A DNA stretch of 64,000 nt from positions 132,062,001 through 132,126,000 of the forward strand of contig CM059431.1 in NCBI GenBank assembly GCA_030390025.1, in the 5' to 3' direction. Within the stretch, counting starts at the first letter, position 1; each line of letters opens with the position of its first letter. Below the pieces are notes generated by a model, which worked only from the letters and a program-made list of their open reading frames with translations, did no database searches and was not told the DNA's origin. Source of the stretch: Squalus acanthias (taxonomy: Eukaryota). Below are positions 1 through 64,000 of the stretch, piece after piece. A program made the position numbers and the translations under genes.

Positions 1-1961
1 TGGCAGATACAAAGGACTAAAAACAGTGGAAGCCCTAAAGGAGTATAGAAAGTGCAGGGGGGTAATTAAAAAAGAAATTAGGAGAACGAAGAGAGGGCAT
101 GAAAAAATACTGGTGGGCAAAATAAAGGAAAATCCCAAGCTGTTTTATAAGTATATTAAGGGCAAGAGGATAACCAGGGAAAGAGTAGGGCCCATTTGGG
201 ACCAAAGTGGCAATCTGTGTGTAGAGCCGGAAGATGTAAGTGAGGTTTTAAATGAATATTTTGCATCTGTGTTCACTATGGAGAAGGGTGATGTAGGCAT
301 AGAAATCAGGCAGGGGGATTGTGATATACTTGAACAAATTAGTATTGAGAGGGAGGAGGTACTAGCGGTTTTAGCGGGCTTAAAAGTGGATAAATCCCCA
401 GGCCCTGACGGGGTGTAACCCAGGCTGCTGTGTGAGGCAAGGGAGGAGATTGCAGGGGCTCTGACACAAATTTTCAGAACCTCTCTGGCCACAGGGGAGG
501 TGCCAGAGGACTGGAGAACAACTAACGTAGTACCATTGTTCAAGAAGGGTAGTAGGGATAAACCAGGGAATTACAGGCCAGTGAGCCTAACATCAGTGCT
601 AGGGAAATTATTGGAAAAAATTCTGAGGGACAGAATTAGTCTCCACTTGGAGAGGCAGGGATTAATTAGGGATAGTCAGCATGGCTTTATCAGGGGGAGA
701 TCATGTCTGACCAATTTGATTGAATTTTTCGAGGGGGTGACTAGGTGTGTGGATGAGGGTAGTGCAGTTGATGTAGTCTACATGGACTTCAGTAAGGCTT
801 TTGACAAAGTCCCACATGGGAGACTGGTCAAGAAGTTAAGAGCCCATGGGATCCAGGGCAATTTGGCACATTGGATCCAAAATTGGCTTAGTGGCAGGAG
901 GCAGAGGGTGATGGTCGAAGGTTGTTTTTGTGACTGGAAGCCTGTGTCCAGTGGTGTACCGCAGGGATCGGTGCTGGGTCCTTTGCTGTTTGTAGTGTAC
1001 ATTAATGATTTAGATATGAATGTAGGAGGTATGATCAGTAAGTTCGCAGATGACAAAGTTGGTGGAGTGGTAAATAGCGAGGAGGGAAGCCTCAGGCTAC
1101 AGGACGATATAGACGGAATGGTTAGATGGGCAGAACAGTGGCAAATGGAATTTAACCCTGAAAAGTGTGAGGTGATGCATTTTGGGAGGACAAACAAGGC
1201 AAGGGAATACACAATGAATGGTAGGATCCTAGGAAGGACAGAGGATCAGAGGGACCTTGGTGTGCATGTACATAGATCCCTGAAGGCAGCAGGACAGGTA
1301 GATAAGGTGGTTAAAAAGGCATATGGGATACTTGCCTTCATTAGCCGAGGCATAGAATATAAGAGCAGGGAGGTTATGATGGAGCTGTACAAAACGTTAG
1401 TTAGGCCACAGCTGGAATACTGTGTGCAGTTCTGGTCACCACACTATAGGAGGGATGTGATTGCATTGGAGAGGGTGCAGAGGAGATTCACCAGGATGTT
1501 ACCTGGGCTGGAGCGCTTCAGCTATGAAGAGAGATTGGACAAGCTGGGGTTGTTTTCCTTAGAGCAGAGAAGGTTGAGGGGGGACCTGATTGAGGTGTAC
1601 AAAATTATGAGCAGCATAGATAGGGTAGATAGAAAGGAACTTTTCCCCTTAGTAGAGTGGTCAATAACCAGGGGGCATAGTTTCAAGGTAAGGGGCAGGA
1701 GGTTTAGAGGGGATTTGACGAAAAACTTTTTCATCCAGAGGGTGGTTGGAATCTGGAACTCACTGCCTGAAAGGGTGGAAGAGGCAGCAACCCTCACAAC
1801 ATTCAAGAAGCATTTAGATGAGCACTTGAAACGCCATAGCATACAAGGCTACGGACCAAGTGCTGGAAAATGGGATTAGAATAGACGGGGCTTGATGGCC
1901 GGCGCGGACACGATGGGCCGAAGGGCCTCTTTCTGTGCTGTATAACTCTATGACTCTATGA
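1..1961 (+). mobile_element. CR1 LINE, 3' part of ORF2 (reverse transcriptase) and 3' UTR/tail; disabled copy, 5' part outside the window
   Basis: ORFs 26-418 and 500-1879 carry CR1 motifs [45 protein letters not shown] and LEQRRLRGDLI. Premature stop at 416-418. Ends in (CTATGA)n-type tail. Confidence 0.95.
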
Positions 1962-1984
1962 AACTGTGGTTCATCCAAACCTGG

Positions 1985-2135
1985 CTGTCAAACACCAGTC
2001 TGACAGGACAGAGACAGCAGACAGGTTGAGAGAGGCGGTGTACAGGTAGTGCTGGGTCGCATTAGCATACACGTGGAAGCTGACCCCATGCCTGCTAATG
2101 ATGTTGCCAAGGGGCAATGTGTAGATGTGGAACAT
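1985..2135 (-). mobile_element. Degenerate L2-type LINE RT fragment
   Basis: Reverse strand reads approximately IYTLPLGNIISRHGVSFHVYANATQHY, matching the L2 motif YxLPLGxII...FHxYADDTQLY. Confidence 0.65.
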
Positions 2136-2744
2136 CTATCTTTGGGTACCAAAATGGTAAAATGTTCCATTCCCCATTGCTAACAACCATTACTATGATG
2201 ATCAGAAAAAATCACCTCTGCTTCCACCACTGCAGCCTCCCCGCCCCAACCACCTTTCCACCCCACCACAAAAATAGTGAAAATAATATAAGGATGCATA
2301 ATAAAAGGCAGAGGCTGGGTTGAGAAATATCTGCTGTTGCTTTGACACTTTCAATGCTTAACCTAATACTTAAAATTTATCTAACTGTTGCATCACTAAA
2401 TGAATAATTAAATGAATAAAACATTGGCTTAGGTTTTCAAACTGCCTCAAAATCCTTTTACTCTGTGAAGAAGTGTGCTGAATGGAAGAGTCTTGGACAG
2501 TTTAAACAGCAGTGAATTTAATTAACCCGTTATCTCATCTGTCAAAGGATTACATCTACATTCTGAGTGCAGAGATGGGTCGACATTCTTGCTTCCTTTG
2601 TTTCCATTCAATTTAGTGGACTGCTGTGACTTGATTGTAATGCAGCACCATAGCTGGAACCTGGCTTTCCCTCCATCGTTGAAACCCTCAATGAACCACA
2701 TTTGGTTGATTATTCTATTAATTCCACAAAATGTTAGTTACGTG

Positions 2745-3570
2745 AGCCGGAATTTTGCCGGTCCTCAGAGTGCGGGATTGGAGGCGGGACCGCTGTCAAA
2801 ATGGCAAAGATTGACAGCGGTAGGAAATCTGCTGTCAACCCGCCTCCAAATCAATCTTTCCAAGTGTCGGGTCCCCGATTTGCGCATGGACCCGACACCT
2901 AGCGGTGGGAAGAGGATTAAAGCCACTTACCTGGCTGTTAACAGGTACTTAATACATGTTAACAGACTCTTTTTGAATTTTGCCGCTTCTGCCTCAGGTT
3001 CCCCGATGTCCGGACACCACGCCAGGTAAGTGTGGCGTGTTGCGAGTCTATAATGCATTGATGACAGCTGCAGAAGTGGTGTAAATGTTGGGAAAATCAT
3101 TTTTAATGCATTTACACTTTTCTGGAGGTAAGAAGTTTTGAATTGGCTGTCTAGTCCCTCCTCATTGGGAGACCCTCTCTCACCAGTGACAGATCGCTTC
3201 TGTAACCTCACCTGCAGCTGCCATCTGTTCCAGCCTAAGGAGGGAGTCATTGGAGAGTCTGGGTGCAAGAGCTCACCTGTGAACAGTCATTGTCAGTGTT
3301 TGCAGCACCTCAATGCTGTCAAACACTGAGAAATGAGCTGTCAAATAAAAATTGTGTGTGGTTTCTTTAACAAAACCAGCAGATGACGCGTCATCAAATG
3401 ACGTCATTTGACCGGCTTCTTCTTAATTGGCCGGCAAGCCCGCAGGGCGGGCTGAACAAGGCCAATCGATGTAAAATCATGTCCGTGGGCCGGATGCAGT
3501 TGGGGCGGAACTGGAACCCGGAAACCAGCTGACCCGCTCCCAAGCCGCATCCATTTGCAAAATCGCGGCC
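2745..3570. mobile_element. Non-autonomous Harbinger-type element (MITE), same family as 54423-56205 in opposite orientation
   Basis: Imperfect TIRs (A/G)GCCG(G/C)(A/G)ATTTTGC. Left end matches the reverse complement of ~56120-56205, and 3380-3480 matches the reverse complement of ~54525-54620. No clear TSD. Confidence 0.75.
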
Positions 3571-4043
3571 ATTGTATTCCTGCCCTTCTCCCCGCCGCCA
3601 CCCCCAGTGCTACAAAAGGATAATCTTATTTTTCTCAGTTCAGTTTTATAGATGCATCTGAAATAATGTCTAATGCTCAGCTGAATAGAATACTTAGGCC
3701 AAACTGTAGCATTTTGGAGTCACAATCGATCCAATCACTTGTGGCAGTGCTGATCGATGTTTTTTCACTACACGGGTGTCCTTTTTGACCCCTGATGTAG
3801 CATATGCATTGTATAGTAATGTAACCATGTATAGCATGGCTTGGGCACACATCGAGAAAGCTTAATTCAGAATGCCTTGCTCTCTCTTATTGACAGAATA
3901 TGGCAGTTGTCATCATTGCCTGTTGTACTGAGGCTCCTTCCCGGGACATCCATTTCAAAAATGCATCATCGAAACATTCACACCATAGCAGGTTCTATAT
4001 AGAATGCAGTGTGCATTGTTTACATGTGATTTTTCTGTAAGTA

Positions 4044-4508
4044 GTGATAGTCCAGGACAAAGCAGCCCATTTGATTGACACCCCATCCACCACCTTAAAC
4101 ATTCACTCCCTCCACCACCCCCAGTACTACAAAAGGATGATCGTATGTTCGTATGCTGCAGTGTGTACCATCTACAAGATGCACTGCAGCAACTCGCCAA
4201 GGCTTCTTCAACAGCACCTCCCAAACCTCTACCGTCTAGAAGTACAAGGGCCGCAGGCGCATGGGAACGCCACCACCTGCAAGTTCCCCTCCAAGTCACA
4301 CACCATCCTGACTTGGAAACATATTGTCGTTCCTTCATCATCGCTGGGTCAAAATCCTGGAACTCCCTACCTGTGGGAGTACCTTCATTCATAGACTGCA
4401 GCAGTTCAAGAAAGCAGCTCACCACCACCTTCTCAAAGGCAACTAGGGATGAGCAATAAATGCTGGCCTTGCCAGTGACGCCCACATCCTGTGAATGAAT
4501 AATTAAAA
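4044..4508 (+). mobile_element. 3' fragment of a second LINE family (CR1/jockey group, 'family B')
   Basis: Encodes QDKAAHLIDTPSTTLNIHSLHH...CTIYKMHC, then GCAATAAATGCTGGCCTTGCC and an A-rich tail. Homologous to 31005-32670 and 48425-49177. Confidence 0.85.
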
Positions 4509-5284
4509 GAGCTATATCTAGATTTTCCAATTGGTATTATTTTAATGTTGGCACTAAGCTACCATTAAAATAAATGGAAAACCTAGGCTTATACAAGCAA
4601 GTGGTGAGACATGGGTCTATGCCTGTAGTTCCCTACATGGTGAGTTCCTTCTCTCAGCCACACTATCATGGAAAGGTGCAAAGTGAGACCAGATACTTCC
4701 CCATAAATGGAAGAATAAAATAAGATGGTCTGTTACCCAAGCTGCTCTTGCACATCTCCTTAAGGGTTGTCTAACTTCTTGGCAAAAGGCAGCTGGGGCA
4801 ATAGCAGAGGCTTTATAATTGGCCTCAGGTGGAGTTGTGCTTGTGTGGACATTTGGTGAGAACATAATTTAGCTTGCCGTCAAATAGACTAACAACAGTC
4901 ACTGTCAAGACTCACACCTGAATAGTGGCCACCTGTATGAGGTATTACAGGGTATTCATGTGCCTGCGGAATTGTAGTCCAGCAAAGAGTGCACGTCAAG
5001 AACATTTAAAGGGAGGCCCGATCTCTTTCATCTCCGAGGCCCGATTTCCACCCTTCCCCTGGCTTCTGATTCCTCCCCGGCCTCCGTTTCTCCTCGGCCT
5101 TCAATTACGTGAGGGCTGCTGCGACAGGAGCAGCAGTCAAATCGTGGTTCACTCTTCACTGGGGGGCTCTTCCTGCCACACCAGGTTGATGTTAATGAGG
5201 CCCGAGGCCCAATATCGGGGTTCCTTGGACCTCACCAATCAGGCGCAGTCATCGTACCCAATCCAAAAATTGGATGCGTCCATT

Positions 5285-5820
5285 CAGATTGGAGGAAGGT
5301 AGAAAGTGGTGTTCCACAAGGATCAGTGCTGGGACCACTGTTATTCATAATTTACATTAATGATTTGGACTTAGTAACTCAATATCAAAATTGGGGGGTG
5401 ACGTAAGAAAACTACTAGGCACTTGGTCTCAGCATTAAACAAAGCTTTAATCAACTGTTTTTCAACATGGAGATCTAGTTGTGTCCTTCACTAGTTCCTG
5501 TTGAGGAATGTCCTAAGCAAGCTGGGCCCATGCCCGAGTATTTATACTCTCCCTGGACAGCGCCACCAGCAGGCTGCCCAGTATTACTTCATACATGAAT
5601 GACAAGATTCATGTCAGGGGGTATAGCTAACACTGAGGAAGAATGCAACATAATACAAGAAGACATTAGAAAATTTGCAGACTGGTCAGTTAAGTGGCAA
5701 ATGAACTTTAACATGTGAGGTGATGCACTTTGGTAGGAAAAATAGAAACATCACCTACACCTTAGAAAATAAAGAACAGAATGGGTTTGAAGAGCAAAGG
5801 GATCTAGGAATACAGGTGAA
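5285..5820 (+). mobile_element. Old CR1 RT fragment interrupted by a solo LTR
   Basis: [22 protein letters not shown] and CEVMHFG-like remnants on either side of the insertion. Confidence 0.8.
5399..5616 (-). mobile_element. Solo LTR (218 bp), probably Gypsy-type
   Basis: TG...CA ends with short inverted termini (TGACGTAA / TTCATGTCA) and a 5-bp GGGGG TSD. The minus strand has TATAAATA followed by ATTAAA. Removing it restores the CR1 frame KLGGIANTEE. Confidence 0.8.
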
Positions 5821-6499
5821 CAAATCATAGGAACATAGGAACAGGAGGCATTCAGCCCCTCGAGCCTGCTCCACCATTCAGTGAGATCATGCCTGACCTG
5901 CGACCTAACTCCGTATACCCACCTATGGCCCATATCCTTTAATACCTCTGGTTAACAGAAAGCTATCAATCTCTGATTTAAAATTAACAATTGATCTAGC
6001 ATCAATTGCCGTTTGCGGAAGTGAGTTCCAAACTTGTGTGTAGAAGCATTTCCTAATTTCACTCCTGAAAAGTCTGGCTTTAATTTTTAGACTATGCCCC
6101 CTAGTCCTCGACTCCCCAACCTGCGGAAATAGGTTCTCTCTACCCTGCCTGTTCCCCTTAATATCTTGAAATCTTCGATCAGACCACCCCTTAACCTTCT
6201 AAATTCTAGGGAATACAACCCTAATTTGTGTAATCTCACCGCGTAACTTAATCCTTGAAGTCCGGGTATCATACTGGTAAACCTACGCTGGACTTCCTCT
6301 AAGGCCAATATATCCTTCCTAAGGTGTGGTGCCCAGAACTGTTCACAGTACTCCAGGTATGGTCTAACCAGGGTTTTGTATAGCTGCAGCATAACTTCTA
6401 CCCCCTTGTATTCTAGTCCTCTAGATATAAAGGCCAGCATTCCATTGTCCTTTTTGATTATTTTCTGTACCTGTTCATGACATTTTAATGATCTATGTA

Positions 6500-6864
6500 C
6501 AGGAAACTCTTTATTAACTGGCACCGACGGGACCGGCGTGGTGCCGGTTTATCAAAAAGTCCGGATAACGGAGAGTTATATCTACCAACGTACGAGAGCC
6601 CCGTACACATTGACATGCGCCTGCATTCGGAGCTCCGTCTCCCCGGGGACCGCCAGCTGACCATCTGTCGTGTCCGCTGCCTACCCGGGCTGCACATTCC
6701 CCTCCCAATCTACACGCTCTGATACAAGGCAAACGCCTCGGGGTTTTTTTTTAAAGTTAATCTTAAACGAGAGATGAAGGAAAACCCCGGTTACCTACTG
6801 CAGAATTTTGCCAGTTAAGAGAGATTTCCGGATATTTGGGTGCCGGTTAATAAAGAGTTTCCTG
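6500..6864. mobile_element. Tc1/mariner-superfamily (pogo/Tigger-like) MITE, 365 bp
   Basis: TIR of about 26 bp, CAGGAAACTCTTTATTAAC(T/C)GGCACC, at both ends. TA TSD at 6498-6499 and 6865-6866. Excision restores the CR1 peptide RDLVVQVHRS. Confidence 0.9.
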
Positions 6865-7419
6865 TACCTGGACCACCAAGTCTCTTTGGACCTCCACTGT
6901 TTTTAACCTTTCACCATTTAGAAGGTACCTTGTTCTATCCTTTTTAGGTCCAAAGTGGATGACCTCACATTTGCCTACATTGAAAACCATTTGCCACAGT
7001 TTTGCCCATTCACTTAATCTGTTGATATCCCTTTGTAATTTTATGCTTCCATCTACACTGCCTGCAATTTCACCTATCTTGGTGTCATCGGCAAATTTGG
7101 ATATATGACTTTCTATGCCATCATCTAAGTTGTTAATAAATACTGTGAATAGTTGAGGCCCCAACACAGATCCTACGGGACACCACTCATCACCTCCTGC
7201 CAATTTGAGTACCTACCCATTGCCCTACTCTCTGTCTCCTGCCGCTCAGCCAATTTCCAAACCAGATCAATAATTTGCCCTCAATTCCGTGGGCTTCTAC
7301 CTTAGTTAACAGTCTCTTATGTGAGACTTTATCAAATGCCTTCTGGGAGTCCATATCAATAACATTTTGCTTCAATTTCCACCCTTCCCTCACCTTCACA
7401 TAGTCCATCTCTGACTCTT

Positions 7420-8371
7420 CCTTTCCCTTCCTCAACTTCTCCGTCTCCATCTCAAGGGATAGGTTATTGACAAACATTCACTACAAGCCCACTGACTCCC
7501 ACAGCTACCTGGACTACACTTCCTCCCACCCCGCTTCCTGTAAGGACTCTATTCCATTCTCCCAGTTTTTCCGTCTCCGCCGCATCTGCTCTGATGATGC
7601 CACCTTCCATACCAGTGCTTCCGACATGTCTTCCTTTTTCCTCAACCGAGGATTTCTCTCTACTGTGGTTGATACGGCCCTTGACCGTGTCTGTTCTATC
7701 TCCCGCACTTCTGCCCTCACCCCTGCCCCTCCCTCCCGGAACCACGATAGAGTTCCCCTTGTCCTCACCTTTCACCCCACCAGCCTCCACATTCAACGGA
7801 TCATCCTCCGCCGTTTCCGCCACCTCCAGCGTGATCCCACCACCAAACACATCTTCCCCTCACCTCCCCTTTCAGCATTCCGAAGGGACCGCTCCCTCCG
7901 CGACACGCTGGTCCACTCCTCTATCACCCCCAACACCCCTTCCCCTTCACCCAGCACCTTCCCGTGCAAGCGCAAGAGATGCAACACATGCCCTTATACC
8001 TCCCCCCTTCCCACTGTCCAGGGCCCAAACACCCCTTCCAGGTGAAACAGCGATTTACTTGTACTTCTTGCAATTTAGTATACTGTATTCGCTGCTCACG
8101 ATGTGGTCTCCTCTACATTGGGGAGACGAAGCGCAGATTGGGTGACCGCTTTGCGGAACACCTCCGTTCAGTCCTTAAGGGGGACCCGGAGCTTCCGGTC
8201 GCCTGTCACTTTAATTCTCCGCTCCACTCCCACTCAGACCTCACCGTCCTCGGCCTCTTGCATTGTTCTACTGAAGCTCAGCGTAAGCTCGAGGAACAGC
8301 ACCTCATCTTTCGATTAGGCACTTTACAGCCTTCTGGACTCAACATAGAGTTCAACAATTTCAGATCATAA
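7420..8371 (+). pseudogene. Penelope RT-thumb / GIY-YIG endonuclease ORF remnant, frameshift near 8030
   Basis: YKPTDSHSYLDYTSSHP...IPFSQFFRLRRICS in frame 7467-8045. NLVYCIRCSRCGLLYIGETKRRLGDRFAEH...HFN...GLN in frame 7964-8371. Confidence 0.9.
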
Positions 8372-8673
8372 CCTCGGCCCCTATCATATATATATTTTTT
8401 ATCCACACTTTTTGTTTGTGTCTTTTTTTCTTCTCTCCCACATGGCAGCTGTCCTTCATTCTGCCAGCGCAATTTACACTTCATCTAGGGCCATCCTTTG
8501 TTTCTTAACCTGTCCCATTACCATCTCCTTTTGCCTTGAATATCTCTTAATGTCTCTTAACCTCTCCTGCCTTCTATCCTATCACAGACCTTCCCTTTTG
8601 TTCTTTCATCCCCTCCCCCCTTTCCCAGCCCCTACACTTGCTTAAAAATCTGTTCCATTTCCTGCTTTTTTCC

Positions 8674-8706
8674 AGTTCTGACGAAAGGTCATCGCCCTGA
8701 AACATT
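8674..8706 (+). ncRNA. Minimal type I hammerhead ribozyme motif of the Penelope pLTR (completed at 9450-9456, split by a MITE)
   Basis: AGTT-CTGACGA-A-AGGTC-ATC-GCCCT-GAAA-C(A)TT-[MITE]-AACT. Core boxes CUGANGA and GAAA, stem II and stem I (AGTT/AACT) are present. Confidence 0.7.
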
Positions 8707-9449
8707 GGCCCAGAAATTTGACTTGGAGGCTTGCCGCGGAGGTAAGGATCACGCGCGATCTTACCTACCGCGCCTGCCGTTGTGTTTCGGGCCCACACGA
8801 ACTTCGTGTCCCAGGCCTGTCCCTGGTGCCGGCGTGCAGTGTGTGCGTGTCCCAGAGGCGCAGTTAGTTCGATGCGACCTCTGGGATCATGTGGGACATG
8901 GAGAGCCAATGGCAGCACACCATCTTTCATTCATAGATTTGACAGGAGAACTGTCAAAACTATGAATACAAATTGCCCCCAAAAGAACAGCTAAACCTCA
9001 AATAAATTTAAAAAAAACCATCACATTAATAAAATAACTATAGTTAAATAAATTAACCACTTTAAACAAAAATTTAAATTTTTGAAAATTTTTAAATTCT
9101 TTTTAAAAGTTATAAAAATAAACTTACCTTTCTTTAAAGTCTGTAAAAATTTTTAAATAATACTTAATTAACTACTTACCTTGTTAAAAGGGGGTCTTAC
9201 GCCTCCTTTTTTCATGTGTAAAATCTTCCATACTTACCTTCGCGTTGAAACCTGAAAAAAAACCTAAGTGCACTGCGTGCGCACAGCCTGTAGTGCGTAC
9301 GCGGTTCACCTAGGAACCGCCCCCTTCGCCATATCGGAAGTGCCGGTTTCCCGCGCATGCGCAGTGCATGCAGGAAACCGGCACTTCAGGACCGAATACG
9401 CGAGAGTACACAGTTCGTACTCTCCCGTATTCAGCCGAATTTTTGGGCC
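8707..9449 (-). mobile_element. Harbinger-type MITE family M1, copy 1
   Basis: TIR GGCCCA(G/A)AAATT, TSD ATT/ATT. Highly similar to the reverse complement of 27500-28264 and 35747-36510. Confidence 0.92.
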
Positions 9450-9871
9450 ATTAACTCGGTTTCTCTCTTCACAGATGCTGCCTGACCTGCTGAGTATCTC
9501 CAGCATCTTCTGTTTTTATTTCAGAGTTCCAGCGTCTACAGTATTTTCTTTTTGTATTCAATAACATAGACATTCCCTTGTCCACTACTTTAGTCACCGC
9601 TTCAAAAAATGCAATCAGGTTTGTCAGGCATGACCTATCTTTCACAAATCCATGCTGGCTCTCTCTGGTCAACTGAAAATTTTTGAGGTGTTCAGTCATC
9701 CTATCCTTAATTATAGACTCTAGTAATTTCCCGACAACAGATGTTAAGCTAACTGGTCTATAATTCCCTGGTTTCCCTCTCTCACCATTCTTAAATAGCG
9801 GAGTGACATGCACAATTTTCCAATCTAAAGGAATGGTTCCTGAATCAAGAGAACTTTGGAAGATTATAGTT

Positions 9872-11050
9872 CCATTCCGACTTTCCTTTTTTTATTTATG
9901 TGCCTATATATTTTACTATTTTGTTTTATGTTCCTTGATAATTTAATTTCATACTTCCTTTTTGCCTTTCTAATTGTTTTTTGACTTCTCTCCTAATCTC
10001 TTCATATTCTCTCTTGTCATGCTCTCCCCTGCTGTCCATGTACTTAGTGTATGTCTCTTTTCTTACCCTCAATTTTTCCCTTATGTCTTTATTCATCCGT
10101 GGTGTCTTATTAGTGTTTAGCTTGTTCTTGTTTTTTAGCGGAATATATTTTCCCCAGACTCTTGAACACCATTTTGAATATTTCCTGCTGCTGTTCTACA
10201 TCATTGTTTGCCAATATTGTTGCCCATTTTATTTTCCCAAGTTCTATTCTCAGCCGGGCAAAATCAGCTTTTCTCCAATCTATTACTCTGGTCTTCATCA
10301 TACTTATGTCCTTCTCAATTATTATCTTAAAGTGTATTATATGATGGTCACAATTGCCTAGATGTTCCCCTGCTTTTACTTCTTTTATCTGCTCTGGTTC
10401 ATTCCCCATTACTAGATCCAATAGCGAATCCTCCCTTGTTGGGCTTCTTACATATTGGGTTAGACAGGAGTGCTGTACACATTGTAGGAACTCTTTATCC
10501 CCTTTACCTACTTCTTCTGGCCAATTAATATCGGGGTAGTTGAAATCCTCCATGATTATTATTTTATGTTTTTTACTAATTTCCTTAATTTGTTTGCATA
10601 TTTCTTCCTCCACCTCCCTTCCACTATTAGGTGGTCTGTAGATTATCCCTATTAGTGTAATTGATCCTTTATTATCTTTTATCTCTATCCACATGAATTC
10701 TATTTTTGTCTTGCTGATAGCTGCGTCACTTTTTTCTACTGCCATTATGTTATCCCTAATAAGTACAGTTACTCCACCTCCACTTTTTTCCCTCTTTATC
10801 TTTTCTAAATATGTTATATCCTGCAATGTTTAATTCCCAGTCCTGATTTTCTGTAGCCATGTCTCAGTAATCCCTACTATTTCTGGTTCCTCACAACGTA
10901 TTATTGCCTCCAGTTCCCCTGTTTTATTACAGATACTGTGTGCATTGCTGTACAGACAGTTTAACTCATTTTTAATAGCAGTTCCTCTCACTTTATTGTT
11001 AACCATCTTTTTACACTCCTGTTCTATAACTTTATTTATTCCCTTGCCAT
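9872..11050 (-). mobile_element. CR1 ORF2 N-terminal AP-endonuclease region, degenerate
   Basis: ORF 10110-10826 carries GGGV, IYRPP, DFNYPDINW, PTR, LDLV and GNCDH endonuclease motifs. Confidence 0.88.
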
Positions 11051-11054
11051 CAAT

Positions 11055-11665
11055 GTGAAGTTATGATAAACCTGTATAGGATCCTGATCAGGCCGCACTT
11101 AGAGTACTGTTCCCTGTTCTGGTCTCCATTGTATAATAAGGACATAGAAGCACTGGAGAAAGTGCAAAGAAGATTTACAAGGATGGTACCAGAACTGAGA
11201 GATCACAGCTTTCGGGAAATATTGAACAGGTTGGAGTTTTTTTCTTTAGAAAAGAGAAGACTTAGGGGTTACCTGATAGAGGTCTTTAAAATTCTGAAAG
11301 GGTTGGACAGTGTAGACTTGAATAGAAAGTTTGCACTTGTGGGAGAATCCAAAACTAGGAGCCATAAATATAAGATAGCTACTAATAAATCCAATAGGGA
11401 AATAAGGAGAAATTTCTTTACTCAGAGTGTGGTTAGAATGTGAAACTTGCTACTACAGGAAGTGGTTGAGGCAAATAGCTTAGATGCTTTCAAAAGGAAA
11501 CTAGATGAGTACATGAGAGAAAAGAGAATAGAAAGACATGCTGAAAGGCTGTGATGAGGCAGATGGTATGGGAGGAGATTCGTGTGGAGTATAAACACCA
11601 GCACAGACTAGTTGGGCCGAATGGCCTGTTTCTGTGTTGTATATTCTATGTACATTCTATGTAAT
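11055..11665 (+). mobile_element. CR1 3' fragment with tail
   Basis: LYRILIRPHLEYC...LEKRRLRG...FFTQSVV, then GGGCCGAATGGCCT and a TTCTATG tail. Confidence 0.9.
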
Positions 11666-11684
11666 TTCAAACATCCGAATTTGT

Positions 11685-12105
11685 GGGTGTGATTTTAAAA
11701 TTCTCATCCTTGTTTCAAATCCTTCCATGGTCTCGCCCCTTCCTATCTCTGTAACCTCCTCCTGCCCTCCAACCCTCCTGAGATCTCTGCGCTTCTTCAA
11801 TATTGGCCTCTTGCGCATCCCCGATTTTCTTAACTCCCCATTGGCGGCCGTGCATTCTCTGGAATTCCCTCCCTAAAACTCTCCGCCTCTCTATCTCTCT
11901 CTCATCCTTTCATACAGACCTTAAAACCAACCTGTCCTAATATCTCCTTACGTGGCTCGGTGTCAAATTCTGTTTGATAACATAGAAACATAGAAGATAG
12001 GAGCAGGAGTAGGCCATTCGGCCCCTCGAGCCTGCGCTCATGTGAAGCGCTTTGAGACATTTTCTAACGTTAAAGGCACGATATAAATGCAGGTTATTGT
12101 TGTCT
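11685..12105 (+). mobile_element. L2-type LINE 3' end containing a short inverted CR1 tail (~11981-12034)
   Basis: DFKILILV...HGLAP remnant and L2-like terminus GTGAAGCGCTTTGAGACA...TATAAATGCAGGTTATTGTTG. The inserted piece reads CATAGAAACATAGAA...GGCCATTCGGCCC. Confidence 0.7.
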
Positions 12106-13085
12106 GTATTGAACAGTATGTCAGTGGTAGTAAGCATGCTTATAAATGTTTGCTTCTGTTCACTTCTTAAAGTATCCATTTAAATTTTGTAATGGTATTT
12201 TATTTATTAATGAACTGTTAAAATGAACAGCCTGTGCACGCAGAGGCCACGCAAATTCAATTTGGATGAATGAGTTATATCTACAATTGACCGAAAGACC
12301 TGTTTGAATACCATGCTTTTTTTTAATGAAATTGTTCTACTTTCTGCTGAAGGCAGATACTAGATAAATATGATAGGAAGTTGATCAGATGGTTAGTTAC
12401 TAGAAGGTGGTTTGCATCCATGGTGAGCTCTCCACCACAACCATGCCATTATGGATATGATCAGTATCAGAAAGCTGAATTAATATCAGCAAAAAAAGAG
12501 TCACAAACTTCGGATTCTTCAGTCATTGTGCAGTTTCAATCTGGTATGTTAAGCCTGTGTTTTCATACTGTTGGGCATAATGGGGGAAAAATTCGGTTGA
12601 TTAGCGACTCCCGTTTGCGCCCTAAGAGGACGCTAACAGGGCGCAAAGCAACTAGTGCCCAGGCGCGGCGATGTTTGCGCCGCTCGCGAAATTGAACAGA
12701 CATTTTGCGGCGGCACTAAACACTACCGCCACGATCTCCTACGCCTGCAGATCGTGACGTCAGTCGAGCGTGCAACGCCCCGGTAGCGCCCCGGAGCGAA
12801 TATTGAGTGGCGCCCCCTGCCTTTCCACCTGCCGCTAGCAACGGCTGGTAGAGGGGAACGTTTTGCCGTCGTGAAGGGGCTGTGGGAGCGCTATTTAAAA
12901 GCGGCCTCTTCCTGCCTTTTTTTGTCGGAGACATTTTTGCACCATGCATTCTGAGAGAGAGATTCTGAGAAAGAGAGACAGACATCTGGAGAGATTCAAC
13001 ACTGTGTGAAGGAGTTTCGGGTACTGAGCAGCGCTTTGCAGGTTCTTTTTGATTTGACCTTCCTTGCATCGATTTAGAAGAGACT

Positions 13086-14115
13086 ATGGGGGCTGAACTG
13101 ATTCGGGGCGTCGTCCTGCACCTGCAGAATCAGAGGCATCAGAGACGCAGAGAGAGAGTAGCAAACATGGCCAGAGGGAGGAGGGCCAACAGGCCTCTGC
13201 ACAGGAGACCTTACCCTCCCAGGGTAATCCGGGAGCAATTCTCCTACATTCATTTGTCTGAGAAGCAGTGTTTGTGCAGGATGCGCTTCAGCAAGAAGGT
13301 GGTCACTGAGCTCTGCCACCTGCTGCAACCAGATCTGCAGCCTCAACTGAGGACCAGGACGTCTCTGTCGGTGGCAGTGAAGGTCACAGTGGCTCTGAAT
13401 TTTTATGCCAGCGGCTCCTTTCAAGCATCTACTGGGGACATTGCCAATATCTCCCAGTTCGCTGTCCATTGCTGTATCCGGGAGGTGACAAATGCCCTCT
13501 ATAAAAGGAGACGCCAGTACATCTCTTTCCCCATGACCCGGGCCAAACAGCATGAACGCGCATGTGGCTTTGCTAGGATAGCGGGCTTCCCCATGGTGCA
13601 GGGCGCCATTGATTGCACGCAAGTGGCATTGCGGGCACCGCATGAGAATGCAGAGGTTTTCCAAAACCGCAAGGGCTACCACTCCTTAAATGTCCAGTTT
13701 GTCTGTGACCACAGACAGCTGATACTCACCGTCAATGCCCGCTATCCTGGCAGCAGCCACGATGCTTTCATCCTGCGCCAGATTGGTGTGCCAGAACTTT
13801 TCCAGGCACCGCATCACCCAAGTGGTTGGCTCCTCGGGGACAAGGGTTATCCACTCTGCACCTGGCTGATGACACCGCTCTGCAACCCCAACACCCCTGC
13901 CGAGCTGCGGTATAATGAGAGTCATATCGCCACCAGGAACATAATTGAGCAGACGATCGGCGTGCTCAAGCAACGGTTCCGCTGTCTGGACCACTCAGGA
14001 GGAGCCCTGCAGTACTTGCCTGAGCGAGTCTCCCGCTTCATAGTTGTGTGCTGCATGCTTCACAACCTTGTAATCCTCAGGACCCAGCCAATGCACCAGG
14101 CATTGGTGCACCACC

Positions 14116-14160
<45 letters not shown>

Positions 14161-14251
14161 TGATCAGCAGCAGCACGAAGGTGGGAGGGAGGTCCACAAT
14201 GTTGCCACTGCAAGGGCCGTCCGTCAACGACTGATAACAAGCCGCTTCTAG
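13086..14251 (+). pseudogene. Harbinger (HARBI1-like) DDE transposase, nearly intact; 1-nt frameshift near 14093 before the acidic tail
   Basis: Motifs GAIDCTQV, NRKGYHSLNVQ, YPGSSHD, WLLGDKGY, IIEQTIGVLKQRFRCL and CCMLHN. The poly-Glu tail ending RQRLITSRF* is in the shifted frame 14048-14251. Confidence 0.93.
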
Positions 14252-14697
14252 GCCCCTGCTCAGAAGATGGCTTCTGGCATGGAGAACAACATCATGGAAA
14301 GCAACCTGCACCCCCTATAGCCGGCCAAAGCTGCAATGATTCCAAAGGCCAAACATATAAATTTTGAATACAACAACTTTTTTATTTAACAAACTCTGTG
14401 TGTGTCATTTATTCAGGGCAAACAAATAGAAACAAACACAACAAATCATGAATTTACAGAACTGGTTCTCACAAGCTGGAGACAAACAACAAAACAGTAA
14501 ACAAATGTTATCAGACGAACCTCGACCTTTACTACAAACATTCCCACCATTTATTTAGACCTCCTACTTTTTGCCCTTCGAGGGTGATCTCCATCCCCGC
14601 GCACTTCCCCCCCTTCCCACCCTATTGCTCCTCTGTAATGGGGCCCCAGTGGCTGCAACAAGGCTGGTGGAAGGCTGCTGAATGTCAGATGCTGAGA

Positions 14698-16311
14698 CTA
14701 CAGATGCCCTTGAAGGACGCCCTCGACCAGCTCTGGGCCTGGAGGCCCCGGCTGCAGACTGCACCAACTCTGTGTTGCAGGCGGTGGCACGTGCAATGGG
14801 GAAGTGACAGTAGTGGGAGCAGGAATGCTGTCAGCCTGAGAGAGGACAGCACCTTCCTGCTCGACCGACACACTGGCACTCCCACGGGGCAGCACCTCAG
14901 CATCCGGAGCAATCTGCTGGAGCACAGATTGCTGGCCTGCTGCGGCACCGTGAGAGCCCCGGGGCAATGTGGCTGAACCAGCGAGGATGGCAGCAGTCAC
15001 TGCTTGCGTTGCCTCAATCGAAGACTGCTTGAGAGCAGTCTGAGATTGGATCACAGCAGCCAGTGACTGAATTGCAGCACTAAGCCATTGCGTTGCGTCG
15101 GGTGTGCTACAGCGGAGTGCTCCACAGTCCTTGCCAGTCCATCAATGCATTCGGGCACCCTTCCCATTGCACCCATGAGCTGAGTGTGCATCTTCAATGC
15201 CTGGGTATTCATTTCCACGATGAGCCGCTCCTCCTCTGCGTCCAGTGCAGCAGGACTCGCTAGCCTACTCTCCCTCCGAGGAGAAGGTCCCCGAGCTTCC
15301 CTAGCCACATCGCGTTGCTACAGCCCGCTGGGTCCCAGAGCTTCGTCCTCATCAGACCCTTCCCCCCCCTGCTCCCCTCCAGGGAAGGTGTAGTCCCAGT
15401 TTGGTCATGGGCTCCCTCAGGAGACGCAGGCGCTGAGGCTCCGGCTTCCTCTTCCTCCTCACCTGGGCCGTCGCTCCCACTGGCTGGTTGAGGGACAGGC
15501 TGCTCAGCTGGTGGTTCACTATCTGAAAGCAGGGAGGTACAAGAGTGGCTTTAGCATAAGGATAGGGGGGCAGTAAGGGAGTAAAGACTGGAGACATTTA
15601 GTAAGTTGGATTGAAAGTGTAAAAGGCTGGTGTTGTGTGGGACAAGTGGAATGAGAGAGAGAGAAAGCTGATGAACATAGCATTGCTGTCCCCAAAGAGT
15701 TTAACCTCTCCAGCAGCCACGGCACCTATCACCTGGCTGGCAACGATCCTGTGCATGCGCGCCTCCAAATCGCTGAGGGTCTGCAGCTCAGCCGGCCCTC
15801 CACCCGTCTGTTGCTGCTAGCGCCTGTTGTGAAATAGCTTGGCCTGCAAGAAAAAGTACAGCGTCTGAGTAAATGTGCAGCCATGTGCTTGCCTGATGTG
15901 CCTCACATAGTTGAATAGCCCTTAATGTATGCAAGGTGTGGAATGTGCGTGTGTGTTTTATGAGATGGCCATAGGTCTTGGATGAGTTTTGGGCATTTGG
16001 GGTTTTTAAACCCTCTGGGCACAGAGTGAGGTTGAGATGGAGGGATGGAGAGGTATTGAAAAGCAGCCACTCACCCTGACCACCCGAGTGAGGTCGTTGA
16101 ACTTCTTCCGACATTGGGTGTGGGTCCTGGGCACCATGCTCCTGGAGGAGACTTGCTGAGCCACCTCCCTCCACACTCTTCTATAATCGCGTGGCAATGG
16201 CCTCCTGCCACTCTGTGGGTAGAGAACTGACCTTCGGCGCTCCACTGCGCCAACCAGAGCCACCAAGGCCCGGTCGCTGAAGTGCTGAGCTCGTTCCCTG
16301 GGCCTCTCCAT
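14698..16311 (-). pseudogene. Harbinger Myb/SANT-like DNA-binding protein gene, 3 exons (16311-16075, 15843-15681, 15522-~14700), disabled
   Basis: Exon 1 encodes FSDRALVALV...WREVA...RTHTQCRKKFNDL and ends at GTGAGT. Exon 2 follows TTTTCTTGCAG (AKLFHNRR*..TGGGP) with an in-frame TAG at 15817-15819 and a donor mutated to CT. Exon 3 is acidic and frameshifted. Confidence 0.85.
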
Positions 16312-16777
16312 TCTTCTTTGCAGCAGAATTCAAGTTCAGGTCTGTCCAGACCGAGATTCAAAGCTGCAATGAGCAGGGTGTGACTGGAGAGCAAGATCAA
16401 CCCTCCCCTTTAAGAACTGGCCGGCGCCAGTGTGTCTTGTGTTCCATTGCTAACTGACATCACCTGAGCTTCGCCAGCGCTCTGAGGTAGCGCCTCGCTC
16501 CTCGGCGTTAGCGCCTTAAGAGAGGCGCGTAGCGCCTGATTTAGCGCTCCAATCACCTCCAGGGGTGATAGAAGCCAAGTTTGCAGTCAGAGGCGATAAT
16601 TAGCGCCAGCGCTAAACTTTGCGCCCGGCCGATAATTGCGCCCCAAACTGGACGATACCGAATTTCTCCCCCAATAACTTTTCATAACTAACCTCCCCCA
16701 CCCCCAGTGACGCACTCACTCTTTAAACCTGGATATTCAAAAATGTAAACAGAAATAAACAAACGGATGTCAGTTAA

Positions 16778-16888
16778 AGAGAAAAATTGTGAATGCTGGA
16801 AATCTAAAAAACAACAAATTGTGGAAACACAGTAGGTCAGTCAGCATCTGCAAGATTAAGGTAGTAAGGCACCCTTCATCAATACTGA
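16778..16888 (-). repeat. Degenerate Penelope pLTR-type repeat fragment (another at ~17389-17424)
   Basis: GAATGCTGGAAATCTAAAAA...GTCAGTCAGCATCTG resembles the reverse complement of 9470-9557. Confidence 0.55.
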
Positions 16889-19453
16889 TAGACGGACATA
16901 AAGGAGAAGGGACAACAGTTAAAAAATAAGACTGCAGACATGCTTATTACTTTTACAAAGAGGCAGCCAACAGGTCAAAGTCCATTCTAATCCTTTGTAA
17001 CATTTTGATTAATCGAAGGAGCAGTGATAGTGAGACTCCCTCTTTAAACTACTTGTACTGCATATGGATTAATTTATATTGTAATTCAAATATTTAAAGC
17101 CTTGGCAGTCAATGTGAATTGAATTAAGTGAAGCTGTATGAATCTTTAGGACAGAATGATTGTGCTCGTGAGCTTTACAACAGGGTTATCGATGAGAGAG
17201 AACAGACGTAAAGTTCTATCTACAATTCACCGGGAGACCTGTTTGAGGCTCTGGTTATTGAGGCATAATGTGTCAAAATAAAGTTATGATTCAAATACCA
17301 ATCTGTTAGTCACACGTTTTTCTCACTGAGAAAGAAGTAATAAATCAAAGCGTACTTGCTGGAGTTTCTCACACTTCTGTAATTTACAATAGCAAAATAC
17401 TGCGGATGCTGGAAATCTGAAAAAGTAATCCTGTAATTTAGCTCACTCCTCCAACCTCTTGAAGTTCATCGCAAAGGAAACATTCTTTGTTTGAAAATAT
17501 TATTAAGAAATTAACATAGATAAAAGACATGCCCATTTACAAGTTGTCATTAACTTAGAAAATAATGTTGGCCCGACAGGTAGAGTTTAATTTCAAGGTA
17601 TTGATGCTCAAGATTAAAATGTGATTAATTGTTCTGGGTGTGAGTGGCACTGTGGGGCAGGGAAGTTGAAGCATTTACTAGCAGCAAGTGCCATTATTAT
17701 AAATTTCCCCTTTAGTTCTTTACATGGATTCAATCATATACAAAGGTGTATTTTGGAAGATGTTCTGCTTTGAGATCGGTCACTGTACAGTAATACACCC
17801 AAACAAAGGGATTTAATTTCCTTCATATACTATTTTTTGCATACAAATGACTATACTCACATCAAATTCCTGCATGTGCTATTTTTACAAAGTTTAAATA
17901 AATTGACAAACAAATGTACTGAAATAATGCAGACAGGAGTAAAACCTGAATGTGTTAATCAATGCACTATAAATAGCATGTAAAGGAAATTCAAAAATTC
18001 CACATTCACTTTTCAACCTAAATTTCAAACGAAATAAAGGCAAAGAATCAGTCTTTTCTCAATATATATTCTGTTAGCGTAGATGGCCTTAAAAGTAAAA
18101 GATCTAGATGATTATGTATGAAAGGTCACAAATATTCCCTTCAGGTTTCTGTGTAAATGTGTTTTCTGCTGCTTTTACTGATTGCAATGCAGCTTACACC
18201 ATGTATACAGCTCCCAAAAGTGTTATACAGAACTGAATTCATTTCAGTAAAGAAGCACTTTTGGCAAACAGATGCTACAGTGTACTCATAAATGACAAAT
18301 TGCTTATTTCTATTCATCTGAAAATATAAAATAAAATTGCTTTGATTATTACTGGGACTCCCTCAGCTAAAACCAGCTCACGGAATCATTTTTTAAAAAT
18401 TCAGCCAGAAGGTTCAAACTCGTAGCTGTAGACAGAATGATTACTTATTGCCCGTAACTACTTAACTTGGAACTTTATAAATTCTCAGCACCACACTTAA
18501 TAACTGCAATTGAAGAACTAAAAGCTCTTTCCACCATAACTGGGTTCCCAGACACTAAAATTGCTATTTATTAGCAATTTGGAAGAAAATCGCAAGCATA
18601 ATTCAGTTATGTCACCCTTACTGTGGAAATGCTCCATTTGTAACAAAATTTAGATGAAAATCACAATGCTTTTCTCTGTGAATAGAAAGGTCAACTGTTT
18701 TGAGATCATTAGATTAGGGGTGGCTGTGTCTATATCATCAGGGAGGCACTAGCAAAACCTTTCTACAGGTGATTAAATGGGTTGGATAGAGTCCACGGTG
18801 AGTCAGATTGCATTTGTCTATAGAAGGAACAGGTTGGATAAACTGAATGGCTCCTTGCTTCCTTATGTTCTTCACCTGATAAGATCTGACACGGTAGTCA
18901 TTATGCAGTTCCTGTTTCAGAATGTAACGCTACAGTGAGGCATCGATCTGACATGGTGGAGTATCACTACAGCAGTATCAAGCCAGGTTTAAAAATTGGT
19001 CAGTAGGGTATCCACTGGATCTCCCTGGCACTGTATAAACTGAAGCTGAGTTTTTTTTAAAATGTTTTGAGAAAGTGGGTGTTCCTGCCAATTCACAAAA
19101 AAATTCAAATTTACCAGTGGGGAGCAGAGCACGTGTGCAGGTGAGCAGTGATATGCAAAGCTATCTCCTGGCCCCAGGACTGGAATGCCAACCAGACTGT
19201 ACAAATTGAATACTGCTGGACTGCAAATCTATTGCGTTGCTGCTGGTCTCACACTATGCACTGTAGTTCATGATTCAGCTGTTCTGTCACTTCCAGTTTG
19301 CATGTGGAGGGTGGGACTAATAGAATCATGAGTTAGAGATCCATTCATTTAGGAGGTTACTGAGCTTCTGGGGTAATGGAAATATTATGCCATGAAAAGA
19401 ATGGGTCATAGATTAATTTTGTTGGTTATAAGGTTAGGTATGCTGGAATAAGA

Positions 19454-19760
19454 AGAGAAAATGCTGGAAATACTCAGCAGGTCAGGCAGCATCTATGGAG
19501 AGAGAAACAGAGAGTCGATGACCTTTCGTCAGAACTGGTAAAGGTTAGAGATGTAACTGGTTTTAATCAAGTACTTACTTAAAATTTGGTACATCTCTAA
19601 TCTTTTCCAGTTCTGAAGAAAGGTCATTGATCTGAAAAGTTAACTCTGTTTCTCTCTCCAAAGATGCTACCTGACCTGCTGAGTATTTCCAGCAATTTCT
19701 CTTTTACTCTTTTCTCTTTTTTTCAGATTTCCAGCATCCACAGTATTTTGCTTTTGTATA
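19454..19760. repeat. Inverted (head-to-head) pair of Penelope pLTR ends, each with hammerhead remnants
   Basis: 19454-19570 is the reverse complement of ~19580-19700. Core CTGAAGA...GAAA at 19613-19637. Confidence 0.85.
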
Positions 19761-19829
19761 GGTATTCTGGAGCTTTGCTCAATTATTTTTCAGGAGGCAG
19801 AAAGAAACTGTGTAGAATATTTACTTTAT

Positions 19830-20734
19830 GGGCCAGAATTTACTGTAGCAGGGCATCGAACGGCATTTGCCATTAGTGAGGCTTGACCAATCAGATTGAT
19901 GGATAGTGAAATTAAGCACAAGGACTGAGAAGAAAGTGTAAATTAGAATGGGTGAATTCAATGTCAAATCAGGTACAGAAAGAGAATAAAAGTTTGGCAG
20001 TAATTAACACGTCATTAAAAGGGTACTTAGACTGGAATGGACAAGACTTAACGTTAAGTTTGTATCTACCACCCAAAGACAGCAACTTCACGCCATTCAA
20101 TGCATCAATGGTGAGGTAGACAGTGAGATGCTGGTGAGGTAGACAGTGAGATGCTGGTGAGGTAGACAGTGAGATGCTGGTGAGGTAGACAGTGAGATGC
20201 TGGTGAGGTAGACAGTGAGATGCTGGTGAGGTAGACAGTGAGACGCTGGTGAGGTAGACAGTGAGATGCCGGTGAGGTAGACAGTGAGATGCCGGTGAGG
20301 TAGACAGTGAGATGCTGGTGAGGTAGACAGTGAGATGCCGGTGAGGTAGACAGTGAGATGCTGGTGAGGTAGACAGTGAGATGCTGGTGAGGTAGACAGT
20401 GAGATGCCGGTGAGGTAGACAGTGAGATGCTGGTGAGGTAGACAGTGAGATGCTGGTGAGGTAGACAGTGAGATGCTGGTGAGGTAGACAGTGAGATGCC
20501 GGTGAGGTAGACAGTGAGATGCCGGTGAGGTAGACAGTGAGATGCCGGTGAGGTAGACAGTGAGATGCCGTTTTCGCGAAGCTAACAGTGGAGCGGCACA
20601 ACTCAGACAGCAACTTTTGCATATTTGAGTTTAACCACGCATCTGCCCCTCACCTTAAGTTGCTGTACCATTTGTGCATAAATAACGGCGAGTGCCATTA
20701 GCCTCACCGTTATTTTAATTGGGAAATCTGGGCC
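19830..20734. mobile_element. Harbinger-type non-autonomous element containing a minisatellite
   Basis: Imperfect TIRs GGGCCAGAATTT / GGCCCAGATTT, flanks TAT/AAT. 19830-19990 matches the reverse complement of 61790-62082. Confidence 0.7.
20110..20569. repeat. Minisatellite, 23-bp unit GGTGAGGTAGACAGTGAGATGC(T/C) x20
   Basis: Direct tandem copies with no spacers. Confidence 0.97.
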
Positions 20735-20857
20735 AATAAATTACATAAGTTGGGTATAGCTTGTCATTGGGTAACTTTACATGATGTGTGGAAGGAACAT
20801 GTTTGATGAGCTGAATGGCTCTTGTCCATGCTTTCTTATCTTATTATTTAGGGTCCA

Positions 20858-20972
20858 TTTAGTTTCCTACATTACAACAGTGACTACACTTCAAAAAGTA
20901 CTTCATTGGCTGTAAAGCGCTTTGGGACATCCGGTGGTCGTGAAAGGTGCTATATAAATGCAAGTCTTTCAT
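20858..20972 (+). mobile_element. SINE 3' tail (L2-related tail of DeuSINE/SacSINE-like family)
   Basis: TTTCCTACATTACAACAGTGACTACACTTCAAAA...GTAAAGCGCTTTGGGAC...TATATAAATGCAAGTCTTTC. Similar to the reverse complement of ~47750-47870. Confidence 0.75.
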
Positions 20973-22974
20973 GACACAGCCTGGCAATGGATAAATTCCA
21001 TCCAGCATCTATTGAACTTTTGTCTATTGTTAGCACAGCTAGGAATATTGTTTTATTAAATTTAAATAATTGTACAGACAAAGGTTTTCAGACATACCCT
21101 CCAGCTATGTCTGCTGAACTCAACTGACAAGATGAGTAGAAGATGCCCTTGAATATCTTACTCATCTCTGCCAAAGTCAATTTGTGACCAGCCAGCAGGA
21201 ATGCTAAAATGAAACCTTTGCCAGCTTTCCTCCCACCTGATACCTTGCCTCCTCATAATGGAGAGCCTCACAACCCAGAAATGATTAATAGCTCTGCATC
21301 TGGGGGAAGTCCATGTGTGAGTGTCAGCCAAAGCTGCCTTTGAACCTGAGTCTCCTCATTCACATTACCATTATGCCATTAGAATGCTAGACATGCTTCT
21401 TTAAAGTGAGGACTCGTACTAAATGGCTAACGTTGGGTAATGTTCAACCAGTTGCAAGTAATAGGTTCTTGTTATAATTACAGTATTCCAAGGTTTTAAA
21501 TCCTGGACACATAACTTTAATTTTATTTTCAGATTTATGGTGGACTCATTCCCCAAACTTAATGAACTGTTCACGAATGATATCACAGGTTAACGGGATA
21601 TTGGTGCTGGTGGCTAATTAGCCCAGCGCTAAACATACCGTACAATGCCATTTTCATGGTTGTTGTCCCAGCAGGAGGCCCAGTGTTGCATGGCAAGCGA
21701 GGCTGTCATTTCCGAAAGCAGTGCGGTCCCTTAAAGGGGACCTGCCTTCCAAAATGAAAAAAATAAAAATCATGTAAAAATAGCCAGTTTTTAGCCCTTA
21801 GCGCTCAATTGCCTCTGAAAAAAAATTACGTTAAAAAGAATTCCCAAATGATAGTCTTCAGCTCTTAAAGCTGAATTCCCTTCCGCACCTTAAAAAATGG
21901 GAAAAGTGCTTCAGCACTAACACAAACGCAAGCCAGGGAAGGGGCACTCAGGGTCCCACAGGCAGCACTCCAGCTTTGTGCAGGGGGTCAACACTGCAAG
22001 AGAGGTCCTTTACCCACAGGGGCCAGGAGGCCCTCCAGAAAGAAGGATGTGGGACCAGATCACCAAGGCCGTCACTGCAGCAGTCTCATCGCCACGATCT
22101 GGCTCCAGTGCCCAAAGAAGCTTCATGACCTCAGACTAGTGGTCAAGGTCAGTGAATGCATCTTTAAAAGCCGTCTCCTACCAACTGCACCACTGGCCTC
22201 ACACACTACTCAATGCACGACTCCCCCTCCCAATCACTTACCTACCAAAAATCTGTACCAAACATGAGGCACACTTCCCATTCATAGTTTCACCTCCCCC
22301 CCTTGGAGGTGACGGTGCTGGCCATTCTTGCCCAGCGGTGGGGCTGACAGGATAAAAGATGCTGGTATCCTCATACATTATCCTCCTTCTGGCATGCACC
22401 TCTTGCTTTCCCACCCTCCCCTCACCACAACTCCACCCTTGCGCCTTCCTCATTTCACACACCCAAGAAATGCAGCCTGCCCAGCCAGTGGGTGACCAAG
22501 AAGAGGGAAAGGAGAGTGAAGAAGAAGAAGAAGAAGAAACACCATCACTCGATTTCACACTCCCAGCCACCAGCTCCTCAAGGTCGACCAGCAGGGCCAT
22601 TTGTAGTGTCCCCCACTGAAAGTCGGCAGCCTTCCACCAGCCATACTGCAGCCACTGGGGTAGCACTGCATGACATCAGTAAGATAGGCAAAGGCACACA
22701 AAAAACACACAAAAACGAAGGGAATGCATAAGGTTGATTTCTTGATGTCATATTGGATAGATAGATGTTTAAAGTTGGATTGGAAAGTTTGCTTTGTGGT
22801 GGCTTTTATTTCAGCATTGTGGCCAAGTGGACGCTGTGATGGTCAGTAACTGAGGGAAGGTTAATGTGTGGAACAAATCTTGAAAGGGGAATTGAGGTTG
22901 TGGTCACTGGTACCTCAGGCGGATGATTCCATCCCAGATATCCTGGTCAGAAAGGGGCTGTCTGGGTTGCCTCC

Positions 22975-23335
22975 TTCCTTCTGCTTCCTCCTCTTCTGCT
23001 TCCTCCTCTTCTGCTTCTTCCTCTTATACTTTCTCCTCTTCTGCTTCTTCCTCTTATACTTCCTCCTCTTATACTTCCTCCTCTTCTGCTTCTTCCTCTT
23101 ATACTTCCTCCTCTTCTGCTTCCTCCTCTTCTGCTTCTTCCTCTTATACTTTCTCCTCTTCTGCTTCTTCCTCTTATACTTCCTCCTCTTATACTTCCTC
23201 CTCTTCTGCTTCTTCCTCTTATACTTCCTCCACTTCTGCTTCCTCCTCTTCTGCTTCCTCCTCTTCTGCTTCCTCCTCTTCTGCTTCTTCCTCTTCTGCA
23301 TTTTCTTCTTATTCATCTTTCTCTTCCCTCTTCCT
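22975..23335. repeat. Compound 15-bp tandem repeat (CTTCCTCCTCTTCTG / CTTCTTCCTCTTATA)
   Basis: Directly visible, with a higher-order period of about 120 bp. Confidence 0.92.
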
Positions 23336-23336
23336 T

Positions 23337-23458
23337 TGAAATAAAAGCATAAAATGCTGGAAATACTCAGCAGGTCAGGCAGCATCTTGACATGAGACGT
23401 GAACTCTGTTTCTCTCTCTACGGATATTGCCTGACCTGGTGAGTATTTCCAGCATTTT
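23337..23458. repeat. Short palindrome of two Penelope pLTR ends
   Basis: AAAATGCTGGAAATACTCAGCAGGTCAGGCAGCATC ... GATATTGCCTGACCTGGTGAGTATTTCCAGCATTTT. Confidence 0.8.
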
Positions 23459-25964
23459 ACAGGGAAATCACAGAGATGTGCAAGAATTATAGAGTGGTGG
23501 TATTGGGGGACTTTATCCCAATCGATATTTGGGTAATTAATGTTAGAGTAAAGGAAAAGGAGTGGGAGGAATTTCTGAAATGTGTTCAGGAGAACCTCCT
23601 TGACCAGTATGTTCTCAGCCCAACTAGGAAGGAGGCATTGCTGAATCTGGTGCTGGGGAATGAGGTGGGCCAAATGGACCAAGTGTCTGTGGGAGAACAC
23701 TTGGGTAAGAGTGATCATCGTATCATAAGGTTTAGATTAGTAATGGAGGGGAGCAAGGAACAATCTAAAGTAGAACTTCTAAATTGGAAGAGGGCTAACT
23801 TCAATGGGATGAGAGGGGATCTAGCCAGGGTAAACTGGAACCAAAGATTGACAGGAAAAACTGTAACGGAACAATGGGTGATCTTTAAGGAGGAGATGTT
23901 TCAGGTACAGGCTAGGTACATTCCAACAAGAGGGAAATGTAGGGGAACCAAAGCCAGGGCTCCTTTGATGATGAGGGAGATAGAGAATATGATGAAACAA
24001 AAAAAGAGGCTGTATGATGCATGTCAGATGAATTCTTCAAGTGAGAACCAGGCCAAATACAATAAGTTGAGAGGGGAAGTGAAGAGGAAAATAAGACTGG
24101 CAAAGAGAGAATGTGAGAGTAGAATGGCAGTTAACATAAAAGGGAACACAAAAATCTTCTACCGGCATGTAAATAGTAAGTGGGTAGTAAGAGGCGGGGT
24201 GGGGCCTATTAGGGACAGAGGTGCAGGGCAAGGCTAGAATACTTAATGAGTATTTTGTATCGGTGTTTACTAAGGAAGAGGATGCTGGCAAAATATCGGT
24301 GGAAGCGGAGATGGTAGAGGTAATGGATGGGGTGAAAATTGATAGGCAGGATGTACTGGAAAGGCTGGATATGCTTAGAGTGGATAAGTCACCTGGTCTG
24401 GATGGCTTGCATCCCAGGTCGCTAAGGGAAGTGGGGGTGGAGATAACGGAAGGGCTTGCCATAATCTTCCAATCTTCCCTAGATATGGGGGAGGTGCCAG
24501 AGGATTGGAAAGTGGCAAATGTGACACCCTTGTTCAAGAAAGGGGGTAAGGACAATCCTAGTAACTACAGGCCGGTCAGTTTAACATCAGTGGTGGGTAA
24601 GTTTTTAGAAACAATAATCAGGGAAAAAATTAACAGGCACTTGGAGAAGTTTAAGTTAATTAAGGAGAGCCAGCACGGATTTGTAAAAGGCAGATCGTGT
24701 TTGACTAATATAATTGAATTTTTTGATGAAGTAACAGAGAAGGTTGATGAAGGGAATGCAGTGGATGTTGTCTATATGGATTTTAAGAAAGCGTTTGACA
24801 AAGTACCACATAAAAGGCTGGTTAACAAAATTGAGGCTCATGGAATAGGAGGGTCAGTGTTAGCTTGGATAAGAAATTGGCTTAAGGACAGAAAACAGCG
24901 AGTCGTGGTAAATAGTTGTTTTTTAGACTGGAGGATGGTAGAGAGTGGTGTTCCCCAAGGGTCAGTGCTGGGACCACTGCTTTTTTTGATATAAAGAAAT
25001 TACTTGGATATTGGAATACAGAGTAAAATTTTCAAAATTTGCCGATGATACCAAACTTGGAGGTGTGGCAAACAGTGAGAGGATACCAATCGACTGCAAC
25101 AGGACATAGATAGGCTAGCAGAATGGGCAGACAAATGGCAGATGAAATTTAATACAGAGAAGTGTGAGGTGATGCATTTTGGCAGAAGGGATAGGGAGAG
25201 GCAATATAGACTTAATGGCACAGTTCTAAAGAGTGTGCAGGGACAGAGGGACCTGGGGGTTCATTTGCATAGATCTTTGAAGGTGGCAGGACATATTGAG
25301 AGAGTAGTTAGCAAAGCATATGGGATCTTGGGCTTCATAAATAGCAGTATTGAGTACAAAAGCAGGGAAGTTATGCTGAACCTTCATAAAGCTCTGGTTA
25401 GGCCTCAACTGGAGTATTGCATCCAGTTCTGGTCACCACACTTTTGGAAGGGTGTGAAGGTCCTTGAGAGGGCGCAGAGGAGATTTACCAGAATGGTTCC
25501 AGGGATGAGGGATTTTAGCTACAAGGTTAGGTTGGAGAAGCTGGGGTTGTTCTCCTTGGAGCAAAGGAGGTTGAGGGGAGATTTGATTGAGGTGTACAAG
25601 ATTATGACGGGTTTGGATAAGGTAGACAGAAAAAGGCTGTTCCCATTAGTTGATGGTACAAGGACTAGGGGACACAGATTTAAGGTTTTGGGCAAGAGAT
25701 ACAGGGGGATGTAAGGAAGAACTTTTTTAAGCAGCGAGTGGTAATTACCTGGAACTCGCTGCCGACGAGGGTGATGGAAGCAGAGACGATCAATGATTTC
25801 AAATGGAAATTGGATAGGCACTTGAGGGAAATAAACTTGCAGGGCTTCGGGGATAGAGAGGGGGAATGGGACTGACAGGATTGTTCTACAGAGAGCTGGC
25901 ATGGACTCGATGGGCCGAATTGCTTCCTTCTGTGCCGTAATGACTCTATATGTCTCTATGACTC
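23459..25964 (+). mobile_element. CR1 LINE, 5' truncated within the endonuclease, frameshifted ORF2, with tail
   Basis: ORFs 23476-24237, 24221-24994 and 25142-25714 carry EN and RT motifs. CTCTATGA tail. Confidence 0.95.
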
Positions 25965-27499
25965 ATTTTCTGTCTTTTCAGAGGCTTTCCTTTACCATCC
26001 GAGGCCTGGCAAGTGTCCAGCAGCACTCTCTGCACTCCCTGCACACTTTAAAAATGTTTAACATATAATGCAGCAAGCCACTACTTCAATAAAATATTTA
26101 AAAATCCAGTCCAAAAGCTTAAATGCAAAGTTACCTGAAAGATGTGTGTGTCCCTTTAAGAAGTACTGACAGCATCTGTGTCAATCTGCAGCACACTCAC
26201 TTTTCATGGCGAGCTTAGGACCCAGCGCTAAACTCAGTGCAAAGGTCCAAGTTCGCAGAGTGTGACGTTAAGTCGGCATTGCACGCCAACTGACGTCACG
26301 CTCTCCATATTTTCATGTCCAGGGCCAGTGCTGCTATCGGCAGCGCTAAGGCCCTCACCAAAATGGCGGCATTGAGTCCCGCGCCAGAGGCGGGCGTTAG
26401 AGCGGTGGCCGCCATTTTTTTCCAGGATTGCAGTGCAAACGGGTGGCAGTAAGTAGCTCAATTTCTGGGCCATAGCCTATTCTGACATACATTTAAAATT
26501 GAAGCATGTATTTAATTAGATTTGAAAACTATGCCACTGTTGCTGATCTAGTAGTCATAGGTAACATTCAGCAAACGTTAACCACTCTAAATCTTATCCA
26601 TACCCACACTATTCACTGAGACACTATCAAATAGAGTAGTTAGACGCTAAATTGGTCCATGTAGCACCCGTGTTCTAGGTGCTACAGGGCCACATAAGGA
26701 GCGAAAATGGGGTCCAAGATGCACGTGCACAGTTCCAACGGGAAGTACCCAGGACACCATGTTGAAGGGGTTTGCGAGCATGACACCAGCAAAATGTAGA
26801 GCAGAGCGATGACAGCGCATGTCAGTGTGCAACGTTGGTTTGACGCCAGAGCTGCCATTTCGAACTCCACTCTCCAGCCAATGCCCTGTCTTAACATTGC
26901 ACAGCTGAACACGATGTTAAATGGAATGAAGGACCCCCCACCAGCACTATTTAATGGAATCATGAAGTACTTACACATTAGTTGCTGGATTATTTCTTCT
27001 GGCTGCTGGTGCAATTGTACGCATCTTTAGAGCTTTCCTATACTTTGCTAAAGTTTGAATAGTCTACAGGGAGTGGTCTGGCTGGTCTTGAACTACTGTT
27101 TTAGTCATTTTAAATCTTGCGCTGAAACAAGTTGCTTCCAGACATGGTTGGGCTGGTCGGGTTTCCTCTGGGAATTGAACATTTCTGGGAGAATTAAGAG
27201 AGGCCACGCAGAGCAGGACAAGCTGCGAGAAGAGGGAGGACGGGAGAAGGGCACTCAGCTGGAGGCCATATCCGCCGAGGGTCTTTAGGGAGCAATTCTC
27301 TTACCTCAACTTCAGCGAGGACCAGTGCCTGAGATGTCTCCACTTCACAAAAAAGGTTACGAGTGAAATCTGCCAAAGGCATCTGGCCAAAATATAGCCT
27401 CAAAGCAGGGTAAGGACATTATTGCCTGTGGCTGTCAAGGTGTCCGTGACTCTTAGCTTTTATGCATCTGGCTCCTTTCAGGCTACTGCTGGAGATAAT

Positions 27500-28264
27500 G
27501 GCCCAAAAATTCGGCCCTTCCCGCGTGGGTACACAGTGTGTACTCACCCGTATTGCTTCCCGAAGTGCCGGTTTCCTGCATGCACTGCGCATGTGCGGGA
27601 AACCGGAACTTCCGGTATGGTGAAGGGGGCGGTTCCTAGGTGAACCGCGCGCGCGCTAGAGGCTGCGCGCACGCAGCACACTTAGATTTTTTTTCAGGTT
27701 TCTACGCGAGGGTAAGTATTGAAGATACTACGCTAATAAAAAGGAGGCGTAAGACCCCTTTTGAACAAGGTAAGTGGTTAATTAAGTATAATTTAAAATT
27801 TTTTTCAACAGGTTTATCTTTTTTAGATACTTTAAAGAAAGGTAAGTTTATTTTTATAACTTTTAAAAAGTATTTTAATTTTTTCAAAAATTTAAATTTT
27901 TGTTTAAAGTGGTTAATTTATTTAACTATAGTTATTTTATTAATGTGATGGTTTTTAAAAAAAATTTATTTGAGGTTTAGCTGTTCTTTTGGGGCCGATT
28001 TCAATTCACAGATTTGACAGGTCTCCTGTCAAATCTATGAATGAAAGATGGTCTGCTGCCATTGGCTCTCCATGGCCCATGTGATCCCAGGGGTCGCATC
28101 GCACTAACTGCGCCCCTGGAACACGCAAGCACTGCGCGCCGGCAGTTGGGAGAGGCCCAGGACCCGAAGTTCCCGTGGGCCCAAAACACAACGGCAGGCG
28201 CGGTAGGTAAGAGCGCGCGCGATCCTTACCCCGGCGGCAAGCCGGACACGCGAATTTCTGGGCC
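27500..28264 (+). mobile_element. Harbinger-type MITE family M1, copy 2
   Basis: TIR GGCCCA(A/G)AAATTCG, TSD AAT/AAT. Inserted in a transposase pseudogene. Confidence 0.93.
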
Positions 28265-28322
28265 AATAAGTAACATTTTGCAGTGCACACTGTACAAGGG
28301 AGGTTACTGAGGCTCTCTATAC

Positions 28323-28625
28323 CAGTGTTTCTCAAACTAGGGTCTTTGGACCCCTGGGGATCCGTAGAGACTTTCCAGGGGGTAGGCGGCTGGAGGTAAT
28401 TTCAAGCCTACTCCTCTTTATAAAACCGACACTGATTCAGTTCTTGCGAATTATTGTCAATGGCTGGGCCCGCCTCCTCTCAGAGGCCCACAGCTCTCAC
28501 ACACTTTGCACAAGCGCTCCCTGCCGGTCGGGCCAGTTCCTCTCCCTGGTGCTGTGAATCTCCCAACACAAGATCAGAGCGCCTGCAGGGCTCTTCAAAC
28601 ACGAGCCTGAACATGTTCACGTAAA
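28323..28625. mobile_element. hAT (Charlie-like) terminal fragment
   Basis: Begins CAGTGTTTCTCAAACT.GGGTC...GACCCCTGGGG, a typical hAT MITE end. The other end is not seen. Confidence 0.5.
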
Positions 28626-29439
28626 TATGTGCAATGGCTCATGACTCCGGTCCAGAACCCACGTACACGTGCACAACAGGCTTACAGTGAGAGCCATGCT
28701 CCCACAAGAAATATTATACAGCACACCATCTGCCTCATCAAGCAATGCTTCCATTGCCTGAACTGCTCTGGAGGAGCCATGCAGTACTTGGCTGAGCAGG
28801 TATTGAGATTTATGTTAGTATGCTGTATGCTGAACAACCTGGCCATTATGAGGGAACAGCCCTTGCCACCACCTATCAGGCAAGAAGCTCAGAAGCACGG
28901 GGTGGAAGAGGAGGTGGAAGTGGAGGAGGAGAAGGTGGAAGTGCAATAGGAAATGGAGGAATAGGAAGAGGAAGAGAGGATGCAACGTGATCAGAATATT
29001 CATGAGCGATACCAGTAACCTCAAAAATACCTCCCCATTCACCAACAGTCCCATGCTCCTTACTTTTCCTCTATTACTGACCATCACATTGTCCTCTTTC
29101 CGGCAAAATAAAAGCCACCAGAAAATGCACATTCCAATCCAATTTTATAAATTCACTCATTACATAATGCATACAAAATTAAACTAATCACCCTTGTGCA
29201 TTCCCTTTGTGCCTGTCTTCCTTTGCCTGTCCTTGTGCTCCTATGAGGTGCTTCCCCCATAGCTGCAGCATGGGTGGTGGAAGGCTGCTGTCCTTCAATT
29301 GAGGAGACTGCAGATGGCCTTGGAGGATGACCTAGAGGGCCTGGCTTCAGACTGCACCATGTTGGGATGTAGAGCGAGATTTTCTGCCCATTCAGACTCA
29401 GTTGGCAGAAAATCTAGCTCATAGCTCCATCATCACTGC

Positions 29440-29768
29440 AGTGCTCTGATATAGCCCAAGTGCCTGTTTTTAAAGGTTAAGCCTAGACAATGAGTGTTGG
29501 CAGATTATTTGACCATAGAGTGCTGTACAGCCAAACCTGATCCTGTCCTTGCCTGGCATTCACACATGAAAATTTTATAACACAGGTGATTGGAAACAAT
29601 CAGCATCAAGATCCCTGGCTGAATTTTTTACTGTTCTTTGCTTGGGGGTGCTGAGGTCAATCACTGCACCCAAACTGCTGCACTTGGTGACCAGGAATGA
29701 ACCCGAGAACTTCTGTTCTTTCTGGCTTAGTGCTACACCAGGTAGTGCTTTTATGTACTAGAGAGCTT
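29440..29768 (-). mobile_element. Old tRNA-derived SINE-like repeat
   Basis: B-box-like GGTTCATTCC on the minus strand (~29694-29703) downstream of an A-box-like head. Degenerate. Confidence 0.4.
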
Positions 29769-30090
29769 TATTTACATTTTGCATTTTCTAAAATCAGTGT
29801 TTCTATTGGTATTTATACATGCAAGTTTATACATGCCCTCCATACGCAAATTTCTAGTTGCAAAATATACCCTACCTCCATCCCTTTGAGTGACCCACTT
29901 GGCTTTCAAATGTTTCAGTGGATTCATCTTGTGCATTAATCATTATGAAATGTCTTCAACTATTAAAAATTGTGCATGCTGGCACATTAGCAGGTTCTTA
30001 TTTTTTCACTCTTTTGTGCCAAGGTCAGCAGAGCTGGGGAGGTGAGAAGCGAATTACCTCTTCTTCTTATTGAGTTCTATACATTTCCAT

Positions 30091-30162
30091 TTATTGTCAT
30101 AGTGCTTCTTATTGTCATAGTGCTTCTTATTGTCATAGTGCTTCTTATTGTCATAGTGCTTC
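30091..30162. repeat. Tandem repeat TTATTGTCATAGTGCTTC x4
   Basis: Four perfect 18-bp copies. Confidence 0.95.
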
Positions 30163-31004
30163 TTTATGCACAGTAAGGTATAAATTACTGTTGAGGATGT
30201 TAGTACGAACACTGAATGCGCTCACATTAAATTAATTTCTCAGTTATTTTAACTCTTAATATTGCCCACAGTATTCTCTGCCCTAATATGTCTTAAAAAG
30301 GAATTAATTTATTACTTGCTTTTAAAATCGTTAAAATATATTAACAAAAGTGTTCTGTGTCCTAAAAATTGTAATGTATTAGTAGTTTACAGTGTTAACG
30401 CCATCAAAATAATATTGACTTAAATTAATCCACTGTATAAATTGCTGCAGTGGAGCTGAATTCAATTTGGAGCTAAACAGCACCCATCCAGTTGCTGGTT
30501 TCATTTCAAATTTCAGAGGTTTCACTTCTAATTTAGACCATGTAAATTGGAAATTCAAAGCAAAGCATCTTCTCTACCCCATAATGCATTGGGCATGACC
30601 GGGATGTTGAAGTATTCTGGGTATTCAATTAAAGTAGCAAATTGGATCTGATGTCACTGGTGGCTAAGGAGAACTTATCTTCCTTCCATGGTGCAAATTG
30701 GATGAAAATCAAAAGTGGAATCCGTTCCTTCAGATTGCAACAGTCACAAATGTGGTGAAAAATGTGCTGTATAAAGAATGACCATTTTACGGTCATGATG
30801 CAAGTCTCTACACTGTGCCTATCTATCAGCAAAGCTAACAACACAATTTATCTAAGAAAAGTACATCTTTTGTGCAATATGCATTTTGCAGACCAGTAGG
30901 GATTACACCAAGCATCACAGCATGTCAGACCCCAACATAAGATTATGTCAGGTATTACTCTACCACTTGTAAGTACAGATAACCACTTATTGTAGAGTTT
31001 GCAT

Positions 31005-32670
31005 TTTTAAAAATTAATTCATGGGATGTGGGCATCGCTGGCAAGACCAGTATTTATTGCCCATCCCTAATTGCCCTTGAGAAGGTGGTGGTGAGCCGCC
31101 TCTTGAACCACTGCAGTCCGTGTGGTGAAGGTACTCCCACAGTGCTGTTAGGGAGGGAGTTCCAGGATTTTAACCCAGCGATGATGAAGGAACAGCGATA
31201 TACTTCCAAGTCAGGATGGTGTGTGATTTGGAGGGGAACTTGCAGGTGATGATGTTCCCATGCGTCTGCTGCCCTTGTCCTTCTAGGTGGTAGAGGTCGT
31301 GGGTTTGGAAGGTGCTGTTGAAGAAGCCTTGGCACGTTGCTGCAGTGCATCTTGTAGATGGTACACACTGCAGCCACAGTGCACTGGTGGTGGAGGGAGT
31401 GAATGTTTAAGGTGGTGGATGGGGTGCCAATCAAGCAGACTGCTTTGTCCTGGATGGTGTCGAGCTTCTTGAGTGTTGTTGGAGTTGCACTTATACAGAC
31501 AAGTGGAGAGTATTCCATCACACTCCTTACTTGTGCCTTGTAGATGGTGGAAAGGCTTTGGGGAGTCAGGAGGTGAGACACTCGCCGCAGAATACCTAGC
31601 CTCTGACCTGCTCTTGTAGCTGCATTATTTATGTGGCTGGTCCAGTTAAGTTTCTGGTGCATAGTGACCAAATGGTGGGGGTTTCGGCGATGGTAATCCC
31701 ATTGAATGTCATGGGGAGGTGGGTAGACTCTCTCTTCTTGGAGACAGTCATTGCCTGACACTTGTGTGGCGCAAATGTTACTTGCCACTTATAAGCCTAA
31801 GCCTGAATGTTAACCACGTCTTGCTGCATGCGGGCATGGACTGCTTCATTATCTGAGGAGTTGCAAATGGAACTGAACACTGTGCAGTCATCAGCGAACA
31901 TTCCCACTTCTGACTTTATGATTGAGCAAAGGTCATTGATGAAGCAGCTGAAGATGGTTGGGCCTAGGGCACTGCCCTGAGGAACTCCTGCAATGATTTC
32001 CTGGGGCTGTGATGATTGACCTCCAACCACCACAACCATCTTCCTTTGTGCTAGGTATGACTCCAGCCAGTGGAGAGATTCCCCCTGATTCCCTGACTTC
32101 AATTTTACTAGGGCTCCTTGATGCCACACTCGGTCAAATGCTACCTTGTTGTCAAGGGCAGCCATTCTCATCTCACCTCTAGAATTCAGCTCCTTTGTCC
32201 ATGTTTGGACCACAGTCTGGTGCAGAGTGGTCCTGGCGGAACCCAAACTGGGCATCAGTGAGCAGGTTATTGGTGAGTAAGTGTGACTTAAAAGCATTCT
32301 CAACAACACCTTCCTTCATTTTGCTGATGATTGAGAGTAGGCTGATGGGGCGGCAATTGGCCAGATTGGATTTGTCCTGCTTTTTGTGGACAGGACATAC
32401 CTGGGCAATTTTCCACGTTGTCTGGTAGATGCCAGTGTTGTAGCTGTACAGGAACAGCTTGGCTAGAGGCGCAGCTAGTTCTGGAGCACAAGTCTTCAGC
32501 ACGATAGCCAGGATGTTGTCGGGGCCCACAGCCTTTGCTGTATCCAGTGCGCTCAGCCGTTTCTTGATATCATGTGGAATGAATCGAATTGGCTGAAGAC
32601 TGGCTTCAGTGATGGTGGGGACCTCAGGAGGAGGCCGAGATGGATCATCCACTCGGCACTTCTGGCTGAA
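31005..32670 (-). mobile_element. LINE family B (CR1/jockey group), 5' truncated, RT region and 3' end
   Basis: KAVGPDNI, RPISLLS, QFGFR, AFDRVWH, GVPQGSALGP, FADD and YKAQVRSVMEY across frameshifted ORFs. Confidence 0.92.
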
Positions 32671-32847
32671 AATCATATAACTAGACTGCCACACACTCCA
32701 AGTATGATACTACGTTCATACAACTTGTTAACCTGAGCAGATGTCTTTCCCTGCATCTTTGTCATTCAATTGTTATGTGTATAGATCACTTAATGTACCA
32801 ACTGGTGCCCCTTTTTTTTAGCTTCTTCCTCCATCATGTTTCATTTT

Positions 32848-33525
32848 AAAACAGTCAGACAAGTTGAGAAGACTGTTAAAAAAGTATACGGGATCCATGG
32901 CTTTATAAACAGAGGCATCGAGTACAAAAGCAAGGAAGTTATGCTAAACCTTTATAAATCACTGGTTAGGCCCCAGTTGGAGATTTGTGTCCAATTCTGG
33001 GCACCAAACTTTAGGAAGGATGTCAAGACATTAGATGGGTGAAGAGGAGATTTACTGGAATGGTAGCAGGGATGAGGGACTTCAGTTTTGTGGAGAGATT
33101 AGAGAAGCTGGGATTGTTCGTCTGGGCAGCGAAGGTTAAAGGGAGATTTGATAGAGGTGTTCAAAATCATGATGTGTTTTGGTAGAGTAAATAAGGAGAA
33201 ACTGTTTCCAGTGCCAGAAGAGTTGGTAACCAGAGGACGTAGAGTTAAGGTAATTGGCAAAAGAGCCAGAGGTGAGATGAGGAGAATTTTTTTTAAGCAA
33301 CGTGTTGTTATGATCTGGAATGGGCTGCCTGAAAGGGTGGTGGAAGCAGATTCAGTCCTAACTTTCAAAAGGGAATTAGATAAATACTTGAAGGGAAAAA
33401 TTTGTAGCGCTATGAGGAAAGAGCAGCGGAGTGGGACTAATTGGATAGCTCTTTCAAAGAGCCTGCACAGGCACGATGGGCCGTATGGCCTCCTTCTGGG
33501 CTGTATTATTCTATAATTCTATGAT
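32848..33525 (+). mobile_element. CR1 3' fragment with tail
   Basis: INRGIEYKSKEVMLNLYKSLVRPQLE...WNGLP and an ATTCTAT tail. Confidence 0.9.
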
Positions 33526-33679
33526 AGTCAATCATCAGCAACTATTAACCCCCATTTTTTACCAAGTTTACACTTCAAAAAAATTGACTTAGCTTGTACA
33601 AGTACAGATCAGAACACAATATCTAAATTTTATCCATTTGGTGATTCTATCCTATTATTAAAAAAATTGCAAGATGTGA

Positions 33680-34980
33680 CTATGGTTGAGAGGCTTTAGT
33701 CATGAGGAGAGATTAGAGCAACTGGGGTGCTTTTCATTAGGACAAAGAATGTTGAGAGGAGATCTGGCAGAGGTGTTCAAAATAATGAGAGGTATTGATA
33801 AAATAAATAGGGAAAAATTATTTTCACTTGTCAGTAAGTCAGTATCTAAATAGCATAAATTTAAGATCATCACCAAAAGAATGAAGGGAGAGGCTAAGGG
33901 CTGGATTTTGTCAATGGGGACGTGATGGAGGCGGGACTCCCACTTTTTGGGTTGTAGTCCCGCCTCCATCGACTTGTGGCCAACCCACTGTATTTTCCCT
34001 TGATTGACCTTGTTAAGCCCGCCCAGCGGGCTCAGCAGGCCAATCAAGGGTCCCTTGGATACGGGAGCTGTCAGCCATTGAAATTTTATCTGTCAAGAGC
34101 TTTTGACAGATGAAATTTCAGCGTTTGACAGCTCTGTGAATCTGTCAAACACTGACAATATGATTTCTAACGTGAGTCCCTGTACTTAGACTCAGTTAGA
34201 AATCAATCCAGCACAGAAAGCAGAGACTGCAGCTTTTGACAGCTCCGCGGCCATTCTGCTTTCTGTGCCGGTGAGCTGAGGGACTCCCGAGAACTGAAGG
34301 GAGGAAGCCTGCAGGACAAAGTTAAGGTAAGTACAAGTTCTTAAAACACTTTACACACACCAAACACACTTACCTCTGCACTCATGCACCCATCACTCAC
34401 CTGCACACCGGACATCTCGACCCCTCCAAGCCCTCCAGACCGACGGTCCGCCTCGCTAAATCAGTGTGGTTCGGACCTGTCGGGAAGCCCACACTTCAGG
34501 GCTAAAAATAGGGATTAGGTAAAAAAACTGCCTGTTAACTACCTGTTAACAGGCAGTTTATTGGCACTAATCCCCTTCCCTGCCTCGGGGAGGCGGGTCC
34601 CAGCACAGGTCGGGTACCTGCCTCCTGGGAAACTGGCATGGAGGCGGGTTGGGGGCGGGATGGGTTCGGGACCCCCGAATCTGCTATTTTCCCACCCCAC
34701 ACGCCTCCAAACCTGCCTCCACGGGTCAATGAAAATTCTGCCCTAAGAGTTTTTTTTATATACAGAGGGTTGTTAGGACATGGAATGCTCTATCAGAAAC
34801 AGTGATTGAAGTAGAATCCATAATAGCTTTTAAAAAGAAGTATATAAATATTTTAAAAAGAAAAAAATTGTAAGTTTATGGGGAAAGAGCAGGGAAATCA
34901 AACTATTTGGATAGCTCTTTCAGAGATTCGACACAGGTACAATGGGCTGAATGACCTTCTGCGCTTTAAAATTCTATGGT
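33680..34980 (+). mobile_element. Old CR1 3' fragment interrupted by a MITE
   Basis: EERLEQLG.FSL...LRGDLAEVFKIM before the insertion. RVVRTWNAL and a tail after it. Confidence 0.8.
33898..34743. mobile_element. Harbinger-type MITE (846 bp)
   Basis: TIR GGGC(T/A)G(G/A)ATTTT and canonical TAA/TAA TSD. Confidence 0.88.
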
Positions 34981-35746
34981 TTTCATTTTCTACAATAAAA
35001 CCTAACATTGATGTCTTCTTTTTAATTTTTGGGATTCAGCCATAATTTGACGATACACTTAGCATAATTCTACCAGAGAAAATGATACATTACATTCATC
35101 AGATGCGATCTGGGGAGTTGGTCCAGGAGAAGTGTCTAAACTGACTGGAACACAAAGTAGCAGTGACTGAATGACTGTGATCTAGAGTATCAAGGTGGGG
35201 AAAAAGTCTACGTTGTTCAGTATTTTGTCCATCCAACAGAAAAAGTCTGTATTGATCAAGGCCTGAGGTGTCAATAATGGGGAAAATTACTTGTCATCCA
35301 TGGTCTTTAGCATCAGGACAAAGACCCTTGGCTTGTAAAGTCTTAAATAGAAATCTGAAAATCCTGATGTGTACATCAAAGTGAGCCTGGTAGAAGAGCC
35401 TGAGGCACTGCCGATGAGAACCTGTCTATCAGTGATGTATGTCACAGTAAATTGCTGTTGTATTTGGTTTATCCATTAGCTAAACTTGAAATAGCTTTAC
35501 AACAGCTGCCACAGAAGGAGCCTATAGTGGAATGCAATCTAAAGGCAAACGGGAGACTTGGGACGTATTAGATTGAAGAGTGGTAGTTGTATGGTTTGAT
35601 GCCTCAATATGTTGCACAAAGTGCTTAACAGGCATTTATGATGCAGTTAGGATGGGGTAGAGAAAAAGCTCAGTTCTGCTATTGTTGGGTTTAACTAAGT
35701 TAGCTCACTCATTTCTTCTTGTCATGTGGCCACATCCACCGAGAAT

Positions 35747-36510
35747 GGCCCAAAAATTCGGCCGTTCTCGGGTGAGTATGGACTGTATACTCACCCGTAT
35801 TCATTCCCGAAGTGCCGGTTCCCTGCATGCACTGCGCATGCGCGGGAAACCGGCACTTCCGGTATGGCGAAGGGGGCGGTTCCTAGGTGAACTGCGTGCG
35901 CACTAGAGGCTGCGCGCACGCAGCACACTTAGGTTTTTTTCAGGTTTCAACGCGAGGGTAAGTATGGAAGATTCTACACAAGTAAAAAGGAGGCGTAAGA
36001 CCCCTTTTTGAACAAGGTAAGTAGTTAATTAAGTATAATTTTAAATTTTTTTCAACAGGTTTATCTTTTTTAGAGACTTTAAAGAAAGGTAAGTTTATTT
36101 TTATAACTTTTAAAAGTATTTTAATATTTTCAAAAATTTAAATTTTTGTTTAAAGTGGTTAATTTATTTAACTATAGTTATTTTATTAATGTGATGGTTT
36201 TTTAAAAAAATTATTTGAGGTTTAACTGTTCTTTTGGGGCCAATTTTAATTCACAGATTTGACAGGTCTCCTGTCAAATCTATGAATGAAAGATGGTCTG
36301 CTGCCATTGGCTCTCCATGGCCCACGTGATCCCAGGGGTCGCATCGCACTAACTGCGCCCCTGGAACACGCAAGCACTGTGCGCCGGCTCTTGGGAGAGG
36401 CCCAGGACCCGAAGTTCCTGTGGGCCCGAAACACAACGGCAGGCGCGGTGGGTAAGAGCCGCGCGCGATCCTTACCCCCGCGGCAAGCCGGCCACCCGAA
36501 TTTCTAGGCC
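35747..36510 (+). mobile_element. Harbinger-type MITE family M1, copy 3
   Basis: Same TIRs and internal sequence as 27500-28264. No intact TSD (AAT/TCT). Confidence 0.92.
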
Positions 36511-38027
36511 TCTACAGTACCTCTTTTAAGTTTTAGTAGGAATGAATTACGCTACTTGATTCAAGGTTTGGATTTAGGCCAAGTTGAATTGGTCAAAACC
36601 CATTGAATCTACCGTTAATCTTTATGAAACTCAACCACATCCACACAATGGCTAATCATAACACAACAAGGCTGATTTTATCTCAGCCCACCCAACAGAA
36701 ATAGGACAGTAGCGGAGTTAAAATCGCAGGGCACCACATATTGCCCTGTAACCGTTCTGCTGCCCTATTTACTCAGGCCTTCCACTGGCCGGCCCCAGTG
36801 TCTGCCTGAATCAGGCAGCAGCCTCATTACCGTATGCAAATCACGGTCCTATGTGTGGATAGCTCCTGATGCAATTTAGAAGGACAACTGGGCAGAGTGT
36901 GCGCTGTGCATGCTCTGCCCAGTTGGACCGGGCGGTGATCAGGAACAGGCCCCCAAAATCAAAAGTAAATAATTACTTACGTCTGCACCTCTGGGCTCCA
37001 CAAGAATAATATGAGCCCCTGCCACCCTGGGCTCACCCCCCACACAGACCTACCTGCCTGTTGGCCTCTGGGCTGATCAATATTGTGCCGTCTTAAAGCA
37101 CATTTGGGACATGCAGCTTGCTGGCAGCATGATTGTGAGGCCCTTGAAATGGACCGAGCCTCCCGTTGGCAGGAACAGGGGCTGCTGTCTGCCCATTCTA
37201 TGCCAGGAGTTAAGTTCTACCCCCAACAGATCTATACGTTGTAGGGCTGGCTCTTGCCCACTGTACCCAACCCTAATCCCAACACAGTAATAAGATAGGG
37301 ATACTACTTTCATTGCTTTTGGAGGTTTTTTTCCCCCACCTTTCCCCTCTTGAGATGGGTTACTCCAAGGGGATTGCGCTTCATGCTATAGGATTCTCCT
37401 GCACAAACGCTCTGGGAACCCAGTTGACTCCACGAGGCTCAGTTTCACCTTCGCCTTGGGTGGTAATCTGGTGGAGCGATCGGCTGGCTGTTAATGATTG
37501 ATTCCAATGGGATTAAAATCGGCCTAGTATTACAATGGGTGGGCAAGGTTGACAATTTAGCCCCACATTTCTCTGCATGGCTTTAATCATGTCCACTGAT
37601 CCTCGTCAGTAGCTTCAGATGTTATGGCATATATAATCCACAGGCCCCGGGCAGTGGTCCAAATTTTCAACATGAATACTCCTTGATAAAAAAACCTCTT
37701 GCATTAAAAGTTGGTGGGATTATTGTAGTAATGTTATAACATGGACAAAAACTTGTCAAATAAGCAAAACCTCACGTTATTTAATTTAAAAATAAATGTG
37801 TGGATCTTTAAAGAGCAGATGATACCAAACTAGAAGGGGCAGGCGGCAGCTCAGAAACTATAGAACGAGCTAAACAAAATATGTGAATTGAGTGAACAAT
37901 GACGGATGAAATTCAATGCAAACAAGCGTAAAGTATTGCACACAGGAAGACAAAATGGGCAATGTACATACTCATGAATTGTACTGAAATAGCTGAGGAT
38001 GAAGTTAAAAGAGATCATGGAGTCTTA

Positions 38028-38354
38028 GGGGGCGATTTTGCCAGCCCTGGGGAGGCGGGTATGGAGACGGGGCTGCCGGCAAAATGGCAGAATTTGGGGG
38101 CGGGTGCCCAACCCGTCCCCAACCCACCTCCATGCCATCTTGTATGCAAGAGCTCATCAAACTGCTGAGATTGTCACTGTTTGACAGCTTCACAGAGCTG
38201 TCAAACGATGACAATTCATCTGCCACTGGACGGGCTTAACAAGGTCAATTAAGGGAAAATAGCGTGGGTTGGCCACAAATCGATGGAGGTGGAACATCGA
38301 CCCGACAAGCAGCAGTCCCGCCTCCAACGCGCCCCCATTCACAAAATCGCCCCC
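38028..38354. mobile_element. Harbinger-type MITE (327 bp), related to 33898-34743
   Basis: Perfect 13-bp TIR GGGGGCGATTTTG. 38225-38350 matches the reverse complement of ~33900-34025. Confidence 0.85.
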
Positions 38355-38670
38355 TATGACTCAATGCTCAGCATATCGAGCCAATGCAGAGCAGCAATGC
38401 CAACAGAATATCAAACTACACATCCCAAACAGTTGGATACAAGTCAGTGGAACTTGTGGTTAAACTGTACAGTGCTCTGGTCTGTCCACACGTTGAGTAC
38501 TGTGTCCAGATCTGGACACTGGGAGATATTCAAGTATTGGAGGTAGTGCTGAGAAGAGCCACAAGGCTCTTTCTTAGCGTTTGGGATCTGAGTTATGAGA
38601 AAAGACTGGAGAAACTTGGCTTTTCAGCCTCGAAAGGAGACATCTGAGATTTGATCTTATGGAGATATAT

Positions 38671-39425
38671 AGGGCGAGAAATTCATTATAGCTCCGTTCG
38701 GGGCACTATATCTTAAAATGTCTAAAATTAGCGGCAGGTGCTAATGTTTCCAAACTTTAAAAAAATGTGTTTTTGCGCTCCAAGAAGGAGGATAATGGGC
38801 AGCAGGTGGGGCGGAGACTTCAGCAGCGCTGCACACTGGGCCGAGCAGCGCTGCACACTGGGCCGAGCAGCGCTGCACACTGGGCCGAGCAGCGCTGCAC
38901 AGTTCAAAGGCTCCTTCCCTCCCTTAAAGGGCAGGGCCATCGCTGCAGGCTCTGCAATAGAAAAATTGCCTACCTGGACCACCAAGGCAGCGGCGATCCC
39001 ACGTGATCAGCCCGGCGCTCAAGCAAAGTGCCGGGCTGATCGATCGCGGGCAGAAACCCACGAAAAAAAGCGGAACAAGAAAGGTAAGGTTTCTTTTTAC
39101 TTACCTCGGCCACCTCGCTTTTAATCATCGCCCCTGAAGTGGCCGGCCGCCCGATGCATGCCTCCTGCAGCTGTCGGTGTTTTCGACCGGTGCTGCAGGA
39201 GACGGAAGACAGTTTCGGGTCTGGGGCGCTACTAGGGTGATGCGCACAGCGATGACGCTATGACCTCTGGGTGAAGGAGATCGGGGGCACAATGCTGTAG
39301 TGCTGCCGCAAAACTCCCGCCGAATATGGCGGGAGTCGATGTCAGTGCCGCGCCCGGTCGCAGAGCTATTTGTGCCCCGTGCGGGGGAGCTAACGGGAGG
39401 TGCAAAGACACCCAATTTCGCCCCC
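38671..39425. mobile_element. GC-rich Harbinger-type MITE with an internal 24-bp tandem repeat (CAGCGCTGCACACTGGGCCGAGCA x~3, 38821-38901)
   Basis: Imperfect TIRs ...GAAATT / AATTTCGCCCCC. Interrupts a CR1 frame. Right part resembles 60520-60715. Confidence 0.75.
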
Positions 39426-39559
39426 AGAAGATCGTAAATGGTATGGCAAAGGATAATCCAGAAAAGAGAAAAAAAACATGTCAACACCTTCCGGTATCTT
39501 CTATTTTATTTGCATTGTGAGAATGAGTATTGGTGTACAAATACTGAGGGATCCTTGTA

Positions 39560-39840
39560 GTGATCACAAGATACTTATGATGGGGAAAGCCATTCGGCTC
39601 ATCTTAATTTATCCATTCAGAACACTTTACACTCAGCCCATCGCTGCATCTATTAATTTCCTAAATGATTCCAGGGTTTTTGGCTCTACAACTATGCCCA
39701 GAAGCCCATTCTAGGTGTTGACCACTCTCTGTGTGAAGAAGACTCTCCTGATATCAGTCCTAAAATTACCTTTTACTAGTTTGAACTAGCGTTCCTTTAT
39801 CCTACTCCCACTGTTTAATTTAAAGTAGCATTCTGGACCC
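39560..39840 (-). mobile_element. Old CR1 3' fragment
   Basis: Reverse complement reads FFTQRVVNT.NGL...VVEPKTLESF followed by a GCCGAATGGC 3' UTR motif. Confidence 0.7.
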
Positions 39841-41015
39841 ACTCTGTTTTGCTGGTATTTTTTGTTTTAATTTCAGATCTGCTGTATTAACAGCTCTTTT
39901 ATGCTCTTTCTCCATTTTTTTCTCTTTCTTCATTTTCTTATGTTTTCTTGTCTTTTTGTTTGTGTGGATCTCTCCCCTGTCTTATCCTCCTCTTAACTAT
40001 TTGCACATATTTTTGTTCTTTTTATGTTTCTCCATCACCTCACCGATTATCTTCTACATCATCTAACAATTTTATGTTAAACAGTTTGCAGATCATTGAA
40101 CCCTTTAACCCTTTCTTCTTCCCTTTTCTCTCTCTTTTTTCGGGACTTTATTAAAATGACTGCTTATCTTTAGGTCTTCAGTTCTGATGGAGGATACACA
40201 CCCGAAACATCAATTTGTCTTTTCTCTTGACAAATACCATGTATTTGCAGCACTTTCTGATTTTAATTCCCAGTCTCACAATTTACACACTTACATTCGC
40301 ATTATGACAACCTAAGGGCAGGGGGTGGGGGCGGTTGCAACACATTGATCTAAATGCCAAACTGTGATAGGAAACAAATGTTTTACCCACTATCCTACAT
40401 ATTTCCCAAACTCAGCCCAAGTGTTAGATGTGCAAAACATGGGCTAGGTTTTTGACCACAAGAAAGGAATAAAAACCAGGGGATAAGTCACCCTGAGCCG
40501 CAGTTGTGCAAATTCTTGCAGCTGGTTGAAGAATTGCATAGCCTAAGAGTACATTCTTTGCCAAGGGAATACAAAAAGGATATAACAAGCATGATAAAAT
40601 GAAGGTGAGTTTTTATTAAAAAAAGCTTTGTGTGGTTTGTACTGATGGACTTAAGGCTACAAAGCTATAAATTATTTGAAGTCTATAAAAATATTGTCGT
40701 ATCTCCTGGTTTCTAACCATCAAACTGGCTGCAGTTATCTCAGTCTGACCTCTATACAAGTTGTATTATGAATTCTTACTAGGCAGTGCCTCAGGAAGTA
40801 TAATGATGGATAAACAGAATTACTTTGCATACACTCTGCTAACCTCAGCAGCATTTACCTTATTATTGCAGAGTGCTGAATATTAAAGGTTGTGGAGATG
40901 GCGTGCATCATTTCTTCAGAGTGATTTGACCGTGCTCTTTTTAGAGGCCTCAGGCAGTTTGGCATATAAGAAAAATGGATGGGAACCATTGCATTCTAAA
41001 TTGGGTGTGGGCTAG

Positions 41016-41248
41016 CAGAGCCAGATTAAGAATTCTTGTGACCCCGGGCACCAAGAACTTCCCTGGCCCCTCCGCACCTCCCCCACCCGATCCATTAAAA
41101 CACAAATGTGTAGTACAATGCATAAAGAAATAGGCCCGTAGAATGTTTGTGCACTGCATTAATAATATATCACAATATAGTACACTTCATGTTGGGGTGG
41201 GGCCACTGGGCACAGGTCCTGTAGGCCCATATGTTAATCCACCACTTG
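41016..41248. mobile_element. Degenerate hAT (Tip100-like) MITE
   Basis: Ends CAGAGCCAGATTAA ... TTAATCCACCACTTG. 8-bp flanks TGGGCTAG / CAAGCTAG (5/8 match). Confidence 0.5.
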
Positions 41249-41797
41249 CAAGCTAGCAGTCCATTGGCTTGTGTGATGGTCAGCAGTAGAGAATTTGTAT
41301 TGTAAAAAGCAGGAACAGAAGTCATTGTTTGTGGATTTTGATGAAACATTTACAATTTATTTATTGAATGAAGCATAAAATAAAGTGTGGTATCTTGAGG
41401 CACAGCATAGATATACAACAGCACAACATGGCTTCCGGTAAGAACTGTACTGCACATGGCTTTATTATTATATACATCAGTAGTCCATGAGGTGGCTTTA
41501 TTTCACTTCTCCCTCCTTATTGAAGAAGTTAATCATAACAAATAATCATTGTACTTGACTTGCATGGTATACACAACTCTTGGTATAAATTTCTCAAATG
41601 AATCCCATTTTATGTTTCCAAATTCTACTATAGAATTCTGTGACACAAACAAAAGATATTTACAGATCAAACTTAACCACTGGTTTTCTGTTTCGAAGAG
41701 GATACCTTCTTTCTTGAACAGAACTTTCAGATCTTGTTGCAGGACTTTGACTCAGTCTAGGCTGAGCCTGCGGAGAATTTTTCTCCAAGGGCAGACC

Positions 41798-42940
41798 TTA
41801 ATCTACATTTGGACTCTCTACACTTTCAGATTGTTTGTCTGCCTGACTCACACTCAGACTTAAATTCTGACTTTGTCTTGGACTTGTTTCTGGTACGTCT
41901 GATGTAGGATTTGCTACTGGTACTCTACTTGTAACAAGACTATCTGACTCATCAGAATAAATTGAATCATCCCAGCTTTTAACTCTTTCCACATCTGTAG
42001 GTAAGATGTGATCAATGTGAACAAACCTAACCTTTCCATGATCAAACATCTTGACCAAATATGTGCGAGGGCCACATATCTTCACTACTCTTCCTGGTAA
42101 CCACTTTAACCATTTATGGTGATGATTCTTCACTCTAACCTTCTGGTTCAACTTCACACTTTTCTCTCTAACTCTACCTTTATCATGACTCTCTTTCTGC
42201 CTTGATTGTTTCTCTTCTACGGACTGTGCCATGTTTGGCTTTAACAACGAGAACCTGGTTCGTGGCTGTTTGAGAAACAACTCTGCTGGTTTTCTACCAG
42301 TAGCGGTATGAGGAGTATTCCGATAGGTAATGAGAAAATTTGCCAGTTTGTGGTCCAATGACAACTGATGTTTCTTTGGATTTGGATCCAACATTTGCTT
42401 GATGAGGGCACGTTTGACAATTTGTACTGTGTGCTCTGCTGCACCATTTGAAGCAGGGTGGTACGGTGGAACTTTGGTATGTTTCACACCGTTTCTGCTC
42501 ATGAACTGTGTGAACACTTCTGAACAAAATTGCGGCCCATTATCAGACACAATTTCTTCTGGGAGGCCATATGAAGAAAACAATCTTCGCAAATTGTCTA
42601 GTGTTTTGCTTGTTGTTATTATCCGCATCGGAAACACCTCTACCCACTTCGAGTGACTATCTATCACTATGAACAATTGCTGTCCTTCTAGCTCAGCAAA
42701 ATCTACATGTAACCTTTGCCACACTCTGGGAGGCCATTTCCATGGCTGTAATGGTACTGATGGTGGTTTCTTGCTCACCGATTGACATGTTGTACACTGA
42801 CTGACTATGTACTCTATTTCTTTATCTAAACCTGGCCACCATAAGTAACTGCATGCAAAGCTCTTGGTCAAGCACGTTCCCAGGTGCTGGTCATGAAGAT
42901 CTCCTAACAATTTAGACCTGAACCTATTTGGGATAACCAC
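41798..42940 (-). pseudogene. Gypsy integrase open segment (380 aa) of a disrupted pol
   Basis: H2C2 zinc finger plus D,D(35)E core. Upstream pol is broken by stops and frameshifts. Confidence 0.9.
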
Positions 42941-43493
42941 TCTTGCTCACCACGTGATACAATCTTTATCCACTGGCAATTCATTCCTACAAACGAAGTA
43001 TGGATGGATATCTTCCTCTGATACCTGGTTTGGCTGTCCATTTGCAATGTAATCATACACCTTTGACATAATTGGGTCACGTTTGGTTGCCCAACCAATC
43101 TCTTCAGCTGTGACTGGCAGCTCATCAATGTATGAGAAATAGAACCCGTCTTCCCTATTGGGTGTAACTTGTGATGGGGATGGCAACCTGGACATAGCAT
43201 CAGCATTACTGTGATCAGCTGATCTTCTGTACTTCTGTACTCAATGTCATACGTATACGCTGACAAAATCAAAGCCCATCTCGGCATTCAGACTGCAGCT
43301 AAGGTTGGAACTGGAGACTTTCAATCTGCGCATAATTCTGCTCACTGACACTGAGAGTGCGTGAAGCAAAAGCAATTGGTCTCTCCTCCCCACTATCTAG
43401 TACATGAGAGATCACTGCCCCAACTCCGTACGGAGAGGCGTCACACGCTAGCTTGATCTCCTTAGATACATCATAGTGAACTAACATGGTACT

Positions 43494-43586
43494 CTCCACA
43501 ACCTTCTCAAGGGCAATAGGGATGGGCAATAAATGCTGCCCTTACCAGCGACGCCCACATCCCATAAAACAAATTTTAAAAAAAAC
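43494..43586 (+). mobile_element. Short LINE family B tail inserted in Gypsy pol
   Basis: CACAACCTTCTCAAGGGCAATAGGGATGGGCAATAAATGCTG...CCCACATCCCAT + A-rich tail, matching 4420-4508. Confidence 0.85.
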
Positions 43587-43868
43587 TGACTTTTACACTC
43601 TTTCAATGCTGTGTCGCATTCTTTTGACCACTTCCAAGGGACCTGATTTGTCAACAGCTCATTCAGTGGATGTAACAATGTAGCCAAGTTTGGGAGGAAC
43701 TTTCCGTAATAATTCAAAAGACCCAAAAATGATCGAAGTTCAGAGTAATTCTTGGGAGTGGCTGCATTTCTGATTGCATCCAGCTTTCCCTTGGTTGGAT
43801 CTAAACCATCTTTGTCTACTCTGTGCCCTAAGTACTCCACTAAGTTTTGAAACAACTCACACTTGTGA

Positions 43869-45134
43869 GCTGTCACTCATACTGAGTGTCAGATGCAGCG
43901 ATGGTGTGTCTTCTTCTTCGCCACTCTCCTCTATAGTATGAGAGACACGCTGGCCTGGTGGCAGTTCTTGGGTATCTGAAAGCAGAAAGACACAAGAGTC
44001 AGGTTGTAGTGAGGGGAGGCGGGGAAGCAACATATCCACGCATACAGCATCAGCAGCTTGTAAGTGAGAAGAGTTTGTGGGATGAGGGGGAAGAGTGATG
44101 TGAGAAGAAGGATTAGGAATGCCCATACTGTCATTGTCAGCAAAGGCTTCAACTTCGCCCGTTGCTACGGCCTCAGTGACTTCCCCTGCAATTATGTTGA
44201 GCGCGGACTCCTCCAGTTGGCCCAAGGTCTGTACAGGGGCTTGGCCGCCTCCTGTCTGCCTTTGCTCCCAGCGGTTCTGAGTCACTTTGGGCTGCAAGAG
44301 AAAAGGAAGCATGTCAGTGAGTGTGGTGCAATGTGTTTGGGTGATGTGCCTGCCATAGTTGAATAGCTGTCAGTGTTTGCAAGGTGTGAGATGTGGGTGT
44401 GAGTGTTGCAGCAGTGGTAAGGTTGGGAGCGTGAAGTGAAGCTATGATTGTGAGGTCTGAGTGGTGATAGGTAGAGATTGTTGGTAGGTAAGTGATGGGG
44501 ATGTGGTGCATTGAGCAGTGTGTGAGGCTAGTGGTGCAGATGGTGGGATATGTCATTTGCTGAAGCCTTCACTCACCTTGACCTGCCGTGTGAGGTCATT
44601 AAACTTCTTTCGACATTGTATCCAGATCCTGGGCACGACACTGTTGGCCGTGATGTAGGTAGCTATCTCCTGCCAGAACCTTCTACTGGTAGCCTTTGAT
44701 GGCTTCCTGCCACCCTACGGGAACAGGACACCCCGCCTTCTCTCAACTGCCACGACCAAAGCCTCGAGATCAGCATCTGAAAACCTTCTGGCTCTCTCTC
44801 TCTGGGTTGTTGTTGCTGTGCCATGGCTTCAGTCTGCAATGACAATGAGGTGCTGCTGCATCAAAGCACCTCCCCTTTAAGTAGTGCAGAGAGCCTTGGC
44901 CAAACATTACTGGCCATTAGACTGCACCCGATATTGGCCGTCCTCCCGCCCCTTACCCCCATTGCGCAATAAGCCAATCAGTAGCGCGTTTAGCGCTGAG
45001 ATCAGTGCTCCAATCATTATAGTGAGCAGGCAGCACGAATTTTGCGTGCTGCCTGGACCACTTTCAACGAGCACAGGCAAATAGTCCTGGCCCTTGACAC
45101 GGCCCATTTTCGGGCCTAATCCAATTTCTAGGCC
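43869..45134 (-). mobile_element. Harbinger terminal fragment with a decayed 3-exon Myb/SANT gene
   Basis: ATG ~44824. RKKFNDLTRQVK|GTGAGT (~44577). Exon 2 after TTCTCTTGCAG (PKVTQNR...QTGGG). TIR AATTTCTAGGCC at ~45123-45134. Confidence 0.8.
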
Positions 45135-45698
45135 TAAGTACCCCATTGATTCAACTCCTCAGTCCCACAAACTAAGCTTTTTTCAATGAAAAGAAACTTG
45201 CAGTCCTGTTCAGCCGCTGCATCCCACCTATTACCCAAGTACCCAAGGCCTGCTAGACGATTTTCCTCCCTTTCACAAGGCAGGCTCCCCAACGGATTTA
45301 GAAATCCTGCCGAGAGCCACTAACGTTATTTAAATTATCCTGACCTCGGAAAATCAGCCAGGATCATGAACGGGCTATGGGGGAAGAGTGGAACTCCCAT
45401 CCTGTCAAAAATGTTTCAGGGTTTCCGGCAAAGTGGAAAATATTTTACCCATCATAACCTGTTTATTTTTACATACTGCATCAGCATTGAGACAATGGGA
45501 AATCCCAGGGCAGTTCACAACTCGATGCTAGAATGGACTTTCATTCAGTGCACTTGCAGGGGTTTAGCTAGGCAGACAATATAAGGGCTTTGAGCTTCCA
45601 CGCCTTAATCTAGGGTTAATTCAAGGGGGTAACATTGATTCGCATCTCGGCAGACCAATCACACAGAGTTAAGAGAGGAGTTAGAGGACAGAGTCTCT

Positions 45699-46436
45699 GG
45701 GCTGGATTTTGTCTTGGGGTCGGGTTGGGGTCGTGTCATCCGCATTTCGTGTTCCCCCCCGACTCCAGATTAATGTGGATGAATGATGCAATTTTCACTT
45801 AATTGGGCAATTGAGTTCCAGCATGTGGGAACCCATGAACTAATTAGTAGTTTCAGTCTGAAAGTCACCTCTGATGATGTCATCATTGCTGCTGCATTGC
45901 AGGTCAGAGACTGACTGGATGTTGGTGAGAGAGGACCTGCCTGGCTTTTGCTGAGAGTGGACCTGGATGCGAGAGAGAGAGAGAGAGAGAATGATTTTGC
46001 ATCCAAGTCCTCTCACACAGCAAAGGCCATGCAGTTCAGCAGCATCAGAGGCGACTTTCAGACCCAATACTACTACCACCTTCATCACATCTCCGTTGTA
46101 ATAGTGGACCTGCAGCTGATAGTCAGCTATCCACTTGTGCTCCCGCCAGGTTTCACTGGAGTGTTTCACATCAGGTGTACTTCACGTCGGAAAAGGGTTA
46201 AACTAGCTAAAGCGTTTCAAAATGGCATTACAGAGCCAATTTAGGGCTTGTTAAGGGCTTTAATGGCCTCTCCCGCCTCTTGGAGGCGGGATGGAGTCGG
46301 GAACCCCGCGACTGATTTTGTCAAAATTGCGTGGAGGCGGGATAGAGTCGGGATGGGGTCGGGACCCACGACCCCGCAAATTTAACCCCCCACACGCCTC
46401 CAAACCCGACTCCATGGGTCATTCAAAATCCAGCCC
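45699..46436. mobile_element. Harbinger-type MITE (738 bp)
   Basis: Perfect 13-bp TIR GGGCTGGATTTTG, TSD TCT/TCT. Right end resembles 34640-34743. Confidence 0.9.
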
Positions 46437-47054
46437 TCTCTTTCTCTCTTTAGGGAGGGCAGTCTAGATCAGTGACACAGAGATCTCACTCTCTCAGACA
46501 CAGAGGCTGAGAAACTCCAGGCTGAAGTATGAATAGATATAGCATGCAAGAGAAAAGGTTAGTGCCAGTTACTTCAGGGGCTGCTAATCCTGTAAATGAG
46601 TTTAGGCTATAACAGAGGCAAAGTTTCATACTTAAAGTATGAGGGTAGGTAGCACATAGATATATATTACTGGGAAACTAATTTCTGTTCATTCATATAT
46701 TCTATGTAAAATAAACCAGCTTGTTGGTTTATATTCTTGCCTCATCTCACTAGAGTGCGTTTAAGTTCGCCTTCCGAAAAGACAGGAGAACGCACATGGC
46801 GGCGCATGCAAGATCATAGTATACAGTGCACACAATGAGAGGTTCATGGTTCCACTCCCTGGGTCACACTATTGTTTAATTAGATATTCGGCATTAAAAG
46901 TGTACTCCTGTATATAGAGGAAACAAGTGCTGCTGAGCCCAAGAGACTATCTACTGCAGACCCATGAAATTTGTAACAGCATTTGCTCTCCCTTTTCTCA
47001 CAGAACATTGGCTGATCCTCTTCTGTTAACAATTTACAGCACTTTCCTAGAAGT

Positions 47055-47742
47055 GTGGAATGATAGGAATTGCAGCACAGCAGGAAAGCATTCGGCCCTT
47101 TGTGCCGGTGCCGATGCTAACTTTTCGACTGGAGCTGTCTGCTTTAATTCTAATTCATTGTCCTCTGACCATATCCTTTTACATCCTTTCTTTTCAAATA
47201 CTTATTCAATTGCCTTTTAAATGATTTTATAATCTCTTGTGGTTAAAGCTTCCTATATTCTAATAATCTCCATGTGAAAAAAATCATGATCTCTTCTAAT
47301 TTCCCTTTTCATTTTTCCAGTGATAATCCTCACACTGTGCACTCTTTTTGCCAATTCACCAATCAGTGAAAACAACCTTTCACTATTTACCCTCTCATAA
47401 CCTTTCCTAATCTTCAAAACCCCTGTTAGATCCCTCAGTTAACCCTCTCTATTCCAGTGAACTCGCCCTTTTTTTGTTTTTTTCATAATTATAATCTCTC
47501 ATTTCTGTTATCATTTAAGTGAATTTCTGCTGTACCCTCTCCATTGCTATAATATCCTTCCTATAATGGAATGCCCAGAACTGCTTGGAATAGTCCCAGC
47601 TGTGGCCTAACTAATCCCTTGCATAGCTTATTTGTTTTTATATTCAACACTCCTATGTATAAACCCAGAATCGCATTTGCTTTTCGATGGCCTTTTCCAG
47701 CTGCAGTCTCACTTTTAAAGATCTATGTATCGACTCCTCCAG
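47055..47742 (-). mobile_element. Old CR1 3' fragment (continues at ~49178-49580)
   Basis: Reverse complement reads GGGCCGAATGC 3' UTR, LVRPQLGLF and RGDL..VLKI remnants. 49178-49580 has ADDT, VSQGS and VDF-type motifs. Confidence 0.7.
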
Positions 47743-47744
47743 CT

Positions 47745-48368
47745 AAAGAAAGAAAGAATGGCATGCATTTATACAGCAACATTTACATTCTCAGGATGTC
47801 TCAATTTGCTTCACCGCCTATGAATTTCTTTTAAAGTGTAATTACTGCTGTCATGCAGGCAAATACAGCACCCAATTTGCATACAGCAGGGTCCACTTGA
47901 TCTGCTTTGATGGTGGTGTTTGAAGGATAAATATTGGACACTGGAAGAACTCCCCTGATGTTTGAATAGTGCCTTGGGATCTTTTATGTCCAGCAATACA
48001 GGCAGATGGGGCCTCATTTTCATGTCTCATCCGAAAGACTACGAGGGTGAAATTGGACATGGACACGGACACAAAACAGGCAGTATCACTGTGGTTGCCC
48101 GTTATGCACCCCGCCCGATATTCAGTTCCACTGACTTCAATAGAACTGAATATCTTAGTCGTGTCACATAACGGGAGGCAAAAGCAATTACGTCTGTTTT
48201 TCGTCCCTGCCCATGTACAATTTCACCCCCAACTCTGACAATACAAAACCTCCTCACTATTGCACTGAAATGTCAGCCTAGATTGTAGGCTCAAGTCCTG
48301 AAGCCAGGTTTGAATCCACAATCTTCTGACTCAGAAGCAAAAGTTCTACCACTGAGCTAAGCAGACAC
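47745..48368 (-). mobile_element. tRNA-headed DeuSINE/SacSINE-like SINE, interrupted by a small MITE
   Basis: Reverse-complement head TAGCTCAGTGGTAG...GGATTCAAACC (A and B boxes), central GTCTTTCGGATGAGAC...AAAAGATCCCAAGGCACTATT core, and L2-like tail. Confidence 0.8.
48043..48230. mobile_element. Small Harbinger-type MITE (188 bp)
   Basis: TIR G(A/G)GGGTGAAATTG, flanks TAC/AAC. Interrupts the SINE core. Confidence 0.75.
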
Positions 48369-48424
48369 TTATAGATCACTCTGTTTCTGCACTCTTTTAA
48401 GAATGCCATTTCATATATACCTCC

Positions 48425-49177
48425 TTTTCTTTTCGTTCCTAGGATGTGGGCGTCGCTGGCAAGGCCAGCATTTATTGCCCATCCCTAATTGCCCTTGAGA
48501 TGGTGGTGGCGAGCCGCCTTCTTAAACTGTACTGTTAGGAAGGGAGTTCCAGCTTTTGGACCCAGTGATGATGAAGGAACGCCAATATATTTCCAAGTCA
48601 GGATGGTGCGTGACATGGAGGAGAACTTGGAGGCAATCATGTTCCCGTGCGCCTGCTGCCCTTGTCCCTCTAGGTGGTAGTGGTCGCAGGTTGGGAAGGT
48701 GCTGTCGAAGAAGCCTTGGCAAGTTGCTGCAGTCCATCTTGTAGATGGTACACACTGCAGCCACGGTGCGCTGGTCGGTGGTGGAGGGAGTGAATGTTTA
48801 AGGTGGTGGATGGGGTGCCAATCAAACGGGCTGCTTTGTCCTGGAAGATGTTGAGCTTCTTAAGTGTTGTTGGAGCTGCACTCACTCAGGCAAGTGGAGA
48901 GTATTCCATCACACTCCTTACTTGTGCCTTGAATATGGTGGAAAGGCTTTGGGGAGTTAGGAGGTGAGACACTCATTGCAGAATACCCAGCCTCTGACCT
49001 GCTCTTGTTGCCACAGTATTTAAGTGGCTGGTCCAGTAAAGTTTCTGGTCAATGGTGACCCCCAGGATGTTGCTGGTGGGGGATTCGGTAATGGTAATGC
49101 CATTGAATGTCATGGGGAGGTGGTTAGACTCTCGCTTGTTGAGATAGTCATTGCCTGGCACTTGTGTGGCGCAAATT
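48425..49177 (-). mobile_element. LINE family B 3' fragment
   Basis: Colinear with 31005-31780. Confidence 0.9.
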
Positions 49178-49585
49178 TGTCCAAAATGTACTACTTTACT
49201 TTTGTCCTCATTGACCTGCATCTGCCAGCTATCTGCCCACTCTGCTAAGTTATGTATGTTCTCTTGCAATCTCTTGCTTACAGTTTGTTATAGCCTCTAA
49301 TTTGTATCATCAGCAAACTTTAATATCATCCTCTTGTATCTTTGTCAAACTTATTGAAGAGGCCCCATCATAGATCCCTGGGACACACCACTATACACAT
49401 GTCGTCAATCTGCAAAACATGGATTTCTCCCTGCTTTTTGCTTTCTATCCTCTATCTATCACTTTATCTATTTGGCTACATCCCCTTCAATAACATGTGC
49501 TTTCATTTTTGTTGAAAATCTCTTACATAGCACCTTATTAAATGTCTCCTAAAATCCACGTATGCAATATCAACCATAGTCCTTT

Positions 49586-49831
49586 GCGGAGGCAGCGGAC
49601 CTAAAAGGGAGCGAGAGCGGAGCCTGAGGATATAAAGAGCGCGGTAGAGCGAGGCCCGAGAGCAAAGGCAGTGGACCTGAGAGGGAGTGAGAGTGGAGCC
49701 TGAGGATATAAAGGGCGCGGCAGAGAGAGGCCCGAGAGTGGAGGCAGCGGACCTGAGAGGGAGCGAGAGCGGAGCCTGAAGATATAAAGAGCGCGGCAGA
49801 GCGAGGCCCGAGAGCGGAGGCAGCGGACCTG
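49586..49831 (+). promoter_or_regulatory. 76-bp tandem monomers (x3.2) in the CR1 5' UTR, each with a TATA-like GATATAAAG
   Basis: Units start at 49586, 49662, 49738 and 49814. Followed by TGACGTCA (CRE), GGAAGT and ATTGG motifs. Promoter function is inferred. Confidence 0.65.
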
Positions 49832-50059
49832 ACAACAAAAATAAGGAATGACGTCACAGGAAAGCAGGGAAGTGATTGGTTGGTCAGTATTTCTCTCTTT
49901 ATCTTGGGCATTGGTTTAAATTACGAGCTGGGATTAAAAACTAAACGTTCAAAAAGAGGGAGCTGATTGGTGAGTATCTGGTAAGTGTTTTTACTTGGCT
50001 TTCTTAAAGTTTTTAAGTTTATTCCAGCTAGGTTAGTAAATTAGAGGTTAATTAGAGGT

Positions 50060-51006
50060 ATGGCAGGGCAGCTCACACCCGTGGAGTGCACATCCTGTGC
50101 CATGTGGGAAGTCCTGGACACCTCCCGTGGTCTGGACGACCACATGTGCGGGAAGTGTCGCCAGCTACAGCAGCTCGAGCACCGGGTTACAGAGCTTGAG
50201 CGGCGGCTGCAGTCAGTGCTGTGCATCCGCGAGGCTGAGAGCTACGTGGATAGCACGTTTCGGGAGGTGGTCACCCCGCAGCTTAAGAGTGTGCAGGCAG
50301 AGAGGGAATGGGTGAGCGTCAGACAGAAGAGGACCAAGCAGGTAGTGCAGGAGTCCCCTGAGCCCATCTTGCTCACCAACCAGTATTTGGTGCTGAGTAC
50401 TGGTGAGGGTGATGGTTCCTCTTGGGAGTGCAGCCAGAGCCAAGTCCACAGAACCATGGAAGGCTCAGCTGCACAGGCGGGGGGGAAGAGGAGAGGGAGA
50501 GCAATAGTGATAGGGGATTCAATAGTTAGGGGAGCAGACAGGCGTTTCTGCGGCCGCAAACGTGACTCCAGGATGGTATGTTGCCTCCTTGGTTCCAGGG
50601 TCAAGAATGTCACTGAATGGCTGCAGGGCATTCTGAGGGGGGAGAGTGAACAGCCAGAGGTCGTGGTCCATATCAGTACCAACGACATAGGTAGGAAGAG
50701 GGATGAGGTCCTGCAGGCAGAGTTTAGGGACCTAGGAAAGAGGTTAAAAAGCAAGACCTCAAAGGTAGTAATCTCCAGATTACTACCAGTGCCACGTGCT
50801 AGTGAGTACAGAAATAGGAAGATAGAGCAGATAGAGCGTGGCTGGAGAGATGGTGTAGGAGGGAGGGCTTTAGATTCCTGAGGAATTGGAACCGTTTCTG
50901 GGGGAGGTGGGATCTCTACAAGCCAGACGGGTTGCACCTCAACGGGAACGGGACCAATATCCTCGCGGGAGGGTTTGCTAGTGCTGTTGGGGAGGGTTTA
51001 AACTAG
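50060..51006 (+). pseudogene. CR1 ORF1: Cys zinc finger/coiled coil plus SGNH esterase-like domain, frameshift near 50835
   Basis: CTSCAMW...CGKC, IVIGDSIVR and VVHISTND, then DGLHLN in the shifted frame ending TAG at 51004-51006. Confidence 0.9.
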
Positions 51007-51144
51007 CTTGGCAGGGGGATGGGAACCTAAGTATAGAGTCAATACAGAGGGAAGAAAAACTGGAATTGGAAAACAAAAACATAGAAAGTAAATTGGAAGG
51101 ACTGAGGAATCAAGGGCTAGATAGTAGTCAACAAGGAGGTTTGC

Positions 51145-53915
51145 CTGTACTAAATGGTATATACTTCAATGCAAGGAGTATAGCGAACAAGGCAGATGAG
51201 CTGAGGGCACAGCTAGATACTTGGGACTATGATATAGCTATTACAGAGACGTGGCTGAAAGAGGGGCAGGTATGGCAGCTCAACATTCCTGGTTACAGGA
51301 TTTTCAGACGGGACAGAGAGGGAGGTAAAAAGGGAGGGGGGGGTCGCGGTATTAATTAAAGAAACTATTACAGCTGTGAGGAGGGATGATATATTGGAGG
51401 GATCATCAAACGAGGCCATATGGGTCGAACTGAAAAACAAAAAAGGGGCGATCACACTGCTGGGACTGTATTACAGACCCCCAAACAGTGAGAGGGAGAT
51501 AGAAGAACAAATATTTGGACAAATTTCTGAGAAGTGCAAAAACTATAGGGCAGTAATAGTAGGGGATTTCAACTACCCCAATATTAACTGAGATAAAATT
51601 AGTATGAAGGGTATAGAGGGTGCGGAATTCCTAAAATGCATCCAGGAGAACTTTTTTAGCCAGTTTGTAGCAAGCCCAACAAGCGAGGGGGCGGTTCTGG
51701 ACTTAGTTTTAGGGAATGAAGTTGGGCAGGTAGAAGGCGTATCAGTGGGGGAGCATTTTGGTGCTAGTGACCATAATTCTGTTAGATTTAAGGTAGTTAT
51801 GGAAAAGGACAAGGATTGACCAGGAATAAAAATTCTAAATTGGGGAAAAGCAAATTTTGCTAAGCTCAGAGGGGATTTAGCCATAGTGGACTGGAAACAG
51901 CTACTTGAAGGTAAATCAGTGTCAGAGCAGTGGGAGGCATTCAAGGAGGAGATCCGGAGGGTTCAGACCAAATATGTGCCTTTAAAGAAAAAAGGTGGGA
52001 CTAACAGATCTAGAGCCCCCTGGATGTCTAGGGACATACAGGGTAGGATAAAGAAAAAAAGGGAGGCGTATAACAGATACCGAGGGCTAAATACTCCAGA
52101 ATCTTCAGAGGAGTACAGAAAGTGCAGGGGTGCAATTACAAAGGATATTAGGAAAGCAAAAGGAAAGAGAGAGCATGAAAAATTCTTGGCAAGTAAAATC
52201 AAGGAAAACCCAAAGATGTTTTATAAATATATTAAGAGTAAGAGGATAACTAAAGAAAGGGTAGGGCCTATTAGAGATCATGAGGGTAATCTGTGTGTGG
52301 AGGTGGGAGACGTCGGTAGGGTTCTTAATGAATACTTTGCGTCTGTTTTCACAAAGGAGAGGGGCGAAGCAGACATTGCTATCGGGGGGGAGGAGTGTGA
52401 AATATTAGATGAAATAAACATAGTGAGAGAGGAAGTATTAAGGGGTTTAGCAGCTTTAAAAGTGGATTAATCCCCAGGCCCGGATGAAATGTATCCCAGG
52501 CTGTTAAGCGAAGCAAAAGAGGAAATAGCAGAGGCCCTGACCATCATTTTCAATCCTCTCTGGCTTCAGGTGTGGTGCCGGAGGACTGGAGGACTGCTAA
52601 TGTGGTATCCTTGTTTAAAAAGGGAGAAAAGGATAGACCGAGTAATTACAGGCCAGTCAGCCTAACCTCAGTGGTGGAAAATTATTGGAAAGAAGTCTGA
52701 AGAACAGGATAAATCTTCATTTTGAAAGACACGGATTAATCAAGGATAGTCAGCACGGATTTGTTAAGGGAAGGTCGTGTCTGACAAACTTGATTGAATT
52801 TTTTGAGGAGGTAACAAGGAGGGTAGATGAGGGTAGTGCATTTGATGTTGTGTATATGGACTTTAGCAAGGCTTTTGATAAGGTTCCACATGGCAGACTG
52901 GTCACGAAGTTAAAAGCCCATGGGATCCAGGGCTAAGTGTCAAGTTGGATTCAAAACTGGCTCGGAGACAGGAAGCAGAGGGTAATGGTTGATGAGTGTT
53001 TTTGTGACTGGAAGGCTGTTTCCAGTGGGTTTCCGCAGGGCTCAGTACTGGGTCCCTTGCTTTTTGTGGTATATATCAATGATCTTGACTTGAATATAGG
53101 GGGTATGATTAAGAACTTTGCAGATGATACTAAAATCGGCTGTGTGGTTGATACTGAAGAAGGAAGCTGTAGACTGCAGGAAGATATCAATAAATTGGTC
53201 AGGTGGGCAGAACAGTGGCAAATGGAATTCAATCCGGAGAAGTGTGAGGTAATGCATTTGGGGAGGGCTAACAAGGAAAGGGAATACACATTAAATGGTA
53301 GGACACTGAGTAGTGTAGAGGAACAAAGGGACCTTGGAGTGCATGTCCACAGATCCCTGAAGGTAGCAGGCCAAGTTGATAAGATGGTTCAGAAGGCATA
53401 CGGAATGCTTGCCGTTATTAGCCGTGGCAAAGAATACAAGAGCAGGGGGGGTTATGCTTCAACTGTATAAAACACTAGTTAGGCCTCAGCTAGAGTACTG
53501 CGTGCAGTTCTGGTCACCACATTACAGAAAAGATGTGATTGTACTAGAGAGGGTACAGAGGAGATTTACAAGGATGTTGCCGGGAGTAGAGAATCTTAGC
53601 TATGAGGAAAGACTGGATAGACTGGGTCTGTTTTCCTTGGAACAGAGGAGGCTGAGGGGAGACCTTATTGAGGTGTATAAAATTATGACCTGTTTCCCTT
53701 AGCAGAGGGGTCACAGATTTAAAGCATTTGGTGGAAGGTTTAGAGGAGATTTGAGGGGAAATGTCTTCACCCAGAGGGTTGTGGGGGTCTGGAACTCACT
53801 GCCTGAAAGGGTGGTAGAGGCAGGAACCCTAACCACATTTAAAAAGTACTTGGATGTGCACTTGGGATGCTGTAACCTGCAGGGCTACGGACCAAGAGCT
53901 GGGAAGTGGGATTAG
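51145..53915 (+). pseudogene. CR1 ORF2 (AP endonuclease plus reverse transcriptase), multiple stops, frameshifts and deletions
   Basis: YFNARSIANK, ITETWL, YRPP, GDFN, SDH, QHGF, PQGS and FADD motifs across ORF pieces. Confidence 0.93.
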
Positions 53916-54422
53916 GCTGGATAGCTCTTTGTTGGCCGGCGCGGACTCAATGGGCCGAAATGGCCTCCTTCCGTGCTGTAACTTTCTATGATTCTATGAT
54001 TCTTGTTGATGCTTATTCTGAGTCTGCTGAATGATGCACTATCCACAGCCAAGCAAGAAAAAGGAAACCTTTTGGGGTGGGTGCAAAACAAATATTCTAT
54101 CATTTTAGTCATTTTCTAACATGCTGTGCTACCTAAACAGGCCTTTAAAAGCTATGTTTACTAAATATAGTCCTGCATTCTGATCTTGTACTCTATGCTG
54201 CATAGAGTATTGATCAGACTTAAAATTCAAAACATTGTTTTTATGTAAGACATTCTAAATTAGATGATCCCACCTGCAACTGAAGTTACCTGCAAGCTGT
54301 CTGCTGGGAATGGGTTGATGCTCTCTTTGCAGTGCCTTGCTATTCCCCCACCCCGCAAAAATATATATAAGCCAAGTTTTAAAGAGAAAAGGCTCATTTG
54401 TTTATTGAATGCCCCACATTGA

Positions 54423-56205
54423 GGCCGCAATTTCGCCAGCCGTGGCGAGTCCAGTGCGGCCGGAGCAGACAGCGGCCTCAAACTCCACACCCGTCTTCAT
54501 CCCGCCTCCTCCAAGTGATTTTGCCCTGATTTTACGATGATGGGGCTTGTCAAGCACGCCTTGCGAAGTTCCCGGCCAATTAAAAGGAAGCGGGTCTGAT
54601 GATATCATCTGATGACACATCACCAGCCGGTTTCCTTAAAGGGGCCATGTCCACATTTATTTTGACAGTTGTGCTGCCCGTGTTCTGCAGCATTGAGGTG
54701 CTGCAAACACTGACAAGCACTGCACAAAGGTGCACGGCTGCACCCAGGCTCTCCCATGACTCCCTACATATGCTTATGGAGGGAGTCACAGCACACAGGG
54801 AGGGTCTCTTCCCTTCCAATGGGCAGAAGACACCTCCCCAGGACACCAACGCAGCCTGGTTGCACATTGCACAGGAGGACACAAGCAGGGATGTCGTCAG
54901 GAGGACCAGGCTGCAGTGGCGCAAACCTTTCAATGATCTCAGTAGATCACGAAACGTTACTACAAAGCCACACTCAACCTCATCCTGCTGTGCCACTCAT
55001 CACGTCCCCATCACTCTGCCTTCCCTCCCCTACTCCTGCACATCTTTACTCACACCAACTTACCCTGCACCTCCACCCATCCCTCTCTATCTACATTATC
55101 ACTTCCCCATCTCACTAGCCACCCCTCACACTCACCCTCATCCTACTGCAAGCATACCAACTAAAAACACACAAGGGTAGGCACTTGAGAGGTTTAGCCA
55201 ATGTTCATGTGAAGTTTCTGGTAATGTGCTGTCAAACATTGAAATCTTTATTTTGAACACTTTGCGATCTTGGACAGATTTGTGTACACCTTTGGAAGTG
55301 GCTTAGTGAGTTGCAGTGAATGGTGAGACATAACATCCCCGTCCCCCCAGCCCGATGGTGATGAGTGTGAAAGGAATGGCTTGGACATTGTAGGGATGCT
55401 TTATGGTGCTGGTGGTGCCAACCTGCTGCATCATGTGGCAGCCAGGGTGTACAGCATTAAGTGAAGCAAATCTGGACATGGTGAGGCCATCGCTGGCGTC
55501 CCGGGCAGCAATGTGCACGGGTGATGATGCCCTGTGTCCTGTGCAGCATCAGTTGTTTACGGAGAAGGTTGGTGTGGATGTTGGTGCTGCTGGTGTGCCC
55601 GGTGATGCTGGTGTTGGGGCTGATCGTGTTGGAATTCTTAGAACCAAGGTGAGATTTTTTCAAGGGCACCGATGCTGATTGAATAGATGGCAGGTGAGGT
55701 TGAGGTGACAGAAGTAATCTGTTAATGTTGAGATAGGTTGTTCCAAGGAGGTGACAGTGAATAGAGAGAATACTCCAAACACTTCAAAAGTGCATAAAGC
55801 TCAAAAGTGGGTTCCAAATCATTAATGCTCCAGCTTCTGAGATTGGGAAGTGAACAGCTGTGAAATGGAAGGTTTTATACTATTTTTGCAGCTGTCACCT
55901 AATCACAGTAATCCAGTCATTGAGAACCTAATGTGATAGCCACTCTCCGGGAACCTCGTTGAAAACTTGGTAAAATGGTAAGTACATGGGAAAATGGTTC
56001 TTAACTACCTTTTAATAAGCTTTTAACTATCTAAATTGGCTCACCCGCCGCTTGGTGTCGGGTCTGTTCAGGGATGACAGACCTGACACTTGGGAAACTG
56101 ACGAGGCAGGTTGACAGCGGGATACTGACGCGCTGTCAATCTTTATGATTTTGACAGCAGACCCGCTTCCAAACCAGCACTCTGAGCGCCGGTAAAATTC
56201 CGGCC
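54423..56205 (+). mobile_element. Non-autonomous Harbinger element with a Myb/SANT remnant (~54720-54950)
   Basis: TIR GGCCG(C/G)AATTT, TSD TGA/TGA. Remnant reads APRLSHDSLHMLMEGV...AAWLHIAQE...RTRLQWRKPFNDL. Confidence 0.85.
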
Positions 56206-58176
56206 TGACTATGGAAATTACAGGTGTAAAACCTGTGGAGGACAGGATTGGGGCACTGTGCAGGACACCTGATTAATAGTGCCCATGAAATACCTTCCCA
56301 CCCTCAGATTATCATAACAGTTAAAACTGATCACTTGCAGTGGATTTCATGAAACTGAAAGTTCCTCTTGATATGTGTTGTGGGGCCATTTGGTAATGAG
56401 GCAGAAAAAATGATGCAAATGATTTGCATATCATACATAAAATCAGACTAATCAGATGTACTGAATGTGTAGTACTGTCAGATTTGACGAGACTAAGGAC
56501 AAGTTACATGAATTAATCAGATCCTAAAGTTACCGTTACCAAGCTTCCTGTCAGAATAATTGAAAGCTTTTACACAGAAGAACCCTCCAGGGTTCCAGAA
56601 ATGCAGCATTTAATTTGTTAAAATCCTATTATGCTTCATTTTCATCATCTTTTTCTTTTCCAAGGGCACAATGCAATGCTGTTAGGGGATTTGACTAAGA
56701 AATTTATTTCGGAATGCAAGTCATGTCTAAGAAAACAGCAAATTTAATATAATTACAATGAAAGACCATTAGTTATAGTAATTGTTCTAGCCTGTTACAC
56801 AGCTTTCTACAGCTTTACTTTGTCATCTTTGTATCTGCTGTAATTAATTTATCTGCATGAAGGAGTCTTTTAAATAATAAATGCACTACTGTGGGTGAAG
56901 ATCAGTTAGCCTTTCTGCAGGTGGAGAAATAGCAAAGTAAGCAAAGCTGTTAAAGCACCGCACTCCCACCCCCGCACTCTTGGTTGATCTAGTGGGGCAA
57001 GTGTTCCTAAAACAAGTGACCCTTGGAGTGCCTGAAACGGGCGAGCAGCAAGCATGTCTTGAAGTGTTCCCCCCCAGTGTGAGTGCCTTTCTTTGGCATA
57101 TCTAATGAAATAACATATTTGATAGACACTTAATCGCAGCATAAGTACATCAACAAGCCCAACAAAACAAAAGTTTGGGACAAAGGCAGGGCACTGAAAA
57201 ACCAGGGTGGTCAGGTTACTGTGCAATATTTGTGGGGCTGGAGGAGAGGTGACTCCAGGGATGCTGTATGATGTGGGAGGGCAGGGAGAGATGTGTAAAT
57301 AAGGTGAAAATAAAGTGAAATATTTCTGTATGCATTTAGACATATAACCAAAAAATACACAAGCACATTAGCAAAAAAAATGTTTCATTAAAGCTCTTGT
57401 CATAACTGTTATGACTATCCTCTGATGTATAGGGTAAGGGAAGCAACTGATTTAAATTCTGTGCAAATGTAAATCAACCATTTTTCATAGATTTTATTGC
57501 CTGAAGATAGTTGTCACTGTTATAAGCCAAACTGATATATAATTTTACAAATGGGTTTGTTAATGTATTTTCATTGTGTTTCAAGAAAAACAAAATGCAT
57601 TGACATCAATCTGGTAAAACATTTGATTTAAAAAAAAAACAAGATTACAATCTATTAAGGATGTTGTACCTCTTTTCACTTGGCCTCCCCAGATGGCATA
57701 ACTGAATTGGAAACTTGTCACTTGTGCAACCAATTTCTTACCCGCCTGTAGCACTTTTTGTTCCAACACACAGCCCCACTGTGCCTCCGTGTTAGTTTCT
57801 GCTTCGCTAATGTTAGCACAAAAGTCAGTGTGAGTGAGTATAAAGCCAGGAAACCCATTTTATACTCATATCATGCCAACTCTTTTTCTAACATTAGCAA
57901 ATGGAAGAAAATGTATTATGCACTGGAGAAAGGTTCATTTTGTGGGCAAGTTAAATGGTTGAGCAGCAAACTGCTAAGTTCCAGTTTCACTGATGTTAAT
58001 GGGTGAGTCTGAAAGAGTCTGTTTTCATGTAAATAGTGTCCCATCTGTGTGACTCCATTTGTACACCATGCCTCAATGTTTAGGAACAGTTAAAATTTCC
58101 TGATAAACCGGGTTAAAACGGAATTAATTGAAACAGGTAGGTGCCAGAACTATGTTGAAGCAAAGTTTTTCATGAT

Positions 58177-59069
58177 AGGGGAAAAATTCAGTTGGTTGCG
58201 CTTCCCGTTAGCGCCTTAAGAGGGCGCTAATGGGGCGCAAAGCAACTAGCGCCCGGGCGCGGTGATGTTTGCGCCGCTCGCGAAATTAACTAGACATTTT
58301 GCGGCGGCGCTAAACACTACCGCCACGATCTCCTGCGCCGGCAGATCGTGACATCAGTCGAGTGCACAACACACCGGTAGCGCCCCGGAGCGGATATTGA
58401 GTGGCGCCCGCTGCCTTACTGCCTGCCGCTAGCAACGACAGGTTGAGGGGAGCGTTTTGCAGTCAGGAAGGGACTGGGGGAGCGCTATTTAAAGGTGACC
58501 GCTTCCTGCCTTTTTTTGTTGGTGACATTTTTGAACCACGCATTCTGAGAGAGAGAGAGAGAGACTTCTGGAGAGATTCAACGCTGTGTGAAGGAGTTTT
58601 GGGGACTGAGCAGAACTTTGCAGGTTCATTTTGATTTGCCCTTCCTTGTATCGATTTAGAAGAGACTGTGGGGGCTGCACTCTGAGCTCTTTCCCTGGTA
58701 CTCTCCATTGTTCTTTCCAGCAGATTTGATGTACAGGTCTCTCCAGGCCGAGATTCAAGGCTGCAATGAGCAGGGTGTGGATGGAGAGCAAGATCAACCC
58801 TCCCCTTTAAGAACTGGCCGGCGCCATTGTGTCTGTGTTCCATTGCTGACTGACATCACATGAGCTTCGCCAGCGCTCTGAGTTAGCGCCTCGCTCCTCG
58901 GCCTTTGCGCCTTAAGACAGATGTGTAGCACCTGATTTAGTGCTCCAATCACCTCCAGGGGCGATAAAAGTCAAGTTTGCAGTCAGAGGCGATAAATAGC
59001 GGCAGCTTTTAATCTTTGCGCCCGGCCGATAATTGCACCCCAAACGGGGCGATACTGAATTTTTCCCCC
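58177..59069 (+). mobile_element. Internal-deletion derivative (893 bp) of the 12582-16672 Harbinger family
   Basis: TIR (A/G)GGGGAAAAATTCAGT, TSD GAT/GAT. 58177-58680 aligns to 12582-13100 and 58681-59069 aligns to 16284-16672. Confidence 0.95.
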
Positions 59070-59164
59070 GATATGTCTAAATACTAACAGAAATAAATTA
59101 TTTTGGTGCCTTTGATGTCTTTCATCATGGTTTACATTTCTGCTTTGTATTTATTTAAACCCTT

Positions 59165-59255
59165 AATTTTGTGCTCAAGTCTCTGGAGTGGGACTTGAAC
59201 CCACAACTTTCTGAATCAGAGTCAAGAGTGCGACCACTGAGCCACGGCTGACACC
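59165..59255 (-). mobile_element. tRNA-derived SINE head fragment
   Basis: Reverse complement TGTCAGCCGTGGCTCAGTGGT...GGGTTCAAGTCCCACTCCAGAGACTTGAGCAC, matching the head at 48280-48368. Confidence 0.75.
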
Positions 59256-59985
59256 TTTTAGCTTAAAAACTCTCTTTTTAAGTAGTTTAATTGGTGTGGT
59301 TTTACAGTACAACCAAAATACAAGTGGAGGAATATCAAGTGATTAATATTGATGGCCATAAAAGTTCAAGGCAGCTAATACACCCACACACTGACACTCT
59401 AGCTTAACGTCTGTACCGTGAGAACTATTTTTGGCTGAGATTATTCACAGTAACTTTTGTTGTGCCGTTTTAAGGGGCCTTATTATATTCATTTAAAAAT
59501 TAGTGCTTGATAAACTTTTGTTTTTGTAAAGGTGGAAGAAACAAAAGAGCTGTGCAGTATTTTGATTACAGTGTCATCACTGGGATTACCACTTTCCAAG
59601 CCTGTGACTTTCCATCCATAATGCGATTCAAGTCGGTTTAAATTACCTTGTAATGTGTTTGTAAATAAACAAAATAAGTTTGATGAAAACAAAGGGATAT
59701 CATGCCCCTTTTAAGTGTTTCTTCAAACTGAAATGTAATCAATGAAGAGTTCTACTGTACAAAAATGTATTTGTATAAACAGATACAGCGGATGTTGCAG
59801 TTGTACTGCATTGGTTCAGGACAGATGTTTTAAGAAATATTCAGTGGAAACCGGCAGAAAAATAAACTAACTGTAATTATTCCAGCCAGCTCCCAGTGCT
59901 GTGGAGTGAACAGCTATTTGGTCCTTCAAGTTTACTCCTTCAACAGATCATACAGAATATATTTTATAGAAAGAAAAAAAAGAAA

Positions 59986-60716
59986 GGGGAAAAAATTGGG
60001 TCGCGCCCCCTTTGGGGCGCTAACTTCGCCAGGGTGCTACTTTTAGCGCCCCGAAAAAGTTAGCGCCCCCGCACCCGAAATTCGATGGTAGCACCCCAAG
60101 CAGGAGGCAGGCGCTATTGGAAGCGCTCCCCCTTCCTCTTGGGGCACTCCAGCCCAATATCGCGGTGCTATGTGTCGCCGCGCCATGCGTGCCGGCGCGT
60201 CACGCCGCAGTACTGCAGGCCTCCCTCCCCTTATTAAAGGAGAGGGGCCTTACGTAGCGTGAACCAGGGCCCAGCTGGATTACCAGGGAGCGGGGTGCCG
60301 GCAAAAGAGCCCGGCACTCAAGAGGAGTGTCGGGCTGACGGATAGGGGCCGGCACCCCGCAGGAGGAGGCCAGAAGGGGCAGGTGCTGACAGGCGACTAG
60401 TAAAAAAAAATGGCCGCAACCCTGGCCGCACGTACATCCCCCTGACCCTATCAGAGATAGCATCTGGCGGTACGTCAGGGGGCGCAAGCGAAGTTTGCGG
60501 CCGGGGCGCGAGCGGGGCGTGAGCGGGGCACTGCGCACGGCGATGACGTCATCGCTGGAGGTGCAGCGCCACAGGGTGCTACCGCCGCCGCCAACCTCCC
60601 GCTGAATTTCGTGGGAGGCGCTAGCGGCGCCGTGGCCGGGCGCTAGTTGCTTTGCGCCCCGTTAGCACCCGCTTAGGGTGTTAATGGGAGGCGCAAAGCA
60701 ACCGAATTTTACCCGC
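59986..60716. mobile_element. GC-rich Harbinger-type MITE
   Basis: Ends GGGGAAAAAATTGGG / CCGAATTTTACCCG. Right end resembles the reverse complement of the 12582 left end and 39230-39425. Confidence 0.7.
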
Positions 60717-60992
60717 TAAAAGTTGAAAAATTAGCGCCAGGCATTAATCATTCTCGCCTCCCACGAAATTCAGTTTTAGCGCTGCAAGAGGGAAGTGCAG
60801 CGCTAAATCAAGTGCTAACTACTTCTATTAGGGCGCTAAAGTCCGAGAGCGGGGCAGTAGCGGCAGAGCGCTAAACAATTTCGAGCGCATTATAAACGGC
60901 ACTCTTTCATCACAGAGGCTAAATTATTTTTTTTAACTTTTCCTTTCTGTCTCTTTATTCTCCCTTAATCCAATCTTTCTTTCCCTCTCTTT

Positions 60993-61788
60993 GGTCGGAA
61001 TTTTGTTCGGGGAGGCAGGTTGGGGGTGGGGATGTCCGAGGCGGGCGGGAAACCCAGGAGGCCGGGTTTCCCACAGGTCCTGCCGATTTTACCCGCAGGG
61101 TCTAATTTGAATGTGTGGCCTCGGTTTCCTGCCCGCAGCCACCCAGCTTGAGAGACTGGCTGGCTGCGGGCAGGTAGGCTTCAGTTGCGGGGGTTCGGTC
61201 TGGGGAAAGGGTCGGCGGGAGGGGAGGGAGGGTCGGCGGGAGGGGGTTCAACAATCGGGAGGGGGGAGAGAGGATCGGGGGGGCGGGGCTGCGGGATTGG
61301 CAGGCGATGGGGAGTGGTCGGGGATCAGCAGGCAAGCGGGGATTGCTGGGGGGGAGGATCGTGGCCGCCCACCGGAGGATCATGGCCGGCCTCATCACCA
61401 TCGTTGGGGGGGAGGCCTCGTGGGAGGGTCTCCGATCGTGAGGGATGTATATGGTCGAGACCCTGGATCCAGGAGGTGGTTATAAAGCCACTTACCTCCT
61501 GGATGCAGTAGTCCCCGCCTCTGTTTACTGCCGGGTTTCACAAATTGTGTGAGACCCGTCCACAGGCAGTTAAATTCAAAATGGAGGGGAAAATAGAGGC
61601 ATCCAGCCTCATTACAATATTTAAATTGAGGCAACGCCCCTGGCAGCGGGTTGGTCACCCGCCCCCGTCCCGCCTCCGGGAATACCGGAAGTGGGCATGT
61701 TGCGGGATCAGGTCGGGATTCACATTTTTAACAATTTAACTGCCCCACACTCCAAACCCACCCGTTTTTTGATGGGAAAATTTCAGCC
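60993..61788. mobile_element. Harbinger-type MITE (796 bp) nested in another MITE (~60720-62082)
   Basis: TIR GG(TC/CT)G(G/A)AATTTT, TSD TTT/TTT. The host element resumes at 61789 and matches the reverse complement of 19830-19990. Confidence 0.8.
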
Positions 61789-63079
61789 TTTATTTCTCTT
61801 TCTGTACCTGATTTGACATTGAATTCACCCACTCTAATTCATACTTTCTTCTCAGTCCTTGCGCTGTTAATTTCACAATCCTTCAATCTGATTGGTTAAG
61901 GAGATACACAGTTGCTTGTCCTGTTCACTCAGGTCCCAGATGCCCGGTTTCCCTCGCTGTGACATTATCAACTCGCACTTTCAGCAACTTGCCATGCAAA
62001 AAATTTAAAAACCAAATGTGCAAGGGCAAATCTAACTAACGGCAGGTGCCATTAGATGCCCTGCCACAACAAATTATGGGCTGTTACTTTATTGTAAAAC
62101 TCCATGCGAACTTAATTAAACACTACATTAATAGGCAGTTAACAAGAATCTATTAGAACGTTTCTAATTCAAGCCCTAAATGAACAGCTAACTGCATACT
62201 CACACTTGGGCACTCGGCTGGGTTCGGATGCTTCTCCTGTTCTCCCAAAGTGACAAATTTCAAGAGCTTTTCCCTCTTTTTTATACCCATTCATTGCCCA
62301 TCTATGGTCATGCTTATGATTTCTACAATTCACTTAAGTCAGCAAATTTCAGCTTGTCACCCTTAGGCCATCAAATTTAACTTTTGTTGGACATTTATAA
62401 CCCTTCGGTTATTGAATAGATTGCTGAACATAAATGATTATAGAGGCTATGATCTCATCAATATCCTGTACCATTGTCTGAAAGTATAGGCAGTGATCAG
62501 CTATCTTTCATTACACATGTCAATGCTGGAATCCTTCCTGTCAGCTAGTAAAGTAAGAAACTTCTGCTTCCTGCTTGTTAGCATTAAGATTTTTTTTATC
62601 CTGAGTTAAAAATTTCAGAACGACCTCTTTAATTTACCCATATCGCTGCATTTTATTCTACCTACAATTCTTACATTAGACATTCTTCCTTGGTTTCAGT
62701 AAAAAAAACTACAAAAGCGAATATATGTATATACTCCAACACCTTGCTTTACCTGTCTCTTGTAACTTCTGTAAATACTCCTTTCCATCCTTCTTCTTTC
62801 CTAATGGTACATTTGCTAGTTCTCTTAAAGGGGACAATCACATTTTTGCCTTTTTTCTTCTCCAATTTAAATCGCGGATAAACAGGGTTTCTGCCACACT
62901 TTTGCCAAAGTTACGCTGGCAGAGTGGGAGCAGCTCCTAGGAAATTCTGGGCCCAGGTTTTATTCCTGACAGGTCTGTTAGATCATTGGACACCAATAAC
63001 AATTCTAGTTAATTTTCCATTATTGCCTCAAATTGTGTGCCTATAAGCTTACTCCTGTCCTCAACCATTTTATTAACCT

Positions 63080-63850
63080 CTCATCTCCAGCCACTATTCT
63101 TTCTTTTGGCAATTTGCTCATGTTTGCCCTATGTCTAAGAAGGGTGATCCCTCTTATCCTTCAAACAAATGCTCTAGTGTCATTTATTGGCACTTTCTAA
63201 GTTTATGAAATTAGCTGTTAGTCTCAAATTACCCATCACCTTTGAAGTTATGACTTACTCTACAATGACTAGTATGGTCCTCGGCATAGCTGTCCCACTG
63301 GCGATCTTCTTGGCTCTGTAAAGTAAATCTGGAGCTCTGATCCTGAACCCTTCTATTGCCTATCCATGCTGTGTTTGATGGCTCATCCTCTGATTATTCT
63401 TTTATTAATTCAGGCATTCCTCTGGGTTCTGGCCCCTCTCACACTCTGTTCTCCCATTTATTAAGTTACGTCCTGCATTTATTATTCAACACTAACCATT
63501 CTTTTGTGATGATTCTGCTCTATAGTCATCAAATTTATCTAGATCACTGGTCCTCAGTTTACAGAACCTCCATTCCTTTTATAATAGCTGAATTAATACA
63601 TGTTGGTCCTCTCTATAATCTGAAATAGAGCAATGAAAATCTTGTTTCTTTCAGTTCTTCATGTCTCCCAAGTCTAACCAAGGGCTCCCATCTCTTGCCT
63701 TTGATAGCTTTGCTCTTCGTACTTCTTCATCTATTGTCATTCTTGATGTTACTGTCTCCTTTGACAGGTGGATCTGTCATATCTCTTTAATTTCTATAGT
63801 TGTGCCAAACACTTTTTCATCTGATAGGGGATCTGCCCTTCATCTCTAGC
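63080..63850 (+). mobile_element. Very old non-LTR RT remnant
   Basis: AHVCPMSKKGDPSYPSN and INSGIPLGSG resemble the LINE motifs V.PI.KKG...P.NYRPI and NSGVPQGS. Confidence 0.5.
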
Positions 63851-64000
63851 TTCCATCCTGTCTCGCCATCACAAATTTTCTGTCATTATTTTATTGACTC
63901 TATAATGGTCAATGCGCCTCATAATTTTCCTCTGTTGGCTCTTGTAAAGAAACAAAATATTTGCATTATGCAGAGCTTTACTACAACTGTAAAATATCCC

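What the first reader, a model, noticed from the sequence alone, without database searches (positions are those of the whole stretch)
35747..36510. Young MITE family (3 copies) built like a portable CpG-island promoter plus splice-donor cassette
Seen: three highly similar ~750-bp copies (8707-9449, 27500-28264, 35747-36510) have CpG-rich ends and an AT-rich core. The left end clusters TGCGCATGCGC, CACTTCCGG and GGGGCGG (35830-35882). Three strong donors follow (GG|GTAAGT 35958, AG|GTAAGT 36017, AG|GTAAGT 36089). Two of them are preceded by T-tract CAG acceptors that define 14-nt and 30-nt micro-exons. A perfect hairpin AGATTTGACAGG-TCT-CCTGTCAAATCT and an ATTGG lie near the other end. Established: these motifs match NRF1, ETS/GABP, Sp1, U1 snRNP and NF-Y consensus sites of vertebrate housekeeping promoters and first exons. 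Inference: the MITE may be an unmethylated, transcribed unit that seeds promoters or first exons, or traps splicing where it lands. Caveat: the 42-59 nt spacing between sites is short for real introns.
Basis: partly seen in the sequence, partly recalled or inferred. Interest (0 to 1): 0.72.

Follow-up and report, generated by a model that had tools for sequence, protein, structure and literature searches.

The report
Harbinger mini-transposon keeping three splice donors
This is a very abundant, gene-less cut-and-paste transposon whose promoter-like end is shared with a two-gene partner transposon; its three splice-donor signals stayed fixed in the lineage that kept jumping but decay like ordinary DNA once a copy has landed, so they likely serve the transposon itself rather than host genes.

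Summary
The three copies belong to a roughly 50,000-copy, 740-765 bp non-autonomous PIF/Harbinger element with 15-bp inverted ends and a 3-bp AWT target duplication. [quoted passage not shown] The NRF1-like palindrome and the first donor core are shared with the partner's transposase leader, whose own donor is spliced in one RNA run. Donors 2 and 3 and the GC box were in 0 of 38 partners.

The host-promoter reading is mostly unsupported. Landed copies show 4.3-fold CpG decay (other repeats 5.4-fold), the motifs decay at background rate, and four runs show no splice joint on the element. One thing stands: the donors changed once on internal branches against 12-18 expected (empirical p 0.003-0.014), but 29 times against 33 on tips. 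They are constrained only in the jumping lineage, for an untested reason.

Side findings: 25 of 88 AWT target duplications have a swapped middle base, and the element's ends look exchanged with partner subfamilies. The scan reported this family and all three patterns before on other copies in this genome.

The parts
35747..36510 (+). MITE copy 3 (764 bp, subfamily A); flanking triplets AAT / TCT do not match
27500..28264 (+). MITE copy 2 (765 bp); target duplication AAT/AAT; NRF1 palindrome broken
8707..9449 (-). MITE copy 1 (743 bp, subfamily B); 3-bp duplication confirmed by 12 of 12 distinct empty sites in the repeat it landed in; acceptor 2 deleted
35747..35761 (+). Left terminal inverted repeat, identical to that of autonomous element L061
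36496..36510 (-). Right terminal inverted repeat (13 of 15 bases match the left; identical to the right end of L061)
35769..35797 (.). Subterminal hairpin 1, also in autonomous left ends
35809..35859 (.). Subterminal hairpin 2, enclosing the NRF1-like palindrome (35834-35843); its 3' arm overlaps the ETS-like motif (35854-35862); shared with autonomous elements
35873..35879 (+). GC box; in 3 of 4 MITE subfamily majority sequences, 0 of 38 autonomous left ends
35957..35963 (+). Donor-like site 1 (G|GTAAGT); GTAAG core at the same place in 33 of 38 autonomous left ends
36016..36022 (+). Donor-like site 2; no change on internal branches; 0 of 38 autonomous left ends
36088..36094 (+). Donor-like site 3, inside a ~26-bp nearly invariant AT-rich block; 0 of 38 autonomous left ends
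35935..35943 (+). Acceptor-like site 1 (T tract plus CAG); a deletion removes its T tract and the CA in 7 of 16 diverged sequences
36044..36058 (+). Acceptor-like site 2, 101 nt after donor 1 and 42 nt after donor 2
36255..36310 (.). 12-bp hairpin and ATTGG; this part has no homologue in 7 + 30 autonomous right ends
36380..36510 (.). Right subterminal region homologous to autonomous right ends, with a GGTAAG/CTTACC hairpin at 36450-36477

Best explanation
It is a gene-less PIF/Harbinger transposon (MITE) that shares its inverted ends and promoter-like left end with a two-gene partner and is likely moved by that partner's transposase and Myb-like protein; its three splice-donor motifs are constrained only in the lineage that keeps jumping, so they likely help the element itself spread, while landed copies are likely methylated and decay. 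Shown: the ends, the 3-bp AWT duplication, the partner with both genes, homology of the first ~260 and last ~130 bp, splicing of the partner's Myb intron (three runs) and leader intron (one contig), constraint on internal branches only, and CpG decay. Inferred: mobilisation in trans, and that the left end is the transposase promoter and first exon (no start site mapped). Least certain: why the donors are kept. I favour U1 snRNP binding to leaky transcripts from the inherited promoter in the rare copies that go on to jump, keeping them accessible (about 0.4), over a DNA-level protein or nucleosome signal (about 0.35) or a slowly mutating block (about 0.25).
For: L061:705-5423 has the MITE's ends letter for letter, with PF13873 Myb (E 4e-13); the intact transposase of sister element L062 has PF13359 (E 2e-43). 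30 of 40 elements with an empty site show a 3-base overlap. A MITE profile matches 7 of 7 autonomous left ends (E 1e-47 or better), and the donor-1 segment alone matches 6 of 7 at E below 1e-4. A contig in run X6 joins the partner's AG|GTAAGT donor to the acceptor just before the transposase ATG, a 392-nt GT-AG intron. Donors on a 127-copy tree: 1 internal change against 12.2-18.2 expected; 29 tip changes against 32.8-33.9. CpG transitions 243 of 9167 against 173 of 28253 at other C/G; control repeats 29 of 592 against 69 of 7638. For the U1 reading: the three donors lie downstream of and on the same strand as the promoter-like end, and the subfamily-level variants keep A or C at -3 and GTAAG throughout (splice consensus recalled).
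Against: No direct parent was found for positions ~260-630: identity to partners there is at shuffle level and profile hits are not significant. No transposition assay exists. Against the U1 step: no joint on the MITE; only 10 of 38 partners keep a strong donor at their own site and 5 of 38 at site 1, so donors are not required to jump; in human cells it is the intron body, not the 5' splice site, that protects from HUSH silencing (PMC8770142 passages). The motif was picked after being seen, the tree ignores recombination, and donor 3 sits in a wider invariant block. ATTGG and the GC box had few tip changes (1 against 8, p 0.003; 8 against 15-18, p 0.008-0.03, uncorrected), which does not fit purely neutral decay.
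Confidence: 0.6

Rival explanations
1. Portable host promoter or splice trap: landed copies stay unmethylated, start transcripts and splice into host exons.
For: The motifs are real and non-random. The homologous partner leader is transcribed and spliced. ATTGG shows 0 of 570 private changes (p 0.017, uncorrected). A Harbinger-superfamily MITE is enriched at liver open-chromatin sites in Xenopus (PMC12676858 abstract).
Against: CpG decay matches other repeats. NRF1, ETS, GC box and donors decay at or above background in 114 copies. No GT-AG joint in 4 runs. Two of the three window copies have already lost a motif.
Confidence: 0.1
2. The GGTAAG motifs are DNA-level cis signals (binding sites for the Myb-like protein or a host factor, or nucleosome-positioning DNA) that raise transposition rate; the likeness to splice donors comes from ancestry or coincidence.
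For: Same constraint pattern. GGTAAG also occurs on both strands in the right-end hairpin, and a GTAAG 36 bases from the right end is kept in 5 of 7 partners. Internal 20-bp blocks raise or lower mPing transposition in yeast (PMC9921582 section 6).
Against: 0 of 38 autonomous elements carry sites 2 or 3. A DNA-binding site need not track the splice consensus or the strand of the promoter.
Confidence: 0.2
3. The donors are functionless relics of an extinct parent's leader, in a slowly mutating AT-rich block; their constancy is chance plus selection of the motif after seeing it.
For: Positions 250-450 are the best-kept part of the element (0.92-0.95). 8-15% of all 7-mers have no internal change. 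A/T sites have few transitions (0.2%).
Against: Three random 7-mers do as well in only 0.25-1.4% of draws, and donor 1 is an invariant island among variable sites.
Confidence: 0.1

Closest known systems
Non-autonomous PIF/Harbinger elements (Tourist-like MITEs), e.g. rice mPing with Ping/Pong (PMC4561436 passages; PMC9921582 abstract and section 6)
   Same: Short non-coding element, short inverted ends, 3-bp duplication with A or T in the middle, partner with DDE transposase and Myb-like gene; internal sequence can affect mobility.
   Different: AWT target rather than TTA/TAA; vertebrate-type promoter motifs and three donor sites; the middle has no matching partner, whereas the ends track different partner subfamilies.
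Fish Harbinger transposons, including zebrafish Harbinger3_DR (PMC9179366 passages and Introduction; the primary paper PMC2290759 was not held)
   Same: Two ORFs, DDE transposase and Myb/SANT protein; 3-bp duplication; transcribed.
   Different: That survey found no Harbinger in elephant shark and asked for other cartilaginous fish to be checked; here PF13359 gives 63,886 first-look candidates. Sequence kinship to named families was not tested.
Pangu group of the PHIS superfamily (PMC4482050 passages)
   Same: ANT target duplication; ends start with GG.
   Different: Pangu's second ORF has no known motif and no vertebrate host is listed; here the second ORF is a clear Myb/SANT protein.
Harbinger MITE domesticated as liver enhancers in Xenopus tropicalis (PMC12676858 abstract only)
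   Same: Vertebrate Harbinger MITE rich in transcription-factor motifs.
   Different: Shown there with ATAC data at a subset of copies; nothing comparable was testable here.
piggyBac excision with flank-derived overhangs (PMC7351741 passages; Li et al. 2013 seen only as a title in its reference list)
   Same: Model for the mismatched duplications: the excised element carries donor bases on its ends.
   Different: Different superfamily, 4-nt TTAA overhang; shown biochemically there, only inferred here.

Membership tests
PIF/Harbinger non-autonomous element (MITE) | Short terminal inverted repeats starting with A or G | tested here: met
   15 bp, 13 of 15 matching, start GG; criterion from PMC4482050
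PIF/Harbinger non-autonomous element (MITE) | 3-bp target site duplication | tested here: met
   30 of 40 elements with empty sites (143 examined) show modal overlap 3; triplets identical in 74 of 137
PIF/Harbinger non-autonomous element (MITE) | TWA duplication typical of the PIF/Harbinger group in the strict sense (TTA/TAA for mPing; TWA recalled) | tested here: not met
   The target is AWT within a palindromic A.AY-AWT-RT.T preference. This lowers placement in the strict TWA group, not in the superfamily.
PIF/Harbinger non-autonomous element (MITE) | Partner with the same ends encoding a DDE transposase and a Myb/SANT protein | tested here: met
   L061 and six sister elements of 4.5-4.8 kb; PF13359 and PF13873
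PIF/Harbinger non-autonomous element (MITE) | Small, uniform size and high copy number | tested here: met
   725-765 bp; 5 near-full copies in 400 kb of spread stretches and 7 in 464 kb around the window
PIF/Harbinger non-autonomous element (MITE) | Mobilised in trans by the partner's two proteins | not testable with these tools
   Needs a cell assay
PIF/Harbinger non-autonomous element (MITE) | Partner transposase falls in the PIF/Harbinger clade of a PHIS tree | not tested
   No tree with named references was built
Pangu (PHIS) | ANT duplication | tested here: met
   AWT is a subset
Pangu (PHIS) | Second ORF without a known motif | tested here: not met
   Myb_DNA-bind_5 at 49.5 bits, cut-off 21.7
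Unmethylated CpG-island promoter | GC above 50% and CpG o/e above 0.6 over 200 bp (criterion recalled) | tested here: met
   Both ends
Unmethylated CpG-island promoter | Protection from germline methylation | tested here: not met
   CpG transition excess 4.3-fold in 114 copies against 5.4-fold in control repeats; indirect, no bisulfite data
Unmethylated CpG-island promoter | Transcription start within the element | not testable with these tools
   Only contigs were offered; they show no starts or strand
Functional splice cassette | GT-AG joints at the named sites | tested here: inconclusive
   None among 3 joints in 4 runs; contigs drop rare forms and only 24 of 224 loose ends were shown

The most novel reading that the evidence does not exclude
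A gene-less DNA transposon has gained extra perfect U1 sites behind a borrowed promoter and is selected to keep them, because being transcribed and bound by U1 snRNP keeps a copy fit to jump: an RNA-level requirement in a cut-and-paste parasite, which also renews its ends from whichever autonomous subfamily is active.
Probability: 0.25. Interest if true: 0.7.

Novelty: new member of a known kind. Interest (0 to 1): 0.33.

Why it matters
As a Harbinger MITE it is ordinary. Three features could matter to transposon specialists. First, splice-donor motifs under constraint only in the jumping lineage raise a testable question about what non-coding DNA parasites need internally. Second, 28% of AWT duplications carry a foreign middle base, which is what the mPing excision model (5' overhangs made from the duplication, PMC4561436) would leave if the element inserts with donor bases attached; it also means duplication mismatch cannot be used to date these elements. 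Third, Harbingers are very abundant in this genome, whereas a fish survey found none in elephant shark. With ~50,000 copies carrying promoter motifs and strong donors, a few co-opted copies are plausible, but none is shown. The scan has logged all of this before in the same genome.

Tried and rejected
Search for the direct parent of the MITE middle: 30 transposase loci, 20 longer stretches and 30 Myb loci gave no match to positions ~260-630. The one hit (L259) was a neighbouring MITE piece.

A multiple alignment suggested colinearity with the partner's leader out to 500 bp. I dropped this beyond ~260 because identity (53-70%) was near the block-shuffled baseline (mean 50-56%, maximum 61-64%) and segment profiles were not significant.

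A 2-bp AT duplication (ISL2EU-like) was rejected by the empty sites. Pangu membership was rejected by the Myb ORF.

Rfam gave 4 weak hits, all well under their gathering scores.

Runs: no RNA holder was listed on record. X2, X4 and X6 are taken as RNA because they hold the partner's spliced Myb intron, which X10 does not. X1 was laid only on the MITE.

Two further CpG controls were uninformative: transposase ORF 6 of 1450 against 19 of 11125 (2.4-fold, few events); autonomous left end 26 of 796 against 40 of 1697 (1.4-fold, but with high background from mixed subfamilies, so not read as low methylation).

Escape from HUSH as the reason for the donors is weakened by PMC8770142.

Orientation bias in introns was not tested, since there is no gene annotation. 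A look-up of earlier notes by sequence returned nothing.

Literature searches listed no paper on this family or on mismatched Harbinger insertion duplications. Only listings were seen for most hits, subscription journals and Repbase/Dfam are not covered, and no supplements were read, so absence from print is not established.

Full report
Observation. Three GGTAAGT on one strand did not occur in 2000 dinucleotide shuffles. Only copy 3 has the complete set. The promoter-like motifs are parts of hairpins: the NRF1-like palindrome and the ETS-like site lie in and on hairpin 35809-35859, and the whole strand folds at z = -8.0.

Abundance and age. The genome is 3.7 Gb. A search with copy 3 gave 6643 first-look candidates, and the 40 scored were 93-100% alike. 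Near-full copies numbered 5 in 400 kb of evenly chosen stretches and 7 in the 464 kb around the window, which extrapolates to roughly 46,000-56,000; with 5 hits the range is wide. Four query types each gave 30 loci. After dropping 6 copies with shared flanks, 114 copies were 2.1-3.6% from their subfamily majority sequence. These are the closest copies by design, so this understates age. Sixteen representative sequences were 67-99% alike. The flanking repeats look shark-like to me (recall; earlier notes use the same word).

Identity. The element has 15-bp inverted ends and an AWT duplication within a palindromic target preference. Of 143 elements, 40 had a paralogous empty site, and 30 of those had a modal 3-base overlap. 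PF13359 gave 63,886 first-look candidates. L061:705-5423 carries the MITE's ends letter for letter, a transposase gene on + (frameshifted in this copy, intact in sisters such as L062) and a convergent Myb/SANT gene. This is the two-ORF layout of Harbinger elements (PMC9179366). The ANT target is shared with Pangu, but Pangu's second ORF lacks a known motif (PMC4482050).

Origin of the promoter and donors. A MITE profile matches all 7 autonomous left ends tested. Segment 196-300 alone matches 6 of 7 at E below 1e-4 (L061 at 0.035); segments 261-500 and 501-660 do not match. Of 41 autonomous left ends, 38 had the palindrome core. Among those 38, 33 have GTAAG at the donor-1 position (5 with the full GGTAAGT), 7 the ETS motif, 10 a strong donor of their own near position 370, and none has donor 2, donor 3 or the GC box. 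Laid on L061, runs X2, X4 and X6 hold a joint across the Myb gene's 530-nt GT-AG intron and X10 does not. One X6 contig (depth 8.6) joins the donor at L061 1072 to the acceptor at 1463 just before the transposase ATG, and long contigs in X4 and X6 begin at 1461. So the left end likely is a transposase promoter with a non-coding first exon, and the MITE lineage holds two donors that sampled partners lack.

Are landed copies active? Private CpG transitions ran at 243 of 9167 (2.65%) against 173 of 28253 (0.61%) at other C/G sites, 4.3-fold. Control repeats gave 5.4-fold (29 of 592 against 69 of 7638; 4 of 20 flank queries had enough homologues). This points to ordinary germline methylation. Non-CpG decay in NRF1 (5 of 570), ETS (1 of 420) and GC box (4 of 450) matched background (612 of 74101); GTAAGT was slightly higher (27 of 2180, p 0.04); ATTGG was lower (0 of 570, p 0.017, uncorrected). 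Four runs laid on copy 3 gave 3 joints, none GT-AG. Contigs drop rare forms, so this is a weak negative.

What is constrained. On a tree of 127 copies (positions 121-660, parsimony), the 21 donor bases changed once on internal branches against 12.2-18.2 expected by base class, and three random 7-mers did as well in 0.25-1.4% of draws. On tips they changed 29 times against 32.8-33.9. The two acceptor CAGs had 0 internal changes against about 2.3 each (p about 0.1). On tips ATTGG (1 against 8) and the GC box (8 against 15-18) were low, uncorrected. Selection thus seems to act on the element's ability to spread, not through the host. Caveats: the motif was chosen after being seen, recombination is ignored, and donor 3 lies in a wider invariant block.

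Mechanism. Shown: ends, target, partner, homology of the ends, partner splicing, the constraint pattern. Inferred: the partner's proteins cut and paste the MITE, and copies are then methylated and decay. For the donors I favour U1 binding to leaky transcripts from the inherited promoter in the few copies that go on to jump, because they are co-oriented with it and vary only where a splice donor tolerates change. A DNA-level signal is nearly as likely: internal blocks tune mPing mobility (PMC9921582), most partners lack strong donors, and HUSH protection does not depend on the 5' splice site (PMC8770142).

Side finding 1, overwritten duplications. Of 137 elements, 88 have AAT or ATT on both sides and 25 of those differ in the middle base. 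Decay would give about 1% (A/T transversions 0.46% per site). In 8 of 9 such cases with a 3-base empty site, one side equals the empty site and the other is foreign (6 left, 2 right). The mPing model has excision leaving 5' overhangs made from the duplication (PMC4561436); if the element keeps the complementary overhang, as piggyBac does (PMC7351741), independent repair at the two junctions would give about 25% asymmetry (my inference). But in all 8 cases the foreign triplet is also the mirror of the native one, so copying between the two ends is not excluded, and L029 has a 10-bp mirrored flank.

Side finding 2, exchanged ends. Over the first 60 bp, subfamily A is 92% alike to partner L061, C 92% to L063 and D 98% to L070 and L078, against 65-87% among MITE subfamilies. 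Over 201-500 the MITEs are 65-98% alike to each other and 51-70% to partners. This suggests an old body with ends renewed from current partners. No recombination test was run.

Novelty. It is a new member of a known kind. The scan has notes on the same family in this genome, including the donor constraint, the overwritten duplications and the swapped ends. Those are unreviewed AI notes, not independent support; my counts come from my own calls. Papers seen: PMC4482050, PMC4561436, PMC7351741 and PMC8770142 as passages; PMC9179366 as passages and Introduction; PMC9921582 as abstract and section 6; PMC12676858 as abstract only; PMC2290759 not held. Interest 0.33.

Noticed in passing
window 12582-16675: A second Harbinger family: 4.1-kb element with GGGGGAAAAATTCGG-type ends, AAT flanks and a 393-codon open transposase frame (13053-14231, about 52% alike to the partner family).
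   Followed up: partly
window 58177-59070: A ~900-bp internal deletion derivative of that second family (86-89% alike to both of its ends), GAT flanks.
   Followed up: partly
window 27281-27496 and 28635-28847: MITE copy 2 sits inside a broken Harbinger transposase gene: tblastn hits lie on both sides of it.
   Followed up: no
window 59800-61800: GC- and CpG-rich stretch (o/e 0.6-1.0) with many GCGC palindromes and ends like those of other Harbinger-type MITEs; probably two or three adjacent elements.
   Followed up: no
L029 and L150 (G000:C3 near 120.656-120.662 Mb): At least four MITE copies of different subfamilies inserted at the same site of successive units of a tandem repeat; one has a 10-bp mirrored flank.
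   Followed up: partly
L061:4290-4487: A very high-copy palindromic repeat (contig depth about 100,000) inserted in the Myb gene's intron.
   Followed up: no
L044, L045, L058, L068: 2.8-3.2 kb partner derivatives with an intact transposase frame but much of the Myb side deleted.
   Followed up: partly
L032:1-210; L259:194-477: Autonomous elements landed in or beside MITE copies of the same family.
   Followed up: no
window 36255-36281 across subfamilies: The hairpin arms change in matched pairs between subfamilies (GAC/GTC to CAC/GTG); hairpin 1 does likewise.
   Followed up: no
window 20109-20570, 22970-23335, 49588-49832: Tandem arrays with periods of about 23, 60-75 and 76 bp.
   Followed up: no
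window 41801-42946 (minus): 382-codon open frame resembling an LTR-retrotransposon integrase region (recall); observed only.
   Followed up: no
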